From: an uncultured Clostridia bacterium
GTDB lineage: Bacteria > Bacillota > Clostridia > Oscillospirales > Acutalibacteraceae
NCBI GenBank assembly: GCA_937907605.1
Contig: CALCYI010000002.1
Location: 48,852-112,851, forward strand
Direction of reading: 5' to 3'
Length of the DNA: 64,000 nucleotides
A program made the position numbers and the translations under genes. The notes under the pieces are model-generated. The model did no database searches and was not told the DNA's origin. It worked only from the letters and a program-made list of their open reading frames with translations. Positions 1 to 64,000 of the stretch are shown here, in pieces. Within the stretch, counting starts at the first letter, position 1; every line of letters starts with the position of its first letter.

Positions 1-1631
1 GCGTTAACATACTTCGAATTCATTGCTTCGGTTTTTGTTTTCCATGTGGAAGTGCCTTTTTTTCTTACTTGAACGCCAACCTTTTTAATTGTTACCTTAC
101 TCGGATTATTGGCGGTAAAGTTAATCTGAACGGAATTTTTCGTCAATTTGCTGACGGTTTTAACACTAACTGTCGGCAATGTAATGCTTGCTTTTTTTGT
201 TGTCGCTTTTGTTGTTGAAGACTGCGAACCTGTGGAATTTGTTGTAGCTACTGAATTGTTCGAAGTACTGCTGTTATAAGGAATGCCTAAATAAGCGTAT
301 AAATCCCTATCGCTTATTTTATCTAAATCAATAGTACTAACAGAAGCGAATGTAAACACATCAGTAACATCAACAAAATAGAATTTTTGGTTTTCACCAT
401 TGCCAAAATAATACTGTTGGATTCTAGTATTAACATCCTTCTTTGCGCCAACGCAATCTAAAACTCTACCCGTGTTTTTTGACTGAATGACAAACTGGTT
501 TCCTCTTTTAATTATGCTAAAATACTGTGCGCCAGCATTACCAGAAGCATACAGTTGAAGCGCTGCGCCACAATCATATTTACTCTTCACAGCGTAATTT
601 GAATCCATATCTAATGCCAAGTCAGGATTGTCAGCAAGTACAAATTTATAACAACCATCCTCACCTGCCGCTGCGACCTTAAACAGCTGTTTGCTATCCA
701 GGGAATTCTTTTGGAGCGTAATGGAAGCACGATTTGAAGCAGAAGACGCTTGGAGAACCTTCTTTGAGTAAGGGTTCAATATTTTATAAATATGTCCCTT
801 TTGGAGAATACCGGTGGGACTCTTTTCCCAGTGAGCAAAAAGGGTAATATTAGTTAGTTGAGAACTTGTACCATACCATTTGCCGCCACTTTTAGCATCA
901 TACCACCCAACAAAGGTATAGCCCGCTCTCGTAGCACTCGGAATATTACGTCCCAAGGTTTTCCCGGGATTAATCTTTAAACTTGTGCAACTTACCGTTC
1001 CGCCGTTACCGTCAAATTTGACAGTCAAGTAGTCCTCATAATTAAAAATACACTTTTTACTTGTTATATCATTATTACAATAATTCTTAAAAGGTTTATC
1101 TTTATTTATTTCAAAATGTGCATGAGCTCCAAACGAATAGCCCCTGTCGCCAACCGTACCTAAATATGTACCCTTTTTAATCGTTTGGCCTTTTTTTACT
1201 TCTCCCGAAACCGACCCCATATGTGCATATTGCATATAGTACGTCTTATTGTTAATCTTGCATTTAATAATTACGCCATTACCCAGACCGTAATTGCAAG
1301 TCCCCTTATAAGTTGTCTCTTTATGTTTATGATTGGGCTTGCATTTTTTCTTATGATTGCCTTCAGCGTTTGTATTACAACCCCTATATACATCATAAAC
1401 TACTCCGTCATAAGCAGCATACCATAACTGTCCCTTTTCGGCTTTTATATCAATGCCATGATGTTTGCCATGATGTGTTGAGATTGTTTTTAATGGTTCG
1501 TGAGTGTTTTTATCTCGCACTGGCCACAGAAGCGTAGCTACCTTTGTTGCAGCTTGTGTCTGAATAGTCATACCGCCAAGCACACTGAACAGCATCAGTA
1601 GTGATAAAAATATACTTATTGTTCTTTTCAT
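1..1631 (-). CDS. Secreted M23 family metallopeptidase with ricin-type lectin-like repeats; C-terminus lies beyond the window edge
   Basis: Own minus-strand translation from ATG at 1631 (AAAGGAG 9 nt upstream): signal peptide MKRTISIFLSLLMLFSVLGG, then M23 zinc motifs HHGIDI (HxxxD) and AHAHFE (HxH). The frame stays open to position 1, which is why it is missing from the ORF track. Confidence 0.6.
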   Translation of the reverse strand, partial: MKRTISIFLSLLMLFSVLGGMTIQTQAATKVATLLWPVRDKNTHEPLKTISTHHGKHHGIDIKAEKGQLWYAAYDGVVYDVYRGCNTNAEGNHKKKCKPNHKHKETTYKGTCNYGLGNGVIIKCKINNKTYYMQYAHMGSVSGEVKKGQTIKKGTYLGTVGDRGYSFGAHAHFEINKDKPFKNYCNNDITSKKCIFNYEDYLTVKFDGNGGTVSCTSLKINPGKTLGRNIPSATRAGYTFVGWYDAKSGGKWYGTSSQLTNITLFAHWEKSPTGILQKGHIYKILNPYSKKVLQASSASNRASITLQKNSLDSKQLFKVAAAGEDGCYKFVLADNPDLALDMDSNYAVKSKYDCGAALQLYASGNAGAQYFSIIKRGNQFVIQSKNTGRVLDCVGAKKDVNTRIQQYYFGNGENQKFYFVDVTDVFTFASVSTIDLDKISDRDLYAYLGIPYNSSTSNNSVATTNSTGSQSSTTKATTKKASITLPTVSVKTVSKLTKNSVQINFTANNPSKVTIKKVGVQVRKKGTSTWKTKTEAMNSKYVN

Positions 1632-1683
1632 TCTTCATACTCCTTTACAAAACACTTAAAACATTAATCGTATATATACAATT

Positions 1684-1723
1684 ATAGATAATATTTATCT
1701 ATTTGTCAATAGATAAAATCTAT
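1684..1723. promoter_or_regulatory. Two palindromic operator-like sites sharing the half-site ATAGAT
   Basis: Read directly: ATAGATAA-TAT-TTATCTAT (1684-1702) and ATAGAT-AAA-ATCTAT (1709-1723). They lie in the divergent region between the peptidase start and the XRE regulator start. Confidence 0.4.
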
Positions 1724-1743
1724 CTAAGGTATAATAATACAGG

Positions 1744-1965
1744 GTGATGATTATAAAGACGCGCATTAAGGATTTAAGAATTGACAACGATTTAACTCAA
1801 TCGCAGGTCGCTGAGGCAATCGGCATAACTCAGCGAAAATATAGTTATCTTGAAACCGAAATACAGCCTCTGACTGATGAAATTATATGTCGCTTATCTT
1901 TCTTCTACAAGGTAAGTACAGATTATTTATTGGGATTAACTAATAATCCGAAAAGACAACAGTAA
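1744..1965 (+). CDS. XRE-family helix-turn-helix transcriptional regulator (73 aa)
   Basis: LTQSQVAEAIGITQRKYSYLE is a typical HTH_3 core. The C-terminal DYLLGLTN motif is common in this family. Confidence 0.75.
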   Translation: MMIIKTRIKDLRIDNDLTQSQVAEAIGITQRKYSYLETEIQPLTDEIICRLSFFYKVSTDYLLGLTNNPKRQQ

Positions 1966-1966
1966 A

Positions 1967-1996
1967 CCGCCGCGGAATTAAGTCCGTGGCGGTTTT
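1967..1996 (+). terminator. Rho-independent terminator
   Basis: CCGCCGCGG-loop-CCGTGGCGG stem followed by TTTT. Confidence 0.55.
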
Positions 1997-2007
1997 GTTC
2001 TGTTGTT

Positions 2008-2805
2008 TTATTTTGCTAAATCTCCGACTATCATCATATAGTCGCCTATCTGTACGCCGAACTCCGGTCCGCCCTCCATCATAAGCTGCTGGTCTGCAGT
2101 CATCTGGAACATATCGCCCGTGCCGAGCAGTATCTTAAGCGCGGAGGTGGGACAGTCAAACTTCATACAGAAGAAGGGCTTAGCCCTCTTGTATTCTCCC
2201 CTGCCCGCTCTTGATTTACCCGCTTTTATACGGATATACGCGGTACACTCGGGGTGACCTACAACCTCCCACTGATAGCAGCGGTCGGGGGACTTAAGAG
2301 TCCACTCGTGGATTGCGGGGTGTCCGAGCTTGTTGAGCTGGGAAATACCCGAGGAAAGCAGGTAGAAATAGAGCTTACACAGAAGCACCGAGGTCGTCTC
2401 GTCATTCTCGGGCGGCTCTTTTATATTAAGTAGGTTGCTCATTTTAAGCAGAACCTGCATAAACTTTAAGAACTTGCCGAGATTTTTAATCTTGAACTTC
2501 GGCAGCTTAGCCATATTGCCCTTCATAAAGTCGTTCATCTTTTCCATTGATGAAAACGCAAGCTCCCCGTCGATTTTTCCCTGTCCGAGATACTCGCCGA
2601 GCTTAACCCTCCACTCCCCGTTTTCAACGATAAAGTGAACGGCTTCCTTTTCCTCTGCGTTTACCTTAGCGGATACCTGATAGATTGCATTAACGCCCTC
2701 AAACTTTTTCTTAAGCTCGGGAACGTCGGTCGCAATTGTTTTCATAAGAGGCAGCGCACCTGCCATAAAAACTTTATTCGCATAACGAACTTCATCAGTT
2801 GGCAC
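2008..2805 (-). CDS. Tandem SCP2 (sterol-carrier-like) domain protein, function unknown
   Basis: The C-terminal half (FDCPTSALKILLGTGDMFQMTADQQLMMEGGPEF) resembles the SCP2 fold signature, and the N-terminal half is similar. It is the last gene of the operon with the transketolase subunits. Confidence 0.45.
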   Translation of the reverse strand: MPTDEVRYANKVFMAGALPLMKTIATDVPELKKKFEGVNAIYQVSAKVNAEEKEAVHFIVENGEWRVKLGEYLGQGKIDGELAFSSMEKMNDFMKGNMAKLPKFKIKNLGKFLKFMQVLLKMSNLLNIKEPPENDETTSVLLCKLYFYLLSSGISQLNKLGHPAIHEWTLKSPDRCYQWEVVGHPECTAYIRIKAGKSRAGRGEYKRAKPFFCMKFDCPTSALKILLGTGDMFQMTADQQLMMEGGPEFGVQIGDYMMIVGDLAK

Positions 2806-2822
2806 AGCAAAAGCCTCCTTTC

Positions 2823-3833
2823 TTAGAATTCGTCATCCCACGCGTCGTCGGCTTCGAAGTCAGCGTGCATTACTTCGCTTATTGCCTCTGCAATACCGTT
2901 TGCGTCAATCTTAGCAAGGGCAAGGAGATCCTCCTGAAGTCCGATCGTTGAGAAGTCGTTATCGTGACCAAGCATCTTAAATGCGCAAGCCTTACCGCTC
3001 TTTGCGACTACCTCTGCAACCGCTGAGCCGAGACCGCCCTGAATTTCGTGGTCCTCAACCGTGATAATACGGCGGGTGTCCATAACTGCGTTTAATACAG
3101 CCTCCTCGTCAATGGGCTTAATCGTGTGCATATTAAGTACTCTTACCTTAATACCCGCGTCAGCCTCTACCATTCTTGCAGCCTGCATAGCCTCGAATAC
3201 GCAGGAGCCGCAGGCGATAACGGTAATATCTGTACCCTCGTTCATAACGGAAGCCTTATTCCATTCGAACTTGCAGTCTTCAACGTTCTTGTAAATAACC
3301 TGGTCAAAGCCCCTGTTGATACGGATATATACGGGACCCGGGATATCGTAAGCCGCCTTAACGGCGTGATATGTTTCAGAGCCGTCGCACGGACAGATAA
3401 CCGTCATATGCGGAAGCGCCCTCATACACGTCATATCAATAAGGCTGTGGTGGGTTGAGCCCGCCTGACCGAAGGAGGTTCCCGCATGGGTTGCGATAAT
3501 CTTAACGGGTACGTTCTGATAACAGATATCGGTATGAATCTGGTCAAGCGAACGCGCCGCAGCGAAAATAGCAAAGGTTGAAGCAAACGGAACGAGACCG
3601 TTTTTCGCCATACCTGCCGCAACCGCGAAAAGATTCTGCTCCGCAATACCTACGTTTACGAATCTCTCCGGGAATTTTTCGCCGAACATACCGATTTTAG
3701 TTGATTTTGCAAGGTCAGCCGTAAGGGCTACAACGTCCTTATGCTCTTCGCCGAGCTCACAAAGCGCAATACCGTAACACTCCGCCGTTGAGAGCTTGGT
3801 TGTATCAGTCATTGTATATGTCATACCGCCCAT
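2823..3833 (-). CDS. Transketolase, C-terminal (pyrimidine-binding) subunit
   Basis: GIAEQNLFAVAAGMA and AGSTHHSLIDMTCMRALP are typical split-transketolase motifs. AGGAGG lies 7 nt upstream of the ATG at 3833. Confidence 0.85.
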   Translation of the reverse strand: MGGMTYTMTDTTKLSTAECYGIALCELGEEHKDVVALTADLAKSTKIGMFGEKFPERFVNVGIAEQNLFAVAAGMAKNGLVPFASTFAIFAAARSLDQIHTDICYQNVPVKIIATHAGTSFGQAGSTHHSLIDMTCMRALPHMTVICPCDGSETYHAVKAAYDIPGPVYIRINRGFDQVIYKNVEDCKFEWNKASVMNEGTDITVIACGSCVFEAMQAARMVEADAGIKVRVLNMHTIKPIDEEAVLNAVMDTRRIITVEDHEIQGGLGSAVAEVVAKSGKACAFKMLGHDNDFSTIGLQEDLLALAKIDANGIAEAISEVMHADFEADDAWDDEF

Positions 3834-3835
3834 AA

Positions 3836-4729
3836 TTACGCCTCCTTTTCAACGCGTGCTACACGTTCCTCATAGTATTTATCGAGTGACGCATACGCCG
3901 TCTTTGCTTTTTCCTCGTCGAGCGAGCCGTAGTGCCACAGGTAATTATCCTGCATAAAGTCTACGCCTGCGCCCTTGAAGGTATCCATAACGATACAGGT
4001 GGGCTTGTCGCCGCCGTCCTGGTGATTCTTAATAGCAGCCTCGATAGCGTCGTTGAGCTCCTTCATATTGTGTCCGTCAACCCTGCAAACGTTGAAGCCG
4101 AACGCCTCGAACTTCTTGTCAACGGGCTCAATGCTCATCTCGTCAACAACCCTGCCGTCAATCATACACTTGTTGTTATCAACCATAACGACGATATTTG
4201 AAAGCTTGAACTGAGCCGCGCTCATTGCAGCCTCCCAGTTTGAGCCCTCGTTAAGCTCGCCGTCGCCCGTGATAACGTAGTTCATATAGTCAATTCCGTT
4301 TACTCTTCCCGCAAGGGCAAAGCCAACCGCAAGCGAGATACCGTGGCCGAGAGAGCCGGTTGAAAACTCGCAGCCGTTAACCTTATTCGAGTCAAGGTGC
4401 ATACCTATTTTTGCGCCCGTAAGGTTAAAGATATGAAGCTCCTCCTCGGGCATATAGCCGAAGTCAACGAGCACGGGGGCATAACCTACCGCGGCGTGTC
4501 CCTTGGAAAGAACGAAACGGTCCCTATCGGGCATTTTTGAATCGTTGGGGTCAAGCTTCATAAAACGGTGATAAAGTATGGTCATAGCGTCCATACATGA
4601 CAGCGCACCTCCGAGGTGACCTGAGCCGCCCCAAATTGAAGTCTGAATTGTAAGTCTTCTAAGCTGGTCTGCCTTTTTTTCAAGGCGCAGCCATTCCGCC
4701 TTGTCAAACGGTTTGAAATCTGCAGGCAT
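3836..4729 (-). CDS. Transketolase, N-terminal (thiamine-diphosphate-binding) subunit
   Basis: GHLGGALS, SKGHAA and the GDGELNEGSNWEA ThDP-binding motif. Confidence 0.85.
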   Translation of the reverse strand: MPADFKPFDKAEWLRLEKKADQLRRLTIQTSIWGGSGHLGGALSCMDAMTILYHRFMKLDPNDSKMPDRDRFVLSKGHAAVGYAPVLVDFGYMPEEELHIFNLTGAKIGMHLDSNKVNGCEFSTGSLGHGISLAVGFALAGRVNGIDYMNYVITGDGELNEGSNWEAAMSAAQFKLSNIVVMVDNNKCMIDGRVVDEMSIEPVDKKFEAFGFNVCRVDGHNMKELNDAIEAAIKNHQDGGDKPTCIVMDTFKGAGVDFMQDNYLWHYGSLDEEKAKTAYASLDKYYEERVARVEKEA

Positions 4730-4754
4730 ATAATTTACTCCTTCCTTTCGTAAA

Positions 4755-4838
4755 AATTATGAATTATGAGTTATGAATTATTTTGGGTGTGGGCTTGCCC
4801 ACCGTTAATTCATCATTCATCATTCAACATTCATAACT
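4755..4838. repeat. Two opposed tandem heptamer arrays flanking a GC hairpin
   Basis: ATTATGA/GTTATGA units (4756-4780), hairpin GGGTGTGGGC-TTGC-CCACC, then ATCATTC/AACATTC units (4808-4838), which are the inverse complement of the left array. The structure abuts the stop codon at 4840. Confidence 0.7.
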
Positions 4839-4839
4839 A

Positions 4840-6111
4840 TTATTTTAGCCCTAAATCCTGATGACGTTCAGCAACTACGCCGAAAGCGTCATCGGCAATA
4901 TCAATTGCAAGCGCAATATCCTCATCGGTGAGCGATGCGTTAATAAAGTGGTTATGGTGCGACGCGAGGAAGAGTCCCCTGCTCACGCACTCGGCAACCC
5001 ATTCCTGATGAAGCATTAAGCTGTCGTCGTTGGCTATTCTGAGGTAGAACAGCGCGGGCTCGCCCGAAACGACGAGGTCGAAGCCGTGCTCCCTACCCGC
5101 AGCCTTAAGACCGTCGGTGAGCTTAATGCCTTTTTCCCTGAACATCGTGGGAACGTCAAGCCTCTTGAGCTTGGGTATACACGCAAGGCAGGCGGCGAAC
5201 GGCTCAGCGCTGAGCCAGTAGGAGCCTGTGTAAACGACGGAGGAAGCGGTATTTTTCATATGCTCACCGCCGCATACAGCGGACATATTATAGCCGTTTG
5301 CAAGCGCTTTACAGAAGCAGATTAAATCAGCCTTGAAGCCGTAATAATGGTCGCTTCCCTGAATGTCAAGACGGAAACCCGTCCTTACGTCATCTATAAT
5401 GAGCACCATACCGTGCTCGTCGCAGAACTTGCGTACCGCAGCCCACTGCTCTTTAGTAGCGCAAACGTTATCGTAGAAATTGCCGTGGTCGTAAGGCTGC
5501 GCGATAAGACCCGCAACGTCGCCGCCGCACTCGTCGTATGCAGCCTGCATAGCGTCAATGTCAAACCACGGAACGATAATGTTATTTGCAACCTCCTCGG
5601 GCATAATTCCGGGATAGTCAGCCTTCTGGCACCACTGGAAATCGCCGTGGTAATAGCCGCGGAAGAACATAATCTTTTTCTTACCCGTATGAGCGCGGGC
5701 GCACATAACGGAGAAGGTGGTCGCGTCGGAGCCGTTTTTCATAAAGAACGCCCAGTCAGCCGAAGCGACGGTATCCTTAAGAAGCTCGGCGCACTCTACC
5801 ATCTTGTACGAAGGAGAGGTGGTGCAGTTACCGATACGGAGCTGCTCCATAGCAGCCTTGTCAACGTCGTCGTCGCAATAGCCGAGCACGTTAGGACCGT
5901 AGGCGCACATCATATCGAGGTATTTATTGCCGTCAACGTCCCAGAAGTACGTACCTTTTGCGTGGTCGCCCATAAGCGGCCACTTAGTTATCGGGAGCCA
6001 TAAGCCCTCGGAGGGACCGAGGTGACCGTAGATACCCGAGGGAACGGCGGCGAGAGCTCTGTCAAACCATTCTCTTGACTTTTCGTGTGTGTATTCAGGA
6101 TACTTACTCAT
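4840..6111 (-). CDS. Class-III (PLP) aminotransferase, glutamate-1-semialdehyde aminomutase-like
   Basis: GSDATT, LIIDDVRTGFR and the DLICFCKALANGY PLP-lysine region; 423 aa. Confidence 0.75.
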   Translation of the reverse strand: MSKYPEYTHEKSREWFDRALAAVPSGIYGHLGPSEGLWLPITKWPLMGDHAKGTYFWDVDGNKYLDMMCAYGPNVLGYCDDDVDKAAMEQLRIGNCTTSPSYKMVECAELLKDTVASADWAFFMKNGSDATTFSVMCARAHTGKKKIMFFRGYYHGDFQWCQKADYPGIMPEEVANNIIVPWFDIDAMQAAYDECGGDVAGLIAQPYDHGNFYDNVCATKEQWAAVRKFCDEHGMVLIIDDVRTGFRLDIQGSDHYYGFKADLICFCKALANGYNMSAVCGGEHMKNTASSVVYTGSYWLSAEPFAACLACIPKLKRLDVPTMFREKGIKLTDGLKAAGREHGFDLVVSGEPALFYLRIANDDSLMLHQEWVAECVSRGLFLASHHNHFINASLTDEDIALAIDIADDAFGVVAERHQDLGLK

Positions 6112-6123
6112 AGCTCTCCCCCC

Positions 6124-6888
6124 TTATCCTAAGTATACCGCAACTCTATCGAGAATACGGTTAATGTTATCAATCATATTAATCATACCGCTCATATAGA
6201 TATTGCCCGCGCAGAGCTCAGCCATAGTGGAAGCGGTACCGTTAAAGAGTCCGTTTGCAAGGTCAATTGACTTAAACTCCATAACCGCCCTTGGAGTCGA
6301 CGCCTTTTCCTTAATAAGCTCAAGCCTGTGGTCGCGGCAGCGGATGGTTACGTAAACCGCGTCGGTAATACCCATCTGAACGTCGCCGTCAACTATGTAA
6401 GACGCTGAAAGACGGCTGATTGAATCCTCGTTTGCGAGCGCGCAGATTGCTCCGCCTATGGTGTACATAGTCAAAATCGTCGATTTTTCAAAAAAGGTTC
6501 TGTCCTTTAAGTCCTCCTCACTTGGCATAAGATACTTTGTGAGAATATCCGTAAGCTTTGTAAACGGACCGAGCAGGAAGGTCAATACCTGCACGGGATT
6601 TTTAGTCGGTATACCCGGCTTTGAATTGTCAATCAAATCGTTGAACTTTTCGGGAGATGCGAATTTCATTTTGCAGGTGCAGCCGTAATCGCCCTCGGTA
6701 AACTTGCAGCCGTTTTTGCTGAAATGATACGTAACGCAGGGACCGTCCGTAACCTCAAAGCAAAGCGCAACGGGTTTCTTGAGCGACTCGCAGACCGCCT
6801 TAGCCTCGTCAACCGTCTCGCAAAGGTTCTCAAGAGTTCTGAGAACGCCGTAAGCGTTAACGAAAGCAAGTGCTCTGGCTTCCTTCAT
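6124..6888 (-). CDS. Tandem SCP2-like domain protein, paralogous in architecture to 2008-2805
   Basis: The C-terminal MEFKSIDLANGLFNGTASTMAELCAGNIYMSGMINMIDN is SCP2-like. Start moved to ATG 6888 (AAGGAGG 6 nt upstream) instead of the track start 6927. Confidence 0.45.
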   Translation of the reverse strand: MKEARALAFVNAYGVLRTLENLCETVDEAKAVCESLKKPVALCFEVTDGPCVTYHFSKNGCKFTEGDYGCTCKMKFASPEKFNDLIDNSKPGIPTKNPVQVLTFLLGPFTKLTDILTKYLMPSEEDLKDRTFFEKSTILTMYTIGGAICALANEDSISRLSASYIVDGDVQMGITDAVYVTIRCRDHRLELIKEKASTPRAVMEFKSIDLANGLFNGTASTMAELCAGNIYMSGMINMIDNINRILDRVAVYLG

Positions 6889-7107
6889 AAATTTCCTCCT
6901 TTTCGCCTTTGTGTAAAATCTGCACAAAAACGGATATATTTAACAAAAAAATTATAACATAATATATAAATAATAGCAATAACAAATCTGTGACAAATAA
7001 ATAATCTAAACTCCCAATATATGTATAATAACCCATTATTTGTGCGTTGAAAGTAAGACTGCATAGGTGTTATTATGAAGGCACCATAGAAAAAGGAGTT
7101 GACATTT

Positions 7108-7941
7108 ATGGTAAAAAACAAAAAGACGGTATCGGTGATTCTGTCACTGCTGATGTTGATTTCTCTGATTTCGGGAGCGACTGCAACAAAAGCAGCGTCG
7201 TATAAGACCGTAGAGGGAAACTACAATTATTCATACGCCTCCGAGGTGCTCACCCTCGTCAACAGCGAGAGGGCGAAGAACGGCTTACAGCCTCTTACGA
7301 TGACGCAAGGGCTCACGGACGGAGCAATGCTTCGCGCGGCTGAAACGGCGGTAAGCTTTTCGCATACAAGACCGAACGGAGAGCAGTGCTTCACGGCGTT
7401 TGAATGGACCCGTACCGCGGGCGAAAATATTGCCTACGGTCAGCGCTCTCCCGCTCAGGTTATGAACGGCTGGATGAATTCAAGCGGTCACAGGGCGAAC
7501 ATACTTAATTCAAGCTTTACGACTATCGGTATAGGCTGCTTTGAGTACGGCGGCACGCTCTACTGGGCACAGGCGTTCAGCGGCGGCAGCGGAAGCTCAT
7601 ATTCAGCCTCGGGCAAAAAGGCTGTAAGGGTTGAAGTAAGCTTAACCGCAGGCTCGGAATCTAAGGTAAGCTTTATAAACGGCGACACTGCCTCAACCAC
7701 TGCTCAGCAGACAACGACGAAGTCCTCGACGACAAAGGAGAGCACGACAAAAGCTCCGACCACGAAGGCTCCGACTACGAAAGCGCCGTCAACGACTAAG
7801 CAGCCCACGACGAAAGCCGAAACCACAAATCAAGAAACAACAACCGCAGCCTCAACGACGAAAAAGACTACGGTTAATAAAAAAGGAATAAGAGGTGTAT
7901 TTTCAAGGATAAGATATTATATTACGTACCTTTTCAAATAA
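7108..7941 (+). CDS. Secreted CAP/SCP (PR-1, YkwD-like) domain protein with Thr/Lys-rich tail
   Basis: Signal peptide, then GENIAYG and MNSSGHRANILN CAP motifs, and (TTKAP)n repeats. AAGGAG lies upstream of ATG 7108. Confidence 0.75.
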   Translation: MVKNKKTVSVILSLLMLISLISGATATKAASYKTVEGNYNYSYASEVLTLVNSERAKNGLQPLTMTQGLTDGAMLRAAETAVSFSHTRPNGEQCFTAFEWTRTAGENIAYGQRSPAQVMNGWMNSSGHRANILNSSFTTIGIGCFEYGGTLYWAQAFSGGSGSSYSASGKKAVRVEVSLTAGSESKVSFINGDTASTTAQQTTTKSSTTKESTTKAPTTKAPTTKAPSTTKQPTTKAETTNQETTTAASTTKKTTVNKKGIRGVFSRIRYYITYLFK

Positions 7942-8002
7942 GCTAAGCTTTAAACCTTAACGCTTAAAGCTTAAAGCTTAAACCTGAAACCTGAAACCTG
8001 AA
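7940..8002. repeat. Tandem heptamer array (CTTAAAG/CTTAAAC then CTGAAAC x3)
   Basis: Read directly. It starts at the TAA stop (7939-7941) and ends at the terminator hairpin. Confidence 0.7.
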
Positions 8003-8005
8003 AAA

Positions 8006-8034
8006 GAGGACTGACTTCCGTCAGCCCTCTTTTG
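8006..8034. terminator. Bidirectional rho-independent terminator
   Basis: GAGGACTGAC-TTCC-GTCAGCCCTC stem flanked by an A-run and a T-run, between convergent genes. Confidence 0.6.
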
Positions 8035-8036
8035 CT

Positions 8037-8696
8037 TTACTTTCTGCCCTTATAGTCTTCTTCTATGCTCTCGCACCAATCCGCACTCAGCGGAGCGCAG
8101 GCTCTCATTTTGCTTACGGCTCCTGCCACTGCATTGTACACAACACTTGTGCCCTTTTTGTCCGCACGATAGTCCACCGCTCTGTCGGAGTCGATACCGA
8201 AATGGGACGCGGTTTCAACGGCGTCGATATTCGCGCCGATAAAGAGGAACTCCCAGCCGTGCTTTTCCTTCTGCTCTGAAATCATTTTCTTCACCTGTGC
8301 GGAGGAGAACTCCTTGCTTGCGTTTTCCATGCCGTCGGTGATGATTACGAACATCGTGTTTTCGGGCACGTCCTCTTTCCTTGCGTACCTGTGGATTTTT
8401 GAGATATGGTTTACCGTGAGACCGATAGCGTCAATCAGCGCCGTACAGCCCCTTACCTCGTAGTCCTTTTCAGTAAGCGGCTCAATGCTTTCGAGCGAAG
8501 CCCTGTCGTGAAGGGTTAACAGCTCGTGGTCAAAGAGTACGGTGGTAACATAGCACTTCCCGTCCTGTTTTTTCTGCTTTTCAATAAGCGAGTTGAAGCC
8601 GCCTATCGTGTCGCTCTCAAGTCCCGCCATGGAGCCTGAGCGGTCAAGAATGAATACGAGCTCGGTAATACCGTTTTTAATCTTGTTTTCTTTCAT
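8037..8696 (-). CDS. von Willebrand factor type A (vWA) domain protein
   Basis: VFILDRSGSM MIDAS motif (DxSxS) and ITDGMEN. Confidence 0.7.
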   Translation of the reverse strand: MKENKIKNGITELVFILDRSGSMAGLESDTIGGFNSLIEKQKKQDGKCYVTTVLFDHELLTLHDRASLESIEPLTEKDYEVRGCTALIDAIGLTVNHISKIHRYARKEDVPENTMFVIITDGMENASKEFSSAQVKKMISEQKEKHGWEFLFIGANIDAVETASHFGIDSDRAVDYRADKKGTSVVYNAVAGAVSKMRACAPLSADWCESIEEDYKGRK

Positions 8697-8801
8697 AATA
8701 ATCTCTCCTTATAAAAAATAATGTGACTGCTTGGTTTTTCAACCTTACAGCCACATTATAGCTCGTATAAATTCACTTTTGGTCGCCTGCCATGCGACAA
8801 A

Positions 8802-9131
8802 TTACTTTAAATATTTAATGAGCTCAAGCGCCGCGTTAGTATCGCCCTCAACGCTGATTTTACCCGTTGTGAAAGCGTTCACGGGGTCGAGCTTGCCGTT
8901 AATGAGCTTAATGAAATTAGTCGGGTTAACGTGGATAATTGCGTTCCTGTCATAATATTCATAGGGCTCAACGTGAACTTTTCCGTCCTTGATTTCGATA
9001 TAGAAAATACCGTTCGTGCTCCTGCCCTCGATATTAATCTGAAAAGCTCTCACGCCCGAAACGGACGACACGTCAAGGGGAAGGAACTTGTCCCTTGCAG
9101 CCTCAACGATTGCCTCATACGTCATAGCCAT
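8802..9131 (-). CDS. SCP2 sterol-binding domain protein (109 aa)
   Basis: INPTNFIKLINGKLDPVNAFTTGKISVEGDTNAALEL is a canonical SCP2 C-terminal signature. Confidence 0.7.
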   Translation of the reverse strand: MAMTYEAIVEAARDKFLPLDVSSVSGVRAFQINIEGRSTNGIFYIEIKDGKVHVEPYEYYDRNAIIHVNPTNFIKLINGKLDPVNAFTTGKISVEGDTNAALELIKYLK

Positions 9132-9208
9132 AAGTCATTACCTCCTGTTAAAATTTTAGTAATTCTAACATAACAAGGGAATAATATCAAGAGAAAAATG
9201 ACGAATTT

Positions 9209-9652
9209 TTAATATAATTTAAAGATAAACACAATCAGCCCGTAAAGCACGCTCGTGGCGGTGCCGTAGACTATGACGGGACCTGCGATAGAAAACATCT
9301 GCGCGGCGGTGCCGAGGACGTAGCCCTCGTGCTGAAATTCAAGCGCTGGCGCAACGACGGAGTTTGCAAAGCCTGAAATCGGAACGATAGTTCCCGCTCC
9401 CGCGTGGCGCGCGATTTTATCGTACACGCCTATTCCCGTTAAAATTGCGGTAATTACTATTACCGTTGCGGGAGTGGCAAGCTTCCATTCGTCCTCGCTC
9501 ATTCCGAGAGCCTCAAAGAGATAATTCAGAAGCTGCGCAAACAGGCATATTCCCCCTCCGAAAACGAACGCCTTTATACAGTTTAAAAGTATCGGCGAGT
9601 TCGGGCTCGCCTTATCCGTCATTTTTGAATAATCAGATTTAGATATTGACAT
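9209..9652 (-). CDS. spoVAC: Stage V sporulation protein AC
   Basis: KASPNSPILLNCIKAFVFGGGICLFAQLL and GAGTIVPISGFANS match SpoVAC; 147 aa. Confidence 0.8.
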   Translation of the reverse strand: MSISKSDYSKMTDKASPNSPILLNCIKAFVFGGGICLFAQLLNYLFEALGMSEDEWKLATPATVIVITAILTGIGVYDKIARHAGAGTIVPISGFANSVVAPALEFQHEGYVLGTAAQMFSIAGPVIVYGTATSVLYGLIVFIFKLY

Positions 9653-9665
9653 ATCGTCAATTCCC

Positions 9666-9705
9666 CCTTAAACCTTAAACCTTAAATCTAAAACCTTAAA
9701 CCTTA
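9666..9705. repeat. Tandem heptamer array (CCTTAAA x5.7)
   Basis: Read directly. It begins in the spoVAE stop codon (9703-9705) and fills the spoVAE-spoVAC intercistronic gap. Confidence 0.75.
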
Positions 9706-10062
9706 CTTATCTTTCGGCTTCGTCACAAACGCAGTGATAAGCCCCGATATTACCGCGACGGTAACGCCGCCCGCCATAGCGGTAAACGCGCCCGTAAAAA
9801 CGCCCATAAAGCCGTCCTTTGCGACGCTTTCCCTAACTCCCTTTGCAAGCGCGCTTCCGAAACCCGTGAGAGGAATCGTGGCTCCCGCGCCCGCAAAGTC
9901 AATCAGCTTATCATATACTCCGAGCGCGCCGAGCACTACACCGAGGCACACGAAGGTAACGAGTATCCTCGCGGGAGTCATCTTCGTAAGGTCGATAAGT
10001 AGCTGACCTATAACGCATATCGCGCCGCCGACAAGAAACGCCTTTACGCACATTATAAGCAT
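9703..10062 (-). CDS. spoVAE: Stage V sporulation protein AE
   Basis: KAFLVGGAICVIGQLL and DFAGAGATIPLTGFG match SpoVAE; 119 aa. Confidence 0.8.
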   Translation of the reverse strand: MLIMCVKAFLVGGAICVIGQLLIDLTKMTPARILVTFVCLGVVLGALGVYDKLIDFAGAGATIPLTGFGSALAKGVRESVAKDGFMGVFTGAFTAMAGGVTVAVISGLITAFVTKPKDK

Positions 10063-10112
10063 AAAAAATCACCCGTTGCTATTCTTAACAGCAACGGGTT
10101 AAATTATACATA

Positions 10113-11552
10113 CTATCTTTTAATCCATACCCTTGGGTTAAAGAGCATTAACACGGGGAAAACCTCAAGCCTGCCCGCGAGCATATCAAAGATGAAAACG
10201 TACTTTGAAAGCGGGGTGAAGAAGCTGAAAGATTCGCTCGGTCCCGCCATATTCATACCCGGACCGATATTATTAATAGTCGCGAGCACGGCGGAGAAAT
10301 TAGTCGCGTAGTCGTTGCCCTCGATTGAAACGAGCAGGAGCGAAACGATGAAAATAATAACGAACGCGAAGAAGTACATACTCGTTGAGCGCACAAGGTT
10401 ATCGCTGAGTGTATTTCCGTCCATTTTTATTTTCTTAACGCTCTTTGGGTGAACGTAGGAATGAAACTCCTTAACGAGCGTTTTACTCATAATAACGAAG
10501 CGCGAAATCTTCGTACCGCCGCCCGTGCTTCCCGAGCATGCGCCCACCGTCATAAGAAGCAGGAATATAGTCTTTGAAAGCGACGGGAACGCGTCGTAAT
10601 CGTAGGTCGTAAAGCCAGTTGAGGTCATGAGCGACGAAACCTGGAACGCCGCCGTTCTGATTGCGTCGGACACGTTTGAAAAGAGGTGAAGCGTATTAAG
10701 CGTAACAACCGCCGTTGCGGCGAGGATTGCGCCGATATAGTACCTAACCTCCTCTATCGCAAGTGCCTTTTTAACCTGGCGGAGAAGGAGGAAATAGTAA
10801 AGGTTGAAGTTAATTCCAAAGAATATCATAAAGATTGCAACAACCCACTGAACGTAAGGAGAATATGAGGCGAGGGAGTCCGCCTTTATACCGAAGCCGC
10901 CCGTGCCCGCCGTTGCAATTGATGTGCAAAGCGCGTCGAAAAGCGGCATTTTACCGACAGCAAGGAAGATGAACTCAAGCACGGTAATAACGAGGTAGAT
11001 TACATACAGCCAACGTGCAGTTTCCTTCATCTTAGGAACGAGCTTTCCTACCGAGGGACCCGGGCTCTCCGCCTTCATAAGATTAATGTTTGAGCCTCCC
11101 GCGAGCGGAACAACCGCCATAATGAACACGAGCACGCCCATACCGCCTATCCAGTGCGTAAGCGAACGCCAGAGCAGCGCGGTATGCGAAAGCGCCTCAA
11201 CGTCGTCGAGTATCGACGAGCCCGTAGTGGTAAAGCCCGATACGGTCTCAAAAAGCGCGTCGGTAAAGCTCGGTATTTCCTTAGTTATAAGGAAGGGTAA
11301 GCACCCGAAAAGCGAAAGCACTATCCACGAAAGCGCAGTCGCAACGCAGCCCTCCTTAAGATAGAAAACCGTTTTCTTAGGCTTAGGTATGGCAAGCGCG
11401 CCGCCGACTGCAAGACAAATCCCCGCTACGATGATATAGGCATAGCCCTGCTCCTCGTGATAGATAATCGAGATTATCCACGGCGCGAGCAGCAGCGCAG
11501 ACTCAAGCACTAAGACGTAGCCTAATATTCTTCTGATAATTGATAAATTCAT
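10113..11552 (-). CDS. trkH: TrkH-family potassium uptake membrane subunit
   Basis: Polytopic 479-aa protein with repeated TTTGF/TAGTGGFG selector-like motifs, adjacent to trkA. Confidence 0.8.
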   Translation of the reverse strand: MNLSIIRRILGYVLVLESALLLAPWIISIIYHEEQGYAYIIVAGICLAVGGALAIPKPKKTVFYLKEGCVATALSWIVLSLFGCLPFLITKEIPSFTDALFETVSGFTTTGSSILDDVEALSHTALLWRSLTHWIGGMGVLVFIMAVVPLAGGSNINLMKAESPGPSVGKLVPKMKETARWLYVIYLVITVLEFIFLAVGKMPLFDALCTSIATAGTGGFGIKADSLASYSPYVQWVVAIFMIFFGINFNLYYFLLLRQVKKALAIEEVRYYIGAILAATAVVTLNTLHLFSNVSDAIRTAAFQVSSLMTSTGFTTYDYDAFPSLSKTIFLLLMTVGACSGSTGGGTKISRFVIMSKTLVKEFHSYVHPKSVKKIKMDGNTLSDNLVRSTSMYFFAFVIIFIVSLLLVSIEGNDYATNFSAVLATINNIGPGMNMAGPSESFSFFTPLSKYVFIFDMLAGRLEVFPVLMLFNPRVWIKR

Positions 11553-11562
11553 AGCTTATTAC

Positions 11563-12951
11563 TTAGTCTAAAATATCATTAATATCCACAAAGCCTATGT
11601 GAGTCGTAACAATCATTACGGTATCACCGGGCTTTATTTCGTCGGTACCTGAGGGAATTATAATCTTCCCGTGGCGGTTAATGAACGAAATCAGAACGTC
11701 GTCCCTTATATTAAGGTCCTTGAGCGGAATGTTCGTAAGCTTTTTGAAGTCCTCATCAACCTTAAATTCAATAGCCTCAACCCTCTGCTCGAACATATAC
11801 GAAAGGGTTTCGATATTGCTTGAACGGGAGGCTGATTTAGCCCTTACGTAGCCTATAATCGCCTCAGCGGTGATATAGCGCGGATAGAGCACGGAGCCGA
11901 GGTCGAGCTTATTAATAACGTCGTCGAACGCAAGGCGCTTAATCTTGGTAATTACCTTTGCGTCAACCTTGGAATGCTGCTTTGCGTAAAGGGTTAATAG
12001 CACGTTCTCCTCGTCCATACCCGTGAGGGATACAAAGGATTCAACGTCCTCGATTCCCTCCTCCTTAAGCAGACTCTCGTCCGTTGCGTCGCCGTTAATA
12101 ATAACAGCTTTGGGAAGAAGCTCGCCGAGCCTTTCGCACCTTGCCTCGTTCTTTTCAATAATCTTTACGTCAACGCCGATATGAAGAAGCTGCTTTGCAA
12201 GGTAGTAAGCCGACGTACCGCCGCCCGCGATTAAGCAGTTTTTAACCTGATGGGTTTTAGCACCAACGGTCTTAAAGAAATTCTTAGCCGTTTTCCTCGG
12301 CGCTACGAAGGACACCATATCCTCAGCCTTAAGGACGAAATCGCCCCTCGGGATATGCACCTTGCCCTTACGCTCAACCGCGCAGATAAGCACGTTATCA
12401 GTCTTTGCGCCGATTTCACGCACGCTGATACCGTCGAGCATAGTGCCGCAGCGTACCTTAAACTTAATATGCTCCGCCTGTCCGTGAGCAAAGGTATCGA
12501 CCTCAAGCGCGGTTGGCAGGGATAAAATCCTTACCATTTCGCGCGAAGCCTCAAGCTCAGGGTTAATAATCATCGCAAGCCCGAGCTTCTCCTGAAGATA
12601 GCCGATTTCAATAGAGTAGTCGGGGTCCCTTACCCTCGCGATTGCGGCACATTCAGCAACGCGCCTTGCAACCGTACAGCAAAGGAGGTTGAGCTCGTCG
12701 GACTCAGTAACGGCGATAATGAGGTTAGTATCCTTAATACCCGCCTCAATCTGTACGCCGAAGGACGCGCCGTTCCCGACTACGCCCATAATGTCGTAAA
12801 GCTCCGTAAGCTCCGCAACCTTGGCGGCGTCCTTGTCAATAATCGTAATATCGTGTCCCTCCGCGGAAAGCTGCTCAACGAGGGTTGAGCCTACTCTGCC
12901 GCAGCCTACGATAATAATATTCAAGCCTTTCGCTTTCTTCTGACCAAACAT
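11563..12951 (-). CDS. trkA: Trk system potassium uptake protein TrkA (double RCK)
   Basis: Two NAD-binding GxGxxG segments (IIVGCGRVG, IAGGGTSAY), each followed by an RCK-C region. Confidence 0.85.
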   Translation of the reverse strand: MFGQKKAKGLNIIIVGCGRVGSTLVEQLSAEGHDITIIDKDAAKVAELTELYDIMGVVGNGASFGVQIEAGIKDTNLIIAVTESDELNLLCCTVARRVAECAAIARVRDPDYSIEIGYLQEKLGLAMIINPELEASREMVRILSLPTALEVDTFAHGQAEHIKFKVRCGTMLDGISVREIGAKTDNVLICAVERKGKVHIPRGDFVLKAEDMVSFVAPRKTAKNFFKTVGAKTHQVKNCLIAGGGTSAYYLAKQLLHIGVDVKIIEKNEARCERLGELLPKAVIINGDATDESLLKEEGIEDVESFVSLTGMDEENVLLTLYAKQHSKVDAKVITKIKRLAFDDVINKLDLGSVLYPRYITAEAIIGYVRAKSASRSSNIETLSYMFEQRVEAIEFKVDEDFKKLTNIPLKDLNIRDDVLISFINRHGKIIIPSGTDEIKPGDTVMIVTTHIGFVDINDILD

Positions 12952-13018
12952 ATTTAATCCTCTTATTAATTAAAAGTATAATTAATATAGCACTTGTAAA
13001 TACAAAATTCAAGACTAT

Positions 13019-14392
13019 TTATTCATAAAAGCCTATATCGCGTATTACGGGATTACTCCTTGACTGGCGTATAATTATCAGCGCGCCGACTGCGCTGCCC
13101 TTGAGCTCAATGATTTTCCTCATACCGATTACGGTACCCGAATACGCCCTTTTATACTTACCGTTTGGCTTGAGCAGGTAGAGGTCAAATTTTTCGACTC
13201 TCTGTCCTTTGGTGATGTCCTCGCGCAGTACGCAGTATTTAAGCTTTTTCGGAGAGTTGAACTTAAACTCAATAAAGCCGTCGGTGTCCTTAAGCTCTCC
13301 GAAGGTCTGGGAAATAACGGGATTTTCGTATATCGCGTTTATCTTCTCGCCGAGCTTTTTTAGCCTACGCCTGTCCTTAAAGGGAATAACGCCCTTTCTG
13401 CTCGGCGGTACGTTAAGGAGTAAAAACGAGTTATTGCCCACGCTGTTCAGATATATATCAAAGAGCTTCCCTGCGCTCTTAACCTTGCCGCCGCCCGGGT
13501 GGAACCAGCCCTTGCGTATTGAAACGTCAACCTCCGCGGGATACCATTTAAGATACTGATTTCCCTTAAGCACCTCGCGCGAGCCCAAATCCTCGTCGGA
13601 GGATTTAATCTGCTGGAGCGCAGCCGCGCCCTCGGCGGTCTGCTGGGAGTGCTTTTGAACGGTCTCCGCGACGGTGAGGTATTCGGGTACTACGCAGTAT
13701 TCGCTCTTCCTCGCCTTGCCCGCTTCGTTACCTACCCAGCGCACGTCGGGGCCGCAGATAGCGATAGCCGCCTCGGGCTGAAGCGTCCTTACGAGCTTAT
13801 AGTACCTGTCCCAGTCGTAAGTGAAATCCTTTGCCACCGCGCCCTTTGCGCCGTCAAACCAGACCTCGAAAATCTCGCCGTAGTCCGTGAGAAGCTCGGT
13901 AAGCTGACGGCAGAAGAAATCGTTATACATGGGCTCTCCGTAGCTCTTTTCGTGCATATCCCACGGGGAGAGGTAAACTCCGAATTTAAGTCCCTCACCG
14001 TCGCAGGCGTTCTTTACCGCGCGGACTATATCAAGGGAGATTTCCGCGTTCATAGAATTAAAGCGCGTAGTGCCCGTGTCCCACAGGCAGAAGCCGTCGT
14101 GGTGCTTACAGGTGAGAATAACGCCGCTCGCGCCCGAGGCTTTAATCGCCCTCGCCCATTGGTCAGGTCTGATTTTAAGTATGTCAAAATCGGAGAGCTG
14201 CTCCGTGGCGTTGCCCCATTCCCTGCCCGTTGCGGTATTCATACCGAAGTGGATAAAGCAGTAAAAGGGCTCGTCCGCCTTTTCAGCCTGCGCCTTTGTG
14301 GGCAGAACGGATAAATACCGCTCCACCTCTTCGTCAAACAGCGGATAGCCGTTATTCTTAGTCGTCCAGTTTTCATCAAGCCTGAGTTTCAT
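13019..14392 (-). CDS. Alpha-L-fucosidase (GH29)
   Basis: FIHFGMNTATGREWG, KHHDGFCLWDT and YLSPWD motifs. Start placed at MKLRLDENW (14392), a 17-nt overlap with the MATE gene. Confidence 0.7.
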   Translation of the reverse strand: MKLRLDENWTTKNNGYPLFDEEVERYLSVLPTKAQAEKADEPFYCFIHFGMNTATGREWGNATEQLSDFDILKIRPDQWARAIKASGASGVILTCKHHDGFCLWDTGTTRFNSMNAEISLDIVRAVKNACDGEGLKFGVYLSPWDMHEKSYGEPMYNDFFCRQLTELLTDYGEIFEVWFDGAKGAVAKDFTYDWDRYYKLVRTLQPEAAIAICGPDVRWVGNEAGKARKSEYCVVPEYLTVAETVQKHSQQTAEGAAALQQIKSSDEDLGSREVLKGNQYLKWYPAEVDVSIRKGWFHPGGGKVKSAGKLFDIYLNSVGNNSFLLLNVPPSRKGVIPFKDRRRLKKLGEKINAIYENPVISQTFGELKDTDGFIEFKFNSPKKLKYCVLREDITKGQRVEKFDLYLLKPNGKYKRAYSGTVIGMRKIIELKGSAVGALIIIRQSRSNPVIRDIGFYE

Positions 14393-15743
14393 ACTTTTTA
14401 CCCTTTGTTTTATAATATAGCCTTGCAAGGAAGATAATTCCCCTGAAGCAAAGCTCAATCGTCATAGCAATCCATACGCCCTTAAGCCCGAGCCTCGGTG
14501 CGAGAAAAGCGGAGAGCGAAATCCTCATGCCCCACATACTCAGCAGGTTCATAAAGCTCGGAACGAGGGTATCGCCCATTCCCCTGAATACGCCCGTTGC
14601 GACTATTGAGGCGGCGAAAAGCGGCTCCGCAAAAAGCTCTATTCTCAGTACCTCTGAGCCGAGGGAGTATATTTCGGGAACGGGAGTTAAAAGCCTCATC
14701 ATAGACGGCGTGATAATATACATAAGCACGCCCGTAAGCCCCATTAAAGTCATACCGAAGAAGGTCGTAATCCAGCTTATGCGCCGCGTTAAGTCGCTAC
14801 GCTTTGCGCCAATGGTCTGGCCAATCAGCGCGGTGGAGGCTGAGGCGATACCGTAGCCGGGCATATAGCACAGCCCCTCGGCAGTAACGGCAAGCGAATG
14901 AGCTGCCACGGATACCGAGCCGAGCGGCGAGATAATCCGCGTACTCATAACGTAAGCGGAGGACATAATCATCTGCTCAAGACCTACAGGGAACGCAATT
15001 TTAAACGCGCGCTTCAGCTCCTCGCCTACTAAACAAAAGCCCTCCCCTTTTCTTAGATGAAGCGCAGGAGATTTTACCAAAAGCGAATACGCCATCGGAA
15101 TTGCAATCGTAACTTCGGACAGCGCCGTACCGATAGCAGCGCCCGTAACGCCGAGATGAAGGACGTAGATAAAAATATAATTATAGCCGATATCGAGCAC
15201 GCACATAAGGCTTTCGAGAATACCCGGCGTACGCATATTACCCGTGCTTTCAAGCATACCCGCCGCAATGAAATGCAACATCATAAACGGGTGGGAAAGC
15301 ATAATAATCAGAAAATAGCTTGAAGCGTCCTTTAATACTGCTTCCTCGCCGCCGAGCCACACGGGCAGAAAGCGGTGAATCGCAACCCCAATCAGCGTCA
15401 GAACGGCGCTGAAAAGAAAGGATATCAGCAAGCCCTGCTTCATAATCCGCCTTGCACCCGCCTCGTCGCCCGCGCCGATTTTTTGCGACACCTGGACGCT
15501 AAAACCGATTACGGCGGAATTACACAGCCCGCCGAAGAGCCAGGTCGTAGAGGACACCAGCCCGATGGCTGCCGTGGCGTTGCCGCCGAGATGGCCGACC
15601 ATCGCGGCGTCCAGATATTCCATTACGATAATGGAAATCTGGGCAAGTATCGTAGGGATACTCAAGCGCACGGTCAGCGCTAAAAGACGGTTCGTTTTAA
15701 ATTCTGCGCCCTCGCGCATTTTAATTAAATAGTCGTTGTTCAA
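14376..15743 (-). CDS. MATE family efflux transporter
   Basis: 12-TM, 455-aa protein with a typical MATE N-terminus (LALTVRLSIPTILAQISIIVMEYLDAAMVGHLG). Confidence 0.8.
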   Translation of the reverse strand: MNNDYLIKMREGAEFKTNRLLALTVRLSIPTILAQISIIVMEYLDAAMVGHLGGNATAAIGLVSSTTWLFGGLCNSAVIGFSVQVSQKIGAGDEAGARRIMKQGLLISFLFSAVLTLIGVAIHRFLPVWLGGEEAVLKDASSYFLIIMLSHPFMMLHFIAAGMLESTGNMRTPGILESLMCVLDIGYNYIFIYVLHLGVTGAAIGTALSEVTIAIPMAYSLLVKSPALHLRKGEGFCLVGEELKRAFKIAFPVGLEQMIMSSAYVMSTRIISPLGSVSVAAHSLAVTAEGLCYMPGYGIASASTALIGQTIGAKRSDLTRRISWITTFFGMTLMGLTGVLMYIITPSMMRLLTPVPEIYSLGSEVLRIELFAEPLFAASIVATGVFRGMGDTLVPSFMNLLSMWGMRISLSAFLAPRLGLKGVWIAMTIELCFRGIIFLARLYYKTKGKKYETQA

Positions 15744-15747
15744 AGTA

Positions 15748-18700
15748 TTAATGTCCTGTAGTTTCTATCGTTCTCGTTGCGTAATGCCTCGTCGGCTGTT
15801 CAATACGCTTACCGTTTTTGCCGTTGTTGTTATGGCGTATAAAGTCGTCCTTGTCGTTTAAATTCCATACAAGCTTTGAATTGAAATACCAGAGTTTTTC
15901 CTCAAAGCTCTTTTTAAAGGTAAACGGTCTGTTGTTCTCAATTCTGTCAAAGAGCGGCGTTACGAGCTCAAAATCGCGCCCGTCAAGCTCCGTCGCGGCA
16001 AGAATAACGATATCGCTGTCGACGGGAAGCTCGGTCGGTCGGTCAAGGATTTTAACCCAGTAGTAAAGTCCCTTTGCAAACTTAGTGTTCCCCTTATGGT
16101 CAAGGCAGTGGGTGAACTCGTAGCCGAGCCGTCCGTCCTTGATATACGCCGTCTCGCAGAAATCGTATAAATCCCAGCGCGCGTAAGCCTCGTGCGCGTC
16201 GTTAACAAATTCATTACCGCAAAAGTTGGTACAAAGCAGAGCCGTACCCGCGCCGAAGGTCTGTCCCGCCGCAGTCATCTCGCGGTCTGTTATATTAAAG
16301 TCAATTCCGCACGCCCTGATTTTATCAACCTTAAGCGTTTTCGGAATAATCGTATTTGCGTTATACTCAAGCTCAAGCGGAGTCTGCACGGGCTTTTCGC
16401 CCTTTACGGCGCTCTCCTTAAGCGAAAACACGAAGGTTTTGACTTCGTAGGGCTTAAAGTCGCAGATAAGCTTGCCGTTTTCAACCCTTGCTTCGCCCCT
16501 GTATTCCTCGCTGCCCCACGCCTCATAGGCACTTTCAATCCCCTCGCCAAGCGTAAAGGTAAAGTCCTTTACATATTTGTTAGTACCCTCGTTAAAGCGG
16601 ACTACGTACTCCGCCTTATAGCTATGGTGCTTTTTCTTTATACAGCGTACTATAACGCCATTATCGCTGACGCTTCCGAAGGAATACTCGCTGCCGAGCA
16701 CGCCCTCGTGCTTTGAGAATTTAACGGCGGCAAGCGGAGAAGTAAACTTCCTCGCTTCAAGCTGAGTGCCCTCTCCTACGTCTCCGTCGTGGGAGTAAAT
16801 AGCGTAGGAGTAAAGGTTAAGCCCTAAATCCATCATCGACTGCATTGAGTCAATGCGGTAATTCTTCTTAGGCGTATGGAGTACGGTAAGGCGTAGCGTG
16901 TTATCACTGAACTTGTCCCAGCCGTGCTTACACTCGCTGATAACGGAAACGCCGAATTCCCCGCTCTTATCCGTAATATCCGCCCACTTCTGCGCGGGAA
17001 CCTCAAAGAGCTTTTCGCTCATATTCTTCCTCTTAATAGCGCCGAGCCCGAGGTCAAAGGTCGCCTGCCCGTTTTCGGCGGTAAAGGAAAATACGTTCTT
17101 TGCGAGAGTTCTCATACTCTGCCATTCAATTTCGCTGTAAACCTCAACGCACTCGCCCCCGTCGGTAAGGCAGATATAATTTTTAAAGGTACTCTTTTTG
17201 TCCTTCTGAATAACCTCAAAGGTAATTCTTGCGGGACCGTTTTCAACGATTTTGAGCGACTCAAGCTCAGGTATACGGTCGGGCTCCTTATCAGCCTCTT
17301 TATAGTTCATCTCCCACGCAGGCCAGTCCTTTGAGCCCGTGTAGTTAAAGAGCCCGAGGACTATCGGCGCTGAGAGAAGCTCCCTTTGCGCCCTCTTATC
17401 TATAATCGAGGCTATGTCGCCGTTGTCGTTAAGGGTGATTTTATACTTTTCGTTCTCCGCGGTTTTACCGTTAACGGAAAGGCTACTTTCAACCTTTGAA
17501 ACCCTCGTGCTTTCGCGCACGTCGTACACACGCAGGGAGAGCGGCTCAAGCTCAGCCTTGAAAATAAGCGCTTTAACCCCGCCCGCGTCGTCGATAATCT
17601 GAGAGGCGGTTTCGTTCCCGTCGCTGTCAAAAACGCGCAGATAATTTGTTTTAACGTTCTTAAGCTCGATTTTAACGAGCCCCGTGCGTTTTGCCTCAAG
17701 GGAGTTAAAAACGAGCACAGGCGTACCCTTACAGAACGAGGAGTCCATAAGCGATGAAGCGCGACCGAGCGCGTTTTCAAGCTCGCTGCTGAACTGATTA
17801 ATGCTGAGCGCGTAATCGTTCCAGCTCCTTCTGTATACTCTCTGGCAGGAGGTTCCGGGCGTGTCGTCGTGGAACTGGTGCGCTATCGGGCGCTTCCATG
17901 CCTTGAGCAATACTTCCTCGTTATAGTCGGAAACGCCGAGGTATTCAGCCATAACGCTGCTTCTTTCAGCCATATCGCCGAGCTCCTGACATTTGGCGTT
18001 CCATCGCTTTCCGATTGCCCTCGAGGTGTAGCCGCCGACCCCGTGGTTTTGCATAATAAGCTCGGTTTTCCACACGGGGAGCGAGCCCTTCACTCTCTCG
18101 GGAAGGGTTTCCATATCGCGAAAGATTTGGTCAGCCGAAGCTGCGATTACCTCAATATCGCTTTCATTATTTTTCTTTATCTCGCCTTCGACGAACTTAA
18201 CGGTAGCCTCCTGCGGAGCGCCGCCCCTGTCGCCGATACCGTGGAAAATATACGTCATATCAAGACCGTATTTTTCATTCTCCTTAAGCTTATTCTGTAC
18301 GAAATCCCAGTCGCGAAGCTTAGTGAGGGTGAAGTAATAATCGTGCGGGTTACAGGAGGCGTAAATGCTCTCCCCGTCAACGCCCTCCCACCTTCCGAGG
18401 TCGAAGGGTACGCCGTAGGCGCTGCCCCACGCGAGCTTCTGGGTAGTGAAGCCGAGGAGGTGTGCGTGATGAGCAATGCTCGGGAGCGCCCAGCCGAAGC
18501 CGAAGCAGTCGGGCAGGTAAATATCGCAGGAGCGCTTGCCGAACTTTTCGTCAAAATATGAATTGCCTATCAGGATATTCCTGAATAGCGCCTCGGGGGA
18601 CGGACAGTTTACGTCGCCGTTTTCAAACGCGGAGCCCGTCACGTTCCAGCGCCCGTCGGCTATGTAGCCCTTGAGCTCCTCGAAAAGCTCGGGATAATAC

Positions 18701-18879
18701 TCCTCCATAAGCTCATAGCGGTACGAGCCCTCAAAGGAGAAAACGTAGCTCGGATACTTTTTTAAAAGAGCAAAGTTTTCAACGAGCGTGTTATAGATGT
18801 ACTTACTCGTAGTGGTCTCAAAATCCCATGACCACACGGTATCAAGGTGGGAGGTCGCAACGGTATAAATCTTTTTCAT
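15748..18879 (-). CDS. Alpha-mannosidase (GH38)
   Basis: SHLDTVWSW, HGIGDRGGAP and QFHDDTPGTS motifs; 1043 aa. Confidence 0.75.
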   Translation of the reverse strand: MKKIYTVATSHLDTVWSWDFETTTSKYIYNTLVENFALLKKYPSYVFSFEGSYRYELMEEYYPELFEELKGYIADGRWNVTGSAFENGDVNCPSPEALFRNILIGNSYFDEKFGKRSCDIYLPDCFGFGWALPSIAHHAHLLGFTTQKLAWGSAYGVPFDLGRWEGVDGESIYASCNPHDYYFTLTKLRDWDFVQNKLKENEKYGLDMTYIFHGIGDRGGAPQEATVKFVEGEIKKNNESDIEVIAASADQIFRDMETLPERVKGSLPVWKTELIMQNHGVGGYTSRAIGKRWNAKCQELGDMAERSSVMAEYLGVSDYNEEVLLKAWKRPIAHQFHDDTPGTSCQRVYRRSWNDYALSINQFSSELENALGRASSLMDSSFCKGTPVLVFNSLEAKRTGLVKIELKNVKTNYLRVFDSDGNETASQIIDDAGGVKALIFKAELEPLSLRVYDVRESTRVSKVESSLSVNGKTAENEKYKITLNDNGDIASIIDKRAQRELLSAPIVLGLFNYTGSKDWPAWEMNYKEADKEPDRIPELESLKIVENGPARITFEVIQKDKKSTFKNYICLTDGGECVEVYSEIEWQSMRTLAKNVFSFTAENGQATFDLGLGAIKRKNMSEKLFEVPAQKWADITDKSGEFGVSVISECKHGWDKFSDNTLRLTVLHTPKKNYRIDSMQSMMDLGLNLYSYAIYSHDGDVGEGTQLEARKFTSPLAAVKFSKHEGVLGSEYSFGSVSDNGVIVRCIKKKHHSYKAEYVVRFNEGTNKYVKDFTFTLGEGIESAYEAWGSEEYRGEARVENGKLICDFKPYEVKTFVFSLKESAVKGEKPVQTPLELEYNANTIIPKTLKVDKIRACGIDFNITDREMTAAGQTFGAGTALLCTNFCGNEFVNDAHEAYARWDLYDFCETAYIKDGRLGYEFTHCLDHKGNTKFAKGLYYWVKILDRPTELPVDSDIVILAATELDGRDFELVTPLFDRIENNRPFTFKKSFEEKLWYFNSKLVWNLNDKDDFIRHNNNGKNGKRIEQPTRHYATRTIETTGH

Positions 18880-18937
18880 AAATATACCCTCCTGTAGTTT
18901 GTACCTATATTATATTCTATTTATAAGAAGTAATCAA

Positions 18938-18970
18938 TAAAAAAATAAACGGAGCCCGAGGACTCCGTTT
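18938..18970 (-). terminator. Rho-independent terminator of the P-type ATPase gene
   Basis: AAACGGAG-loop-CTCCGTTT stem followed by a T-run on the minus strand. Confidence 0.65.
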
Positions 18971-18976
18971 AAACAA

Positions 18977-21652
18977 TTATTTCTTTGCAATTCGTCTTAT
19001 AAGCTTTACAATTTCGACTATCGGTATTACGAGGAAGGCGATACCGAGGGAGGTTGCATATTCCGTCAGCGTAATTTCCGCAAAGCCGAACGCTTCTGCA
19101 AGGAACGGAACGTAGATTACAACCGTCGAGAGTATCAGCGAAAGCACCATAGCGCCTACAAGATACCAGTTAATACTGCCCATCTGTACTATCGACTGAC
19201 GGCGCGAGCGCATATTGAAGGAGTGGAAAATCTCCGCCATTGAAAGAGTAAGGAACGCCATCGTCATACCGTTTCTGTGGATTTCCTCGCCGATTTCGCC
19301 GAACACTCCTCCGATACCTACCGTACCGTTTGAGCCCATGATAATACCCGCAATGTAAGCCGCAAGGGTGAGCACGGTTACCATAATACCCTGCCATGCG
19401 CAGTCAAAGCCCATACCGCCTGAGAAGATACCGTCCCTGCTGTCACGCGGAGCGCGCTTCATAATATCCCTTTCGCCCTTTTCCATACCGAGAGCGAGCG
19501 CCGGGAAGCAGTCCGTAATAAGATTAATCCAGAGCAGGTGAACGGGCTCAAAGAGCGTGAAGCCGAGCAGAGTCGCAATAAAGATTGAGAGCACCTCGGA
19601 GAGATTTGAGGAGAGCAGAAACTGAATTGACGCGCGGATATTGTCGTAAATTCTTCTTCCCTCTTCAACCGCGGAAACTATCGTAGCGAAGTTATCGTCG
19701 GCGAGCACCATATCCGCAACGTTCTTCGTAACGTCGGTGCCCGTAATGCCCATACCTACGCCGATGTCGGCGTTTTTGATTGACGGAGCGTCGTTAACGC
19801 CGTCGCCAGTCATCGCGGTAATCATACCGCGCTTTCTCCAAGCCTTTACTATCCTTACCTTATGCTCGGGCTGTACGCGTGCGTATACCGAGAATTCCTC
19901 AATCCTTTCGTCAAGCTCCTCGTCGGAAAGCTTGTTGAGGTCTGCGCCCGTGATAGCCTGGCTCTCGTCGGTGATGATACCGAGAGATTTGGCGATAGCA
20001 ATAGCGGTATCCCTGTGGTCGCCCGTAATCATAATCGGTCTGATACCCGCAGAGGCACATTCCTTTATAGCGTCCACAACCTCGGGACGTACGGGGTCAA
20101 TCATACCCGTTAAGCCGATATAGCAGAGGTTTCTTTCAAGCTCGTCGGCTTCGTTAGACGGCTGCTCGTCGTAAACTCTCATAGCCGCGCAGAGAACGCG
20201 CAGCGCCTTGTCAGCCATTTCCTTATTTTCAGCGGCAATCTGCGCCCTGAGCCCGTCCGTCATAGGTACTCTCTTACCGTCAACGAGCGCCGTGTCGCAC
20301 CTTGAGAGCACTACGTCGGGAGCGCCCTTCGTATACTGTACGAAGCCCATCGGGGTTTCGTGTACGGTGGACATCATCTTTCTCATTGAGTCGAACGGAG
20401 CCTCGCCTACACGGGGGCTCTTTTCCTCAAGCTCATATTTCTTAAGCCCGAGCTTGTTAGCATATGCAACGAGCGCCGCCTCCGTGGGCTCGCCCTTAAC
20501 GGTACCGTCGTCCTGAAGCTCCGCGTCGCAGCAGAGCGCCATAGCCGTTGCAAGCAGGGTTTCGTCGTCTCCCTTATACTCAACGACGGTCATCTTGTTC
20601 TGAGTAAGCGTACCCGTCTTATCCGAGCAGATAATCTGGGTACAGCCGAGGGTTTCAACCGCGGTGAGCTTACGGATAACCGCGTTTCTCTTGCTCATCT
20701 TGGTAACGCCGATTGAAAGCACGATGGTAACTACCGCCGCGAGTCCCTCGGGGATTGCCGCAACCGCGAGCGATACGGCTACCATAAAGAAGTTGAGCGT
20801 GGTTTCAAAGGTGATTTTATCGCCCACGATAAGCGAGCGTACTATGTCAAACGCGAAGATGAAAATACATATTCCGAGCACGAGGATCGAAAGTATTTTT
20901 GAAAGCTGATTGAGCTTAATCTGGAGCGGGGTTTCCTCGTTCTCAGCCTGCGCAAGAGCGTCGGCAATCTTGCCCATTTCGGTATCCATACCCGTCGCTA
21001 CAACTACCGCCTTGCCGCGTCCGTAAACGACGTTTGAGCCCATATAGCACATATTTCTTCTGTCGCCGAGCGGAACGTCGTCGGCGCCCTCTGACTCGAT
21101 AATATCACAGGTCTTATTAACAGGAACGGACTCGCCCGTGAGCGCCGCCTCCTCAATCTTCATCGAGGCGTTTTCGATAATACGGCAGTCCGCGGGAACG
21201 CTGTCGCCCGCTTCAAGCACTACTATATCGCCCACTACGATATCCTCAGTCCTTACGTCGATAAGCTTACCGCCGCGTATAACCTTGGACGTTGCCGCCG
21301 CAATCTCCTGCAGCGCCTCTATTGCCTTTTCAGCCTTCGATTCCTGATATACGCCGAGCACCGCGTTGATAATTACTACTACCATAATAATTACAACGTC
21401 TGCGTAGCCCTCGCCGTCGCCGCCTACTACCGCCGTAACCGCGCTGATAACGGCAGCAACGATGAGTATAATAATCATCGGGTCTGCAAGCTGGGACAAA
21501 AATCTCTTAAGCAGAGAATCCTTCTTGCCCTCGGCAAGCTTGTTCTTTCCGTTTTCCTCAAGGCGCTTTGCAGCCTCATTTTCGGAAAGTCCTGTAATCG
21601 AGGTTTTGTTTTTCTCCATAACCTCAGAAAACGGTCTTAAATATTCCTTCAT
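18977..21652 (-). CDS. Calcium-translocating P-type ATPase (P2 type)
   Basis: ICSDKTGTLT phosphorylation motif, TGDHRDTA, MTGDGVNDAPS and PEGL in TM4. Confidence 0.85.
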   Translation of the reverse strand: MKEYLRPFSEVMEKNKTSITGLSENEAAKRLEENGKNKLAEGKKDSLLKRFLSQLADPMIIILIVAAVISAVTAVVGGDGEGYADVVIIMVVVIINAVLGVYQESKAEKAIEALQEIAAATSKVIRGGKLIDVRTEDIVVGDIVVLEAGDSVPADCRIIENASMKIEEAALTGESVPVNKTCDIIESEGADDVPLGDRRNMCYMGSNVVYGRGKAVVVATGMDTEMGKIADALAQAENEETPLQIKLNQLSKILSILVLGICIFIFAFDIVRSLIVGDKITFETTLNFFMVAVSLAVAAIPEGLAAVVTIVLSIGVTKMSKRNAVIRKLTAVETLGCTQIICSDKTGTLTQNKMTVVEYKGDDETLLATAMALCCDAELQDDGTVKGEPTEAALVAYANKLGLKKYELEEKSPRVGEAPFDSMRKMMSTVHETPMGFVQYTKGAPDVVLSRCDTALVDGKRVPMTDGLRAQIAAENKEMADKALRVLCAAMRVYDEQPSNEADELERNLCYIGLTGMIDPVRPEVVDAIKECASAGIRPIMITGDHRDTAIAIAKSLGIITDESQAITGADLNKLSDEELDERIEEFSVYARVQPEHKVRIVKAWRKRGMITAMTGDGVNDAPSIKNADIGVGMGITGTDVTKNVADMVLADDNFATIVSAVEEGRRIYDNIRASIQFLLSSNLSEVLSIFIATLLGFTLFEPVHLLWINLITDCFPALALGMEKGERDIMKRAPRDSRDGIFSGGMGFDCAWQGIMVTVLTLAAYIAGIIMGSNGTVGIGGVFGEIGEEIHRNGMTMAFLTLSMAEIFHSFNMRSRRQSIVQMGSINWYLVGAMVLSLILSTVVIYVPFLAEAFGFAEITLTEYATSLGIAFLVIPIVEIVKLIRRIAKK

Positions 21653-21684
21653 ATATATCCTCCGTATATTGATAATCCCTGTCT

Positions 21685-23097
21685 CTATTTGCGTTTCGGC
21701 GGCTGAAGATTATTGCGCTGCCTCTCATAGTATTCGCGGCTGAGCTGCTCGTCAAGGGCTTCCCTTCTCCTGCGCTTTTCGGCAAGGCGCTTCTTGTCAC
21801 GCCTTAAGCGCTTAATGAAAACGTAAATATACAGAATTACGAGCGCTATCAGCACAAGAGTAATCGCAAGCACGGCCTTGCGCCCGAAGAAATTTTTAAG
21901 TGCGTTTGCAATTTTCAGGAAGGTGGAGAGCTCAACACTCTGGGCAGAAACGAGGTCAAAGGTCGCTATAATCTTATCGCCGTAAATCACGTTAGCCTCG
22001 CAGATTTTTTCGCCCTGAGTTATCGGGGCTTCAAGCTCCGCGGGAGGCTCTATGGGGGTAATCATAACTGCCGACGGGTCAAGCGACGACGGCACGAGAG
22101 CGGTAACGTCCTCCTTTGAAATCAGCCCCACGCCGTCCGCGTCCTTGCCGTTAATAACGGGTATCTCGCTGATAATATCGTTCGACTTAATAACCGTCGA
22201 ATACTTAAGCGAGTCAAACGCCCAGTCAAAGAGCGACGCCGCGTCAATGAAGGAGCACTTTGTATCGTAGCCCTTGAGCTTCTTAACGGGCGAGTCCATT
22301 ACGATTGCAAGGTAGTTATAGCCGTCCTTGGACGCCTTCGTGATAACACAGTAGCCCGCCTCGCTCGTTGAGCCCGTCTTAATACCCTCGGCATATTCGT
22401 AGTAATAGGTTACGTGGAATCTGTCGAGCATAAAGTTAGTATGAATATACGTATATCCGTGGAACTCGCAGCTTTTCAGGCTTGAAATCTTATTAAATGT
22501 TTCGTTCTTCATCGCCTCAAGTGTGATGAGCGCCATATCGGCGGGGGTTGTATAGTGGTTTTCGTCGTGGAGTCCGTCGCAGTTTACGAAATTGGTACCC
22601 GTACAGCCTATCGACTTAACCCAGTTGTTCATAAGCTTTACGAACTCTGTAATACCGCCCGCCGCCATTTCCGCGATAACGTTGCACGCGTCGCAGGCAG
22701 AGTAAACGAGCACGAGCTCAAGAAGCTTTTCAGCCGTTATTTCCTCGCCGATTTCAAGCCCCGCAACCTGCGCGCCCGTACCATAAAGAACGGTAATCGC
22801 GTTTTTCGAAACCTTAGTTTTCGCCTTAAGGTCGGGAATATTATTGAGCGCGACTATCGCAGTAACTATTTTGGTAAGGGAGGCGGGATACTTTTTCTTG
22901 TCCTTATTCTTTTGCGCTATTACGGGGTGGGTATCGTCGTCAAGGCTTATGAGCATATACGCGTCGGCGTAAATCTCGCTTGATACGTTATACATTCCCT
23001 CGTCGTTATTCTTATCCTTCGCCTGCGCCGAAAGAGGCGCAAAAAGCGATACTATTATTATACATAAAGCCGCCATCAGCGACGTAATCTTTTTCAT
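21685..23097 (-). CDS. D-alanyl-D-alanine carboxypeptidase (PBP5-type serine peptidase) with C-terminal TM and charged tail
   Basis: Signal peptide, SxxK motif PASLTKIV, KTGST motif, C-terminal TM helix. Confidence 0.75.
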   Translation of the reverse strand: MKKITSLMAALCIIIVSLFAPLSAQAKDKNNDEGMYNVSSEIYADAYMLISLDDDTHPVIAQKNKDKKKYPASLTKIVTAIVALNNIPDLKAKTKVSKNAITVLYGTGAQVAGLEIGEEITAEKLLELVLVYSACDACNVIAEMAAGGITEFVKLMNNWVKSIGCTGTNFVNCDGLHDENHYTTPADMALITLEAMKNETFNKISSLKSCEFHGYTYIHTNFMLDRFHVTYYYEYAEGIKTGSTSEAGYCVITKASKDGYNYLAIVMDSPVKKLKGYDTKCSFIDAASLFDWAFDSLKYSTVIKSNDIISEIPVINGKDADGVGLISKEDVTALVPSSLDPSAVMITPIEPPAELEAPITQGEKICEANVIYGDKIIATFDLVSAQSVELSTFLKIANALKNFFGRKAVLAITLVLIALVILYIYVFIKRLRRDKKRLAEKRRRREALDEQLSREYYERQRNNLQPPKRK

Positions 23098-23176
23098 ACT
23101 CTTGACACCTGTAAAATTAAAAGTTATTATTATATTATCACATTGATTTTAAGAATACAAGAAGGATTTATATATT

Positions 23177-23851
23177 ATGATTTATATTACGGGAGATGTC
23201 CACGGGGACGTTGATTTTTTCAGGGATTCAAGGCTTAAAAAGCTTACCGAGGACGACACGCTCATTATCTGCGGGGACTTCGGCTTTCTCTGGGAGGGCA
23301 GCGAAAAGGAGCGCAAAGCGCTAAAAACCCTGACTAAAAAGAAGTACACTATCTGCTTCGTCGACGGAGTACACGAGAATTTTGATTTGCTCTCACGCTA
23401 TCAGCCGTATCGCTTTAAAGGCGGCAACGCTCAGAAGATTTCCTCTAATATCTATCATCTCTCGCGCGGTGAGATTTTCACCTTTGAGAGAAAGACCTTC
23501 TTCGTTATGGGCGGCGGCGAGAGCGAGGACAACGAAATGCGCGAGGAGGGTAAAACGCGCTTCAAGGGCGAAATGCCGAGTTCCGAGGAGCTTTTAAACG
23601 GCGCGCAGAACCTCAAGGACGCAGACTACAAGGTGGACTACGTTTTAACCTACGAGGCGCCCGCCATGGCAAAGGACTTCATACGCCTGCACACCAACAG
23701 CGAAATGCACCTCACCCCGCTCAACACCTACCTTCAGGAGCTTATGAAGGCGGTTGAATACAAGCACTGGTACTTCGGCTCCCTCCACCTTGATATGCAG
23801 GTGAGTAAGAAGATGACGGTAGTTTTTAACGATATTATTAAGATAGAATGA
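23177..23851 (+). CDS. Metallophosphoesterase family protein
   Basis: MIYITGDVHGD, ICGDFG and GVHENF motifs. Confidence 0.65.
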   Translation: MIYITGDVHGDVDFFRDSRLKKLTEDDTLIICGDFGFLWEGSEKERKALKTLTKKKYTICFVDGVHENFDLLSRYQPYRFKGGNAQKISSNIYHLSRGEIFTFERKTFFVMGGGESEDNEMREEGKTRFKGEMPSSEELLNGAQNLKDADYKVDYVLTYEAPAMAKDFIRLHTNSEMHLTPLNTYLQELMKAVEYKHWYFGSLHLDMQVSKKMTVVFNDIIKIE

Positions 23852-23878
23852 AAAAGAACGGCGGGTGCCGTTCTTTTT
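23851..23878 (+). terminator. Rho-independent terminator
   Basis: AAAAAGAACGGC-GGGT-GCCGTTCTTTTT. Confidence 0.7.
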
Positions 23879-23892
23879 AGTTAGTAGTTAAT

Positions 23893-23919
23893 AGAAAAAG
23901 GGCGGATATTATCCGCCCT
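23893..23919 (-). terminator. Rho-independent terminator of gdhA
   Basis: AGGGCGGAT-loop-ATCCGCCCT stem with a T-run on the minus strand. Confidence 0.65.
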
Positions 23920-23923
23920 GCAA

Positions 23924-23951
23924 TTTCGAATTCCGAATTCCGCATTCCAAA
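23924..23951. repeat. Tandem heptamer array (TTCCGAA-like x4)
   Basis: TTTCGAA TTCCGAA TTCCGCA TTCCAAA, lying between the gdhA stop (23952) and its terminator. Confidence 0.6.
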
Positions 23952-25301
23952 TTAGTAAATTCCCTGCTCCATCATCGCCTGGGCAACCTTTTCGAAGCCT
24001 GCGATGTTAGCGCCTGCTACGAGGTCATAGCCGAGGCCGTAGCGCTCTGCAGCGTCCATGGAGTTATTATGAATATCAATCATTGCCTGGTGAAGTCTTG
24101 AATCAACCTCCTCGGCAGTCCAGGAAAGACGCGCGCTGTTCTGGCTCATCTCAAGTCCTGAGGTGCAAACGCCGCCTGCGTTAACAGCCTTTGAGGGAGC
24201 GATGATAACGCCCTCGGTCTCTCTGAACAGGTCGAATGCGTCCTCGGTGGTAGGCATATTCGCAACCTCGATGTAGTACTTGGTACCGTTTGCGAGAATC
24301 TTCTTAGCCTCGTCGAGATTAACCTCGTTCTGAGTTGCGCACGGCATACAGATATCAGCCTTTACGCCCCACGGCTTTTCGCCCTTGAAGAACGGAACGC
24401 CGAACTTATCCGCATAATCCTCGCAGCGATCTCTGCCCGAAGCGCGCATTTCAAGGAGGTAGTTAATCTTCTCTTCGGTAATAATACCGTCGGCGTCGTA
24501 AACGTATCCGTCGGGACCCGAAATTGTTACGGGCTTTGCGCCGAGCTCAGCAAGCTTTTTGCAGGCGCCCCATGCAACGTTACCGAAGCCTGAGATAGCA
24601 ACAGTCTTACCTTTAATTGTATCGTTTTCGTGCTTTAATACCTCAAGGGTATAGTAAACCGCGCCGTAGCCCGTTGCTTCGGGACGGATGAGAGAGCCGC
24701 CGTAGGAGCGTCCCTTACCCGTTAAAACGCCGTTTTCGTAAGCGTTTCTGATTCTCTTATACTGGCCGAAAAGATAGCCGATTTCACGTCCGCCAACGCC
24801 GATATCGCCCGCGGGAACGTCAACGTCGGGACCGATGTGGCGCTGTAATTCCGTCATAAACGCCTGGCAGAAACGCATAATTTCAGCGTTGCTTCTGCCC
24901 CTCGGGTCAAAGTCTGAGCCGCCCTTGCCGCCGCCCATAGGAAGTCCCGTAAGCGAGTTCTTAAAGGTCTGCTCAAAGCCGAGGAAGAACATAATCGATG
25001 CATTTACGCTCGGGTGGAAACGGAGTCCGCCCTTATAGGGACCGATTGCGGAGTTAAACTGTACTCTGTAACCCCTGTTAACCTGCGTTTTGCCCTCGTC
25101 GTCAACCCACGCTACGCGGAAGGTAATGAACCTTTCGGGCTCAGCCATTCTGCCGAGAATGTCAGCCTCAACGTATTCCGGGTGCTCGTCAACAACCTTT
25201 TCAAGCGAGCCGAAAACCTCTTTAACGGTCTGAATGAATTCAGGCTTTTCAGGGTTTCTTCTCTCCGCAGTTGCGATAACGTTTTCAATATACTTGTTCA
25301 T
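23952..25301 (-). CDS. gdhA: NADP-specific glutamate dehydrogenase
   Basis: LPMGGGKGGSDFDP active-site motif and GFGNVAWG dinucleotide fold; 449 aa. Confidence 0.9.
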   Translation of the reverse strand: MNKYIENVIATAERRNPEKPEFIQTVKEVFGSLEKVVDEHPEYVEADILGRMAEPERFITFRVAWVDDEGKTQVNRGYRVQFNSAIGPYKGGLRFHPSVNASIMFFLGFEQTFKNSLTGLPMGGGKGGSDFDPRGRSNAEIMRFCQAFMTELQRHIGPDVDVPAGDIGVGGREIGYLFGQYKRIRNAYENGVLTGKGRSYGGSLIRPEATGYGAVYYTLEVLKHENDTIKGKTVAISGFGNVAWGACKKLAELGAKPVTISGPDGYVYDADGIITEEKINYLLEMRASGRDRCEDYADKFGVPFFKGEKPWGVKADICMPCATQNEVNLDEAKKILANGTKYYIEVANMPTTEDAFDLFRETEGVIIAPSKAVNAGGVCTSGLEMSQNSARLSWTAEEVDSRLHQAMIDIHNNSMDAAERYGLGYDLVAGANIAGFEKVAQAMMEQGIY

Positions 25302-25438
25302 AAAATACCCCTTTCAGTAGTACAAAAATTTACCGTAAATATTTTTGCACCTTTGGAGTAGTTTGTCAATAGACATTTTAAAAAAATTTTTCTAATAACT
25401 AATAAAGCGGATACCATAACGGTACCCGCTGTTCTCTT

Positions 25439-27868
25439 TTATGCCGCGAAGGTGAACTCGTCGTTTTCAAAGTCGACTTTGCACCTGTCGCCCGCCTTGA
25501 TTTTGTCCTCAAGGATAAGCTCTGAAAGTCTGTCCTCAATCTTTGACTGAATTTCCCTTCTCAGCGGTCTTGCGCCGTAGGTCTTGTCAAAGCCCTTTTC
25601 GGCAAGCGCGTCAATAGCGCTGTCGGAAAATTCAATTTCAATATCCATATCGGAAAGCCTCTTTTCAAGGGTACGGAGCATACGCCTTGCGATTTGCTTA
25701 ATATCGCCCTTATCAAGCTGATTGAACACTATAATCTCGTCAAGACGGTTGAGGAATTCGGGCTTAAAGGTTCTCTTAAGGTCGCCCATAACAAGCTCCT
25801 CGATGGTCTTATTTTCGTCGCTGCTCTGACCAAAGCCGAGGGACTGCTTCTGCTCGGTAATCTTCGTTGCGCCTACGTTAGAGGTCATTATGATTATCGA
25901 GTTTTTAAAGGATACCTTACGTCCCTGGGAGTCGGTCAGTACGCCGTCCTCAAGAATCTGAAGAAGCATATTGAAAACGTCGGGGTGAGCCTTTTCAATC
26001 TCGTCGAAAAGCACCACGCTGTAAGGCTTGCGACGGATTTTCTCCGTGAGCTGTCCGCCCTCCTCAAAGCCTACGTAGCCCGGGGGCGAACCGATTAATT
26101 TCGACACGGTATGCTTTTCCATATACTCGCTCATATCAAGCTTGATAATCGCGTTTTCGTCGCCGAACATCGCCTCGGCAAGAGTCTTACAGAGCTCTGT
26201 TTTACCAACGCCCGTGGGACCGAGGAAGATAAACGAGCCTATCGGTCTGTTCGGGTTTTTGAGTCCTACCCTGCCGCGTCTGATAGCCTTTGAGATTGAA
26301 CTTACCGCCTTATCCTGACCGACTATTCTTTCGTGCAGGATATTCTCCATATTGAGCAGCCTATCGCTCTCCTCCCTTGAAAGCTCGGACACGGGGATAC
26401 CCGTCCACGAGGATACCACCGCCGCAATCTCGTCGGTAGTAACTGACTTTACGTCGTGTGACGAGGAGTTCTTCCACTTGTCCTTTTCGCCCGAGAGTAA
26501 GTCCTGAAGCTTGCTTTGATTATCGCGAAGCTTCGCCGCGTTTTCGTAATCCTGGGCGGTAATTGCGCTCTGCTTTTCCTGCTCAAGCCGCTTGATTTCC
26601 TCCTCCATATCCTTAAGGTTCTGTGGGAGAGTGTAGGCGTTGAGCCTTACGATAGAAGCAGCCTCGTCGATAAGGTCAATCGCCTTGTCGGGAAGAAAGC
26701 GGTCTGCAATATACCTTGCGGACATCTTAACCGCGTTTTCAATCGCCTCGTCGGTAATCTTAACCTTATGGTGCGCCTCGTACTTATCGCGCAGCCCCTT
26801 TAGGATTTCAACGGTTTCCTCCTCCGTGGGCTCGCCGACTGTAACGGGCTGGAAACGCCTTTCAAGCGCCGCGTCCTTTTCAATATTCTTTCTGTACTCG
26901 TCGATAGTGGTCGCGCCGATTACCTGAATATCGCCCCTTGCGAGCGACGGCTTGAGGATATTAGCCGCGTCAACCGCGCCCTCTGCTGCGCCCGCGCCCA
27001 TAATGTTATGGACCTCGTCTATGAAAAGGATTACGTCCTTTGCGCTCTTTACCTCGTCCATAGCCTTTTTGATACGCTCCTCAAAGTCGCCCCTGTACTT
27101 AGTACCCGCGACCATTGAGGTTAAATCGAGCGCTACGATTTTCTTACCCGCAAGCAGCTCGGGCACCTCGTCCTGAACGATTTTAAGCGCAAGTCCCTCC
27201 GCAATAGCGGTCTTGCCCACGCCGGGCTCGCCGATTAAGCAGGGGTTGTTCTTGTTACGCCTTGAGAGTATCTGCACAACCCTCTGGATTTCCTTCTCCC
27301 TGCCTATAACCGGGTCGATTTTGCCCTCGCGCGCAAGCTCGGTCAAATCCTTTCCGAACTCGTCGAGGGTGGGCGTTTTGCTCTTGCCCTTTCTGCCCTG
27401 CTTTGCGCCCCTTGAGGCGTCGCCCTCGCTCTCGGAAATAGAGGTTGCAATCTCCTCGATAAGCTGTCTTTCGTCCACGCCGAGCTCGTTTAAAAACTTA
27501 ACTGCGTAGGAGTCGCCCTCGTTTACAAGCGCGATTAAAATATGCTCGGTGGATACGAACGAATGGCGCATACCCCTTGCAATCTGAAAGCTCATCTCGA
27601 GTATTCTCTTCAACCTCGGGGTGAAGTCGTCGGGGCTGAGCCTCGTCGGGTTTCCGACTCCGATTTCGCTTCTGATAAGGGAGTCGATATCGTTTTCGGT
27701 AACGCCCCTTTCAATAAGAGCGTTAGCACCGATTCCGCTGCCCTCCTTAATCAGACCGATTAATATATGCTCGCTGCCGATATAGTTATGGCCGTAATTC
27801 TCGGCAGCCTTTATCGCGAGGTTAAGCACCTCGTTTGCCTTTTGTGTAAATGAATTAAATCTGTACAT
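25439..27868 (-). CDS. clpC: ATP-dependent Clp protease ATP-binding subunit ClpC
   Basis: Double Clp-N repeat, two Walker A motifs ([16 protein letters not shown]), a UVR-like linker, and its position after mcsB. Confidence 0.9.
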
Positions 27869-27898
27869 AAGTCATTCCTCCTTTGCAAAGCAAGGGAA

Positions 27899-28900
27899 TC
27901 ACTTAAGAATTTCCCTCACCTTCTGCGCTCTGATTTTAGCGCACTCAAGCCCGTCAATTTCCGCATTTGAGCCTGAGATTATCGACGCATCCTGAAGCGT
28001 ATGCATCATTTCACCTATAGTTTTATAATCGACGTCGAGGTATCCCAGAGCGCTGCCGAGCCTGAGGAGCGATACGTATTCAAGGAATTCGCCCCTCTCA
28101 AGCTTCCTCGCGGTTTTCATAATACCGAGAGTACGGTAGATTCTGTCCTCAAATTCAACGTCCTTTTTAAGCTCCTCTCGCGCTGCTCTTTCCTGCTTTA
28201 CAAGCTGGTCGCAGATAGCAGTGAGGTTATCCATAGCGTTCTTTTCCGTTATGCCGAGCGTTACGCCGTTTGAGAGAATATAGATATCGCCCGCGCCGTT
28301 TCTGTAAAGCTCCCGAAGCGTTAGCCCGAGCTTACTTACCATAGCGGAGAGCCTGTATATAGCTTTCTGCCTTGCAAGCGCGGGGAGGTGAAGCGCAAAG
28401 CTTACCTTAAGCCCCGTTCCGAGATTCATAGGCGACGCGGTTAAAAAGCCGAGCCTGTCGGAATACGCGAGCTTAAACGCCGAGATAAAGATATCGTCAA
28501 GCGCGTTCGCTTTATTATATGCGGTAAATAGGTCCTGACCTGCGGAAAAGGCGTTAATTTTAATATGGTCCTCCTCGCAGAGCATTATGGACACGTCGCC
28601 TTCCTTAGAGAGCATGAACGAAGCCTTATCCTTAAGCCTTAAAAATTCCTTGCTGATAAGCTGCTTTTCAGCGTAAGACGCCGACTCGGCGTTAGAAAGC
28701 TCGTTGAGGTTAATAAGGTCAAACTCGTTTGCAAGAGGCGAGCTTTTAACCGTCGCATATATTTTCTTGCATACGCTCTTTCTTATATCCGCGCTCATCC
28801 TTGAGGGGAACGGAGAATTGGCTAAATTCCTTGCAAGACGTACTCTTGAAAAGAGCACTACGTCGCTGTTATTGCCTTCGCCCTGATACCATTTTGACAT
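27899..28900 (-). CDS. mcsB: Protein arginine kinase McsB
   Basis: Guanidino-kinase motifs (CEEDHIKI, SPMNLGTGLK) and operon context. Confidence 0.85.
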   Translation of the reverse strand: MSKWYQGEGNNSDVVLFSRVRLARNLANSPFPSRMSADIRKSVCKKIYATVKSSPLANEFDLINLNELSNAESASYAEKQLISKEFLRLKDKASFMLSKEGDVSIMLCEEDHIKINAFSAGQDLFTAYNKANALDDIFISAFKLAYSDRLGFLTASPMNLGTGLKVSFALHLPALARQKAIYRLSAMVSKLGLTLRELYRNGAGDIYILSNGVTLGITEKNAMDNLTAICDQLVKQERAAREELKKDVEFEDRIYRTLGIMKTARKLERGEFLEYVSLLRLGSALGYLDVDYKTIGEMMHTLQDASIISGSNAEIDGLECAKIRAQKVREILK

Positions 28901-28901
28901 C

Positions 28902-29426
28902 TTATTTCTCCTCCTTTGTGAGCTCGTTAATCTTATCCCTTAATACCGCGGCGTCCTCAAAGCGCTGCTCCTGAATGGCGGTTTTAAGCTCAGCCTTGAG
29001 CTTTTCAACCTCGTTTTCGCTCTTTTCCTCCTCGGGCGCTTCCTCCTCGGTATAGCTTACGCTCTTGCCGATATGCTTAGTCCTTCCGTGGAGTCTTTCT
29101 ATACTCGGCTCAAGCCTGCTCTCGAACTTTTCGTAGCAGTGGTCGCAGCCGACTCTGCCCGAATTTACGATGTCGTTAAAAGTCGAGCCGCAGTAGGTAC
29201 AGCGATCTATTCCCGTGAGAGTATTAAACGCCGATACGCCCGCGGTCAGAAGATTACCGAAGAGCGAATCCGTACCGAAGGCGGAGAAGGGCTCAAACTC
29301 AAATTCCTTCATTACGCCGAGCTCCCTTGCACATTCCTCGCAAAGATACAGCTCTTCCTTTTTTCCGTTTATATTCCTCTTGATATGAGTATTTGCTTCT
29401 CTTTCATTACAGTGTTGACATTTCAT
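28902..29426 (-). CDS. mcsA: McsA (zinc-finger plus UVR-motif activator of McsB)
   Basis: CxxC pairs (CQHC, CEEC, CTYC, CDHC) and a C-terminal UVR motif (FEDAAVLRDKI). Start at ATG 29426, 8 nt after GGAGG. Confidence 0.8.
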   Translation of the reverse strand: MKCQHCNEREANTHIKRNINGKKEELYLCEECARELGVMKEFEFEPFSAFGTDSLFGNLLTAGVSAFNTLTGIDRCTYCGSTFNDIVNSGRVGCDHCYEKFESRLEPSIERLHGRTKHIGKSVSYTEEEAPEEEKSENEVEKLKAELKTAIQEQRFEDAAVLRDKINELTKEEK

Positions 29427-29441
29427 TATGAACACCTCCTA

Positions 29442-29891
29442 TTAATTAACATATGAAATCAACATCTTCTTTAATAAGGTTGCCCTTATTCTGTTTGCCG
29501 TATCCCTGTCAATTTCCTTAAAATTAACCTCGGCTAAGACAGAAAGCATTATTTTCGCGGCTCTGTCGTCGATAAGGCTCTGATAGCTGAGGTTGTAGAT
29601 ATGCGCCCTTGCGCTCCTCTCGTCGATAGTATCGCCTATCGAATTTATCAGCCCCATTATCGCGGAGTCCTTGCTCCCCGCGCGGGATATAAGGATATAG
29701 CCTCCGCCGCCCCTGCGGCTTTCGATTCTGTATCCCGCCTCGGGCGTAAAGCGCGAGGTTATTACGTAGTTAATCTGGCTGGGGACGCAGCCGAGCCTGT
29801 TGGCTAAATCGTTACGCTGAATCTGTACCGTCGACGTCTGGTCGTCGAACATATCGAGTATCATATCAGCTATTAAATCGCTCATTTTCAT
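29442..29891 (-). CDS. ctsR: Class III stress gene repressor CtsR
   Basis: FxCVPSQINYV-type HTH, the glycine loop RRGGGGYI, and first position in the clpC operon. Confidence 0.9.
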   Translation of the reverse strand: MKMSDLIADMILDMFDDQTSTVQIQRNDLANRLGCVPSQINYVITSRFTPEAGYRIESRRGGGGYILISRAGSKDSAIMGLINSIGDTIDERSARAHIYNLSYQSLIDDRAAKIMLSVLAEVNFKEIDRDTANRIRATLLKKMLISYVN

Positions 29892-29933
29892 TTTTCAATC
29901 ATCCTCTTTCCAAAGAGATTGGCCAAATTAGTC

Positions 29934-29950
29934 TTTGACTTTCTTTAACC
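29934..29950 (-). promoter_or_regulatory. CtsR operator (proximal)
   Basis: The minus strand reads GGTTAAA-GAA-AGTCAAA, matching the (A/G)GTCAAA-NAN-(A/G)GTCAAA direct repeat. It lies just downstream of the -10 box. Confidence 0.65.
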
Positions 29951-29959
29951 TTCGAGTAT

Positions 29960-29988
29960 GTTATAGCACAAAGATCAAGAAAAGTCAA
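29960..29988 (-). promoter_or_regulatory. SigA-type promoter of the ctsR operon
   Basis: Minus strand TTGACT (29983-29988), 17 nt spacer, TATAAC (29960-29965). Confidence 0.6.
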
Positions 29989-30007
29989 TACTTTTTTCTA
30001 AAAAATT

Positions 30008-30024
30008 TTTGACTTTTTCTGACT
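30008..30024 (-). promoter_or_regulatory. CtsR operator (distal)
   Basis: The minus strand reads AGTCAGA-AAA-AGTCAAA, upstream of the -35 box. Confidence 0.65.
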
Positions 30025-30064
30025 TTACAAAGCAAAAAGAAAAAACGCTGAAAACATCAGCGTT

Positions 30065-30400
30065 TTAGCCTTTTTTAAGCTGTCTTTCAAGCCATGCAGC
30101 CCCGAGGTCAAGCGCGGTAAACAGACCGTTTTTCTCGCTCTTTTTAATAATTCTGTCCTTGGGTGAAATAGTTTCGTCGGTTGCGATAAGCTGTACTCCG
30201 ACTAAATCGGCAATCTTGGTATTCCCTTCCTCCTTCTCGCTCTTGACGGTCAGGCAGACTACATAGGGGTCGTTAATATCGCCGTAGTAAAGGCTCTTTC
30301 CCGAGCGAACGAGGGGCTTTCCCTTGTACTCGAAGAATTCGCTCTTCTTCTCTGCTTTAGGCTCAGACTTCTTAGAAGCAGTCTTTTTTTCCTCTGCCAT
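30065..30400 (-). CDS. Hypothetical protein with Lys-rich N-terminus (111 aa)
   Basis: ORF with a good RBS context; no motif recognised. Confidence 0.45.
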   Translation of the reverse strand: MAEEKKTASKKSEPKAEKKSEFFEYKGKPLVRSGKSLYYGDINDPYVVCLTVKSEKEEGNTKIADLVGVQLIATDETISPKDRIIKKSEKNGLFTALDLGAAWLERQLKKG

Positions 30401-30424
30401 TTAAAAGTCCTCCTTTATTTTTTC

Positions 30425-30667
30425 TTATCCTAAGTAGGACTTTACCATTTCAGCAAGAAGCTCGTCTCTGTCGATACGGCGGATAAGACTTCTTGCGTTT
30501 TTATGAGTCGTTATATAGGTAGGATCCTCGGAGAGAATGTAGCCGACTATCTGGTTAATCGGGTTATAGCCCTTTTCCTGAAGCGCGTCAAAAACCTGCG
30601 TTAAGGTCTCCTTCATAACGTCGTCATTATCGTTACCGATTTTAAAAGTCATTGTCTTACCGGTCAT
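30425..30667 (-). CDS. ireB: IreB-family regulatory phosphoprotein (UPF0297)
   Basis: [38 protein letters not shown] is the family signature. Start at ATG 30667, 8 nt after GGAGGTG. Confidence 0.75.
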
Positions 30668-30790
30668 AGTAAAGTCACCTCCATACTTCATATATTAATC
30701 CATATTAGACTTATACTCATACATTATAAACATATTTTCGAAAAAATACAATACTTTTTATTTATTTTTATTATAAAACCGTCAAAAAAC

Positions 30791-30819
30791 TTGACATTAT
30801 TTCACTTCGAGGGTATAAT
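30791..30819 (+). promoter_or_regulatory. SigA-type promoter of the pheST leader
   Basis: TTGACA, 17 nt spacer, TATAAT. Confidence 0.7.
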
Positions 30820-30825
30820 TTTTTA

Positions 30826-31075
30826 TAATGTTTAATAATTATAATGCTTTGAATCAGTATAAGTAGGTATTGTTTCGCCCTTTAAGAGAGCGCGCGGGCG
30901 GTGAAAGCGCGCAGGAGTACAATGCTGAATTTCAGCTGAGGAGCACTCTGTGAGAAACTAAGCAGAGCGTATGTACTGCGTTAAAGTATATGAGCGACAG
31001 GGGCTTTATATTACCCCTGTAATTTGAGTGGTACCACGGAAATACTTCCGCCTCATAGTGAGGCGGTTTTTTATT
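30826..31075 (+). promoter_or_regulatory. T-box riboswitch leader (Phe specifier UUC) with terminator
   Basis: AGAGA and GGTGAAAG stem I elements; UUC followed by A at 30931-30934; T-box sequence AATTTGAGTGGTACCACGG (31021-31039); terminator CCGCCTC-ATAGT-GAGGCGG plus T-run (31048-31072). The 5' end is approximate. Confidence 0.85.
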
Positions 31076-31093
31076 TATCAGGAGGAAAACACT

Positions 31094-32146
31094 ATGGACA
31101 AGATTTCGGAACTTAAAGCCCGCTTTGAGCAGGAGCTCAGCGCTATTTCCGAATTATCCGAGCTTGAGGAGGTCAGGGTTGCCTACCTCGGCAAAAAGGG
31201 CTCGGTAACCGACCTTTTAAAAGGTATGAAGGAGCTTTCAAACGAGGAGAAAAAGACCTTCGGTCAGAAGGTGAACGAGCTCAAGGGTGCGGTTGCGCAG
31301 AAGATTGCGGATAAGACCGAGCAGCTTAAGGAGGCGCAGGTGCAAAGGGAAATCGAGCTTATGCCCGAGTTTGACCTTTCCCTTCCCGCAAAGACGGCTA
31401 GGGGCTCCTATCATCCGATTACCCTCGTTCAGCGCCAGTGCGAGCAGATATTCAAATCAATGGGCTTCACCGTTGAGGATTACAGCGAGGTTGTAACGGA
31501 CTACGAATGCTTTGAGTCGGTTAATATCCCGAAGGACCACCCCGCGCGCGATATGCAGGATACCTATTATCTCACCAACGGTCAGCTTTTAAAATCCCAG
31601 ACCTCCGCGGCGCAGAACGCTATACTCAGAAAGTATAAGAAGGGGCTCGTTGAGGACGGCGTGCCGATTAAGGCAATCTTCCCTGGCCGCTGCTTCCGTA
31701 ACGAAGCTACCGACAACTGCCACGAAAATACCTTCTTCCAGATGGAAGGCATGATGGTCGACAAGGATATTTCAATCTCGAACCTCATTTACTTTATGAA
31801 AACGATGCTCTCCGAGGTTTTCCAGAGGGACATCAAGGTAAGGCTCCGTCCGGGCTTCTTCCCGTTCGTAGAGCCGGGCTTTGAGCTTGATATAAGCTGT
31901 CTTATCTGCGGTGGCGAGGGCTGCTCAAGCTGTAAGCACAGCGGCTGGCTGGAGCTTTGCCCCTGCGGAATGATTCACCCCGAGGTACTGCGTATGGGCG
32001 GTATTGACCCCGAGGAGTACACGGGCTTTGCGTTCGGTCTCGGACTCACGAGGCTCGTAATGATGAAATACGGCATAAGCGATATACGCGACCTCAACAG
32101 CGGCAGCCTCAAGGTTATGGCGCAGTTCACGGACGACGAGGAATAA
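31094..32146 (+). CDS. pheS: Phenylalanine--tRNA ligase alpha subunit
   Basis: Class II motifs (FPGRCFRNE, GFAFGLGLTRL). Start at ATG 31094 after AGGAGG; the track start 31028 would lie inside the T-box terminator. Confidence 0.92.
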   Translation: MDKISELKARFEQELSAISELSELEEVRVAYLGKKGSVTDLLKGMKELSNEEKKTFGQKVNELKGAVAQKIADKTEQLKEAQVQREIELMPEFDLSLPAKTARGSYHPITLVQRQCEQIFKSMGFTVEDYSEVVTDYECFESVNIPKDHPARDMQDTYYLTNGQLLKSQTSAAQNAILRKYKKGLVEDGVPIKAIFPGRCFRNEATDNCHENTFFQMEGMMVDKDISISNLIYFMKTMLSEVFQRDIKVRLRPGFFPFVEPGFELDISCLICGGEGCSSCKHSGWLELCPCGMIHPEVLRMGGIDPEEYTGFAFGLGLTRLVMMKYGISDIRDLNSGSLKVMAQFTDDEE

Positions 32147-32164
32147 GAAAGGAGAGTGAATTAA

Positions 32165-34525
32165 ATGTTCTTATCAATGAACTGGATTTCGGACTTCGTT
32201 GATTTAACGGGTCTTGATAAATTAAAGCTTATTAATCAGTTTTCGCTCTCCACGGCTGAGGTTGAAAACGATATATTCTTCAAGGGCTCGGACATTTCAG
32301 GCATAGTTGTCGCCGAAATCAAGAGCGTTGAGGAGCACCCCGAAAGCAAAAAGCTCCATCTCCTCAAGGTTGACGCAGGAGAAGACGGGCTCACCGACGT
32401 AGTATGCGGCGCGCCGAACGTAAGGGTAGGTATGAAAACCGCGTTTGCAAAGGTCGGCGCAAGGCTCGGCGAGATTGAAATTGCGCCCCGTCCGCTTGCG
32501 GGATATATGAGCTACGGTATGTGCTGCTCTGAAAAGGAAATCGGCATTTCCGACGACAACAGCGGCATTATGGAAATAACCGACGACGTACCTAACGGCA
32601 CAGACCTTAAGGATATCTATGAAATCGAGGATATTATCTTTGAGGTTGACAATAAGTCCCTCACCAACCGTCCTGACCTCTGGGGACATTACGGTATCGC
32701 GAGGGAATTTGCAGCGCTTGCAAACCGTCCGCTTAAGCCCGTTGACGCTATCGACTGGTCTCAGTACGATGCTCTCCCGAAGGTTGACCTTAAGATACTC
32801 GACCCGCTCTGTCAGCGCTACGCGTGTATGCAGGTTGAAAATATCAGCAGGAGCGTATCCCCCGTCAATATGAGAATACGCCTTTACTACTGCGGTATGA
32901 GGGCTATCAACTTCCTTGCCGACCTCACGAACTACCTTATGCTCGAGCTCGGTCAGCCTATGCACGCCTTTGACTCGCGCAAGGTGGGTAAAATCAGAAT
33001 CAGGCGCTACGATAAGCCGTTCACGTTTAAAACCCTCGACGGCGTTGACAGGCTCATTGACGAAAATACCCTTATGATTTGTAACGACGAAACACCCGTT
33101 GCAATCGCGGGCATTATGGGCGGTCTTGATAGCGAAATCGTTGACGATACGACCACTCTTACTCTTGAATCCGCAACCTTTGACGCGGCTTCAATCCGTA
33201 AATCCACCGTTCGTCTTTCGCACAGAACCGACGCTTCTATGAGATACGAAAAGAGCCTTGACCCCGAGCTTTGCGACCTTGCGATAGGGCGCTTCGTAAA
33301 GCTCCTTCAGGATATTGACGGCGGCGCTACGGTTGTATCAGCGCTCACCGATGAGTACGCATATCACTATCCCGAAATCAAGATTGACTTTGACAAGGCT
33401 TTCGTTGACAAGTACACGGGAATTGAAATTGATAACGGCACGATAGTTAATACTCTTAACTCCCTCGGCTTCAAGGCGAGCGAGGAGAACGATAAATTCA
33501 GCGTAACCGTACCGAGCTGGAGAGCTACCAAGGACGTTACGATGAAGGCGGACATTATCGAGGAAATTACCCGTATTTACGGCTATGACAACTTCGACAT
33601 TCACACCACGCGCTCACCCCTCTACCCCGTACGTCCCGACATTGAAAAGACGGACGAGGACAAAATCAAGGATATACTCGTAAAGAGATATTCTCTTCAC
33701 GAGCTTCACTCTTACGTATGGGCATACTACGACGAGCTCAAGGCGCTCGGAATTGAGGTTGAGGGTGAAATCAAGCTTACGGGCGCTACGAACCCGAATA
33801 TCGAAACTATCCGTAATTCAATGATTCCGACTCAACTCTGTCAGCTCAAGACGAACACGGCGTTCGCTCCCGACTTCGGCATTTTTGAAATAGGCAGAGT
33901 GGTTACGGGCATTGACGAAAACGGACTCTGCATTGAGAGGAAAAAGCTCGGTATAACGCTTTATTCAAAGGTTAAGCCGCTGCCCGTGCTCTACTTTGAG
34001 CTTAAGAATATGCTCGAGGTTATCGCGGACGACCTTAAGCACAAGGGACTCACTTTTGAAAAAGCGGAGGCTTCGCACAGCTTCCGGCACCCGAGAAATC
34101 TCAACAGGGTTATCTGCGACGGAGTTGATATCGGCGAAATCGGTATTCTTCATCCCTCGGTTGCAAAGAAAATCGACAAGAAGGCGGCAATCGCTTACGC
34201 AGAAATCGACGTGAACGCGCTCGCCGAAATCAAGAACGCTTCCATCAAATACGAGGAGCCGAGCAGGTACCCTGCAATTGAAATGGACCTCTCCTTTGTT
34301 GCTCAGAGATTCGCGCCGATTGCCATGGCTATCCGCGCTGCGGACTCCCCGCTCATCAAGAGCATTGAGGTTACCGACGTATACGAGGACGAAAACACCA
34401 AGTCGATTACGACGAGGCTGACCTTCTCCCACCCCGAAAGAACGCTTAAGCGCGAGGAGGTTCAGGAGGTTGCAGACCTCATTATAGAAACCCTCAAAAA
34501 AGACGGAATTGAATTAAAGGGATAA
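32165..34525 (+). CDS. pheT: Phenylalanine--tRNA ligase beta subunit
   Basis: N-terminal tRNA-binding domain, B3/4 and B5 domains, and a C-terminal FDX-ACB domain (ITTRLTFSHPERTL). Confidence 0.92.
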   Translation: MFLSMNWISDFVDLTGLDKLKLINQFSLSTAEVENDIFFKGSDISGIVVAEIKSVEEHPESKKLHLLKVDAGEDGLTDVVCGAPNVRVGMKTAFAKVGARLGEIEIAPRPLAGYMSYGMCCSEKEIGISDDNSGIMEITDDVPNGTDLKDIYEIEDIIFEVDNKSLTNRPDLWGHYGIAREFAALANRPLKPVDAIDWSQYDALPKVDLKILDPLCQRYACMQVENISRSVSPVNMRIRLYYCGMRAINFLADLTNYLMLELGQPMHAFDSRKVGKIRIRRYDKPFTFKTLDGVDRLIDENTLMICNDETPVAIAGIMGGLDSEIVDDTTTLTLESATFDAASIRKSTVRLSHRTDASMRYEKSLDPELCDLAIGRFVKLLQDIDGGATVVSALTDEYAYHYPEIKIDFDKAFVDKYTGIEIDNGTIVNTLNSLGFKASEENDKFSVTVPSWRATKDVTMKADIIEEITRIYGYDNFDIHTTRSPLYPVRPDIEKTDEDKIKDILVKRYSLHELHSYVWAYYDELKALGIEVEGEIKLTGATNPNIETIRNSMIPTQLCQLKTNTAFAPDFGIFEIGRVVTGIDENGLCIERKKLGITLYSKVKPLPVLYFELKNMLEVIADDLKHKGLTFEKAEASHSFRHPRNLNRVICDGVDIGEIGILHPSVAKKIDKKAAIAYAEIDVNALAEIKNASIKYEEPSRYPAIEMDLSFVAQRFAPIAMAIRAADSPLIKSIEVTDVYEDENTKSITTRLTFSHPERTLKREEVQEVADLIIETLKKDGIELKG

Positions 34526-34558
34526 AAAAAGACACGGCAATTTGCCGTGTTCTTTTTT
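34524..34558. terminator. Bidirectional rho-independent terminator
   Basis: AAAAAAAGACACGGCAA-TTTGCCGTGTTCTTTTTT. Confidence 0.75.
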
Positions 34559-34591
34559 AGGTTTAAGCTTTAAGGTTTAAGGTTTAAGGGT
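34559..34591. repeat. Tandem heptamer array (GGTTTAA-like x4.5)
   Basis: AGGTTTA AGCTTTA AGGTTTA AGGTTTA AGGG, abutting the TAG stop of the minus-strand gene at 34592. The unit is the complement of the CCTTAAA arrays. Confidence 0.7.
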
Positions 34592-35362
34592 CTACTTAGT
34601 AAGCGCAAAATCCTTTGAGGTCTTTTTCCTATCCATATGGTGATACGGAACGAACTTGAGGATTACCCAGCCGATAAAGCCGCCGACCGTATTACAAATC
34701 ATATCCTCCATTGTATCTATTAATCCATACCTTACGGGATCTCTGAAATCAATAAAATTAGGAAGTCCGATTTTGCCGCCTGTCTCCTCAATGGCCTGCA
34801 CCGCAAGGTCATATGACCAATGCTGCGCGTCTCCGGGATTCACGGGATTGAGCTGATCGGCTGTGAACTCAAAGAGCTCCCACACATTACCCGCAACGAA
34901 AGAAAAGCAGAACGCGCCGAATACGATAATCGCAACGCTTGAAAGGGCATCCCCTCTTAAAATGTCGCGCTTTTCCATCGCGGTAAAAATCTCATATCCT
35001 ATCACTGTACATGCAGCACCGCCCGCCGCGTGCATAACAATATCAAGCACGGGAGCGCTGTAATAGAAGTTAAGATATGCGCCGAAAAGGCTTCCGCCGA
35101 TAAGGCACGGCGCACTGAAGTCCTGAATATAAGCGGGTATATGGCGCAAAAAGCTCTTTTTGGGGAACAGCATAAAGATTTCCCATACAAACTGTCCAAG
35201 TAAATTGCCGAAAACCTGAAGCGCCATTTTCGCGTCCTTTCTGATTAAAAGAGCGTGAAAAAATGTCACAATAAGAACAATCCTCGCGCACCACCAAATA
35301 GCAAGCTCCCATTTTTTCGGGCTGTTTTCGCTATGTAATAATCTGTCAAAATAAGCCTTCAT
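34592..35362 (-). CDS. Integral membrane protein, function unknown
   Basis: 256-aa ORF with several hydrophobic segments; no family recognised. Confidence 0.5.
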   Translation of the reverse strand: MKAYFDRLLHSENSPKKWELAIWWCARIVLIVTFFHALLIRKDAKMALQVFGNLLGQFVWEIFMLFPKKSFLRHIPAYIQDFSAPCLIGGSLFGAYLNFYYSAPVLDIVMHAAGGAACTVIGYEIFTAMEKRDILRGDALSSVAIIVFGAFCFSFVAGNVWELFEFTADQLNPVNPGDAQHWSYDLAVQAIEETGGKIGLPNFIDFRDPVRYGLIDTMEDMICNTVGGFIGWVILKFVPYHHMDRKKTSKDFALTK

Positions 35363-35430
35363 AAATTTTCATTTCTCCTCTAAAAAACAAGGCGGCACAG
35401 ACTGTGTGCCGCCATAACTATTGGCAACTA

Positions 35431-36063
35431 TTATTCTGCTGCAGCCTCTTCCTCTATGGGCTTCTTTTCCCTTAATAAAACGAATTTTTCCATCGGGAAG
35501 AGAACGAGCATCTGTACAAAGCCTGCCGCGAGTCCCGCGATAGTCCTTGCAAGGCTGTTAAGCCACTCCCACGGAGCCTTTGCGATAATACCTACAAGCC
35601 AGCCTTGGAACCAGGTTGAGAAGAGAATGAGCGCAATCATAAGAACAATATAGATAACGAACATAATCTTCGGAGCGTCGGACTTAAAGGTGGTCTTCTT
35701 GTTCTGAATATATCCGTATATATTTGCAATAAGGTTTGAAAGGAAGAACGGAAGGAGGTAGCCCCAGGTTACGATACCGTCGGCAACGTATTTACTTATC
35801 TGCTCCTGTCCCTTAGGCGTTGCTGCGTCAAAGATAAGGTTGGGGTCAAATATTCCCTGAAGGAAGCCCCATACGCCTACCTTGAACACTTCCATGTCGA
35901 AGATAAGCGGAAGCACGTTAGCAAGAACGAGCTGAATTATTGTAACAAGTCCGCTTACTACGAGGAACTTTACAAGCTGCCAGAGGGTTTTCATAAACGA
36001 GCCCTTTTCCTCCGCGGCGCTGTCTATTCCGCCGAGTGATAACTTTTTCTTTTCATCTGCCAT
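35431..36063 (-). CDS. Membrane protein, possibly GtrA-like
   Basis: Four predicted TM segments and an N-terminal LVKFLVVSGLVTIIQLVLANVL GtrA-like helix. The assignment is weak. Confidence 0.35.
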   Translation of the reverse strand: MADEKKKLSLGGIDSAAEEKGSFMKTLWQLVKFLVVSGLVTIIQLVLANVLPLIFDMEVFKVGVWGFLQGIFDPNLIFDAATPKGQEQISKYVADGIVTWGYLLPFFLSNLIANIYGYIQNKKTTFKSDAPKIMFVIYIVLMIALILFSTWFQGWLVGIIAKAPWEWLNSLARTIAGLAAGFVQMLVLFPMEKFVLLREKKPIEEEAAAE

Positions 36064-36138
36064 AAATTTTACTCCTTTATGTATAAATTTATATTAAATT
36101 TATTATATCAGTTAATTACAATTAATGCAACTGTTAAT

Positions 36139-37785
36139 TTAGAATAAGCCTATTAAAAGAATTATTAGCTTAACAATCAGCGCAATGAGTCCGGCAAGGA
36201 TTGCAAGGATAAGCAATACAATCAATATAAGTATAATCAGAACGAGAGGTCCCTTTTTGCTTTCCTTAACGGTGTCCTTAAACTCCTTCTTTTCGAACAT
36301 CTCAGCGGGCGCGGGGTTTTCGTCGTCGAATATAGGATAGAGCGGGAGCGTAGCCTCTGCGTCGCAGTAGCCGTCGTTATAAAGGAGTGGCTCAACGAGG
36401 GAGCGTACGCTTTTTGCGCCTTTGAGGAACTTGCCAATGGGCATATGGATAGTATTAAGGAAGCTGTCGATTACGTTAAGTAAGCCGCAGGTGAGCTTAT
36501 ACTCCCTCGTCTCAGGGCTGTATGGCGAATCGCCGCAGTAGAGATTCTTAACAAGCTCAACGATAAAGTCAACAACCTTATTGTCGGCGATATCAGCAAT
36601 ATCAGATTTTGAAAGTCCGCTCTCCTTTTTGCAGAGCTTCCATATCTTTTTGAACGTGAGCTTATTGAGGAACTTGCCGACGGGCTTAATCCACCATTTG
36701 CTTTTATATACCTTCTCGCTCGGGATTGAAAAGGCGGGAGTCATCTGGGCAAGGGTGTCAATATCGTAGCCCATAGCCCATACTACCCTTCTTATCATAC
36801 CGAAGAAGAAGCCCTCCATATATTTATCAAACGGCTCGCCCTTGGTATCAACTCCCGGAACGTCGGTAATAGTTACGGTATCGACGTCAATCTTAGCGTT
36901 CTTCGGGTCAAAGGTAATATTCCTGTAATTAGGAGGACAGCCGATAAGCGCGGAGCACGCTATGTCGTAAAAACGGTTGCCCTTTTCAGTCGTGATATAG
37001 CCGATATCGTGAACGTGGGTATGTCCCGTGAGCATACAGTGAAGCCCTGCGTCCACAAAGATTTCGCGCGTTACCTCGTGATTTTTCTGCATATCGCCGC
37101 TGCCGATAATCGAATAAAACGGCGAGGGTGAAATCATCGGGTGGTGAGTCATGGCGATAACGTACTGGTCGTTCTTCTTAGCGTCCTCAAGCTGCTCCAT
37201 TATCCACGCCATACAGTCGTCGGAATAGCCCGAGCCGCCGCCGTTTTCGCCCTTTAAATTATAGTCGTCGTTGAGCGCAAAGAGCCTGTAACCCGGCGCA
37301 AGCTGTACGACGTAGCACATTGACTCCCTGTGAATCGCAATAGCCTCGTTCGGACCGAAGTCATAGTACATATCCCATAAATCAGCCCTGTCCTTAACGG
37401 CGGGAATTTCAAGCACCTTATCGCCCTCGAAACCGCGTCCGAAGCCCTCGCCCCTGTAATCGTGGGTTGCGGTGATTACGTAAACGCGCTTGCCCCTTTC
37501 CTTAAGGGAATGAAGCAGCTCAATAATACCCTCGTGGGAGGTGTATTCGCCGTTCCTCGTCGTATCGCCCGCAAGCACTACGATATCGGTTGAGGTGTCC
37601 TCGCAGAGCATATCAAACGCCTTTTTAATTACAAGGTCGCTGTCCTTGATAACCTGCTGGCTTTTTGCCTCCTCCTTTTCGTAGGCGGGACCCTCGGTAC
37701 CGTTCTTGCGCGAATAGTAGTGAACGTCGGTGATAAACTGGATTTTCAAGGGCTCGTTATCAGCACCTATGATTCTGTTTGACAT
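36139..37785 (-). CDS. Metallophosphoesterase with C-terminal membrane anchor
   Basis: DVHY, AGDTTRNG, ATHDY and GHTHVHD motifs, plus a terminal hydrophobic helix. Confidence 0.65.
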   Translation of the reverse strand: MSNRIIGADNEPLKIQFITDVHYYSRKNGTEGPAYEKEEAKSQQVIKDSDLVIKKAFDMLCEDTSTDIVVLAGDTTRNGEYTSHEGIIELLHSLKERGKRVYVITATHDYRGEGFGRGFEGDKVLEIPAVKDRADLWDMYYDFGPNEAIAIHRESMCYVVQLAPGYRLFALNDDYNLKGENGGGSGYSDDCMAWIMEQLEDAKKNDQYVIAMTHHPMISPSPFYSIIGSGDMQKNHEVTREIFVDAGLHCMLTGHTHVHDIGYITTEKGNRFYDIACSALIGCPPNYRNITFDPKNAKIDVDTVTITDVPGVDTKGEPFDKYMEGFFFGMIRRVVWAMGYDIDTLAQMTPAFSIPSEKVYKSKWWIKPVGKFLNKLTFKKIWKLCKKESGLSKSDIADIADNKVVDFIVELVKNLYCGDSPYSPETREYKLTCGLLNVIDSFLNTIHMPIGKFLKGAKSVRSLVEPLLYNDGYCDAEATLPLYPIFDDENPAPAEMFEKKEFKDTVKESKKGPLVLIILILIVLLILAILAGLIALIVKLIILLIGLF

Positions 37786-37844
37786 AAACTTTCCCCCTTA
37801 TTAAATCGGGCGCGGGTGTCCCGCCCGAAACTCTCAACTTTTAA

Positions 37845-38588
37845 TTATCTCACTTTATCCTCGTAGCCGTCGGCATACGAGCCGTATATTCTGAGCATTT
37901 CCTCAGAGAATTTACTTTCCGCGTTTTTGAGCAGTAAATCCGCTTCAACCTTTAAAAACGGCTTTGCGCCCTTTTTCCCTTCAACGAGAAACAGAAACGG
38001 CGCTTCGCCCGCTCTATCGCACACGAAGCGAAGGCGCTTAGGCTCGATTTTATACTCCCTCATAGTACTGAGCACGTCAACGAGCCTTTCGGGGCGGTGG
38101 CACATACAGAGCCTGCCGCCGTAGGTCAGCGCGTACGCCGCCGCCTTAACCGCATCCTCGACGGAGCACGTAACCTCGTGTCTTGCTATAAGCGCGCTCT
38201 CGCCGCTTGATTTTATGCCCGTATTAACGGGTTTATACGGCGGATTCATAGTTACGAGCGTAAAGCTCTCGGCGCTGAATTCCTCGTTTATTTTTCTTAA
38301 ATCGCACAGATGAGCGGTCAGCCTGTCGGAAGTTGAGTTAACTCTTTGCGACTCGTTAACCTGTGCTATCGCATTTTCCTGTATATCAAGGCAGTGGATA
38401 TTACCCTGCTCCTTATCGCGTAGCCACAAAAACGGGATAATTCCGCAGCCCGTACCCATATCAAGCGCCCTGTCCCTGTGCCTGATTTTTGCAAAATCGG
38501 CAAGCAGCACCGCGTCCGTGCCAAAGGTGTGCTCAGCGCTCACGGCGATTTTAATATCGTCGGAGAGTCTTTCAAAGGTATAACTCAT
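37845..38588 (-). CDS. tRNA (adenine-N6)-methyltransferase-like SAM-dependent methyltransferase (TrmN6/YfiC type)
   Basis: DMGTGCGIIP SAM motif and the NPPY catalytic motif. Confidence 0.65.
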   Translation of the reverse strand: MSYTFERLSDDIKIAVSAEHTFGTDAVLLADFAKIRHRDRALDMGTGCGIIPFLWLRDKEQGNIHCLDIQENAIAQVNESQRVNSTSDRLTAHLCDLRKINEEFSAESFTLVTMNPPYKPVNTGIKSSGESALIARHEVTCSVEDAVKAAAYALTYGGRLCMCHRPERLVDVLSTMREYKIEPKRLRFVCDRAGEAPFLFLVEGKKGAKPFLKVEADLLLKNAESKFSEEMLRIYGSYADGYEDKVR

Positions 38589-39253
38589 ACTATTCCCCCG
38601 TTTACTGAGAGAATCTGTCCCGTTATATACTTACTCTCGGCTAAAAACAGTACCGCCCTTGCGATTTCCTCGGGCGTTCCGAGCCTTCCGAGCGGTACCT
38701 CTCTTTCAAGCTCTGCCCTGTCAAACTGCGCGTTCATCCTCGTATCAATAATCCCGGGCGCTACGCAGTTTACGGTAATGCCCGACGGCGCAAGCTCCTT
38801 TGAGAGCGCCTTTGTAAGCCCGATAACGCCCGCCTTCGTCATTGAATAGAGCGTTTCGCACGACGCGCCGCATTCGCCCCAGATTGACGAGATATTAACT
38901 ATCGCGCCGCTGTGCTTTTTGAGCATAGAAAGCGCAGCATATTTCGAGCAGAGGTATACCGCCCTTTCGTTCACGGCGGTTACGGCTTCGTAATCCTCCT
39001 CGGTAACGTCGTTAATCATCTTGATAAGCGAAACGCCAGCGTTATTAACAAGCACGTCAATATCGCCGACCTTATCAAAAAGCGCCCTGATATCGTCGGT
39101 ATTCCTCAAATCGCATTTAATCGAATTAAAAGCATTATCCTCGGGCTGAGTTTCGTTATATGTAATATAAACCTCATAGCCGTTATATTTAAACAGCCCG
39201 GCGCAGGCTTTACCTATACCCGTTGCGCCGCCTGTTATAAGCACCTTTTTCAT
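38585..39253 (-). CDS. Short-chain dehydrogenase/reductase (SDR)
   Basis: TGGATGIGKA, NNAG and YSMTKAG (YxxxK). Confidence 0.75.
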   Translation of the reverse strand: MKKVLITGGATGIGKACAGLFKYNGYEVYITYNETQPEDNAFNSIKCDLRNTDDIRALFDKVGDIDVLVNNAGVSLIKMINDVTEEDYEAVTAVNERAVYLCSKYAALSMLKKHSGAIVNISSIWGECGASCETLYSMTKAGVIGLTKALSKELAPSGITVNCVAPGIIDTRMNAQFDRAELEREVPLGRLGTPEEIARAVLFLAESKYITGQILSVNGGIV

Positions 39254-39341
39254 TATATCACCAAGCCTATCTTATCATTTATTGTTGAAATTTTCAATAA
39301 AGTAGTATATAATTTTTATAATTAATATTATGAGGTAAGCT

Positions 39342-39845
39342 ATGGAAAGAGAATTCTATACAATCTCCGTCTATGTTGACGAAAATGAAAACCTTATAGG
39401 TATCCCCTGCGGAGATAGCGAAAAGTACGGAATTGCGGATATTGATACGGTTATGCTGCTCAAGGCGCCTTATACGGACAAAGCGCTCGAAAGCTATATC
39501 GAAAAGGTAATAAACGCCTGCTACACAAAAAAGCACAACGACAAAAGCGACGTTTCAACGATTGAAAGATATACGAAGAAAAAGGGCTTCGTAAACGCTA
39601 CGGCGGATTACACCTTAATCTCAATTGTTAAAATGCAGTCGGGCTATTCGCTTATGCCGACCTTTAACGACTTTGAAAAGGGACCGCTTGCAATTGACGA
39701 CGACGAAAGGCTGCTGCCGCTTAATTACAACGAGGGCGACATGGCTGAGATTATCAGAGGATATATTGAGGTCTACGTCAAGGCAAATATGTTCTACAAG
39801 GAAAAGGAAGAATTAGCGCGCGAAAAGGCGGAGCGGGAGAACTAA
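39342..39845 (+). CDS. Hypothetical protein (167 aa)
   Basis: ORF directly followed by the GH43 gene; no motif recognised. Confidence 0.45.
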   Translation: MEREFYTISVYVDENENLIGIPCGDSEKYGIADIDTVMLLKAPYTDKALESYIEKVINACYTKKHNDKSDVSTIERYTKKKGFVNATADYTLISIVKMQSGYSLMPTFNDFEKGPLAIDDDERLLPLNYNEGDMAEIIRGYIEVYVKANMFYKEKEELAREKAEREN

Positions 39846-40793
39846 ATGCACTTACTCAAAATAGATAAAAACCACTATATCGGTCAGGCTGACCCGTACA
39901 TACTAAAAGCAAACGGAAGATATTATATCTACACCACGGGTCACGACGGAATTTACGCCTATCAGTCGGACAGCCTTTTTGAAAACTGGGAGTTTTACGG
40001 AAGGGTTATGACGGTAGAAGGTCACGAGGGCTTCTGGGCACCGAGCGTAATAGAGCTTGACGGGACGTACTATATGTATAACTCCTTTGAGTTCTTCGGC
40101 GATACGCCCGACAAGGGCGGTCACCGCCAGACTATGCACGTATCCACCGCAAAGAGTCCGCTCGGTCCGTTTGAAAACCCGAGGCAGCTTCTTCACCCGT
40201 TTTCAATAGATTCGCATATTGTTAAAAACGAAAGCGGACTGTTTTTGTTTTACTCAACAAATCGCTTTGAGGGCGACAGGATAGGTACGTATATAGTCGT
40301 TGACCGTATGCTCGACCCCTTCACGCCCGAGGGCAATCCGAAAGCCGTGGTCGTACCGACGCTTGACGAGGATATATTCCGCCGCGACAGATATAAAAAG
40401 GGCGAGCACTGGCACACTATCGAGGGCGCGTTTTACTTTTGCGAGGGCGACTGGCACTATCTTATGTATTCGGGAAACTGCTTTGAGCAGCCTACCTATT
40501 ACATAGGCTACACAAGGGCGAAAACAGACGAAACAGACCTTACGAAAATAAATTTTGAAAAGTATCCCGACGATAAAACCTACTGCCCCGTTCTGTCCGC
40601 AAACGAATTTGAGGAGGGCACGGGACATCATTCGATGATTAAAGAGGACGGACAGTGGTACGCGATTTATCACGCGCGCGACTATAACGACGGGCTCGGC
40701 GCGGATGCATTTGACGCAAGGAACGCGAGAATATGCAAACTGAACGTTAAGGACGGTATTATTACCGCCGAAAGATATAAGGACCATATATGA
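39846..40793 (+). CDS. Glycoside hydrolase family 43 protein
   Basis: ADPYILKANGRYYIYTT, FWAPSV and EGAFYF are typical five-bladed propeller motifs. Confidence 0.65.
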   Translation: MHLLKIDKNHYIGQADPYILKANGRYYIYTTGHDGIYAYQSDSLFENWEFYGRVMTVEGHEGFWAPSVIELDGTYYMYNSFEFFGDTPDKGGHRQTMHVSTAKSPLGPFENPRQLLHPFSIDSHIVKNESGLFLFYSTNRFEGDRIGTYIVVDRMLDPFTPEGNPKAVVVPTLDEDIFRRDRYKKGEHWHTIEGAFYFCEGDWHYLMYSGNCFEQPTYYIGYTRAKTDETDLTKINFEKYPDDKTYCPVLSANEFEEGTGHHSMIKEDGQWYAIYHARDYNDGLGADAFDARNARICKLNVKDGIITAERYKDHI

Positions 40794-41851
40794 GCTGGAA
40801 AGATAACTTAAGGAAAATTGAACCCTACGTCCCCGGCGAACAGAGCAAGGAAAAGGATATCGTTAAGCTAAACGCAAACGAAAACCCCTATCCCCCGTCG
40901 CCGAAGGCAATTCAGGCGTTAAAGGATTTTAACGCAGAATCCTTGCGCCTTTATCCGCCCGCCGACGCGACTCCGCTGAAAAAAGCGATAGCCGATTACT
41001 ACGGAGTAGGAGTTAATAACGTATTCCTCGGAAACGGCTCCGACGACGTGCTCGCGCTCGCGTTTCAGGCGTTTTTCAACGGGGATAAGCCGATAGCTTA
41101 CCCCGATATTACCTACAGCTTTTATCCCGTATGGTGCAGGCTTTTCGGTATCCCGTACAAGACCTATCCGCTTGACGAAAACTTCCGCATTAATCCAGAG
41201 GATTACAGGGAGGAAAACGGCGGCGTTGTACTCCCGAACCCGAACGCTCCAACCTCTATCGGCGAGGATACTGAATTTATACAGAAAATCCTTGATTATA
41301 ACCGCGACAGTGTCGTTATCATCGACGAGGCGTATGCCGATTTCGGAGTACAAAGCGCGGCGCTTTTCGTTGACAGCGACAGTTATCAGAACCTGCTCGT
41401 AACGGGAACGTTCTCGAAATCACGCTCGCTTGCAGGTCTGAGAATAGGCTTTGCGATAGGCTCAAAGGCGCTTATTTCCGTGCTTGAAGCGGTTAAGAAT
41501 TCCTACAATTCCTACACCGTTGATTCCCTTTCAATCGCAATGGGCATCGCTTCGTTTGAGGACAGGGATTACTTTACGGCAACGGTGGATAAGATTATCG
41601 CAACGAGGGAGAGAATGACGGCGCGCCTCAGGGAGCTCGGCTTTACCGTGCTTGATTCAAGCGCTAACTTCATTTTCGCAACACACAATGATTACAGTAT
41701 GAAGGAATTATTTGAATACCTCAAAACGGAAAAGGTATTCATAAGGTACTTCAACCTCCCGAGAATTGATAATTATATCAGAGTGACGGTAGGCACAGAC
41801 GAAGAGGTTGATATATTCCTGAAAGAAACCGAAGCATATATAAGGAGGTAA
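40790..41851 (+). CDS. hisC: Histidinol-phosphate aminotransferase
   Basis: IEPYVPGEQ, LNANENPYPPSP and the TFSKSRSLAGLRIG PLP-lysine motif. Confidence 0.85.
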   Translation: MSWKDNLRKIEPYVPGEQSKEKDIVKLNANENPYPPSPKAIQALKDFNAESLRLYPPADATPLKKAIADYYGVGVNNVFLGNGSDDVLALAFQAFFNGDKPIAYPDITYSFYPVWCRLFGIPYKTYPLDENFRINPEDYREENGGVVLPNPNAPTSIGEDTEFIQKILDYNRDSVVIIDEAYADFGVQSAALFVDSDSYQNLLVTGTFSKSRSLAGLRIGFAIGSKALISVLEAVKNSYNSYTVDSLSIAMGIASFEDRDYFTATVDKIIATRERMTARLRELGFTVLDSSANFIFATHNDYSMKELFEYLKTEKVFIRYFNLPRIDNYIRVTVGTDEEVDIFLKETEAYIRR

Positions 41852-41853
41852 AA

Positions 41854-42279
41854 ATGGAAAAGCTATTTAAAGCGCTTGCGGTAATTACAAACGCGGCAAA
41901 CTACGCAGTCGGTATTGCTGTTGCAATAATTCTGATTTTTAAGACGGACTTTATTTCCGTTTTTTATATCAGCTCAATGACGACCAATGAATGTCTGTTT
42001 TTCAACCTTATAATGTTCCAGCTCGGTTTAATGCTTGTGGGCATACTAATCTGCATTATGGCAAACGATTATAAGAAGAATGAAAAGGTAATCGAATTCC
42101 CCGTGTTTTACGAATTAATACCGATAGCTATAACGGTTATAAGTATTTTCTACGGCTTCCGCGGAGAAACCTCAAGGGAGAAGCTTATTGTAATCGCGTG
42201 CGCCGTGCTCTATTCGGTAATTTCGGCGGTAATAGTATACTGCGGCTCAAGAATTTTCCAGATTTTAGGTAAAGAATAA
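41854..42279 (+). CDS. Small integral membrane protein (141 aa)
   Basis: Four hydrophobic segments; translationally coupled to hisC. Confidence 0.45.
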   Translation: MEKLFKALAVITNAANYAVGIAVAIILIFKTDFISVFYISSMTTNECLFFNLIMFQLGLMLVGILICIMANDYKKNEKVIEFPVFYELIPIAITVISIFYGFRGETSREKLIVIACAVLYSVISAVIVYCGSRIFQILGKE

Positions 42280-42291
42280 GCGCATAATCGG

Positions 42292-42320
42292 TTGACTTTT
42301 AAAAGCTTTTATGATAATAT
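42292..42320 (+). promoter_or_regulatory. SigA-type promoter upstream of tRNA-Ala
   Basis: TTGACT, 17 nt spacer, TAATAT with an extended TGn. Confidence 0.55.
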
Positions 42321-42350
42321 TTTTCAGGAGTCAAAAGCTCCTGAATATAT

Positions 42351-42426
42351 GGGCCTGTAGCTCAGCTGGGAGAGTGCCGCGTTCGCAATGCGGAGGTCGA
42401 GGGTTCGAACCCCTTCAGGTCCACCA
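42351..42426 (+). tRNA. tRNA-Ala (anticodon CGC)
   Basis: Cloverleaf folded by hand: acceptor GGGCCTG/CAGGTCC with G3:U70, anticodon loop TTCGCAA, T-loop TTCGAAC, encoded CCA. Confidence 0.9.
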
Positions 42427-42428
42427 AA

Positions 42429-42557
42429 GGTATTATACCGTCGCTTACGGTATAATACGTTTCTTGAAGGGGTGAGAAACGAAACACCGCTTGTCACGAC
42501 CGCAGGGAGCGAGAAGCGGGAGAAACAGTCCGGTGGACTGTTTCGTTGTTGAGAGGA
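42429..42557 (+). other. 129-nt structured spacer bracketed by a 22-nt duplication of the tRNA-Ala 3' end
   Basis: Copies of GAACCCCTTCAGGTCCACCAAA at 42407-42428 and 42558-42579. The spacer contains several hairpins (for example AACAGTCC-GGTG-GGACTGTT). Confidence 0.6.
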
Positions 42558-42583
42558 GAACCCCTTCAGGTCCACCAAAATCA

Positions 42584-42607
42584 AAATACCGCCAATGGCG
42601 GTATTTT
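42584..42607 (+). terminator. Hairpin plus T-run after the duplicated tRNA end
   Basis: AAATACCGCC-AAT-GGCGGTATTTT. Confidence 0.45.
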
Positions 42608-42642
42608 ACGGCTTCGGCTTCTTGTACTGTCGCCGATTATAA

Positions 42643-42718
42643 GGGGCATTAGCGCAGCTGGGAGCGCACCACACTGGCAGTGTGGGGGTCAGGGGTTCAA
42701 GTCCCCTATGCTCCACCA
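42643..42718 (+). tRNA. tRNA-Ala (anticodon GGC)
   Basis: Acceptor GGGGCAT/ATGCTCC with G3:U70, anticodon stem CCACA/TGTGG with loop CTGGCAG, T-loop TTCAAGT, encoded CCA. Confidence 0.9.
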
Positions 42719-42720
42719 AT

Positions 42721-42759
42721 AAAACTCTGACACCTTTAGGTGTTGGAGTTTTATTTTTT
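42721..42759 (+). terminator. Rho-independent terminator after tRNA-Ala(GGC)
   Basis: Long stem AAACTCTGACACC-TTTA-GGTGTTGGAGTTT followed by a T-run. Confidence 0.65.
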
Positions 42760-42786
42760 GAACCTTTCTCATATGATATAACGGTG

Positions 42787-43191
42787 ATGAAAATGCTGTC
42801 TGCAATACTTTCCTTTATCGGTGCGAATATTCTCTTTTTAATCCTGCACATCCAGAACTCCTCCTCTTTTCCGAAGCCGCTTTCCGCAAAGGAGGAAAAG
42901 GAATACCTGCTTAAAATGGCGGACGGGGATATGAACGCGCGGGCTGTGCTTATTGAGCGTAATCTTCGCCTTGTATCCCATATCGTGAAAAAATACTACT
43001 CCAAAACGAACGATACCGACGAGCTGATTTCAATCGGCACGATAGGACTTATCAAGGCGGTGGACTCCTTTGATATGAATAAGGGAATACACCTTGCAAC
43101 CTACGCTTCAAGGTGTATAGAAAATGCTATACTAACACAGCGGATACTTTTGACGGTGTTTTCACTCAGAATGTGTTCCATGTCCCGCTAA
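42787..43191 (+). pseudogene. sigK: sigK 5' portion (pro-sequence plus regions 1.2-2.4), interrupted by inserted DNA near 43126-43137
   Basis: MKMLSAILSFIGANILFLILHIQNSSSFPKPLSAKEEKEYL...LIERNLRLVSHIVKKY...LISIGTIGLIKAVDSF...LATYASRCIEN matches pro-sigma-K. After CIEN(AIL) the frame reads non-sigma sequence and stops at 43191. No regions 3-4 appear anywhere in the window. Confidence 0.75.
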
Positions 43192-43724
43192 TTGACGAAT
43201 GGAGCGTTTTATCCGCCGATAATCGACTCGCCTTGCTCCACAGGATACATTACGGTAAAATTGAGTATGGAGTTTTCTTTTCGTATCGTGTTTTCGTGAA
43301 CGATTTTAAGCAGTACTCCAAAAAATCGTATGAGCAGATTGACGGCAACACGCTGCACGGCAGGATTCGTAAAAGAAGAATTGACAAACAGATATATGTA
43401 GGCGATATACACAAATTACTCGGTGTCAGTTATTCGCAGTATATTAAAATAGAAAACGGCGAGTATCAGCTTCATCATATGGACAAGCTTATTAGGCTTT
43501 GCGAGATACTTAATATAGCGCCCGAAGAGATTTACACGCCTTACCAGATTTTCATTATGAACAACCAGGGCAAGCAGATAAAAGCGTATAGAAAAGCTAA
43601 TGGTTTAACGCAAACCGAATTAGCAGAACGTCTTTTCGTACATAGAAAGACCGTTTCAAAATGGGAAAATAACACCTGTCAAATGCCGTTTGAGAAATGG
43701 GAAAAAATCAACGGTGTTTGTTAA
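43113..43724 (+). CDS. XRE-family regulator with two HTH_3 domains (start codon uncertain)
   Basis: LHGRIRKRRIDKQIYVGDIHKLLGVSYSQYIKIENG and IKAYRKANGLTQTELAERLFVHRKTVSKWENN. The track start is a GTG inside the sigK fragment, and there is no internal ATG before the first HTH. Confidence 0.55.
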   Translation: MYRKCYTNTADTFDGVFTQNVFHVPLIDEWSVLSADNRLALLHRIHYGKIEYGVFFSYRVFVNDFKQYSKKSYEQIDGNTLHGRIRKRRIDKQIYVGDIHKLLGVSYSQYIKIENGEYQLHHMDKLIRLCEILNIAPEEIYTPYQIFIMNNQGKQIKAYRKANGLTQTELAERLFVHRKTVSKWENNTCQMPFEKWEKINGVC

Positions 43725-43769
43725 GAAAGAATACGCCGCAACGGATGATATTGATCCGCTGCGGCTTTT

Positions 43770-43934
43770 TTACAGTTCCTTTTTCAGTTCTTTGAGTATT
43801 TCCGTCTTTTCGGCATACGAAATCGGAAAGGAGTTTATCCTTTCAAGCATAGCCTTGCCGACGATATATCCGGCTTGCTTTTCAAATTCTTTCCATTGAT
43901 CTTCGCTTTTCGGCAGATAAACTATCGCTTTCAT
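43770..43934 (-). CDS. Small hypothetical protein (54 aa, below the ORF-track cutoff)
   Basis: Own translation: MKAIVYLPKSEDQWKEFEKQAGYIVGKAMLERINSFPISYAEKTEILKELKKEL. GGGGAGAG lies upstream, and a terminator hairpin (43741-43770) lies downstream. Confidence 0.3.
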   Translation of the reverse strand: MKAIVYLPKSEDQWKEFEKQAGYIVGKAMLERINSFPISYAEKTEILKELKKEL

Positions 43935-44061
43935 AATATACTCTCTCCCCTGCTGTTGAAAGTATATTCAAGGAACTGCTTGTCATAGAACTTAATTGCC
44001 ATAAGGCAACACTATTCCTTACTTGATTTTATATCAACCTCCTTAATTTATAATCTCTTTG

Positions 44062-44077
44062 CAGTTCGCACTGCGGG
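44062..44077. repeat. 16-nt repeat copy A: CAGTTCGCACTGCGGG (contains palindrome CGCA-C-TGCG)
   Basis: Matches 46128-46143 at 15 of 16 positions in the same orientation. It lies just 3' of the relaxase gene. Confidence 0.6.
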
Positions 44078-44134
44078 TTTAATAGTTTTCACAATACTTA
44101 CCTTTCTACCTGACTGTCGTCAGGATTTTTTCAT

Positions 44135-45667
44135 TTACATCGACTGACCGAAGCCTTCGTCTTCATCAAGGTCTTCGTCAGTGTCGTTACTGTTGTTCTG
44201 ATTTGTGTTTTGAAGTTGTTGCTGATAGCGTTGCTGCTGGATTGCACGGCGGAGGGAGAAGTCAATAATGCCTGTGCCGATGTTGAGAAGCGCTTCTGCG
44301 TTTTCGGCTGCCCTGCGGCTGTCTTCTTCATTCTTCTCCACCTTCGTGTATTCGCCGCCGACGGAACGCTCGCCGTGAGCAATGCGTTTCTGCTGCTCTT
44401 TGGTGAGCTCCTTGCTGTCCGTCTGCTGTCGCTTTTGCGCATTGATTTCGTTGATGCGGTCAGCTGCCTTGCTGTTGAACAGCGTGGCAATGGATTGCAG
44501 CAGGCTGTTGTAAATATTCGTGTTCTTGCCGATATTCTTCCAGCCGTTATCCGCTCCGAAGATCAGCGATTCCAGTACCGCTTTTATCAGCATATTTTTC
44601 AGCGATTTGAATTCCTTGTTCGCTTCAATCGGAATGTCAGGTGTTTTCTCGCTGTCGTGATAGAGCGCAAGTTTCAGGCGGTTAATCTCGTTCCACTTTG
44701 CGTACATATACTGAAGCGGCAGATTTTCATTTACGATATGCTTCAGCAAATTATCTACGGTGTTCTTGACGTTCTTGGGAAGATAACCGTAAATCTTTTT
44801 GCCTTTGCAAGCATTAAGCTCATTTTGCAGTTGCTTAATCAGTTCAGCAGTTTCATCCGTAATCGGAAATCGCCTGCAGGATATTCCTTCAAGCACTTCT
44901 TTCATCTCCGCTTTCAATTCGTCACGAACGCCCGTCTGCTCTCTGAATAATTTCAGTTGTTCGTTACGGAAAATATCGTTACCGAAGGTACTGCGCATCT
45001 TTTCCATTCCCTTTTTCGTAAGATAGCCCTGACCGGTTTTTGATAAGACTATCAGGTGAATATGCGGATGATGCGTCGTGTTATGAAACGCTGCATACCA
45101 TTCCATATCGCTCGGTTTAAGCTTATGCGCTTCGGCAAGCTCATTCATATTACGGCGCACACATTGTTTCCATGCATCTGCATTGTTGTAGCCAAGGCGT
45201 TCAGCGTCTTCACGGCGCAGGCTGACGACGTGCGTCCAGACGACTCCCTGATGATTTGAAACTTTTTCGGCAATGTCGTCAAGGTTAATCGCTTCGTCCG
45301 TTGCAGAAAACAGACCGTGCGAGCCGAGTTTTTCAACGCCCGGGCGCTCGGCAATATATGAAACAAGGCTCTTAAGTTCATCGGTACGGTCAGCGTCACG
45401 CTCGGCTACTGCGTCGATAAACTCATTGGCGTTAGCTTTGGACGGTTTTGAAATGAAATCGTCGAACTCAATATATTTTTTCGTATCGGGAAAGCATTTT
45501 GTAATTCTGTTTATCAGAGTGAATTGCTGCTGAGTAGCAATAGCGTTGTCAGTACCTTTCGGTAACTTTTCAACGCCCTCACGAGTACCCATATACTTTA
45601 CGAGTTTTCCTGCATTTTGAACGGACGGATTTTTAATGAACCTGCTTGATACAATTATCTTTGCCAT
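44135..45667 (-). CDS. Conjugative relaxase, MobL-like (HUH-type with HxH metal site)
   Basis: N-terminal MAKIIVSSRFIKN...LVKYMGTREGVEKL and HNTTHHPHIHLIV (histidine triad), followed by a coiled-coil, Gln-rich C-terminus. Confidence 0.65.
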   Translation of the reverse strand: MAKIIVSSRFIKNPSVQNAGKLVKYMGTREGVEKLPKGTDNAIATQQQFTLINRITKCFPDTKKYIEFDDFISKPSKANANEFIDAVAERDADRTDELKSLVSYIAERPGVEKLGSHGLFSATDEAINLDDIAEKVSNHQGVVWTHVVSLRREDAERLGYNNADAWKQCVRRNMNELAEAHKLKPSDMEWYAAFHNTTHHPHIHLIVLSKTGQGYLTKKGMEKMRSTFGNDIFRNEQLKLFREQTGVRDELKAEMKEVLEGISCRRFPITDETAELIKQLQNELNACKGKKIYGYLPKNVKNTVDNLLKHIVNENLPLQYMYAKWNEINRLKLALYHDSEKTPDIPIEANKEFKSLKNMLIKAVLESLIFGADNGWKNIGKNTNIYNSLLQSIATLFNSKAADRINEINAQKRQQTDSKELTKEQQKRIAHGERSVGGEYTKVEKNEEDSRRAAENAEALLNIGTGIIDFSLRRAIQQQRYQQQLQNTNQNNSNDTDEDLDEDEGFGQSM

Positions 45668-46071
45668 CAGTTGTCACCGCTCATAAGTTCGTCCGCTTCT
45701 TCCAGAGAAATATATCCGTTGGTCTGAGCAACTTCTTCATTGACAACCTTATTAAGTTCTTGCCAGTCCACGCCTGTATAATCATTAAACGCTGCGTTAA
45801 GACGGTTTAATTTTCCGATTTCAACCGCCATCTTGAAGAGCATTTCGCACATACCTTTTTCCGTATGACGAATTTCATTTTTGATTACTGAAGTTATCAT
45901 CGGCGAGAGATAATCTGCATTTTCATTTTGCAAAAGGTAGCCGATATAGAAATCAATCGCCGTGCGGACGAAGTCACTTCGGTTGACGCAGTTGGATAAA
46001 GGCAGCACTTTATCCATTTGTTTCACCTGACTAGGCAGCTGAAAGTACGCAAACTTTTTCATCGTTTCCAT
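45667..46071 (-). CDS. Relaxosome accessory protein (ribbon-helix-helix-like)
   Basis: RSDFVRTAIDFYIGYL RHH-like segment, and a stop/start overlap with the relaxase. Start moved to ATG 46071 (AGGAG 9 nt upstream). Confidence 0.5.
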   Translation of the reverse strand: METMKKFAYFQLPSQVKQMDKVLPLSNCVNRSDFVRTAIDFYIGYLLQNENADYLSPMITSVIKNEIRHTEKGMCEMLFKMAVEIGKLNRLNAAFNDYTGVDWQELNKVVNEEVAQTNGYISLEEADELMSGDN

Positions 46072-46127
46072 TGTAATCATCTCCTGAATTGTTAATTTGA
46101 GCATACCCCTGTAAAAAATTTCAAAAA

Positions 46128-46143
46128 CAGTCCGCACTGCGGG
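46128..46143. repeat. 16-nt repeat copy B: CAGTCCGCACTGCGGG (palindrome CCGCA-C-TGCGG); candidate oriT core
   Basis: Located about 60 nt upstream of the accessory and relaxase genes. Confidence 0.5.
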
Positions 46144-46151
46144 CTGATGTC

Positions 46152-46184
46152 AAAAGCGAGGCGTGGCGAGATACGCCTCGCTTT
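46152..46184 (-). terminator. Strong hairpin terminator
   Basis: AAAGCGAGGCGT-GGCGAGAT-ACGCCTCGCTTTT. Confidence 0.6.
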
Positions 46185-46295
46185 TACCTGCTTTCAATAA
46201 TTTCTTCGAAATATTGAAATAATCAATCAAGTTTCAGCGTCAATTTTCGTTTCAGAGGTATTTCTTATTATTTTTATTAAGTTTTTAAACCACCC

Positions 46296-46604
46296 CTACC
46301 AAATTTTATTGATAGTGTAGAGATTAGAGAGTCTGTTGCCGTTTGTGTAATCATATCGGTGCGTAATTGAAATCAAACCTTTATCCTCAAGCACCTTAAT
46401 CGCTTCATCAACCGTAGGCTCGGACATACAGCATTCTTTGGCGATAGTGCTTCTTGAAGGATAGCAGTTAAACTTTTTCATATCTGCACGGTGAAACAGA
46501 TAACAGTAAACGGCAAAGTCCCTCGCCTTCAGTTTTTCTTTATAGATACAATTCGGTACGATAAAGAAATTGCCTGAAGGGAATTTTTTGTTACTATGAA
46601 CCAT
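46296..46604 (-). CDS. Winged-helix DNA-binding protein (plasmid/ICE replication- or regulator-like)
   Basis: FFIVPNCIY...ARDFAVYCYLFHRADMKKFNCYPSRSTIAKECCMSEPTVDEAIKVLEDKGLI is typical of helix-turn-helix-domain proteins on Firmicute mobile elements. Confidence 0.55.
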   Translation of the reverse strand: MVHSNKKFPSGNFFIVPNCIYKEKLKARDFAVYCYLFHRADMKKFNCYPSRSTIAKECCMSEPTVDEAIKVLEDKGLISITHRYDYTNGNRLSNLYTINKIW

Positions 46605-46678
46605 AATTAAACTTTTCCTTTCGCAGTATTAAATACCGTGTCCTAAAAAGGGAAATAAAAGTGGACACAATATTCATA

Positions 46679-46707
46679 TTGCATTTTGAAAGGTTATGTG
46701 ATAAAAT
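46679..46707 (+). promoter_or_regulatory. SigA-type promoter of the polymerase-like gene
   Basis: TTGCAT, 17 nt spacer, TAAAAT with an extended TGn. Confidence 0.5.
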
Positions 46708-46722
46708 CTAATCGGTGATGAT

Positions 46723-49700
46723 ATGAATTCAAAGAAATATCGCATTTATGAGCTATCTGCAAGAGCCATAATTGCAAACTCAAAACTGAATTCCGAGGGG
46801 AGAACAATCTTCAATCTCAACTCTGCACAGACAGAAAAGTGCAGGGTTATTTCTGCTTCTCAAGAGCAGGAAAGCAACGCCCTGTTCTATCAGATTATGT
46901 GTGAGAAAAACGGAAACGGTTTTAGTGTTGGAGAGGAGAATGTTATCACCGAACTTGAAGATATAATCTTCTACTGCAACTTTGAAAACATATTTGACAG
47001 AGACGGCAGTTTAAAGAAATACGCTGACCTTCAGAGCAGAGCAAGAGATATGTTTCGTCCCGAAGGTATCACGCTTGACTTCGGCTCGAGTGCATTTCAA
47101 TTCGTTGCATTTGAACGTTCGGCAAGTATGAGCCGCAACGCAAAGCTATCTTTTATCCGCGCCGACTACTATGAGCCGATAAGGAAAAGAATAATGCTCG
47201 GTATGACAATCGATGATTGCCAGCTTTCAAAGCTTTACGCATATAACGGACTGCTGCTGTCCTCGGGAACGAGAATTGAAAACATAAATATTGAAAAGCC
47301 GCATCGGGTAATCGTAATTGATAATCAAAAATACACCGTTGATGCAACGAAAATTATTACAGTTGAAGACGACGGTACGAATGATTCCGTTCGTAAATAT
47401 ACAAGAAAAGAAACGAGAGGCGCAGTGGAGATAACAGGTTTTGACGGCGAAGGTCTTATCTCAAAAGAATACGCCGCCGTTATTGACAAAGCCTACTGCG
47501 GTGAACACTGTCATACCTCTTTTCAGATTCGTCTGCCGTATGTAAAAGGTATGTTGCACCAGGTTGATTTCAAAGACTTTCTTCACAGTGCAGGAACAAA
47601 GACGATAACGGACGTTTTCGGAACCGTTCACAAGGTTAAGGATGTGGATATTATTCTGACCAAAAGTATGTTCAAGGGCTACGGCTGGTTGCTTGATAAC
47701 GGTATGACGTGGGCTGACTACTGGAAGGCATTTTCTGAATACAATCACGCTTTGTATATCACGAACGTCAGCAAGGAACATCCCGAAGAATTTACGGAAC
47801 TGAACTATCAATTTCTGAATACGCTTTCGCTTACAAGAGATGAATTTCGTCCTGCCGATTTACCTGACGGTTGGACTTCTTCCCCTGCTGATAATGAGCG
47901 TAACTGGCTGACGAAGGAAACGGAAACTGCTTACTACAATCTCTGTGCTGATGAAGAATACCGTCTGAACTATTTTCTTAAATATCTGAAGAGACACAAC
48001 CGCAAAACGAAGAATTATCGATTAGCTACTATACTGAAAAGCAATCCGCTTTTTATCAACGAGCCCGTTTACACAAAAGAATTAGAGAACCATGCTGAAA
48101 ACATATTGAAAAAATATGCGCTTGGTAAGTTAATCGTTGCAGGCGATAACCGATTTCTTTCCGGTGATTTAATTGAGATTTTGAATTTGCTGCTTTCGCA
48201 CACCGGCAAAAAAGATAGCAGAGAGCGAAGGTTTTATTCAGTTGCCGTTTCCAATCGCTTTGCAAAGAATTCTTACTATGCGCCGCAGATTGCGTACAAA
48301 CACGGTGGCGAATGCACGCTTCTTCGTAATCCGCATATTGCAAGAAACGAGGAAATTCAGTTAGCCGTTTATCCGCAGGTAGAGCAGATGCGTAAGCATT
48401 ATCTCGGTCATCTTTCGGATATCGTTATCATTGACACACATATGCTCGCCGCAGAGCGACTCGGCGGAGCAGACTATGACGGCGATATGATTAAAACCAT
48501 ATCCGACCCGATTATCAATGCGGCGGTTAAGCGGAATTATGAACTTGACAGTCTTGACAATATGAACAACATTCCGCTTTTAAAAATCCCCGATGCCGAA
48601 CCGCTTATCCGTAATGCTGACGACTGGGAAGCGAGATTTGAAACGGTAAAGAGCACATTTTCTTCACGCGTCGGTCAGATATCAAATGCCGCGCTTGACC
48701 GAAGCATTATTGCTTACGATGAAAACTCCGATTCCGCTTTGCGTAAAAAGTGTCGTGAGGAAACGGAAACGCTCGCTATATTAACGGGTCTTGAAATTGA
48801 CTCTGCAAAAAGCGGAGTTAAGCCCGACCTTACCGAATATCTCGGCAGCGGAAGTATCTCACGCAGTATTTTCCTGACTCACAAAAATCTGGTTGAACAA
48901 TCTGAAACCCGTCGGGAATGGTATCAGGACACTCACCGAGACAAAATCAACAAATTCTTTTCTCAGACTGACTGGAACGCCGTCAGTTCAAACCTTGAAC
49001 TGCTCCCGTACTTTGCCCGTCAGCTGAAAAAACACACGCCGAAGATAAAGGCTCATCCTGCAAAGGACAGCGAGATGTTTGCTTTTGCGGTTAACGATAA
49101 CTGGAAAGATAATCTTGATGCGGATATTCTTTCTGCAGTCAGTGACTTAATTTTGGATTATGAGGCGGTACTCAACCGCATCCGCTTTTGCAAGGTTCCG
49201 ATTAAAAACAAGAACCGCAAAAGCGGTATTGACCGTATTCTTTATTCGAGAGGGCAAGAGAAAATATATAATTCTGATGAACTGTATGCGCTTTTCCAAC
49301 TACTTTCCCCTGAACGTATTTCTGCAATTCGAAATGCAATACGGGGTGAGCGTTGGCATCTGATGGGAGAAAAAGAAAGAGAAGATTTCCTGAACGGATA
49401 TCTTCCCGACGATGATTTTAAGGATTATTATTCTCTCCTTTGTGATTTTCGTTTCGGCGGTTACAAAGTGCTGTACGATTTGATTGCCGATATTGACGAC
49501 GAAAACGCCGCGCTTGATAACAAAAGGCTGATTCGTGATACAGATTCAGCGACATTTGCACAGATGATGCAGGCGTATATGGACAAGTCCGCCGCCGTTT
49601 CATACCGTGAAGCCGTATCTGTAAAATGCAGAGAGTTGCTTGACGGAATAGTTAAGCCAACCGTAGCCGTGCAGTACGTCGTTGCGCTCGGCAAACGGAA

Positions 49701-49758
49701 TCTTCTTTTTGATTTGCTGCTTGACAGCGTTGAAAAAACCGTTTTGAAAAAGGATTAA
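46723..49758 (+). CDS. Eukaryotic-type RdRP-like / two-barrel (double-psi beta-barrel) RNA polymerase homolog, 1011 aa
   Basis: Four ordered signature motifs: AFQFVAFERSASMSR (nt 47092-47136), FQIRLPYVKGM (47521-47553), LLRNPHIARNEE (RNPH at 48325-48336) and GGADYDGDMIKTISDP (DYDGD at 48472-48486). They parallel FLAFS.SQLR, FQIRygGyKGv, KNPcLHPGD and GGDLDGD of cellular RdRPs. Confidence 0.75.
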   Translation: MNSKKYRIYELSARAIIANSKLNSEGRTIFNLNSAQTEKCRVISASQEQESNALFYQIMCEKNGNGFSVGEENVITELEDIIFYCNFENIFDRDGSLKKYADLQSRARDMFRPEGITLDFGSSAFQFVAFERSASMSRNAKLSFIRADYYEPIRKRIMLGMTIDDCQLSKLYAYNGLLLSSGTRIENINIEKPHRVIVIDNQKYTVDATKIITVEDDGTNDSVRKYTRKETRGAVEITGFDGEGLISKEYAAVIDKAYCGEHCHTSFQIRLPYVKGMLHQVDFKDFLHSAGTKTITDVFGTVHKVKDVDIILTKSMFKGYGWLLDNGMTWADYWKAFSEYNHALYITNVSKEHPEEFTELNYQFLNTLSLTRDEFRPADLPDGWTSSPADNERNWLTKETETAYYNLCADEEYRLNYFLKYLKRHNRKTKNYRLATILKSNPLFINEPVYTKELENHAENILKKYALGKLIVAGDNRFLSGDLIEILNLLLSHTGKKDSRERRFYSVAVSNRFAKNSYYAPQIAYKHGGECTLLRNPHIARNEEIQLAVYPQVEQMRKHYLGHLSDIVIIDTHMLAAERLGGADYDGDMIKTISDPIINAAVKRNYELDSLDNMNNIPLLKIPDAEPLIRNADDWEARFETVKSTFSSRVGQISNAALDRSIIAYDENSDSALRKKCREETETLAILTGLEIDSAKSGVKPDLTEYLGSGSISRSIFLTHKNLVEQSETRREWYQDTHRDKINKFFSQTDWNAVSSNLELLPYFARQLKKHTPKIKAHPAKDSEMFAFAVNDNWKDNLDADILSAVSDLILDYEAVLNRIRFCKVPIKNKNRKSGIDRILYSRGQEKIYNSDELYALFQLLSPERISAIRNAIRGERWHLMGEKEREDFLNGYLPDDDFKDYYSLLCDFRFGGYKVLYDLIADIDDENAALDNKRLIRDTDSATFAQMMQAYMDKSAAVSYREAVSVKCRELLDGIVKPTVAVQYVVALGKRNLLFDLLLDSVEKTVLKKD

Positions 49759-49764
49759 CGTCAC

Positions 49765-49793
49765 TTGAAATTTTATTATTAATATGCTATAAT
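49765..49793 (+). promoter_or_regulatory. Near-consensus SigA promoter directly after the polymerase stop codon
   Basis: TTGAAA, 17 nt spacer, TATAAT with an extended TGc. Confidence 0.65.
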
Positions 49794-49795
49794 TG

Positions 49796-49990
49796 TGGCA
49801 GATTTAGAATTTAATTCTAATTTTGCCATATAATAATGGAGACGTTAGTGTGAAAAATCACACTAACCAATTATATTGCCCGCTCAGTTTGTCGCTACGC
49901 AACAACGAGCGATGGCTGTCATCACCATTAACGCCTGTTCAGGCAACACAGGATTTAGGTGATTTTTAATGAACTATTTGTTGCCTGAAA
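49796..49990 (+). other. Structured roughly 200-nt leader or small RNA
   Basis: Hairpins at 49796-49828 and 49844-49867 (9-bp perfect stem GTTAGTGTG/CACACTAAC). The local hairpin CCTGT/ACAGG (49934-49952) competes with a perfect 10-bp long-range pairing, TTCAGGCAAC (49938-49947) with GTTGCCTGAA (49980-49989), next to the ATPase RBS. Confidence 0.4.
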
Positions 49991-50006
49991 GGCTATGGTG
50001 ATTAAC

Positions 50007-51263
50007 ATGTATATTCCCCGTCATTTAGAAGAAAGGCTGTTAAAATCAAGCGAAACATATAAATCTGTTTTGGTAACAGGCGCAAGGCAGGTAGGTAAAT
50101 CTACACTGCTTAAACAAATATTTCCTGATAGGAAGTATGTTTCTCTTGACGACCCCTTTATAGAAGAACAAGCAAAAGAAAACGGAAGCATGTTTTTGAT
50201 GCTCAACCAACCTCCCGTTACGATTGACGAGGTACAAAGAGCACCCGAATTGTTTCGCTATATTAAAATCAAATGCGACGAAACAGATGATAAAGGACTG
50301 TTCTGCCTTTCAGGTTCACAGCAATTCAAATTAATGCAAAACGTTTCCGAAACGCTGTCTGGCAGAATTAATATAATTGAGCTTGCGGGATTATCGCTCA
50401 GAGAAATTCAGAGCGATTCTTTTAACAAACGATTTCTTCCCACTCTGGAATATATTACAGAAAGGCAGAAAACGGCAAAAGCCCCTGAAAACATCTGGGA
50501 AATTATTCACCGTGGCTCTTATCCCGCGTTACAGGACAAGAACCTCGACTGGGCGTCTTTTTATGCAGATTATGTTAAAACGTATATTGAAAGAGATGTA
50601 CGCGAACTGTCTGCCGTGCAGGACTTAGACGCTTTTCGCCGTTTTATGATTGCAACAGCAGCAAGAACGGGAGAGATTCTTAACTACAGCAGCATTGCAA
50701 GTGAAATCGGCAAAGACATCGGAACAGTTAAAAACTGGATTTCCATTCTTGAAGCCTCCGGCGTTATATATTTACTGGAACCCTACACGGCATCCGTTCT
50801 TAAACGCGCTATCAAATCGCCCAAGCTGTATTTCCGTGATACGGGACTGGCTTGTTACCTGACTCGCTGGCTGAGTGCAGAAGCGCTTGCATACGGTGCT
50901 ATGAGCGGTCATATTTTTGAGACCTTTGTTATATCAGAGCTCTTGAAATCTTTTTCAAATGCAGGACTTGATTACAGTTATTTTGTTTCCTATTATCGCG
51001 GAAGAGATAAAAAGAAAATAAAGCAGAACGGCGAAGAAATTGAACTGGAAAGCGAAATAGATTTTATCATTGAGGAAAACGGCGTTCTTTATCCAATTGA
51101 AATCAAGTCTGCTTCTAAGGTTACTGCAAGCGAAACGAGTGCGTTCACCGTGCTTGATAAAATAGAAAATAAAAAGCGTGGTGCGGGCGCTATTATTTGT
51201 ATGTGTCCTCAGCCCGGCAGTCTCAGGGAAAACGTGCTTCAGATTCCTGTTTGGTATATATAA
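50007..51263 (+). CDS. AAA-family ATPase of the AAA_14/DUF4143 type
   Basis: MYIPRHLE N-terminus and Walker A VTGARQVGKST, with a C-terminal restriction-endonuclease-like region typical of DUF4143. Start could also be 49995. Confidence 0.7.
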   Translation: MYIPRHLEERLLKSSETYKSVLVTGARQVGKSTLLKQIFPDRKYVSLDDPFIEEQAKENGSMFLMLNQPPVTIDEVQRAPELFRYIKIKCDETDDKGLFCLSGSQQFKLMQNVSETLSGRINIIELAGLSLREIQSDSFNKRFLPTLEYITERQKTAKAPENIWEIIHRGSYPALQDKNLDWASFYADYVKTYIERDVRELSAVQDLDAFRRFMIATAARTGEILNYSSIASEIGKDIGTVKNWISILEASGVIYLLEPYTASVLKRAIKSPKLYFRDTGLACYLTRWLSAEALAYGAMSGHIFETFVISELLKSFSNAGLDYSYFVSYYRGRDKKKIKQNGEEIELESEIDFIIEENGVLYPIEIKSASKVTASETSAFTVLDKIENKKRGAGAIICMCPQPGSLRENVLQIPVWYI

Positions 51264-51265
51264 TT

Positions 51266-52096
51266 ATGTTAAACGAAATTGAAGAATTCAAGGCATATAC
51301 CACGCCCGTTATCTATACGGCTGAAAGTAAAAGAGATACTTCTTATCTTGGCAGGTTTACCTTTGATGCCTTTATGGAATTCAGAGGACTCAGCCGTGTG
51401 CTGACGATTATTGCCCGAGGGTATATGTTTGAAACCGAAATGCCGGATACCGAGCGTGCAAGGCGTGCCTTGTGCGCCTGGTGCAGTATGCCTGAAATGA
51501 AAAAAGCCACTCCTAAAGAGGCGTGGCAGTTTACAACAGATTTCCGTTACCTTCACGGTGAGTTCCCCGAACTCGTTGATAACAATGGTAACGGGTGGTA
51601 CTTTCATCATATTAAAAATGTGTATAAATTTATTAAATGCTATCCAGACAAGGTAAGCAAGGTTGCCGTTAATAAAGCTGATTTGCTCGGCAGCAAGTAT
51701 GACAGAGAATGGCACAAAAAACTGTTGCAGTTTCAATATCCTATATTTACGCCACAGACAGAAAGCTGGGTAATGACTTTTGACAGTATCGTTGCAGATG
51801 CATTAGTGCTCGGTCCGCTGAAAGACAAGACAGTTAATCTTTCCGAAGAAACTCTGAAGAGAATTAACGAGTTTAATACAAGCGACGTGCCTGAAGAAAT
51901 TATCGTTCTTTTAGTACAATACTATCTTGCGAATAAGCCTGACGATTCAGACTGGGTGGTGCTACCGACGGCGAACTTTGATATGTATTTCGGCAACACC
52001 AATTTCAGCAAGAAGTGGCTGAAACAAATTCCCGACAGCATAATTATCCGCGACACTTTCAGTTTTGGCGTCGGAAGATACAAAGTCGTTATTTGA
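51266..52096 (+). CDS. Hypothetical protein (276 aa) coupled to the ATPase gene
   Basis: ATG lies 2 nt after the ATPase stop; no motif recognised. Confidence 0.5.
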   Translation: MLNEIEEFKAYTTPVIYTAESKRDTSYLGRFTFDAFMEFRGLSRVLTIIARGYMFETEMPDTERARRALCAWCSMPEMKKATPKEAWQFTTDFRYLHGEFPELVDNNGNGWYFHHIKNVYKFIKCYPDKVSKVAVNKADLLGSKYDREWHKKLLQFQYPIFTPQTESWVMTFDSIVADALVLGPLKDKTVNLSEETLKRINEFNTSDVPEEIIVLLVQYYLANKPDDSDWVVLPTANFDMYFGNTNFSKKWLKQIPDSIIIRDTFSFGVGRYKVVI

Positions 52097-52167
52097 AGAG
52101 GGGTTTGTTATTATTTCTCTAAAGATTTTATCCCAGGCGTTATAAAAGATTTTTATTTAGAAATATT

Positions 52168-52199
52168 AAAGAGTAGTTACCGAAAAGGTACTACTCTTT
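52168..52199. terminator. Bidirectional terminator between convergent modules
   Basis: AAAGAGTAGTTACC-GAAAA-GGTACTACTCTTT. Confidence 0.65.
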
Positions 52200-52218
52200 A
52201 ATGCTATCTACAGTATAT

Positions 52219-52881
52219 TTATTTGTTTTTCAGATATTCAGCTGAAACGGGAAAATCAAAATAGGTGTCAGGAAAAGGCTCATCCTTTAAGGTAAAATGC
52301 CACCATTCGCAGTCTATTGGTTCAAAGCCGTTTCGCACCATAATTTTTTGCAGGAACATACGGTTTTCGTACTGCTCGTCGGTAACGCCCTTGTAATCGG
52401 GATGCGAAACCTCGCTGAAAAAGTCAAACGGACTGCCCATATCAATTTCCTTGCCCGTTGCCATATCAAGCAGCGTTAAATCAACGGTGCTGCCTCTGCT
52501 ATGGCTTGACTGACTTGCGATATAGCCAAGCTCAAATAGCGCCGTTTTTTCAAGGTCGGGATAGAAAAAGGGTTTCGTTCTTAAATCCAAATCCTCAATA
52601 CCCCAAAGCACAAAATGCTTGACTGCTCTTGCAGGTCTGTACGCGTCAAATATTTTTAGTCGGTAACCTGCAACGTTTGCCTCGTTCGCAACAGCTTTCA
52701 GCGCTCTTGCCGCGTCTTTCGTGATAATCGCACAGGGCTCTTCATAACCGTCAACTCTGTCGCCGACAAAGTTATAGGTTGAAAAATAGCGGATTTCCTG
52801 CACGATGGAGGGAACGTAATCCGAAAGTAATACAAAGCGCGAGCAATCAAGCTCTGCTTCTCTTTTAAAATCAGTAGCCAT
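52219..52881 (-). CDS. D-alanyl-D-alanine dipeptidase (VanX/DdpX, M15D)
   Basis: SHSRGSTVDL (SxHxxGxAxD) and CEWWHF motifs. Confidence 0.8.
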   Translation of the reverse strand: MATDFKREAELDCSRFVLLSDYVPSIVQEIRYFSTYNFVGDRVDGYEEPCAIITKDAARALKAVANEANVAGYRLKIFDAYRPARAVKHFVLWGIEDLDLRTKPFFYPDLEKTALFELGYIASQSSHSRGSTVDLTLLDMATGKEIDMGSPFDFFSEVSHPDYKGVTDEQYENRMFLQKIMVRNGFEPIDCEWWHFTLKDEPFPDTYFDFPVSAEYLKNK

Positions 52882-52885
52882 AACG

Positions 52886-53689
52886 TTATTCCTTACTCAT
52901 AAATTGTAACAGGCGCTCTTTATAATCGGGAGCAGTATCAAAAGCGGCGTGACCGTAGCCGTTATACAGATAACTTTCAAAATCTTGATTATCCGAAAAC
53001 AAAATTTCAAGCTCTTCAGCAGCACCGGGCAGCACCTTATCGTCCGCTGCGCCGAGTGATAAAACGGGACATTTAATGTTGCGGAGTTCCTTTGATATAT
53101 CAAAATCTTTTGTGCCTTCGGCAAAAAGAATGAAACGTTCGAGTTCAGAGTCGGTAATGCTTTCGCCCGTCTTTTTCAGCACCTCTTTATACTGCTCAAA
53201 AAGAGCCTCGGGATAAAGGACCCTGCCCATTTCAAGGCTGAGATTAATTCCGTCTTTTTTCTTTGCCAGAGCAGTCCACTTTGATATTGCGTTAAACTGC
53301 TTTTCGGTAATACGTGCCGAAGAGGAGCCGAGCATCAGCTTTTTGACATGTTCGGAATAACGGGCAGCAATCGTCATAGCAATCATTCCGCCCTGCGACG
53401 CACCGAAAAGATAAATGTCCTTCAGTCCGAGAGTGCAAAATATCTTTGCCGTATTCTCAGCCATATCGTAAACGGAATACTGCTGCGGAAGCTCGTTTCT
53501 TCGGTCAAACACATAAGCAGTGAATTCCTCTGCGATAACGGCATAAGCCTTTTCAATCATATCCGCAGCGCCCATCACGCTCTGAACGCTCATCCCCGGA
53601 AGGATAATGAAAGTCTTTTCGCCCTTTCCGAAGGTAAAATAGTTCATAGTGAAATTATCGGCGCATGCCGTTTTAATCGAAATACTCAT
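52886..53689 (-). CDS. Alpha/beta hydrolase
   Basis: GASQGG nucleophile elbow (GxSxG); 267 aa. Confidence 0.65.
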   Translation of the reverse strand: MSISIKTACADNFTMNYFTFGKGEKTFIILPGMSVQSVMGAADMIEKAYAVIAEEFTAYVFDRRNELPQQYSVYDMAENTAKIFCTLGLKDIYLFGASQGGMIAMTIAARYSEHVKKLMLGSSSARITEKQFNAISKWTALAKKKDGINLSLEMGRVLYPEALFEQYKEVLKKTGESITDSELERFILFAEGTKDFDISKELRNIKCPVLSLGAADDKVLPGAAEELEILFSDNQDFESYLYNGYGHAAFDTAPDYKERLLQFMSKE

Positions 53690-53694
53690 ATTAA

Positions 53695-54831
53695 TCAGAA
53701 ATAAAGTTTATCTATTTTAGGCACGTTTTCGATTAAATAATCCTTGCAAAACGCAACAACTTGATCTCCAAAGCGCAAAGCGTCGTTGTGCCTTGATATC
53801 CATCTGAGCAGGCGCGCATAACAGATAGTTTCAACCATTCTTATGATGCTGTCAACCTTTTCCTGCTCCTCACCTTCAAAATAGTACTTAACCGTGTATT
53901 TCCAGAAATCTTCGCACTGCTCACGCTTAATTCCAAGAAAATTTGCGCTGTTTTCTTTATCAACGCAGCTGAATCCGACGTATGCTGCAAAGATAGCAGC
54001 GAATTCAAAAACGGGATGTCCCATAGAAAGCGTATCCATATCAATCAGCAGGTTTTCGCCGTTTTGCTGCATGATATTTTTGATATGATAATCGCCGTGG
54101 AGCATATTATTCGTTTCAGGAATATCCTTAAAAAGCGAGAGCAACTTTTCGCCGATTTCCTCGGGAAGATGAGGCTTAACATATTCAGCCCAGCCGATTG
54201 CCTCTTCACTTTTGCTCGGAAGTTCGCCGTCCTTTAGCATAGTTGAATGAATCGTTTTAAGAATGTCTACGCTCTCCTTTGCAAGTTCGTCAATGTCGCC
54301 GCCTTCGGCAATAAGTTTTGAAAAGGACTTGGCATTAAGCAGCTCGAAAACCGAGCCGTATAAATCACCAACCTGAACAACGTCGTAAGGAATAGCCGTT
54401 GGAATTCCCATAACAAAGGCTTTTCTTGCAAGCTCGCGCTCATTATGTATTTCGTCAAGCGAATCGGGGTTTTTATAAACCTTAACGATAGTGTCGGGGT
54501 CCGTACGGTAAACGATACCGTTTGCACCCTCTCCGATAACCTCGCATCCTTCAACGGAAAGCTTTCTGTACGCCTTTGAAATATCCATCATTTCCGTAAA
54601 GCCCGTCATATCAAAGATTTCATAAACCTCTGAATTACAGTTTACTACCTTTGTTTCGGCGTTTGCTTTTTTCAGGCGTAGAATAACGCGAAGTCCTGCG
54701 CTTGAAATATATTCAAGCCCGCTTGCATCAAGAATAAGCTCGCCGCTATAATCGCCTATCTGTTCATTGATTTTTGCTTCTGTTTCTGCCGCATTTGAAG
54801 AATCAATTCGTCCTGTTAAATTAATAGTCAT
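53695..54831 (-). CDS. STAS domain fused to an APH/choline-kinase-like phosphotransferase domain
   Basis: N-terminal LEYISSAGLRVILRL (SpoIIAA-like phospho-serine motif) and a C-terminal Brenner-type HGDYHIKNIM...LIDMD kinase motif. Confidence 0.6.
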   Translation of the reverse strand: MTINLTGRIDSSNAAETEAKINEQIGDYSGELILDASGLEYISSAGLRVILRLKKANAETKVVNCNSEVYEIFDMTGFTEMMDISKAYRKLSVEGCEVIGEGANGIVYRTDPDTIVKVYKNPDSLDEIHNERELARKAFVMGIPTAIPYDVVQVGDLYGSVFELLNAKSFSKLIAEGGDIDELAKESVDILKTIHSTMLKDGELPSKSEEAIGWAEYVKPHLPEEIGEKLLSLFKDIPETNNMLHGDYHIKNIMQQNGENLLIDMDTLSMGHPVFEFAAIFAAYVGFSCVDKENSANFLGIKREQCEDFWKYTVKYYFEGEEQEKVDSIIRMVETICYARLLRWISRHNDALRFGDQVVAFCKDYLIENVPKIDKLYF

Positions 54832-54835
54832 TAGT

Positions 54836-55399
54836 TTAGTCCTCCCCGTTGAAAACGTGAGTTACGAGCTTTTCATATTCCTTATATGCAGGATAGTCTG
54901 AAAGTTCTCTGATATATTCAAGTATCGTTGAATGATACCAGTATTGCTCTTTTGGATTCTTTTCGTTAAAACGGTCAAACACCGCTGCGCCGATTTTGTC
55001 AAAATCTCTTGCAAGTGAGCGCATATTGGAGAGCTTATCGCCGAGCCAAAGCATTTTGGTTTCAATGCCCGCGTCTTTCAACACGGCAAGGCTTTCTTCC
55101 TTGCGGATTTTCCACGACTGACTAGGCGGCATATCGGGACGTTTATCCTCCGTTTCGTGCGCTACGAGTTCTGCGACTCTTGGTCCGAAATTATCAAGAA
55201 TATCCTGCGCAGTAACAGGCGTATCCTCCACCGTATCGTGAAGCACGGCGGCAGCAAGAATCTCTAAGTCATTTGTCATCGTGCCGACAATCGTTGCATC
55301 CTCAAGCGGATGAAGAATATACACGCCGCCGTCCTTTCTCGTCTGTCCCTCGTGCGCTTTAAGCGCAAAGGCAACGGCTTTATCAAAAACATTGCTCAT
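54836..55399 (-). CDS. HD-domain protein, SpoT/Mesh1-like (p)ppGpp hydrolase type
   Basis: HPLEDATIV...AAVLHDTVEDT signature; 187 aa, with no synthetase domain. Confidence 0.65.
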   Translation of the reverse strand: MSNVFDKAVAFALKAHEGQTRKDGGVYILHPLEDATIVGTMTNDLEILAAAVLHDTVEDTPVTAQDILDNFGPRVAELVAHETEDKRPDMPPSQSWKIRKEESLAVLKDAGIETKMLWLGDKLSNMRSLARDFDKIGAAVFDRFNEKNPKEQYWYHSTILEYIRELSDYPAYKEYEKLVTHVFNGED

Positions 55400-55412
55400 A
55401 AAACTGTTTCCT

Positions 55413-57434
55413 TTATATTTTCTTTGTCATAGTCAGAATATTATAGCCGTCCTTGTATTCATACGAAACGGAGTCCATATTCTTTTTGGTAAGGTATATA
55501 CCGAGCCCGCCGACTTCTCTTTCATCTGCTGAAAGTGAAATATCAGGGTCTTCCTTTTCAAGCGGATTATACGGAACGCCGCTATCCTTGAACGTTATAG
55601 TGATTTCGCCGTCGCTGCAATCCGCAGATATTTCCGCCTTGCCTACGCCGTCGCCGTAAGCATAATTTGCAATATTGACATAGATTTCCTCAACGGATAA
55701 GTCAATTTGCATTTGGGCTTTCATTGATGCGCCGTTTTCTTCCAAAACGCCGTCAACAAAATCCATTACCGTATGCAGGTTTTCCGTTGTGGCGTCTACG
55801 GTCAGCGTATTTCCCTCATTGCCTTTCAGTTCAAGACAGAGCATGGTTAAATCGTCAAACTGCGCTGCGTCACCGACGAACTCACTCACACACTCATTAA
55901 CGCCGTCCAGAATATCCTGTGGTTTTTCATCTTTATACTTATTCAGCGCCTCAATCATACCGTTTAAGGTGAACATTTTTTCGTCCTTATCGGTAGCCTC
56001 CGGCAGACCGTCGGTATAAAGGAAAATTTTATCACCCTTATTCAGTTGAATTTCAAAGTCCTTGTATTTTATGCCTGACATTGCGCCTACGACAAGACCG
56101 TGCTTATTCTTAACAATTTCAAACTGACCGCCCTTGCGATAAACTGCGGGGTCGTCGTGACCTGCGTTTGCAGCGAGGATTTTGCCCGTTGAAATTTCAA
56201 GAATACCGAGCCATACCGTTACGAACATATCCGCCTGATTATGGTCGCATATACTGTCATTAACAAAGGTGAGAATTTCGGCAGGAGTGCCGCCCATATG
56301 CGTTCTGTCGCTGATAAGAATATTCGTTACCATCATAAACAGCGCTGCGGGAATACCTTTGCCTGAAACGTCCGCCATTACCATAGCGAGATGGTCATCG
56401 TCAACAAGGAAGAAATTATAGAAATCGCCGCCGACCTCCTTTGCAGGAGTCATTGAAGCGTAAACGTCAAAATCCTTTCTTTGCGGGAAGGCGGGGAAAA
56501 TATTTGGAACTGAATTTTCCTGAATGGTTTTGGCAATATTCAGTTCTGCGCCGATACGCTCCTTTTCGGAGGTTACGGCAGTCAGATTATCAATGTATGC
56601 CAGCATATCGTCCTCCATTTTATCAATGGAACGGGCAAGCGTTGAAATTTCTTCAATTTTGCTGACGTTGCCAAGCTCGTCGCCCTTTTTGTTTTCCAAA
56701 GCGAAACGGCTTGTTTCACTGCTGACGCGCTTCATCGGATTTACAAATTCCTTGCGAATATAAAAGGCTGAAGTTAAAGCAACCATCACGGAAAGAATAA
56801 CCGTTGAAATGGCAATATTTATTAAATACGGACGTCTGGCATCTCTCAGCTCCTCCATGGGTCTTTGAATGCACATCAAGCTGACAACCTCGCCCTGCGA
56901 ATTTTTAAGAGGTGCTAATGTTGTGATATGCGGCGGCGCACCGTTTAGTTTAGTCGTTCTGTAAACTGTGCCGTAAGCGAGGTCGTTTTCATATATATCA
57001 CGATAGATTTCAACATATTCCTCGTTCGTGGTGTCCTGTTGATAACCAATTTTCCAAGGCGTGTATGGCGTATCCTCTCCGACGGAATTGAACACAGACG
57101 TAAACCTGCCGTAATCAGTGGTATCGACCTTGATGACGTACACAATAGAAACATCCATTTTCTCGCAGAAGGCGTCAAGATACTGCTTTGTCTGCTGATA
57201 TTCCTCCGACTGCCCGCCGTCTGCAAGATAGTCATCAATATGGTCGCCGTTTACAAGTAAGGCAGCAGTATCAGCCATACTTGCGGTCGTATTACTGTAT
57301 TCTCTTTTAAAAGCGTTTGTAAAGCTGACATAGCCTATAACGCTCACAATCCAGCTGAACACTAAAAGCAGCAACACTACGGCGCTTATAATATTAAACG
57401 CTAAGCTACTGCGTAATTTTTGTATCTTTTTCAT
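55413..57434 (-). CDS. Membrane sensor: extracytoplasmic domain-HAMP-PP2C (SpoIIE-type) phosphatase fused to an RsbW/SpoIIAB-like HATPase
   Basis: Two TM segments, PP2C motifs (EVGGDFYNF, MADVSGKGIPAALFM, TDGLPEA) and a C-terminal GGLGIYL ATP-lid motif. Confidence 0.7.
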   Translation of the reverse strand: MKKIQKLRSSLAFNIISAVVLLLLVFSWIVSVIGYVSFTNAFKREYSNTTASMADTAALLVNGDHIDDYLADGGQSEEYQQTKQYLDAFCEKMDVSIVYVIKVDTTDYGRFTSVFNSVGEDTPYTPWKIGYQQDTTNEEYVEIYRDIYENDLAYGTVYRTTKLNGAPPHITTLAPLKNSQGEVVSLMCIQRPMEELRDARRPYLINIAISTVILSVMVALTSAFYIRKEFVNPMKRVSSETSRFALENKKGDELGNVSKIEEISTLARSIDKMEDDMLAYIDNLTAVTSEKERIGAELNIAKTIQENSVPNIFPAFPQRKDFDVYASMTPAKEVGGDFYNFFLVDDDHLAMVMADVSGKGIPAALFMMVTNILISDRTHMGGTPAEILTFVNDSICDHNQADMFVTVWLGILEISTGKILAANAGHDDPAVYRKGGQFEIVKNKHGLVVGAMSGIKYKDFEIQLNKGDKIFLYTDGLPEATDKDEKMFTLNGMIEALNKYKDEKPQDILDGVNECVSEFVGDAAQFDDLTMLCLELKGNEGNTLTVDATTENLHTVMDFVDGVLEENGASMKAQMQIDLSVEEIYVNIANYAYGDGVGKAEISADCSDGEITITFKDSGVPYNPLEKEDPDISLSADEREVGGLGIYLTKKNMDSVSYEYKDGYNILTMTKKI

Positions 57435-57437
57435 ATT

Positions 57438-57734
57438 TTATCCTATGGTAAGAATATCTGAAAAACCTGTCATATCAAGGATTTCCATTACGTCATTGTT
57501 AACGTTTATAAGCCTCATTTCGCCCTGTGCCTTCATTTTCTTTTCCGCCTTCAAAAGCACACGCAGTCCTGCCGATGAAATGTAAGACATCTCTTTTAAG
57601 TCAAGCACCAGCTCAGTGATACCGTCAATACTGTCAAAAATAGTTTTTTCAAGTTCAGATGCAGTAGTCGTATCCACTCTGCCCGATACAAGAATTGTAA
57701 GTTTTCCGTTTTCTTTGTTTGATGTGAGTTGCAT
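57438..57734 (-). CDS. STAS-domain anti-sigma-factor antagonist (SpoIIAA/RsbV-like)
   Basis: LKEMSYISSAGLRVLLK with the conserved phosphorylatable Ser; 98 aa. Confidence 0.8.
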   Translation of the reverse strand: MQLTSNKENGKLTILVSGRVDTTTASELEKTIFDSIDGITELVLDLKEMSYISSAGLRVLLKAEKKMKAQGEMRLINVNNDVMEILDMTGFSDILTIG

Positions 57735-57774
57735 TTCAATATCTCCTTAAATATTTTATTATATTCTAAAGGTT

Positions 57775-59067
57775 TTACACTTTACCTTTACTTTTCTTTG
57801 GAAGAATCGTGTAAGGCAGATTGCGTTCATGACTGCCGAGCCCCTTGAAGTGAATATTCTCTTCCCTCATAGCCTCGCAGAACGCATCATAAAATTTGTG
57901 CTTACCGTTGAGTTCCATAAAGGTAAGATAGAATTTATCACGCAGAGCGTTTACTTCAAGCAGAAGATGTCCGTCCGTAATGCAGTGTATGCGATCTATG
58001 TATTCCTCCAAGCCGTACCACTCATCCTTGCCGACGTAACTTACGATAAAGGTGCCGAATGGAGGCTGTACGTGCTGACTGTGTGTAAGCGTAAAGAGCT
58101 TCTTATTCAGCAGTCCTTTCTTATTATCTACGTCATCCATAGACTTATATATGCTTTTCATTATCTTTGAACTGAATTCGGGCTGCATCTGGACGTACAT
58201 CATACTGCGGGTAACGGTGCTTAAATATTCCGTCGTCTTGCTTTCAAGCTCACGAGGATAGTAGACGGAAAGCATACGCACCAAGTCGTGATACGTATTG
58301 GGACAGCCGACGTCCGCACGGTAATTGCATATAATGTTTCCACGGATTGCCTTTGCAACCTTTGGCGATGTAACCTTGCAGATTGCACGAAACATCAATG
58401 CAGATAGAATTGAATTGGGGCTGCCGTCGTTACTGCGGGCGTATTTCATAAAGTCTTTTGTTTCAAGTTCAAGCTCGTAGTATTTTGCGTCCCTGAAAGG
58501 CATTGAAACAAGCTGTTTTACGTAATCAGCCGCAGGGATATACACGCTGTCCTTTTTTATGCTGCCAAGAGGCTCGTCATCAGTAAGCGTTTCAAGGTCG
58601 GGATAGTCGGTTTCTCCGTCAACAAACGGTGTATCTGCGGTTTTGATATCGCCGATTTCCGTTTCAACGCCGAAGGCTTCCCTCACGTAATACCAAAGCG
58701 TACTCTTAATGAAGAACATAGCGCCGCAGCCGCCGCACATTCCGTGATATATATTGAAATAAACATCATTGCCCTCATATTCAATACTGAACAGATGATA
58801 GTTTACTTCCTCCGTGCCCATACGAGGATGCTTGCCGCTATATTGTTTTACTGTTATCGGCAGCGGATTGTCAACAAGTTCAATTTCACCGTTTTTGAGA
58901 ATACTAATTCTTTTTGCATAATACGGAAAACGCTTAAAGGCTGTATTAGCCGCCATTTCAAGCGCTTTGGCGTCAACCTTTTGGCGCATTACAAATTTAA
59001 GGCGGAAATTATAAGTAATAAATTTGCCCGCTTCGTACAGTAAATAACTGTCAGGATTCTGTTTCAT
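57775..59067 (-). CDS. Hypothetical protein (430 aa)
   Basis: Start placed at ATG 59067, 7 nt after GAGGAG. YHGMCGGCG loosely recalls the HxxxDG acyltransferase motif but lacks the Asp. Confidence 0.45.
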   Translation of the reverse strand: MKQNPDSYLLYEAGKFITYNFRLKFVMRQKVDAKALEMAANTAFKRFPYYAKRISILKNGEIELVDNPLPITVKQYSGKHPRMGTEEVNYHLFSIEYEGNDVYFNIYHGMCGGCGAMFFIKSTLWYYVREAFGVETEIGDIKTADTPFVDGETDYPDLETLTDDEPLGSIKKDSVYIPAADYVKQLVSMPFRDAKYYELELETKDFMKYARSNDGSPNSILSALMFRAICKVTSPKVAKAIRGNIICNYRADVGCPNTYHDLVRMLSVYYPRELESKTTEYLSTVTRSMMYVQMQPEFSSKIMKSIYKSMDDVDNKKGLLNKKLFTLTHSQHVQPPFGTFIVSYVGKDEWYGLEEYIDRIHCITDGHLLLEVNALRDKFYLTFMELNGKHKFYDAFCEAMREENIHFKGLGSHERNLPYTILPKKSKGKV

Positions 59068-59157
59068 ACGGCTGCTCCTCTTATCGTGATAAAAATATTC
59101 TATCATAAAATGTACAAAAATACAATAATAAGGGCTGTGTTTCCACAGCCCTCTTAA

Positions 59158-60072
59158 TTATGCGCCGAAGTGAATTACTGTGTATTCGTAACCTTCTGCT
59201 TCTTCAAGCTCGTGTTCTGCTTTAAGTGTGTCGTCAAGACCGAAGGTAACCTTGAAGCCGTCGCCCTCGCCCTCTTTGAGCTCGTTAAAATTCTTTGCAA
59301 AAGTATCAGCATTTGTCGGCTGAAGCTTTGCTACGGTATTCATAATTGACTGATAGGTAAGGTCGCTTCTTTCGCCGTACTCGCTAACGATGATATCAAC
59401 GGAATCCTTGTTGCCGTAATAAATCACTCTGATTTTACCGCAATTGATAACGCCGTTAATATCGTTTTCATCAAGCGCGTCGGTATATTCGAGCGCATTT
59501 TCGTTAACGTACATCGTATCAAGGTCGGTCATATCCCACTTACCTGCGATATAAAGCTTCATCGTGGTTGTGCCTGCTTCATCGGTTTCGGTAATAAAAT
59601 ATTTATTATCAATTCCGAAATACTCACAGCCGGAGATATAACCTGTTGTAAGGTCGGAATCCATACCGAGATACTTATCGGCAGCGGATTTAAGGAACAT
59701 GAAGAAGGAATAGCCTATGTAATCCTCGGAGTTTGCTTCCTGCTTGTAAGTCAAAAAGTCGCCGTCAAGCTTGAATTCGTAGTTACCGCTAACGCCCTCG
59801 TCGCCGCTGATATTAATAATAATGCTGTCGCCCTCAACCTTTTCTTCAAAAGCGGTATTAGGATACATAGTCTTATAATCTGCATACTGCTCGTCAGCCT
59901 TGAAATTATCAAGGATAGTCTGCAAAGCAGCAGTATTATCAGCCGTGTCGCTCTGTGACGGTGTGTCTGTGTTTTCCGCCTTGTTTGAGCCGTTTGACGA
60001 ACAGGCGGCAAAGGAAAATACGAGCGCCCCGATAAGCATTAATGCTACTAAAGCTTTACTGAATTTTTTCAT
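59158..60072 (-). CDS. Lipoprotein, function unknown
   Basis: Signal peptide with lipobox FSFAAC. Confidence 0.6.
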   Translation of the reverse strand: MKKFSKALVALMLIGALVFSFAACSSNGSNKAENTDTPSQSDTADNTAALQTILDNFKADEQYADYKTMYPNTAFEEKVEGDSIIINISGDEGVSGNYEFKLDGDFLTYKQEANSEDYIGYSFFMFLKSAADKYLGMDSDLTTGYISGCEYFGIDNKYFITETDEAGTTTMKLYIAGKWDMTDLDTMYVNENALEYTDALDENDINGVINCGKIRVIYYGNKDSVDIIVSEYGERSDLTYQSIMNTVAKLQPTNADTFAKNFNELKEGEGDGFKVTFGLDDTLKAEHELEEAEGYEYTVIHFGA

Positions 60073-60085
60073 AGTCTTTCTCCTT

Positions 60086-63064
60086 TTATTTAACTGTTAC
60101 CTTAATTGCTTTAGCAAAGCCGTTGTTGGAATAAACGTAGATATATGCCGTGCCCTTGCCTGCGGCTTTGATTTTACCGTTTGCATCAACAGTGGCAACC
60201 GCCGTATTGCTTGAGAAATAGCGGAATTTTGCAACGTGTAAGATAGCCTTTTTCTTCTTATTTACGAATACAAGCTGAGATTTAATGGTATCCAGTTTGC
60301 CTACGTTCAACGTTACCGCGGTTTTATTGTTTTTCACGGTCTTGACGTTGGTGTAGTTGCCCTTTGCGCCCGCAATATGAACTGTCGGTGAGGTGAAGAT
60401 AGTAACGTCCTTGCCGTTAACCTTCTTCTGCGCAACAACGTAGGTCTTAACGTTCTTATACGGATTAAGCTTTTTGCCGTTCAGCTTTTTAATCTCATAA
60501 GTTGTGGCATTGCCCTTTACGGTTGCAATCTTCTTATACTTATTCGTATTGCCGCAGTAGGTAGCGTAAATAACGTAGGAATCTGCGTCCTTCACTCTGC
60601 CCCATTTAAGCGTTGCTTTCTTTGCAGTTGAGGTACCCTGAAGCCCTGCTACAAACTCTGCATACGCCTGCTCTCTTGCAGCCTTCTTATCAGCAGCATC
60701 TGCCGCAGCCTTTCTGTTTTTGTCCAGATAGCCGCATACCGTACAAGTATAGCGAGCAGCGCCCTTTTCGCCGTAGGTATGCGCCGCTTTCTGATTTACT
60801 TCGTCGCAGCGTGTGCACTTATGCCAATGGCTCTTTGCATCCTTGCTCCAAACGGTTTCCCAATCATGACCGAGAGCGGGAATATCGGCAAGAACCTTTG
60901 TCTGAGTTTCAAACGCGGGGTTGGTAAAGGTCGCCGTGTACGTGGTTTCTCCGTTAACTGTGCAGGTCGGCTCTTTCGTTTTCTCTGAGGTTACAGTAGC
61001 AGTTTCCTTTTCTACGTAGCCGCAAACCGTACAGGTATGGGAAGCTGTTACAGAATATGTACCGTCCCATTCATAAGTTACTTCACCGTAAGTGTGCGCT
61101 TCTTTATCGAGTACCTCGTCACAGCGGGTGCAGTCGTGCCAGTGGTCAGTTTCGTCCTTGCTCCACTTGTCGATTCTCCAGTCGTGCGTAAGAGCGGGCG
61201 TGGTCGTCTTGTTATAAGTATCGCCGCAGGAGGAACAGGTATAGGTATCGTAGCCCTCCTCAGTACAGGTTGCAGCCTTAGTAGCGGTTATCTTATAGGA
61301 GTGACCGATAGCGGGCGTTTGCTCCGTATAAGTTACGCCGCAGCCGCTGCAGGTATAAGTGATTATACCCTTTTCTGTACAGGTTGCGTCCTTTGTAATC
61401 TCTGCGCTGAACAGGTGTCTTCCGGTTGACGGAATCACCGTGTCATAGGAACGGCCGCAGACCTCGCAGGTATGGCGCAGAATACCGTCCTCGCTGCAGG
61501 TCGCAGGCTTTACAGCCTCTTCGCTGTAAAGGTGGTCGTCAGTCATCGGGATTTCTTCGTAATAAACCGCATCGCAGTTTGCGCAGGCATATTCCATTAC
61601 GCCCGTTTCCGCACAGGTCGGCACATTAACAAGCGTAGCGCTGTACTGATGGTCCTTTGCAGGGGTAGTAGTCTTTTTATAAGTTTCGCCGCAAACGGAA
61701 CAGGTATAAACGTCATAGCCCTCGGTTTCACAGGTCGCAGCAACCTGTTCGGTTACCTTGTATGAATGATTGAGTGCGGGCGTAGTCGTTACGTTATAGC
61801 TGTCGCCGCAGTATTCACAGGTGTAGGTGTCATAGCCCTCTTCGGTGCAGGTTGCGGGTGTAGAGGAAGTAACAACGTAGTTGTGAATATCAAGCGTGTA
61901 TTCCGCTTCTACCGTTACGCCGCCGATGGCAAGCTCATAAGCCTTCCAGGCGCCAGTGTAGCCCGGCTTTACGGGAACGTCAGGCTCTTCAATTTCAGTC
62001 GTGTTTACGGTATACGGAATTTCCGCAACAGTCTTGCCGTCGGCAACAAAGCGTGCAACATAAGTAGCAGGTGCAAAGGTAGCGTTAACGGTTACGTCGC
62101 TGCCAGGCATAGTGAATTTGTTATCGGAAACGGTTATATCGTTGTCGTTCTCATCCGTTACGCTCACGCTTTCAAGCGCATAGCCATCGTCGGGTGTTGC
62201 CGACAGTGTCACCTCGTCACCGACAAAAGCTTTCTCTTTTGAAACTGTTACGGTACCGTGCTCGGCAGCAGCAGCGGTTACCTTGTGCCAGAAAACGAAA
62301 TCAACATAATAAATATATTCACTGCCGTCCTTCTTTACTGTCACGGGGCAGGTATAGTCAGTACCCTTGTTGCTTTGCAACTTAATTTTACACTCCGTTG
62401 GCAATTCTTCAACAATCTCGGCGCTTTCGCCATCGGAAGTTGTAAGGCTGACCGTATTTTTCAGATTTTTCATCTGAACACCATACTGGTCAATCATCTG
62501 AAAATAGATATTGCCTGTGGCTACGCCTTCTTCGGAATCCAGACTCTGAAGAATTTTCAGATCGGTATTTTTGTTACCGTCTTCATCCTTGGTGTAAACA
62601 TGAATAGCGCTAATCTCCGGGTCATCCCATCGAAAGCCGCCGCCTATTTTGCAGTGCGAAAAAGGCGCGGAAGTACCCGAAAAGCCCTGTGACCGTTCTT
62701 CTTTTCCGTTCAGGTTTGCCGTGAAAGTACCTTCCCAATGGTGAATGGCAATGTTACCGCCAAAATCGAAATAGGCTTCAGCTCCATTATAAAAATATTC
62801 GGAGTGATAGGAAACCTCAAATGCTTCGCCTCCATCATCAATACTTGACGTAATCGTCCACGCTTTTTCAGGGATACTGCTGTCGTTGCTGTTGTATAGC
62901 TTCAGTGTAGCCACATTCCAGTCATCAGCGTCGTCCGTTGTCTGAATCTTGAGGTTGTAGATATACTCCCCATCCGGTTCCGCAGCCTGCGCTGAAAACG
63001 TCAGACCAGTGCATACGCTCAGGAGCATACACAGGGATAACAATAAACTGATTATTTTCTTCAT
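60086..63064 (-). CDS. Large secreted surface protein with six 39-aa His/Cys3 repeats and a C-terminal Big_2-like domain
   Basis: Signal peptide; repeats of H-x11-C-x9-C-x2-C (for example HSYKVTEQVAATCETEGYDVYTCSVCGETY); two HWHxCTRCDEV modules; terminal VATVDANGKIKAAGKGTAYIYV. Confidence 0.65.
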   Translation of the reverse strand: MKKIISLLLSLCMLLSVCTGLTFSAQAAEPDGEYIYNLKIQTTDDADDWNVATLKLYNSNDSSIPEKAWTITSSIDDGGEAFEVSYHSEYFYNGAEAYFDFGGNIAIHHWEGTFTANLNGKEERSQGFSGTSAPFSHCKIGGGFRWDDPEISAIHVYTKDEDGNKNTDLKILQSLDSEEGVATGNIYFQMIDQYGVQMKNLKNTVSLTTSDGESAEIVEELPTECKIKLQSNKGTDYTCPVTVKKDGSEYIYYVDFVFWHKVTAAAAEHGTVTVSKEKAFVGDEVTLSATPDDGYALESVSVTDENDNDITVSDNKFTMPGSDVTVNATFAPATYVARFVADGKTVAEIPYTVNTTEIEEPDVPVKPGYTGAWKAYELAIGGVTVEAEYTLDIHNYVVTSSTPATCTEEGYDTYTCEYCGDSYNVTTTPALNHSYKVTEQVAATCETEGYDVYTCSVCGETYKKTTTPAKDHQYSATLVNVPTCAETGVMEYACANCDAVYYEEIPMTDDHLYSEEAVKPATCSEDGILRHTCEVCGRSYDTVIPSTGRHLFSAEITKDATCTEKGIITYTCSGCGVTYTEQTPAIGHSYKITATKAATCTEEGYDTYTCSSCGDTYNKTTTPALTHDWRIDKWSKDETDHWHDCTRCDEVLDKEAHTYGEVTYEWDGTYSVTASHTCTVCGYVEKETATVTSEKTKEPTCTVNGETTYTATFTNPAFETQTKVLADIPALGHDWETVWSKDAKSHWHKCTRCDEVNQKAAHTYGEKGAARYTCTVCGYLDKNRKAAADAADKKAAREQAYAEFVAGLQGTSTAKKATLKWGRVKDADSYVIYATYCGNTNKYKKIATVKGNATTYEIKKLNGKKLNPYKNVKTYVVAQKKVNGKDVTIFTSPTVHIAGAKGNYTNVKTVKNNKTAVTLNVGKLDTIKSQLVFVNKKKKAILHVAKFRYFSSNTAVATVDANGKIKAAGKGTAYIYVYSNNGFAKAIKVTVK

Positions 63065-63170
63065 TTTTCATCTCTCCTTTTGTTTTTTGATGATTTATTA
63101 TAATTTATTGTATTATAATATGTCGCGTCCAACAAATGTCCAACAAAAAACGGCGTTTTTTAAAAAATGA

Positions 63171-63198
63171 TAAAAAACTTCCTGCACAAGCAGGAAGT
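63171..63198 (-). terminator. Rho-independent terminator
   Basis: ACTTCCTGC-ACAA-GCAGGAAGT stem with a T-run on the minus strand. Confidence 0.65.
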
Positions 63199-63314
63199 AT
63201 TTGCATTTGAGTTTATTCTGTTGTAACCGTAGTTTTGGTAATAAACAGGTCAATCGCCATAGGCTTCCATATGTTTTTCTTAGTGTTTTCCATAACCCTT
63301 TCACCTCTCGCCCA

Positions 63315-63740
63315 TTATCTTCTTCTGACAATCATCCTGAAAGCTGTAAAAGCGCCGACAATCGCCAACAACGCGCCGACTACGATGAAGATAGCGCCGC
63401 CCTTGGCAGGATTGAGAGCAGAAATCTTTTCAGGGTTCCCCGACTGAACGAGAATATCCACCGTATCGCCTACCTTGAGGCTGTCGTCCTGCTCGGGAGC
63501 GAGAACGTGCTCATACTTCTTGCCGTCGAATTCGTAGTCAATGTAAGCTGTGTTTACAAGTCTGTCGACCTCGTCCTCAGTCGTGGCATATTCCCACTCC
63601 TCCTGAACGTCAACGACCATTGCCGTAATCTGTGTGTCATACTTATCCTTGTTTGCGATGGTGCTGATGCCGTTGCCGACAAATATAATGCCGATAGCCA
63701 CTGCAACGACGGACAAAATAACGGGTAAGATTTTTTTCAT
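63315..63740 (-). CDS. Two-TM membrane protein, DUF3592-like
   Basis: N- and C-terminal TM helices around a beta-rich core. The family call is from memory of the architecture only. Confidence 0.4.
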   Translation of the reverse strand: MKKILPVILSVVAVAIGIIFVGNGISTIANKDKYDTQITAMVVDVQEEWEYATTEDEVDRLVNTAYIDYEFDGKKYEHVLAPEQDDSLKVGDTVDILVQSGNPEKISALNPAKGGAIFIVVGALLAIVGAFTAFRMIVRRR

Positions 63741-63764
63741 TTTTATTCTCCTTTTTAATTGTTT

Positions 63765-64000
63765 TTAATAGATTGTAACTGTTGTGCCGGGAGTAATCGT
63801 CTGAAGGATTTTTACCATATTTTCCTCGGATACCGCAACGCAGCCGCCCGTCGGATAATCGGGTTCTTTCCAACAGTGAAGGAAAATCGCGTTGCCCGCA
63901 TAAGGTGCGCCCGCTTTGTTATAGCCCATATCAAGAAAATAAGCGTATCTGATGGGGTATTCAATCAGATGTTCATCCTCGGAATAATCGTTATCGGGAT
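63765..64000 (-). CDS. L,D-transpeptidase-like (YkuD-fold) protein, C-terminal part; N-terminus beyond window
   Basis: Own translation: ...GNAIFLHCWKEPDYPTGGCVAVSEENMVKILQTITPGTTVTIY-stop, with a His...GGC catalytic-type motif. Confidence 0.45.
   Translation of the reverse strand, partial: PDNDYSEDEHLIEYPIRYAYFLDMGYNKAGAPYAGNAIFLHCWKEPDYPTGGCVAVSEENMVKILQTITPGTTVTIY

Follow-up and report, generated by a model that had tools for sequence, protein, structure and literature searches.

A sigK gene split by a probable skin-type element with mobilisable cargo in an uncultured Clostridia bacterium

The sigK gene in a 64,000-nt stretch of DNA from an uncultured Clostridia bacterium (the window, by which we mean the whole stretch that was analysed) is very probably interrupted at codon 113 by a single skin-type integrative element of 25,758 bp, which would be excised in the mother cell by the element's own large serine recombinase (LSR). 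In favour of this reading we counted the two intact sigK halves in cis, an 8-bp core at the junctions, the symmetry of the reconstructed attP site and the presence of the same recombinase family at the same codon in dozens of Clostridia. Counted against it were the small 54-aa gene of the element, at which no sigma-E-type promoter was detected, and a recombinase of the same family that lies away from sigK in another genome (locus L002). Split sigK genes with an excisable element are textbook examples in B. subtilis and C. difficile. They have also been reported for C. tetani, for the C. perfringens phage phiS63 (PMC3442830) and for an Alicyclobacillus phage (PMC13141910).

The 5′ half of the gene was recognized in an open reading frame at 42787-43191. 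A tblastn search with B. subtilis SigK aligned residues 7-116 with window positions 42802-43134 at 56% identity (E 3e-36) and gave no second significant match in any frame of the 64-kb window. Sigma70_r2 is the only sigma domain that Pfam reports in this frame (E 2.3e-14). Both searches bear out the original prediction, made from the letters alone, that the frame is pro-sigma-K up to ...CIEN. Past ...ASRCIEN it reads AILTQRILLTVFSLRMCSMSR and then stops, departing from the conserved E(I/L)LMH.R continuation; the departure and the early stop had been described correctly, whereas the number of codons up to the stop is 21 and not 20. The statement that sigma regions 3-4 are missing from the remaining 20.9 kb of the window was likewise confirmed, the 3′ half being located outside it.

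The window is part of an ENA metagenome contig (ERZ922529 k127_378541, 119,987 bp, short-read assembly of a bioreactor metagenome, source reads ERR1278104). The contig section retrieved as locus L001 and the window have 10,686 bp in common with 0 mismatches and hence belong to the same contig; positions beyond the window end are given as contig-extended coordinates (73741 minus the L001 coordinate). The search for the missing half elsewhere in the assembly succeeded here: the 3′ half is on the same contig and strand as the 5′ half, at a distance of 25,758 bp, and starts 4.9 kb beyond the window end. Its translation reads ...IENELLMHFRAMKK...NISRSYVSRIENKTLGDIRKHVK followed by the stop codon and includes SRSYVSRIENK. 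The LSR gene is situated directly 5′ of this half, with overlapping gene ends. Joining the halves at the core yields an in-frame ORF of 690 nt encoding a SigK of 229 aa, and neither half contains a frameshift or a stop. Over 99-100% of its length, the rejoined protein shares 73-81% identity with hundreds of uninterrupted SigK proteins of 227-229 aa from Eubacterium and Ruminococcaceae-type MAGs (best match 81%), and its alignment with these intact orthologues is collinear and gap-free across the junction. It scores 287 bits against the NCBIfam SigK model NF004471 (cut-off 252) and 203 bits against the SigE model.

The insertion separates CIEN from the following E at about nt 337 of sigK. Short repeats, which the original prediction had proposed to look for, are present at both junctions in the form of the identical 8-mer ATAGAAAA. 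The attP site reconstructed from the two ends, TTATCCGTCGGGTACGCATAGAAAATGCTATACTAACACAGCGGATA, has inverted arms (ATCCG...CGGAT) that are 34 nt apart, with their midpoint at the final AA of the core (window 43123-43124), the symmetry expected of an LSR site. In relatives the blocks of identity between attL and attR differ (e.g. AATGA) and overlap with ATAGAAAA only at AA(A), the codon of Asn113. Because the attP arms are centred on this AA and the identity blocks of relatives meet only at AA(A), the AA at 43123-43124 is most likely the crossover dinucleotide; being non-palindromic, it would fix the orientation of the element. The B. subtilis skin element probably has a 5-bp AATGA core. In the proposed reaction the LSR would recombine attL with attR at the central AA, releasing the element as a circle and rebuilding sigK, and the predicted products are an attB site ...CAAGGTGTATAGAAAACGAGCTTTTAATGCAC... 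and an attP site ...CCGTCGGGTACGCATAGAAAATGCTATACTAACACAGCGG.... By analogy to B. subtilis and C. difficile, excision would take place in the terminally differentiating mother cell whereas the spores would keep the element. No internal att-like site or remnant was found within the element at up to 5 mismatches, so the insertion is one element, and a composite or a tandem pair of elements was ruled out. The features of the locus are listed in Table 1.

Table 1. Features of the split sigK locus. Positions refer to the window; 'extended' marks contig-extended coordinates.
Feature	Position	Strand	Description
-10-like motif CATATGATAT	42770..42779	+	mother-cell type (CATAnnnTA); 17 nt upstream of sigK ATG
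sigK 5′ half (spoIVCB equivalent)	42787..43124	+	pro-sequence, region 1.2-2, to codon 113 (..CIEN)
attL core ATAGAAAA	43117..43124		identical 8-mer at attR
Left-end ORF (199 aa)	43125..43724	+	conserved N-terminal module (..EWSVL..), then two XRE-type HTH; Pfam HTH_3/HTH_19
Hairpin	43735..43765		12-bp stem; between convergent HTH ORF and small gene
Conserved small protein (54 aa)	43770..43934	-	family common to all 20 fully visible elements
Mobilisation module	44135..46137	-	MobL-family relaxase 44135-45667 (Pfam MobL E 9e-31) and upstream 156-aa accessory ORF
HTH_36 / replication-initiator-like protein	46296..46604	-	Pfam, PHROG
YonO-like protein (1011 aa)	46723..49758	+	RdRP fold, GGADYDGD motif; Pfam RdRP PF05183 E 5e-17; phrog_8308 E 4e-58
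AAA_14/DUF4143 ATPase, then 299-aa protein	49995..52096	+	PADLOC candidate system PDC-S01, E 4e-97
Accessory cargo	52219..63740	-	VanX-type dipeptidase, hydrolase, STAS-APH, HD_4, SpoIIE-phosphatase/HATPase_c_2, STAS, two unmatched ORFs, 992-aa surface protein, 141-aa membrane protein
YkuD transpeptidase	63765-64490	-	cut by window end; in-window 3′ end 63765..64000
Response regulator	extended 64733-65533	-	beyond window end
LytS-type histidine kinase	extended 65530-66774	-	beyond window end
Large serine recombinase (594 aa)	extended 67167-68951	+	Resolvase, Recombinase and Zn_ribbon_recom domains; beyond window end
attR core ATAGAAAA	extended 68875-68882		outside window, same contig
sigK 3′ half (spoIIIC equivalent)	extended 68883-69234	+	ELLMHFRAMKK...NISRSYVSRIENKTLGDIRKHVK, then stop; outside window
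Host genes 3′ of sigK 3′ half	extended, beyond 69234		GAF protein, Zn-ribbon protein, copper ATPase, FeoB

Judged by its gene content, the element is an integrative mobilisable element and not a degenerate prophage: it carries its own LSR, a MobL relaxase and a replication-initiator-like protein, and none of the proteins scanned was a phage structural, packaging or lysis protein. Its PHROGs matches are limited to the integrase, regulators, the replication initiator and the YonO-like protein. Domains of type IV secretion systems or coupling proteins were absent from the scanned ORFs, several of which have no Pfam match and which did not include the 141-aa ORF. This content of relaxase and integrase without a detected mating apparatus matches that of integrative mobilisable elements with serine recombinases. 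The part of the element inside the window (43125-64000) gave no megablast match in a plasmid collection. The two halves in cis, the core repeat, the recombinase at the edge and the non-phage, mobilisable cargo thus support the earlier suggestion of a skin-like interruption with different cargo.

Within the cargo, the 1011-aa protein looks like a single-subunit RNA polymerase of the YonO type, with an RdRP fold of the eukaryotic type. Related proteins are encoded by SPbeta-like Bacillus phages and by Thomasclavelia phages, and no sequence relative was found in the PDB. In the present case the YonO-like gene is located in a mobilisable element and not in a phage. The 299-aa protein encoded after the AAA_14/DUF4143 ATPase had no match in any library searched. 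The genes at 53695-57734 (-) resemble a partner-switching set that lacks a sigma factor; they encode a STAS-APH kinase fusion, an HD_4 protein, a fusion of a membrane SpoIIE-type phosphatase with an anti-sigma-type HATPase_c_2 domain, and a separate STAS protein. Between the divergent histidine kinase and recombinase genes the 11-mer TGTCCAACAAA, which includes the reverse complement of GGACA, occurs in two tandem copies (extended 66820-66841; L001 6921-6900).

For a survey of the recombinase family, the LSR was aligned with 16 homologues and the alignment was used to fetch 79 loci from GTDB species representatives. At 68 of the 79 loci the recombinase gene is directly followed by the 3′ half of sigK, starting from about residue 111, and 19 of these loci also show the 5′ half, on the same strand and 2.8-15.6 kb upstream. 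Most of the exceptions are contig ends; others are L002, where the recombinase occupies another site, and L012 and L078, where the layout is reversed. The hosts comprise Oscillospiraceae, Ruminococcaceae, Lacrimispora and other Lachnospiraceae, Flavonifractor, Christensenellaceae, Holdemania and others, and the smallest element of this recombinase lineage measures 2.8 kb, the largest at least 25.8 kb. The L002 recombinase (2327-4075) is 67% identical to that of the present element, and its ORF leaves the family consensus after ...PLGEDR, continuing with NSW; the genes downstream encode membrane proteins and NrdR. Since it lies away from sigK, the recombinase family is not strictly sigK-specific. 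In L012 and L078 the recombinase gene adjoins the 5′ half of sigK on the opposite strand.

The closest relatives of the element carry wholly different cargo, namely BREX (P0122, L082-L084) or several TIR-domain proteins (P0146, L085-L087), and sigK elements in these Clostridia may, to judge from such gene contents, act as defence islands. In both cases these anti-phage genes are located next to the recombinase gene; the BREX genes of the P0122 element encode BrxA/B/C, a PglX-like methyltransferase and PglZ. A sister element, L088, resembles the present one only in the initial 1.27 kb at the left end (84% identity), and L091 shares the right end together with the downstream host genes. The left junction was also found in L089, and these occurrences in L088, L089 and L091 come from independent samples of a related organism. 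Contigs in the attP form were found for related elements (L081, L092); one scan of JGI metagenomes for the family-level attP returned a single contig, L092. Two loci contain tandem copies of elements within one sigK gene, L026 (recombinases 9965-11659 and 17780-19474) and L043 (6995-8662 and 12065-13732). As tandem copies create an internal attP-like junction, the attP-form contigs L081 and L092 need not be free circles.

An all-against-all ORF comparison of the 20 fully visible elements gave only two families present in 20/20, the recombinase and a protein of about 55 aa, the gene of which always lies on the strand opposite to sigK. The copy in the window, encoding 54 aa, was assigned to this family by jackhmmer (E 1.9e-21); searches against Pfam and PHROG gave no match for it. 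On the basis of this conservation we regard the protein as a candidate recombination directionality factor, which probably aids the LSR in excision. Upstream of the small gene, most relatives have the sequence ATA-N17-CATACAnT and, immediately behind the -35 region, a GGACA box, which together we take to be a sigma-E consensus with the core of a SpoIIID box, and the recombinase genes of many relatives have extended -10 boxes of the sigma-A type, e.g. TATGTTATAAT. In C. difficile, experiments have shown that the recombinase CD1231 is made constitutively and that sigma-E and SpoIIID control the directionality factor CD1234 (PMC5025042). The promoter pattern of the relatives matches this logic and would correspond to a constitutive recombinase combined with a factor controlled by sigma-E and SpoIIID.

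We constructed a sigma-E-like position weight matrix from eight relatives and scanned 73.7 kb of the contig. No credible match was obtained upstream of the small gene, the recombinase gene or sigK of the present element; the best score upstream of the small gene was -1.6 (rank 978), so this route lends no support to sporulation control of this copy. The relaxase operon is on the same strand as the small gene and precedes it, so that excision could be tied to transfer instead of sporulation. A scan of 42600-44300 with the sigma-70 consensus gave promoter-like sites no more often than in shuffled sequence, and a terminator scan of the same interval gave one hairpin, between the convergent genes. 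A post hoc observation concerns the 10-mer CATATKATAT, which has only two copies in the 73.7 kb when both strands are considered, one 17 nt upstream of the sigK ATG and one 24 nt upstream of the recombinase ATG. It matches a -10 element of the sigma-K type (CATAnnnTA), and its interpretation as a promoter is only suggestive. Upstream of sigK, a -10-like box of the CATA type (CATATGATA here at 42770-42779, CATAGTATT in L088) also lies about 4-5 nt upstream of a GGTGA ribosome-binding site in both genomes, and further upstream the sequences of the window and L088 are unrelated.

The location of the small gene behind the relaxase operon and the lack of a detected sigma-E-type promoter there would also fit an active mobilisable element that uses sigK merely as a landing site, so that no sigma-K is made while it is present and excision follows the element's own transfer programme. 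The MobL relaxase, the replication-initiator-like gene and the complete exchange of cargo among close relatives (BREX, TIR proteins or the set described here), indicating recent mobility, point in the same direction. However, we consider this explanation unlikely, given that the two sigK halves show no decay and match intact orthologues in their degree of conservation, that the same site is filled across many families of spore-formers and that CATATKATAT occurs solely upstream of sigK and the recombinase gene. Besides, one element can have both roles, as do active phages such as SPbeta and phiS63, which are mobile and are also excised during sporulation (PMC4191935, PMC3442830).

A loss of sigK function is far less probable still. 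The original prediction had left room for a dead gene fragment, which we rejected because the halves are intact and rejoin in frame. A permanent inactivation by insertion in a lineage that has lost sporulation might be considered since some relatives with many such recombinases are reported to be non-spore-forming (Galperin et al., bioRxiv 10.1101/2022.02.25.481979), but it would have to be reconciled with halves free of frameshifts and stops that rejoin exactly in frame, and with an intact recombinase that has all three domains and the YxRxS catalytic motif. It also conflicts with two adjacent, intact genes of the SpoVAC and SpoVAEB families in the window (9209-10062 (-), Pfam E 2e-40 and 4e-37), which indicate that the host is, or recently was, a spore-former; we rate such an inactivation as very improbable. 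The source is a short-read metagenome assembly, and a chimeric contig could in principle have joined sigK to unrelated DNA. This hardly deserves credence in view of the matching core and the attP symmetry at the junctions, the recurrence of the left junction (L088, L089) and of the right junction (L091) in independent samples, and 68 further genomes with the same architecture.

The arrangement is a known and evidently very common one, of which this element is a further instance. Galperin et al. described skin elements of 2.6-48 kb in 15 Firmicutes species, with a SpoIVCA-like recombinase always at the edge, in most cases just upstream of spoIIIC, and without any further gene in common (bioRxiv 10.1101/2022.02.25.481979). 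The present element fits this description exactly, and its bioreactor organism is not among the 15; in contrast to that collection, the present recombinase subfamily has a second universal gene, the one encoding the ~55-aa protein. The skinCd element of C. difficile 630, the excision of which needs the LSR CD1231 and the small factor CD1234 (PMC5025042), likewise has its LSR gene at the edge, upstream of and co-oriented with the 3′ part of sigK. It differs in the insertion site, which is reported to be near that of phiS63 with the core at nt 427 (PMC3442830) instead of about nt 337 (codon 113), in its smaller size and prophage-like content (14.6 kb versus 25.8 kb with mobilisable cargo) and in the size of the factor (His-tagged CD1234 of ~15 kDa versus a candidate of 54 aa). 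Moreover, C. difficile SigK lacks the pro-sequence that is kept here.

With skinBs of B. subtilis 168, where sigK is rebuilt by the LSR SpoIVCA with the small directionality factor Skr (PMC6957869), the present locus shares the splitting of pro-sigma-K into spoIVCB- and spoIIIC-like halves and two layers of control, DNA rearrangement and processing of the pro-protein. However, skinBs is a 48-kb defective prophage whereas phage structural genes were not found here, and the B. subtilis integrase gene is oriented opposite to sigK (Kim et al., PMC3442830), unlike the present one; among the related loci only L012 and L078 show a skinBs-like layout. The gin element in gerE of Bacillus cereus ATCC 10987, which is excised by a serine recombinase (PMC5595907), is another non-prophage element with a serine recombinase that interrupts a mother-cell sporulation gene. 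Its target is gerE instead of sigK, and the present element is much larger and includes mobilisation and candidate defence genes.

A single further sigK-intervening element changes little, and its main value lies in annotation: the sigK of this organism should be annotated as a split gene and not as a pseudogene. The survey as a whole adds more: in dozens of Clostridia from guts and bioreactors a single recombinase lineage occupies one and the same codon of sigK, and the genes that its elements bring along range from BREX and TIR proteins to a candidate defence ATPase and mobilisation functions. This pattern suggests that elements with accessory and defence genes commonly dock in sigK; such cargo would be lost from the mother cell and inherited via the spore. 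The ~55-aa gene offers a testable candidate directionality factor for the lineage and could serve recombinase-based genome engineering. The only real surprise is the possibility that the recombinase exists in two forms depending on the state of integration.

This possibility arises from the position of the recombinase ORF, which crosses attR so that its last 22 codons and the stop are sigK sequence. In the reconstructed attP the same frame runs without a stop into the left-end ORF, giving a fusion of 771 aa that consists of the recombinase, the conserved module and the two XRE-type HTH domains. Several observations speak for such a fusion. No ATG precedes the first HTH domain in the left-end ORF, and a contiguous homologue of 790 aa with the same architecture (P0219) is encoded on L081, a contig in the attP form. 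In-frame continuity across attP was also found in L040, L071 and L063, the linkers of which are very divergent in sequence and have a fixed length of 23 or 26 codons before an (E/K)W(R/S)(L/V)L motif. On the other hand, searches with the left-end ORF returned homologues called only as standalone proteins, and many distant ones are ~190 aa long with a Met start of their own, which weakens the idea. A GTG at 43170 is kept in the sister element L088, and other family members have the core AAATGA, so that the recombinase stop falls at the crossover in both states. Weighing these points, we regard two isoforms, of 594 aa in the integrated state and of 771 aa after excision in the attP form, as a tentative and rather doubtful proposal. 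If true, they might provide a built-in sensor or a switch of directionality or regulation. State-dependent integrase genes occur among tyrosine recombinases (intP/intX of Mx8, SSV1), and to our knowledge there is no example among large serine recombinases or skin elements. Looking through the literature for earlier cases of an integrase gene that extends across attP gave nothing useful.

Two further observations concern host sequences in the window. Upstream of sigK there are two tRNA-Ala genes (42351-42426 and 42643-42718 (+)) with the anticodons CGC and GGC, respectively; as they immediately precede the gene, only ~68 nt are left for the sigK promoter. In addition, a T-box leader at 30840-31058 (+) was found before the gene pair at 31028-34525.

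What the first reader, a model, noticed from the sequence alone, without database searches (positions are those of the whole stretch)
46296..52096. Candidate self-contained module: wHTH / RdRP-like polymerase / promoter plus structured RNA / AAA ATPase / unknown protein
The polymerase gene is divergently paired with a wHTH gene. It is followed, after its own stop, by a near-consensus promoter, a structured 200-nt untranslated RNA, a DUF4143-type ATPase and a translationally coupled 276-aa protein. Strong terminators bound the block at 46152-46184 and 52168-52199. A polymerase plus structured RNA plus NTPase layout recalls retron and DRT-type defence systems, where the polymerase is instead a reverse transcriptase. 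The other option is an element-encoded transcription machine like YonO. Either would be undescribed for this protein family.
Basis: inference. Interest (0 to 1): 0.7.

Follow-up and report, generated by a model that had tools for sequence, protein, structure and literature searches.

The report
Mobile-element polymerase pair, split by defence gene
The block is not one five-part system: it is the front half of a small transferable DNA element that carries an RNA polymerase related to the eukaryotic RNA-silencing enzymes, always paired with an unknown partner protein, and a separate candidate anti-phage gene has landed between the two.

Summary
All the listed features exist, but they do not form one module. 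In 71 of 71 related loci the 276-aa gene directly overlaps or abuts the polymerase gene. The promoter, 200-nt leader and DUF4143 ATPase (window 49759-51263) are a 1.5-kb insertion, seen only here and in one 97%-identical relative. The ATPase is the PADLOC candidate defence gene PDC-S01. It carries its own promoter and a palindrome conserved across that ATPase family.

The polymerase is a QDE-1/RDR2/YonO-type two-barrel enzyme (Pfam RdRP 5e-17; Foldseek 1e-14 over its full length; catalytic residues invariant). With its partner p276 (confident model, no known fold) it forms a backbone operon of a widespread family of roughly 9-10 kb integrative mobilizable elements in Oscillospirales.

The "left terminator" is the oriT inverted repeat, next to a MOBP-type nick motif. 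The wHTH protein resembles the DNA-binding domain of replication initiators. In relatives its place is taken by a helicase-like ATPase.

Best reading: an element-encoded RNA-synthesising machine. I favour replication priming (about 0.4) over YonO-like transcription (about 0.3). The retron/DRT analogy is not supported.

The parts
43118..52099 (.). Segment of the integrative mobilizable element (IME). It is shared at 95.6% identity with relative L008, which has different flanks. The left end abuts a truncated sigK gene.
   Evidence: megablast against L008; junction sequences; sigK tblastn
43113..43724 (+). XRE-type HTH gene. It occupies the position where relatives carry a serine or tyrosine recombinase. 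The true start is probably downstream of 43113.
   Evidence: Pfam HTH_3 7.7e-16; comparison with L001/L004 architectures
44135..45667 (-). MobL / MobP3 relaxase.
   Evidence: Pfam MobL 9.3e-31; NCBIfam MobP3 8.1e-93
45667..46137 (-). 156-aa relaxase accessory protein with no known domain. It is conserved upstream of MobL in relatives. The annotated start probably overshoots.
46128..46193 (+). oriT. The predicted nick lies between 46190 and 46191 on the + strand.
   Evidence: Conserved in 13 distinct MobL-type loci; 9 of 14 pairs show compensatory changes; 91.2% of cells paired against 74% in shuffles (0 of 500) and 37-48% when slid; TTTA[T/A]CCTGCTT is conserved in all 13. The match to the MOBP nick consensus YATCCTG|Y is from established knowledge.
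46296..46604 (-). 102-aa winged-helix protein. It is homologous to the N-terminal DNA-binding domain of phage replication-initiation, O-like and DnaD-like loader proteins.
   Evidence: Pfam HTH_36 4.7e-13, weak DnaD_N; 14 PHROGs annotated as replication initiation, O-like, helicase loader or primosomal, down to 1.1e-15
46723..49758 (+). 1011-aa two-barrel (QDE-1/RDR2/YonO-type) polymerase. Catalytic motif GGADYDGD, with D584, D586 and D588.
   Evidence: Pfam RdRP 5.3e-17; invariant residues; tblastn to yonO 2e-7; AF2 pLDDT 85; Foldseek to RDR2/QDE-1 1.5e-14, about 1000 aligned columns
49759..51263 (+). Inserted 1505-bp cassette, absent from all relatives except L008. It runs from 6 nt upstream of its own -35 box to its own stop codon. 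The junction has a 3-nt TAA ambiguity.
   Evidence: blastn against L001/L004 and the junction sequences; gap statistics
49765..49793 (+). Cassette promoter, TTGAAA-17-TATAAT with a TG.
   Evidence: equivalent promoters sit upstream of ATPase homologues
49796..49828 (+). Palindrome at the predicted transcription start (TGGCAGATTTAGAATT/AATTCTAATTTTGCCA). It is conserved, with covarying outer arms, across the ATPase family. It is a probable operator or 5' hairpin.
49829..50006 (+). Rest of the ATPase 5' UTR. It is strongly folded but not conserved among ATPase homologues, whose leaders range from 13 to about 190 nt.
50007..51263 (+). AAA_14 + DUF4143 ATPase, equal to the PADLOC candidate defence gene PDC-S01. 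The likely start is ATG 50007 with SD GGTGA; the ORF finder gives 49995.
   Evidence: Pfam; PADLOC PDC-S01 1.4e-96, full length; homologues align from residue 6
51266..52096 (+). p276, the obligatory partner of the polymerase. It has no Pfam, PDB, PHROG or PADLOC match. The model is confident, with a novel N-terminal part and a winged-helix-like C-terminal part of about 85 aa.
52168..52199 (.). Hairpin outside the element. It is most plausibly the terminator of the convergent VanX-like gene (52219-52881, -).

Best explanation
The block is a composite of two unrelated things.

(A) The leading-region half of a compact integrative mobilizable element (IME). This element family is widespread in gut Oscillospirales. 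The order in the window is: relaxase operon, oriT, a small replication-initiator-like winged-helix gene, then the operon [two-barrel polymerase, p276].

The polymerase is a catalytically intact relative of QDE-1, RDR2 and YonO. p276 is its fixed, translationally coupled partner and probably a DNA-binding or specificity subunit.

I propose that polymerase and p276 together make RNA on the element's DNA to prime its replication as an excised or newly transferred circle. In this model they work with the origin-binding wHTH protein (this copy) or with a RepA/DnaB-like or DUF927-like helicase (relatives). This would be a non-canonical 'polymerase + small partner + helicase' primosome like CCPol-MP-Cch2 of SCCmec.

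(B) A 1.5-kb self-contained single-gene cassette (PDC-S01 ATPase) inserted exactly into the 2-nt junction between the polymerase gene and p276. It brings its own strong promoter, a family-conserved palindrome at the transcription start, and a long lineage-specific 5' UTR. After the insertion p276 is coupled to the ATPase stop codon instead of the polymerase stop codon.

Shown: the architecture, the insertion, the homologies, oriT, and the conservation of the pair. Inferred: the priming function, the role of p276, and autoregulation through the palindrome.
For: Architecture and insertion:
- Window 44129-49758 and 51261-52099 are collinear with L001 at 88-92% identity; 49759-51260 is missing from L001.
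- p276 follows the polymerase in 71 of 71 loci, mostly with gaps of -11, -8, -4 or -1. The only large gap (1507 nt) is in L008.
- Apart from L008, an ATPase near the polymerase occurs only in L037/L038. There it lies after p276 and is only 21% identical.
- The ATPase is PDC-S01, 1.4e-96. Its promoter-plus-palindrome unit recurs upstream of most of the ATPase homologues examined, in unrelated contexts, and DNA similarity is otherwise confined to the coding sequence.

Polymerase:
- Pfam RdRP 5.3e-17.
- Invariant D241, R270, K275, R535, P537, D584, D586 and D588 in sequences down to 26% identity.
- yonO tblastn 2e-7.
- Foldseek top 21 hits are all RDR2 or QDE-1 (1.5e-14 to 1.8e-11, about 1000 aligned columns). 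They include QDE-1 bound to a DNA template.

Mobile-element backbone:
- A relaxase was found in 36 of 44 loci and an integrase in 38 of 44 loci with enough upstream DNA.
- oriT shows covariation and a MOBP-type nick motif.
- The same 9-kb segment sits in a different context in L008.

Replication context:
- 43 of 54 loci have, within 3 kb upstream and divergent, one of three genes. These are a wHTH with replication-initiator N-domain homology (PHROGs down to 1e-15), an AAA_25 protein matching the helicase parts of primase-helicases, or a protein of about 585 aa with a weak DUF927 match.
- No canonical primase or Rep domain was found in the backbone proteins that were scanned.

Precedent and prior proposal:
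- CCPol-MP-Cch2 of SCCmec is a non-canonical polymerase plus an orphan partner plus a helicase, and it acts as a primase (PMC7581432).
- RdRP-like enzymes of selfish elements were proposed to be primases (PMC3417536).
Against: - There is no biochemical evidence for this clade.
- YonO, the only characterised bacterial relative, is a processive DNA-dependent transcriptase of phage late genes, not a primase (PMC5467207).
- If the nick orientation follows the RP4 rule, the incoming T-strand is the coding strand of the polymerase gene. The enzyme then cannot be made in the recipient before the complementary strand exists. It cannot prime that first strand unless the protein itself is transferred.
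- 11 of 54 loci show none of the three replication-type neighbours, at least by my clustering.
- The winged-helix assignment for p276 rests on non-significant structural matches (best E = 0.3).
- This copy has no integrase and lacks the 313-bp right arm present in L008 and L001. It may be a decaying copy.
Confidence: 0.5

Rival explanations
1. YonO-like element transcriptase. The polymerase, with p276 as a promoter-specificity subunit, transcribes a set of the element's own genes (for example the transfer or excision genes, or cargo) independently of host RNA polymerase. This is how YonO handles SPbeta late genes.
For: - Direct homology to YonO, and YonO is a processive DNA-dependent RNA polymerase.
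- A DNA-binding-like partner would fit a sigma-like role.
- The pair lies in the leading region next to oriT, so it would be expressed early after transfer.
Against: - The elements are only about 9-10 kb with about 8 genes. The one promoter that scored well here is an ordinary sigma-70 type.
- p276 is not found next to phage YonO-like genes.
- The conserved neighbours are replication-type genes (initiator-like wHTH, helicases) rather than a block of late genes.
Confidence: 0.3
2. The wHTH, polymerase, structured RNA, DUF4143 ATPase and 276-aa protein act together as one retron/DRT-like defence system, in which the polymerase uses or makes the structured RNA and the ATPase is the effector.
For: - In this window and in L008 all five parts are contiguous, and p276 is translationally coupled to the ATPase.
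- The ATPase family is a candidate defence gene.
- A second, unrelated DUF4143 ATPase lies just after p276 in L037/L038.
Against: - 70 of 71 loci have the polymerase and p276 with no ATPase or leader between them.
- Beyond the palindrome, the leader is not conserved even among ATPase homologues.
- The ATPase unit occurs alone, with its own promoter, in about 80 unrelated contexts.
- The polymerase and p276 have no PADLOC match.
- The pair tracks relaxase, integrase and oriT, so it is backbone and not cargo.
Confidence: 0.04
3. The polymerase and p276 are a conflict system carried by the element: either an anti-defence or establishment function in the leading region, or a two-gene defence system. 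For example, they could make antisense or double-stranded RNA from invading or host nucleic acid, as QDE-1 and RDR enzymes do in RNA silencing.
For: - Full-length structural similarity to RNA-silencing RdRPs.
- Position in the region predicted to enter the recipient first, where plasmids often keep anti-defence genes (from my own knowledge of the literature).
- A variable cargo hotspot lies immediately downstream.
Against: - The gene orientation is opposite to that expected for genes expressed from the incoming single strand.
- No nuclease, Argonaute or other effector is conserved nearby.
- No PADLOC hit.
- The pair is strictly linked to replication and mobilisation genes rather than to defence islands.
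Confidence: 0.12

Closest known systems
YonO of Bacillus subtilis prophage SPbeta (single-chain two-barrel DNA-dependent RNA polymerase)
   Same: Homologous catalytic core: tblastn 2e-7, 24.6% identity over residues 126-605. Both are single polypeptides of about 100 kDa, encoded by a mobile element of a Firmicute.
   Different: - This clade sits in small mobilizable elements, not phages. Only 1 of 80 viral-contig hits belongs to it.
- It always has the p276 partner, which phage homologues lack.
- Its neighbours are oriT, relaxase and replication genes, not late structural genes.
Eukaryotic cell-type RdRPs QDE-1 and RDR2
   Same: Best structural matches over the full length (Foldseek 1.5e-14, TM 0.41-0.48). 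Pfam RdRP family. DYDGD catalytic loop. QDE-1 also uses ssDNA templates (PDB 7Y7T title).
   Different: It is bacterial, encoded by a mobile element, and has no RNAi partners. Sequence identity is only 12-16%. The template and product are untested.
RdRP-like polymerases of bacterial 'selfish elements' (Iyer and Aravind 2011, summarised in PMC3417536)
   Same: Same superfamily and the same idea: an element-encoded enzyme, possibly a primase aiding the element's replication.
   Different: - That description mentions REase/URI nucleases or RNase H as partners.
- Here the fixed partner is p276, and the context is an IME with relaxase, oriT, integrase and helicase or initiator.
- I could not read the original paper, so the overlap with its element classes is unknown.
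CCPol-MP-Cch2 primase-helicase operon of SCCmec
   Same: A recombinase-moved chromosomal element encodes a non-canonical polymerase, a small partner without homologues that confers priming, and a helicase next to them (PMC7581432). This is a functional analogy for polymerase + p276 + AAA_25/DUF927-like helicase.
   Different: The polymerase fold is unrelated (A-family versus two-barrel). CCPol-MP makes DNA primers. No biochemistry exists here, and the window copy has a wHTH instead of a helicase.
PADLOC PDC-S01 (AAA_14/DUF4143 ATPase, COG1373-type)
   Same: The inserted gene matches the model over its full length, 1.4e-96. It has AAA_14 + DUF4143 domains.
   Different: PDC-S01 is only a candidate defence gene with no demonstrated mechanism that I could find. 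Here it interrupts an operon of a mobile element.
Retrons / DRT defence systems
   Same: Only the superficial layout of polymerase, structured RNA and NTPase.
   Different: The polymerase is not a reverse transcriptase. The RNA and the NTPase belong to a separate insertion absent from 70 of 71 relatives.

Membership tests
Two-barrel (double-psi beta-barrel) RNA polymerases, RdRP/YonO branch | Significant match to the RdRP family profile | tested here: met
   Pfam PF05183 5.3e-17, 62 bits against a cut-off of 23.8, residues 104-712; PHROG 4291 'RNA-dependent RNA polymerase' 9.9e-11
Two-barrel (double-psi beta-barrel) RNA polymerases, RdRP/YonO branch | DxDGD metal-binding loop, plus the conserved Asp and basic residues of the second barrel and the R-x-P motif | tested here: met
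   GGADYDGD with D584, D586, G587 and D588. D241, Q268, R270, P272, K275, K318, R535 and P537 are invariant in 23 sequences down to 26% identity. The mapping onto the eight invariant residues of Ruprich-Robert and Thuriaux is by inspection.
Two-barrel (double-psi beta-barrel) RNA polymerases, RdRP/YonO branch | Overall fold like QDE-1/RDR2 | tested here: met
   AF2 pLDDT 85.3, pTM 0.79. Foldseek top 21 hits are all RDR2 or QDE-1, E 1.5e-14 to 1.8e-11, probability 1.0. Pol II Rpb1 follows only at E > 0.2.
Two-barrel (double-psi beta-barrel) RNA polymerases, RdRP/YonO branch | Template-dependent RNA synthesis | not testable with these tools
   Needs purified protein.
YonO-type phage transcriptase | Encoded by a (pro)phage and required for a block of late genes | tested here: not met
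   The context is an IME (relaxase, oriT, integrase). In viral contigs only distant homologues (30% identity or less) occur, apart from one locus at a contig end.
Integrative mobilizable element (IME) | Relaxase gene | tested here: met
   MobP3 8.1e-93, MobL 9.3e-31
Integrative mobilizable element (IME) | oriT | tested here: met
   Two covarying hairpins plus the conserved TTTA[T/A]CCTGCTT, next to the relaxase operon. Nicking itself is untested.
Integrative mobilizable element (IME) | Own integrase or recombinase | tested here: not met
   There is none in window 43118-52099 or in L008; an XRE gene sits in its place. Relatives do have one: 38 of 44. The window copy is a non-autonomous or decayed member.
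Integrative mobilizable element (IME) | No conjugation (T4SS) genes of its own | tested here: met
   No such genes in the 9-kb segment or in the related backbones.
Retron / DRT-type defence system | Reverse transcriptase with a cognate non-coding RNA and an effector, conserved as a unit | tested here: not met
   The polymerase is not an RT. The RNA and the ATPase are absent from 70 of 71 relatives. No PADLOC hit for the polymerase or p276.
PDC-S01 candidate defence gene | Full-length match to the PADLOC model; AAA_14 + DUF4143 architecture | tested here: met
   1.4e-96, residues 2-416 against model positions 11-415 of 422; Pfam
PDC-S01 candidate defence gene | Protection against phage | not testable with these tools
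   Needs an experiment.

The most novel reading that the evidence does not exclude
A QDE-1/RDR-type two-barrel polymerase, with a previously undescribed partner protein, acts as the priming or replicative RNA polymerase of a large family of mobilizable elements in gut Clostridia. That would make it a third structural class of primase besides DnaG and AEP (and the A-family CCPol). It would also be a living example of the proposed ancestral role of the enzyme family that eukaryotes later recruited for RNA silencing.
Probability: 0.35. Interest if true: 0.8.

Novelty: new variant of a known kind. Interest (0 to 1): 0.55.

Why it matters
Bacterial relatives of the RNAi polymerases have been called enigmatic since 2003. 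Only one, the phage enzyme YonO, has been studied.

This analysis defines a large, clean and experimentally tractable clade. At least 477 species-representative genomes carry a relative. The best 80 loci are all from Oscillospirales, and nearly all of those with enough flanking DNA lie in small transferable elements. Its parts are now named:
- a fixed two-gene unit (polymerase + p276);
- an identified oriT;
- replication-type neighbours.

That turns 'what are these polymerases for?' into a direct experiment: measure circle copy number, establishment after mobilisation, and in-vitro priming versus transcription.

It also shows how a candidate defence gene (PDC-S01) travels as a promoter-to-stop-codon cassette with a conserved palindromic control element. 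And it warns that a polymerase + RNA + NTPase layout can arise by chance insertion.

Tried and rejected
- **Rfam on the leader.** Nothing at gathering score, and only chance-level miRNA or snoRNA hits at E up to 10.
- **PDB sequence search.** The polymerase profile gave no hit at 0.01; the structural search succeeded instead. For p276 only noise appeared.
- **Foldseek of p276 against PDB and BFVD.** No hit better than E = 0.3. There were only recurring weak winged-helix matches, so its fold assignment stays open.
- **Extending the window** by looking up the 992-aa protein near its end: not on record.
- **Search for the sigK 3' half or an att-like repeat in the window.** None found.
- **A 60-bp repeat in L048/L051/L052** was first taken as att sites of a 15-kb element. 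I rejected this because the intervening genes look chromosomal (tRNA synthetase, MatE, oxidoreductase) and the homology between copies ends at about 14.2 kb.
- **Mobility of the ATPase cassette at DNA level.** No near-identical copy exists in the metagenome scan; all homologues are about 65-73% identical and only within the coding sequence. The insertion mechanism is therefore unknown, and no terminal inverted repeats were found.
- **The original Iyer and Aravind paper** could not be read.
Full report
**1. Are the features there?**

Yes.

- A 102-aa winged-helix gene lies at 46296-46604 (-), HTH_36 4.7e-13.
- A 1011-aa gene at 46723-49758 (+) matches Pfam RdRP (PF05183, 5.3e-17).
- A 422-aa AAA_14 + DUF4143 ATPase occupies 49995-51263.
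- A further ORF has its conserved ATG at 51266, 2 nt after the ATPase stop. It gives a 276-aa protein with no Pfam match.
- Between polymerase and ATPase lies the best sigma-70-like site of the region, TTGAAA-17-TATAAT with TG, at 49765-49793.
- That promoter is followed by about 200 nt of untranslated sequence. It folds far better than shuffles (-60.1 against -38.0 +/- 3.9 kcal/mol, z = -5.7) and matches no Rfam family.
- Strong hairpins exist at 46152-46185 and 52168-52199. Neither met the terminator criteria of the scan.

**2. The block is a composite.**

I fetched loci encoding relatives of the polymerase: a 92%-identical protein (L001-L003) and a 72%-identical one (L004-L006). In these the 275/276-aa gene follows the polymerase gene immediately, with a 2-nt gap or an 11-nt overlap.

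At the DNA level, window 44129-49758 and 51261-52099 are collinear with L001. Window 49759-51260 has no counterpart there.

The junctions read GGATTAA|CGTCAC...TATATAA|TTATG in the window, against GGATTAATTATG in L001. The promoter, leader and ATPase gene are therefore one 1505-bp insertion. It begins 6 nt before its own -35 box and ends at its own stop codon.

A scan of one genome per species found at least 477 genomes with a relative. I kept the best 80 loci, all from Oscillospirales.
- In all 71 loci with at least 300 bp of downstream sequence, a p276 homologue follows the polymerase.
- Start-stop distances are -11 (31 loci), -8 (19), -4 (10) and -1 (6), with a few others within +/-20 nt.
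- The single exception is 1507 nt in L008, the 97%-identical relative with the same insertion.

A DUF4143-type ATPase otherwise occurs only in L037/L038. There it lies after p276 and is only 21% identical, so it was acquired independently.

**3. What the insertion is.**

The ATPase matches the PADLOC candidate defence model PDC-S01 over its full length (1.4e-96). I fetched eighty metagenomic loci with 61-81% identical homologues. They share DNA similarity with the window only inside the coding sequence.

Most of the upstream regions examined nevertheless carry the same arrangement upstream of the gene. There is a strong sigma-70-type promoter, followed at the predicted transcription start by a 30-40-nt palindrome. 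Its core (GAAT-N-ATTC) is conserved and its outer arms covary: GGCAGAT/ATCTGCC, CGACTAAT/ATTAGTCG, GAGAAAT/ATTTCTC.

Window 49796-49828 is that palindrome. The distance from palindrome to start codon ranges from 13 to about 190 nt among homologues, and the extra 160-180 nt in the window are not conserved.

I read the unit as a self-contained, probably autoregulated, single-gene cassette. That reading is an inference. How it was inserted is unknown: there are no terminal repeats, only a 3-nt TAA ambiguity at the junction.

**4. What the polymerase is.**

- Residues that define the two-barrel active site are invariant in an alignment reaching 26% identity: D241; Q268, R270, P272 and K275; K318; R535 and P537; D584, D586, G587 and D588.
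- tblastn links the protein directly to yonO of SPbeta (2e-7) and more strongly to Thomasclavelia phage genes annotated as RdRP (7e-42).
- An AlphaFold model (pLDDT 85.3, pTM 0.79) finds only RDR2 and QDE-1 as significant PDB neighbours. These are 21 hits at 1.5e-14 to 1.8e-11, each aligned over roughly 850-1100 columns. Pol II Rpb1 comes next at E > 0.2.

Membership in the RdRP/YonO branch is therefore well supported. The family is large: 1,422 clusters at 50% identity with E <= 0.001.

**5. What p276 is.**

About 1,000 homologues exist, all unnamed and without Pfam domains. The AlphaFold model is confident (pLDDT 90.5, pTM 0.88). It has no significant structural neighbour in PDB or BFVD.

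The only recurring weak matches are winged-helix domains (RepE, RepA_N- and RepL-like initiators, CodY, ArsR-type) to its C-terminal 85 residues or so.

A p276 profile finds a partner only next to polymerases of this clade, not next to the distant phage homologues. The tight, universal overlap with the polymerase gene argues for a stoichiometric partner. That is an inference.

**6. The surrounding element.**

The window and L008 share exactly 43118-52099 (95.6% identity), with different flanks. This 9-kb segment also holds a MobL/MobP3 relaxase (8.1e-93), a 156-aa accessory gene and an XRE regulator.

I clustered the neighbours in the 80 loci and found two recurrent backbones:
- integrase (tyrosine in 29 loci, serine in 20), HTH_17, PF03432 relaxase, NikA-like, then AAA_25 or a DUF927-like gene of about 585 aa, divergent from polymerase-p276;
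- integrase, MobL, p156, then the wHTH (sometimes with AAA_25 as well), divergent from polymerase-p276.

Among loci with enough upstream DNA, 36 of 44 have a relaxase and 38 of 44 an integrase. In 43 of 54, one of the wHTH, AAA_25 or DUF927-like genes lies within 3 kb. Copies compared pairwise share about 9-9.5 kb. These are therefore compact integrative mobilizable elements in which polymerase-p276 is backbone, not cargo.

**7. The 'left terminator' is oriT.**

In 13 distinct MobL-type loci, the region upstream of the relaxase operon has the same layout:
- a conserved hairpin (CCCGCACTGCGGG type; window 46128-46146);
- a second hairpin of variable sequence (window 46152-46185);
- a conserved TTTA[T/A]CCTGCTT (window 46182-46193).

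RNAalifold finds compensatory changes in 9 of 14 pairs. In the pair-count test, 91.2% of cells pair, against 74% in shuffles (0 of 500) and 37-48% when the partners are slid.

ATCCTG|C is the nick consensus of MOBP relaxases such as RP4 and of T-DNA borders. This is established knowledge, and nicking was not tested here. By the RP4 rule the repeat lies 5' of the nick and the relaxase operon enters last. The + strand would then be transferred with wHTH, polymerase and p276 as the leading region. This is an inference.

The right hairpin (52168-52199) lies beyond the DNA shared with relatives. It sits directly downstream of the convergent VanX-like gene.

**8. Function.**

The wHTH matches the N-terminal DNA-binding domain of phage replication-initiation, O-like and DnaD-like loader families (14 PHROGs, down to 1.1e-15). 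The AAA_25 protein of relatives matches the helicase parts of primase-helicases and DnaB-like helicases. None of the backbone proteins I scanned has a canonical primase or Rep domain.

So an RNA-synthesising polymerase with a small orphan partner sits next to an initiator or helicase in a recombinase-moved element. This parallels the CCPol-MP-Cch2 primosome of SCCmec, where the small partner confers priming (PMC7581432). It also matches the earlier proposal that RdRP-like enzymes of selfish elements are primases (PMC3417536).

I therefore favour replication priming of the excised or newly established circle, at about 0.4.

The main rival, at about 0.3, is a YonO-like transcriptase with p276 as specificity factor. 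It is supported by the only biochemistry available for the family (PMC5467207).

One caveat applies to the priming model. If the strand assignment is right, the polymerase gene cannot be expressed from the incoming single strand. The enzyme could then not prime the very first complementary strand unless the protein itself is transferred.

A conflict-system role (defence or anti-defence) is possible but has no positive support. The five-part retron/DRT-like reading is effectively refuted by the co-occurrence data.

**9. State of this copy.**

- The window element has no integrase. An XRE gene sits in its place, as in L008.
- The element ends at 52099. L008 and L001 share a further 313 bp.
- Its left end coincides with the break in a truncated sigK gene (42859-43134). 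The 3' half of sigK is not in the window.

This copy may be non-autonomous or decaying. The polymerase and p276 reading frames are nevertheless intact, at 97% and 93% identity to their closest relatives.

**10. Verdict.**

- The modular interpretation is wrong in composition but half-right in spirit, since a YonO-like element-encoded polymerase remains a live reading.
- The kind of thing is known from computational work; the fixed partner, the IME context with oriT and the replication-type neighbours appear to be new (searches found no description).
- Interest is moderate, 0.55.

Noticed in passing
window 42859-43134 (+), junction about 43118-43135: The 5' half of a sigK-like sporulation sigma factor gene (59.8% identical to B. 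subtilis SigK residues 4-95). It stops inside the conserved CIENxIL motif, exactly where the mobile segment begins. No 3' half and no repeat of the junction occur anywhere in the window. This could be a skin-like split gene whose other half lies beyond the window, or a gene destroyed by insertion plus deletion.
   Followed up: partly
window 43113-43724 and L008 6454-7005: This element copy and its 97%-identical relative have an XRE-type HTH gene where other family members carry a serine or tyrosine recombinase. Yet the same left end sits in two different chromosomal contexts. How it moved without its own integrase is unexplained.
   Followed up: partly
window 52100 onward; L008 15378-15690; L001 13873-14185: Relatives L008 and L001 share 313 bp more to the right of p276. 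The window diverges 3 nt after the p276 stop codon, so its right arm seems truncated or replaced.
   Followed up: partly
loci L087-L166 (upstream of the ATPase genes); window 49765-49828: Homologues of the PDC-S01/DUF4143 ATPase almost always carry a strong sigma-70 promoter followed at the transcription start by a palindrome. Its GAAT-N-ATTC core is conserved and its outer arms covary. This is a family-wide control element that I did not find described.
   Followed up: partly
L107 147-380: In one ATPase homologue the leader between the palindrome and the start codon contains three tandem copies of a unit of about 50 nt (AACACCCTGCGGGTATCCCTTTATGCACAAAAAGCATGTGCA...).
   Followed up: no
L037 14025-15308, L038 13317-14600: A second DUF4143-type ATPase, only 21% identical to the window's, lies immediately after p276 in two relatives. 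The site just downstream of the polymerase-p276 operon seems to be a cargo hotspot.
   Followed up: partly
20 of the related loci, e.g. L051 13890-14207, L027 4074-4424: A small DUF6809 gene (about 105-116 aa) recurs either convergent just after p276 or next to the integrase. It is absent from the window copy, and its function is unknown.
   Followed up: no
L001 14541-23036: Downstream of the element in the 92% relative lie genes for two large TIR-domain proteins, a radical SAM enzyme, an aldehyde dehydrogenase and a methyltransferase. This may be a defence island or cargo.
   Followed up: no
window 46639-46669: An inverted repeat, GTGTCC-N19-GGACAC, lies in the 118-nt divergent region between the wHTH and polymerase genes. 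It is a candidate operator or origin element.
   Followed up: no
window 30840-31058; 42351-42426; 42643-42718: A T-box leader (133 bits) lies upstream of the gene at 31028-32146. Two tRNA-Ala genes (CGC and GGC anticodons) lie just upstream of the sigK fragment.
   Followed up: no
window 52219-57434 (-): Downstream neighbours form a run of genes on the minus strand: a VanX-like D-Ala-D-Ala dipeptidase, an alpha/beta hydrolase, a STAS-APH kinase fusion, an HD protein and a SpoIIE-phosphatase/HATPase fusion (partner-switching type). They are unrelated to the finding.
   Followed up: no

Follow-up and report, generated by a model that had tools for sequence, protein, structure and literature searches.

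What might a polymerase carrying the signature motifs of eukaryotic RNA-dependent RNA polymerases (RdRPs) do on a small bacterial mobile element? The gene that raises this question occupies positions 46723..49758 (+ strand) of the window, the 64-kb stretch of DNA from an uncultured Clostridia bacterium that was analysed as a whole, and is an uninterrupted ATG-to-stop ORF of 1011 aa. An earlier note on this DNA had claimed four RdRP motifs in the product, and a motif check on the translation confirmed their residues exactly: AFQFVAFERSASMSR at aa 124-138, TSFQIRLPYVKGML at aa 265-278, LLRNPHIARNEE at aa 533-544 and GGADYDGDMIKTISDP at aa 581-596. A fifth diagnostic motif, GFDGEGLIS, was overlooked there; it lies at aa 239-247 and includes D241, the fourth catalytic aspartate. 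Judged from the translation, the presence of this motif set in a 1011-aa protein is far above chance. A search with the Pfam RdRP profile, which the note had proposed, gave a significant match (PF05183, aa 104-712, E=5.3e-17, 62.2 bits; curated cutoff 23.8 bits). Eight residues are invariant in the two-barrel family (D709, R738, K743, R962, P964, D1007, D1009 and D1011 in QDE-1 numbering; PMC2919709), and all eight are found in the 1011-aa protein. When 49 homologs of 23-72% identity were aligned, D241, R270, K275, R535, P537, D584, D586 and D588 proved to be invariant, so that the three aspartates of the DYDGD loop (D584, D586 and D588), on whose conservation the earlier reading depended, are present in 49 of 49. 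The catalytic loop aligns with GGDYDGD of QDE-1, DYDGD being identical in both. The protein had no match in NCBIfam and none in the PDB by single-sequence search, and its longer homologs (1289-1482 aa) carry no additional Pfam domain and hence offer no informative fusion.

The AF2 model of the polymerase (pLDDT 89.7, pTM 0.85) was compared with the PDB by Foldseek. All 21 significant matches were to RDR2 of Arabidopsis and maize or to QDE-1 of Neurospora, with a probability of 1.0, E values from about 1e-11 to 9.6e-15 and TM scores of 0.36-0.45; the best was 7w82 (E=9.6e-15), and 5fsw, 2j7n and 7y7t followed at about 1e-13. Of the structural comparisons that had been suggested, the one with QDE-1 was positive, whereas the large subunits of multisubunit RNA polymerase were matched at E >0.1 at best. 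The virion RNA polymerase gp66 of crAss-like phages was absent from the 21 significant matches. Both gp66 and the beta/beta' subunits belong to the same double-psi beta-barrel superfamily as the polymerase. With QDE-1 and RDR2 it shares PF05183 and all five signature motifs, including DGxGxIS, FQIRxxxxKG, RxPxxH and DYDGD, although sequence identity is 12-16% and the global TM scores are low; these enzymes are eukaryotic, whereas the polymerase is found in a bacterial host and has no linked Dicer or Argonaute. Profile, predicted structure and conserved aspartates together bear out the central claim that this bacterial protein belongs to the two-barrel cellular RdRP/QDE-1 family and has kept its DxDGD loop intact; the gene encodes a two-barrel, single-subunit RNA polymerase of the YonO/cellular-RdRP family whose catalytic residues are all in place.

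YonO of the Bacillus prophage SPbeta is the sole characterised bacterial homolog, and the comparison with it that the note had called for left no doubt of the relationship: hhalign aligned aa 105-703 with YonO 124-635 (99.8%, E=6.4e-29), that is, over the whole catalytic core, and tblastn linked the two with E=2e-7. The Asp triad and the Arg/Lys/Pro set are common to both, and each is one chain of about 100 kDa on a Firmicutes mobile element. They differ in vehicle, a 134-kb phage for YonO and a 9-kb mobilizable element without late or structural genes to transcribe for the polymerase. YonO also lacks the 276-aa partner and upstream box described below (its neighbours, yonP and yonN, are unrelated to the partner), as well as an extra helical C-terminal region of about 300 aa. 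By profile and by modelled fold the polymerase is nearer to the eukaryotic RdRPs than YonO is; YonO obtained no score on PF05183, against 62 bits for the polymerase. YonO is a single-subunit, strictly DNA-dependent RNA polymerase that strongly prefers DNA templates (Forrest et al. 2017, PMC5467207). A processive enzyme, it reads a single late operon of its phage, starting at one site (PMC5467207). The YonO type, being (pro)phage-encoded and needed for late genes, does not describe the element studied here.

These comparisons bear on whether the enzyme is a true RNA-dependent RNA polymerase, whose template would be an RNA encoded by the element that it copies or amplifies, as part of an RNAi-like amplifier or an RNA replicon. 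The profile score, the best structural matches and the DYDGD loop shared with QDE-1 point in that direction. However, no gene for an Argonaute, a Dicer-like protein or RNA processing was linked to the polymerase among 82 loci, no Rfam RNA family was found in the element, and YonO, the only bacterial relative tested, favours DNA. QDE-1 itself accepts single-stranded DNA as a template. We regard a true RdRP as very unlikely.

The earlier note had held known bacterial or phage relatives to be few, a view that had to be abandoned. Clustering at 50% identity gives at least 1,422 clusters for the family, species-representative genomes contain at least 576 matches to it, and 84 phage records were matched; the family is common, not rare. 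Papers of 2010 and 2017 had already described about 50 chromosomal YonO-like proteins of Firmicutes (PMC2919709, PMC5467207), and the role of these "enigmatic" chromosomal proteins is a question standing since 2003-2010, on which the 2017 YonO paper speculated (PMC5467207). Genes annotated as RdRPs in clostridial and Bacillus phages and in phage-plasmids (PHROG 8308 and 4291) belong to the same family, among them those of Thomasclavelia TR-TP1/2, Enterocloster phages and C. botulinum phage c-st. PHROG 8308 matched the polymerase with E=3.6e-58, and the phage and phage-plasmid relatives were 21-28% identical to it by tblastn; these relatives sit in phages, whereas the polymerase sits on a mobilizable element. 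Another relative lies on a C. perfringens linear plasmid, where a helicase gene adjoins it; what looked like a link in the literature to plasmid replication in C. perfringens was spurious, being due to the author name "Yonogi". We found no literature that connects the family with conjugative or mobilizable elements, or with a function as primase. What is newly recognised is the vehicle element of 8,978 bp, a partner gene (orf276) and a conserved 22-nt box.

The limits of the element, 43123..52099, were set by comparison with three related loci. In one of these the same element is present (L001, 6404-15377; 95.6% identical) with unrelated flanks on both sides; a copy of the same architecture and 97% identity at a different site in another genome implies that the element moved recently. 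The right end, 3 bp past the orf276 stop, is common to L003 and L004, and the GC content is 0.42 in the element and 0.47 and 0.44 in the flanks. Eight genes make up the element. At the left end is a predicted XRE-type double-HTH regulator of 183 aa (43173..43724, +), followed by a MobL-family relaxase of 510 aa (44135..45667, -; PF18555, E=2.4e-30) and a small protein (45667..46137, -; 134-155 aa among the loci compared), which is always upstream of the relaxase and is likely a relaxosome accessory. Divergent from the polymerase is an HTH_36 winged-helix protein of 102 aa (46296..46604, -), which matches PHROG "replication initiation protein" families (E 1e-15) and resembles the DNA-binding domain at the N-terminus of replication initiators from phages and plasmids. 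The description of the element as mobilizable and free of phage genes was borne out, since the relaxase is present and the element contains no phage structural genes. The element had also been said to interrupt sigK. The N-terminal half of a pro-sigma-K-like sigma factor (42787..43122, +; Sigma70_r2) is indeed cut, at ...ATYASRCIEN, exactly at the left end of the element, but the C-terminal half was nowhere in the 64-kb window, although the same query recovered one in L066 as a positive control. In keeping with an integrative mobilizable element, it possesses its own relaxase, is devoid of T4SS conjugation genes and forms a discrete unit at different chromosomal sites (the window and L001). 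Pfam profiles found no integrase or recombinase in 43123-52099, so that the recombinase of its own that such an element should have is missing, and no Resolvase or Recombinase domain, as in the SpoIVCA-type large serine recombinases of skin-like sigK intervening elements, occurs among its proteins. Its relatives do encode such an enzyme, either a Tyr integrase or a large Ser recombinase, and the window element, going by its gene content, resembles a cis-mobilizable derivative.

The partner gene, orf276 (51266..52096, +; 276 aa), lies directly 3' of the polymerase in 81 of 82 related loci. Its 1,024 homologs are all annotated "hypothetical", and it had no match in Pfam, PHROG, PADLOC or a PDB profile search. 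The AF2 model (pLDDT 91.1) is mostly helical and had no significant Foldseek match among PDB and viral structures; because the fold matches are non-significant, the C-terminal 80 or so residues can be called only weakly winged-helix-like. About 75 N-terminal residues are conserved even beside polymerases that are merely 27-37% identical. The gene after TR-TP1 gp3 was considered as a distant orf276 homolog and rejected, the relationship being undetectable. In L003 and L004 orf276 follows the polymerase immediately. In the window the polymerase stop and the orf276 start are separated by 1.5 kb (49759..51260, +) not present in those two loci, with a gene for an AAA_14/DUF4143 ATPase (49995-51263, +) that belongs to the PADLOC candidate defence family PDC-S01 (E=3.8e-97). 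By this comparison the candidate defence gene is an insertion into the polymerase-orf276 operon.

Upstream of the polymerase is the third conserved component, a 22-nt box (46661..46682, +; 62 nt before the ATG). The consensus is GTGGGAGCAGTATTCATATTGC and the window copy, GTGGACACAATATTCATATTGC, has 4 mismatches. Of 80 polymerase loci, 76 have the box on the + strand, usually 66-70 nt ahead of the ATG; 68 of them have one copy and 8 have two. It was present in L091, the single polymerase-bearing locus among 80 MobL-centred loci; the other 79 had no box, except for one borderline match with 5 mismatches (L096), and it was found in 0 of 10 DUF6076 loci. The start of the box forms the 3' arm of an imperfect inverted repeat (46632..46674, +), detected by DNA folding. 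In the window this repeat is weak, with a folding energy of -4 kcal/mol (z -0.2), but many relatives have a strong one, at -10.7 to -11.9 kcal/mol (z -4.4 to -5.4); its arms co-vary between clades, and the 5' arm is missing in some. A putative host-type promoter was read by eye at 46679..46707 (+) as TTGCAT, 17 nt and TGaTAAAAT, an extended -10, and TGnTAnAAT is conserved at this place in relatives. The promoter is only a candidate, because a simple consensus scan for promoters and terminators of 46550-46800 made no call.

The degenerate hairpin, together with the missing recombinase and the insertion that splits the operon, might be taken to mean that the element is crippled and that its polymerase is decaying and no longer functional; about 5% of relatives do have interrupted polymerase genes (L011, L026, L071 and L073). 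Nonetheless, the ORF in the window is of full length and retains all of its catalytic residues, orf276 is intact too, and the nearly identical copy in another genome speaks of recent movement. We consider decay to be highly improbable.

Taken together, the box, the polymerase and orf276 are a three-part cassette, which sits at a constant place, or slot, in small integrative mobilizable elements of Oscillospirales (gut Clostridia). Across the surveyed loci the cassette is divergent from the relaxase and replication-type operon, and the contexts of the polymerase (82 loci) are mobilizable-element backbones. Two unrelated backbones share this slot, the first having a Tyr integrase, MobL and HTH_36 and the second a Ser recombinase, a MobA/VirD2 relaxase, a MobC/NikA protein and an AAA_25 DnaB-like ATPase, and the cassette always faces away from HTH_36 or the AAA_25/DnaB_C-like ATPase. 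In related elements the same slot holds DUF6076 proteins or a 673-aa protein, or has a SIR2-pAgo defence system nearby, so it could be a cargo site. DUF6076 has no PDB relative and we found no literature on it; DUF6076 proteins and the DUF6076 partner were compared with the polymerase and orf276 as possible distant homologs and rejected.

Such variation raises the possibility that the cassette is cargo for defence or counter-defence, producing antisense, double-stranded or decoy RNA against phages, competing elements or the defences of a host after transfer. Defence genes cluster around the slot: PDC-S01 is within the operon in the window, SIR2-pAgo adjoins the MobL module in L149 (PADLOC), and a 1043-aa neighbour in eight loci is, by reading alone, a putative type I restriction R subunit. 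The cassette also transfers as a unit between unrelated backbones, and its eukaryotic RdRP homologs serve in RNA-silencing defence. However, the AAA_14/DUF4143 gene is the sole PADLOC match of the three, there being no model match for orf276, and for the polymerase nothing but PDC-S15 in PADLOC-DB 2.0 (E=0.01 over 90 aa). Further, position and orientation beside the replication and mobilization genes are fixed, clear cargo sits beyond orf276, and the 22-nt box is conserved more than the proteins, which would be unusual for a cargo promoter. On this evidence a role in defence seems doubtful.

We think it somewhat probable that the enzyme uses a DNA template and serves the element, either in priming or in transcription. 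If in transcription, the polymerase and a sigma-like orf276 would read the box as a promoter, independently of the host RNA polymerase, as a dedicated transcriptase of the YonO kind. The activity of YonO itself, the fixed distance of the box from the polymerase operon and the winged-helix-like C-terminus of orf276 are consistent with this notion. But there is typically one box per element, fronting the polymerase's own operon, and since the genes 3' of orf276 are mostly on the opposite strand, such a transcriptase would chiefly transcribe itself. Moreover, a 9-kb, eight-gene element has no late operon, and a host-type extended -10 is already present downstream of the box. We hold a dedicated transcriptase to be rather unlikely.

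For a primase-like role, in which the enzyme would synthesise primers for the element on a DNA template, we have a tentative preference that stops short of an even chance. The polymerase would copy DNA into RNA, as YonO does and as QDE-1 does on single-stranded DNA. Orf276 would bind it through the conserved N-terminal residues and provide site specificity, and the pair would synthesise a starter RNA on the element's own DNA. From this RNA the single strand that has been excised or transferred by conjugation would be replicated or given its complementary strand, a role in establishment comparable to those of RepB' of RSF1010 and PrmN1 of NBU1. RepB' (with the RepA helicase), PrmN1 and Sog of ColIb are primases of mobilizable or conjugative elements; they are of the Toprim or AEP type and make short primers. 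They likewise place a polymerase gene beside a relaxase and a RepA-type (AAA_25) helicase or initiator-like HTH protein, an analogy from general knowledge, but their fold is unrelated to the two-barrel RNA polymerase of the cassette. The usual single box per element fits a single initiation site better than a promoter regulon, and that an enzyme of 1011 aa should claim one third of the 9 kb points to a core function. The homology to YonO, the conservation of the cassette and its slot beside replication-type genes favour primer synthesis, as does the absence of a recognisable primase among the profiled genes of the element. Against it, the cassette is dispensable to the backbones (present in 1 of 80 MobL-centred loci), and the box, whose distance from the start codon is fixed and which overlaps the putative -35, could also be a plain promoter or operator.

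The bolder reading, that the cassette is a new kind of self-contained RNA-synthesis system on a mobile element, serving either as a primase for replication of transferred DNA or as a true RdRP that amplifies RNA for interference, appears to us improbable. As a whole, these results turn the question of the chromosomal YonO-like proteins into a defined and testable system of two proteins and a DNA box. They also define its vehicle, small mobilizable elements that are abundant in gut and rumen Oscillospirales, with cultivable carriers in Acutalibacter, Ruminococcus flavefaciens, Flavonifractor and Lawsonibacter, and identify DUF6076 as an alternative occupant of the slot. The cassette further bears on how minimal two-barrel polymerases find a start site. 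Since these bacterial enzymes are nearer to the eukaryotic RdRPs than YonO is, their choice of template and their partner bear on the origin of the RNAi polymerase; were the enzyme a true bacterial RdRP for interference, the ancestor of that polymerase would lie in bacterial mobile elements, together with a dedicated specificity subunit.

The polymerase, read from an ATG start through 1011 codons on the + strand (46723..49758), carries on translation four RdRP motifs at exactly the residue positions assigned to them in the earlier note, which had described a bacterial protein with the motif set of eukaryotic-type RdRPs. A fifth hallmark had been overlooked; this is GFDGEGLIS at aa 239-247, the DGxGxIS motif with the fourth catalytic aspartate. 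In a Pfam profile search, PF05183 (RdRP) matched aa 104-712 with 62.2 bits (E=5.3e-17) and, since the gathering score is 23.8, this match is far above chance. An alignment of 49 full-length homologs (23-72% identity) revealed invariant residues at D241-G242-x-G244, Q268, R270, P272, K275, G276, R535, P537, H538 and G582-x-D584-x-D586-G587-D588. Ruprich-Robert and Thuriaux described eight residues that are invariant across all two-barrel RNA polymerases, in QDE-1 numbering D709, R738, K743, R962, P964, D1007, D1009 and D1011 (PMC2919709), and all eight fall among the invariant columns of our alignment. The AlphaFold2 model built from the alignment was confident (pLDDT 89.7, pTM 0.85), and a Foldseek comparison with the PDB returned 21 significant matches, every one a eukaryotic cellular RdRP. 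These comprise maize RDR2 (7w82, E=9.6e-15), the Thielavia and Neurospora QDE-1 enzymes (~1e-13) and Arabidopsis RDR2; the large subunits of multisubunit RNAPs appeared only with E >0.1. When the alignment profile was compared with PDB sequences, QDE-1 was the sole match, with LgGADFDGD aligned to LSGGDYDGD. A match to two-barrel polymerases, which the earlier note had anticipated, is thus present in both profile (PF05183) and fold (RDR2/QDE-1), and the DYDGD aspartates D584, D586 and D588 are kept among the homologs. Judged by all criteria of sequence and predicted structure, the polymerase is a member of the PF05183 and YonO superfamily. The data show an intact two-barrel RNA polymerase, and it is extremely improbable that we are looking at a decaying relic.

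The polymerase is a clear homolog of YonO (tblastn E=2e-7; hhalign probability 99.8%, E=6.4e-29, over polymerase aa 105-703). YonO itself does not reach the PF05183 profile, whereas the polymerase and a homolog from a Thomasclavelia phage both do, and the polymerase clade is therefore placed between YonO and the eukaryotic enzymes. Further, neither YonO nor phage TR-TP1 has a detectable equivalent of orf276, the partner protein described below, and by genomic context the polymerase is not a phage RNAP of the YonO type. The only bacterial relative to have been tested, YonO, is a strictly DNA-dependent RNAP (PMC5467207).

The view that bacterial and phage relatives are few proved wrong. Searched exhaustively with HMMER, 1.84 billion cluster representatives yielded 1,422 clusters with E<=1e-3, of which 461 reached E<=1e-30, and a word-indexed search produced no fewer than 1,931 matches, one of which bears the NCBI name 'RNA dependent RNA polymerase'. 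When one genome per GTDB species was scanned with a pattern, at least 576 encoded relatives came to light, with two copies on some contigs; the best 80 of these are all from Oscillospirales, including Oscillospiraceae, Ruminococcaceae, Acutalibacteraceae, Flavonifractor and Lawsonibacter. Two diverged polymerase-bearing elements per genome were seen in L028/L029 (one contig, 36 kb apart), L066/L069 (84 kb apart) and L059/L079 (one genome). About 5% of copies are apparently interrupted, the match being split over two adjacent ORFs in L011, L026, L071 and L073. Relatives with 21-28% identity occur in 84 phage records and 20 plasmids, and PHROG 8308 matches the polymerase with E=3.6e-58. Alongside a polymerase of 1158 aa, the best 'phage' match (L084; GenBank MT835651, 'Bacteriophage sp.', 23 kb, unannotated) encodes a homolog of orf276 and a transposase of the Mutator family; it may be a mobile element instead of a phage. 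The organism once named 'Bacteroides capillosus' is presumably a reclassified Pseudoflavonifractor. A 2010 review, which includes it under the old name, put the number of 'YonO-like' proteins in Firmicute chromosomes at about 50 (PMC2919709), and the 2017 YonO paper repeats this count and speculates only on the possible transcription of special gene sets (PMC5467207). Taken by itself, the polymerase is a new member of an already catalogued family.

The gene for the 276-aa protein orf276 (51266..52096, + strand) came next after the polymerase in 81 of the 82 related loci that were searched with the element's proteins, often overlapping the polymerase stop codon; the lone exception ends at a contig edge. 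Its 1,024 database homologs are all unnamed and none has a Pfam domain. A confident AlphaFold2 model (pLDDT 91.1, pTM 0.89) matched no structure of the PDB or BFVD significantly, the sole weak matches being winged-helix/HTH domains aligned to the C-terminal ~80 residues. The N-terminal ~75 residues, which begin with an invariant MLNExxEFxxY, recur in the gene directly 3' of polymerases only 27-37% identical to that in the window (hhalign probability 95.8% in MT835651, and 96.5% and 91.7% in the related loci P0148 and P0165). This retention beside such distant polymerases implies that the coupling is old. It points to a putative physical partnership, and the conserved gene order shows orf276 to be an apparently obligate partner.

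A second companion of the polymerase is a 22-nt box, consensus GTGGGAGCAGTATTCATATTGC, which is nearly invariant in upstream regions that are otherwise unalignable. If up to 5 mismatches are allowed, 76 of 80 polymerase loci have it on the + strand, and its usual place is 66-70 nt ahead of the ATG; the window copy (46661-46682) has 4 mismatches. Eight loci have a second copy ~300 nt further upstream. Those of Ruminococcus type are L022, L035, L037, L043, L046, L058 and L062, and a small ORF (cluster c32) is called just upstream of the polymerase in L022, L037, L043, L058 and L062. No box was found in 10 related elements without a polymerase, and among 80 MobL-centred loci it was present in the only one that bears a polymerase and absent from the other 79, except for a borderline 5-mismatch match in L096. 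At the level of sequence, these comparisons show the box to be a DNA element specific to the cassette formed by box, polymerase and orf276. In many clades the box is the 3' arm of a stable hairpin with a co-varying 5' arm (DNA fold z -4.4 to -5.4). Some clades, like the window (z -0.2), have a weak hairpin or none at all, which makes the box in its linear form the primary signal. Inspection by eye 3' of the box shows TTGCAT, 17 nt and TGaTAAAAT (46679-46707), then a strong ribosome-binding site; a simple consensus scan called no promoter at this place. Transcription from the box in the style of YonO seems unlikely, since the enzyme would mostly transcribe itself.

The polymerase of locus L001, from another metagenome-assembled genome, is 97% identical at the protein level. 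DNA identity with this locus is 95.6% over 43123-52099 (8,978 bp) and stops sharply on both sides, where the flanks are unrelated. The element is thus a discrete mobile unit, with 0.42 GC as against 0.47 and 0.44 in the flanks. An XRE double-HTH regulator (+) at the left end is followed on the - strand by a 54-aa ORF, a MobL relaxase, a 134-155-aa protein of unknown family and a 102-aa HTH_36 protein resembling the N-terminal winged helix of replication initiators. Divergent from these, on the + strand, lie the polymerase, an inserted AAA_14/DUF4143 ATPase gene and orf276, whose stop codon is 3 bp short of the element end. In L003 and L004 (88% and 81% nucleotide identity) orf276 directly follows the polymerase, and window 49759-51260 is thus an insertion exactly between the two genes. 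The inserted ATPase gene (49995-51263) scores against PDC-S01, a candidate defence family in PADLOC (E=3.8e-97); members of the AAA_14/DUF4143 family also lie 3' of orf276 in L050 and L051 and next to MobL in L136 and L154. The element genes (43123-52099) include a relaxase and no phage genes, T4SS genes or integrase, which bears out the earlier description of a mobilizable element devoid of phage genes. The element is mobilizable, not autonomous; of the features that define an IME, it has the relaxase and the discreteness and lacks a recombinase of its own.

The element was also said to interrupt sigK, a description that is only half borne out. Its left end does cut a pro-sigma-K-like gene (42787-43122) after ...ATYASRCIEN, but the C-terminal half had no match anywhere in the 64-kb window, although the same query detected an intact sigma gene in L066. 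Any intervening DNA must therefore exceed 21 kb, and we have either a composite insertion >21 kb, of which the element may be one part, or a broken gene. Two tRNA-Ala genes (anticodons CGC and GGC; 42351-42426 and 42643-42718) lie just 5' of the truncated gene. The right flank (52219-57434, - strand), which may be chromosomal or belong to a larger insertion, encodes a VanX-like D-Ala-D-Ala dipeptidase, an alpha/beta hydrolase, a STAS-APH protein, an HD-domain protein and a SpoIIE-phosphatase/HATPase fusion, and a T-box leader (Rfam RF00230, 133 bits; 30840-31058) is located upstream of an ORF starting at 31028. Further orf276-like fragments just 3' of intact elements (L001 15599-15829; L053 7063-7395 and 8758-9015) suggest that related elements accumulated in tandem at a single site and then decayed.

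Clustering of all genes in the 82 loci revealed two unrelated backbones. Type A has one or two Tyr integrases, MobL, the 134-aa protein, HTH_36, a 124-aa protein and an HTH_17 excisionase. Type B has a large Ser recombinase, a MobA/VirD2 relaxase and a MobC/NikA protein. Next comes either an ATPase resembling AAA_25/DnaB_C or a 578-aa protein, which lacks a Pfam match and contains a P-loop-like GKTGTRKS motif. In the two types alike, the cassette is divergent from the backbone operon, usually with a DUF6809 gene and variable cargo on its 3' side. Next to initiator-like or helicase-like genes, the cassette occupies one fixed slot of these mobilizable elements. It is not obligatory for the backbones, since only 1 of 80 MobL-centred metagenome loci carries it. 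Where it is absent, the same divergent slot can, in both backbone types, hold a DUF6076 protein, sometimes accompanied by a 316-aa protein with a faint HTH signal; some cassette-free relatives have a 673-aa unknown protein there, and in one a SIR2-pAgo defence system lies near the slot. The slot DUF6076 proteins (L165-L174 and L087) are Cys-rich, with 312-503 aa, and divergent from an AAA_25 or HTH_36 operon. For DUF6076 we found no structure and no literature, and neither it nor its partner has a detectable relationship to the polymerase or orf276; it may be a functional analogue of the cassette. The variable slot and the neighbouring defence genes would suit a cassette that is defence or counter-defence cargo, but the lack of PADLOC matches for the polymerase and orf276 and the fixed placement make this rather improbable. 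In L149, a SIR2-APAZ/pAgo fusion (PADLOC pAgo, E=0) and a 353-aa gene (2235-6445) lie directly upstream of the HTH_36/orf134/MobL module, and such mobilizable elements therefore ferry short-pAgo defence systems.

QDE-1 is able to use single-stranded DNA. Given this ability and the strict DNA-dependence of YonO, the polymerase is expected, by analogy, to copy a DNA template; true RNA-templated synthesis is very unlikely. That it is a DNA-templated enzyme serving the element we consider somewhat probable, and a primase-like role of the polymerase-orf276 pair in establishment is a tentative proposal. The pair would begin RNA at an element-specific site, and this RNA would serve as the primer when the excised or transferred strand is replicated or its complement is made. 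Several observations argue for such a role. No recognisable primase was seen among the element genes profiled, there is usually one box per element, and a 9-kb element lacks a gene set needing a private transcriptase. In addition, the cassette adjoins RepA/DnaB-like or initiator-like genes, as do the primases of RSF1010 and NBU1. Our literature search turned up no publication that connects these polymerases with mobilizable elements, a partner protein or a conserved box. With the cassette, the long-standing question of the role of bacterial YonO-like enzymes can be put to a direct test.
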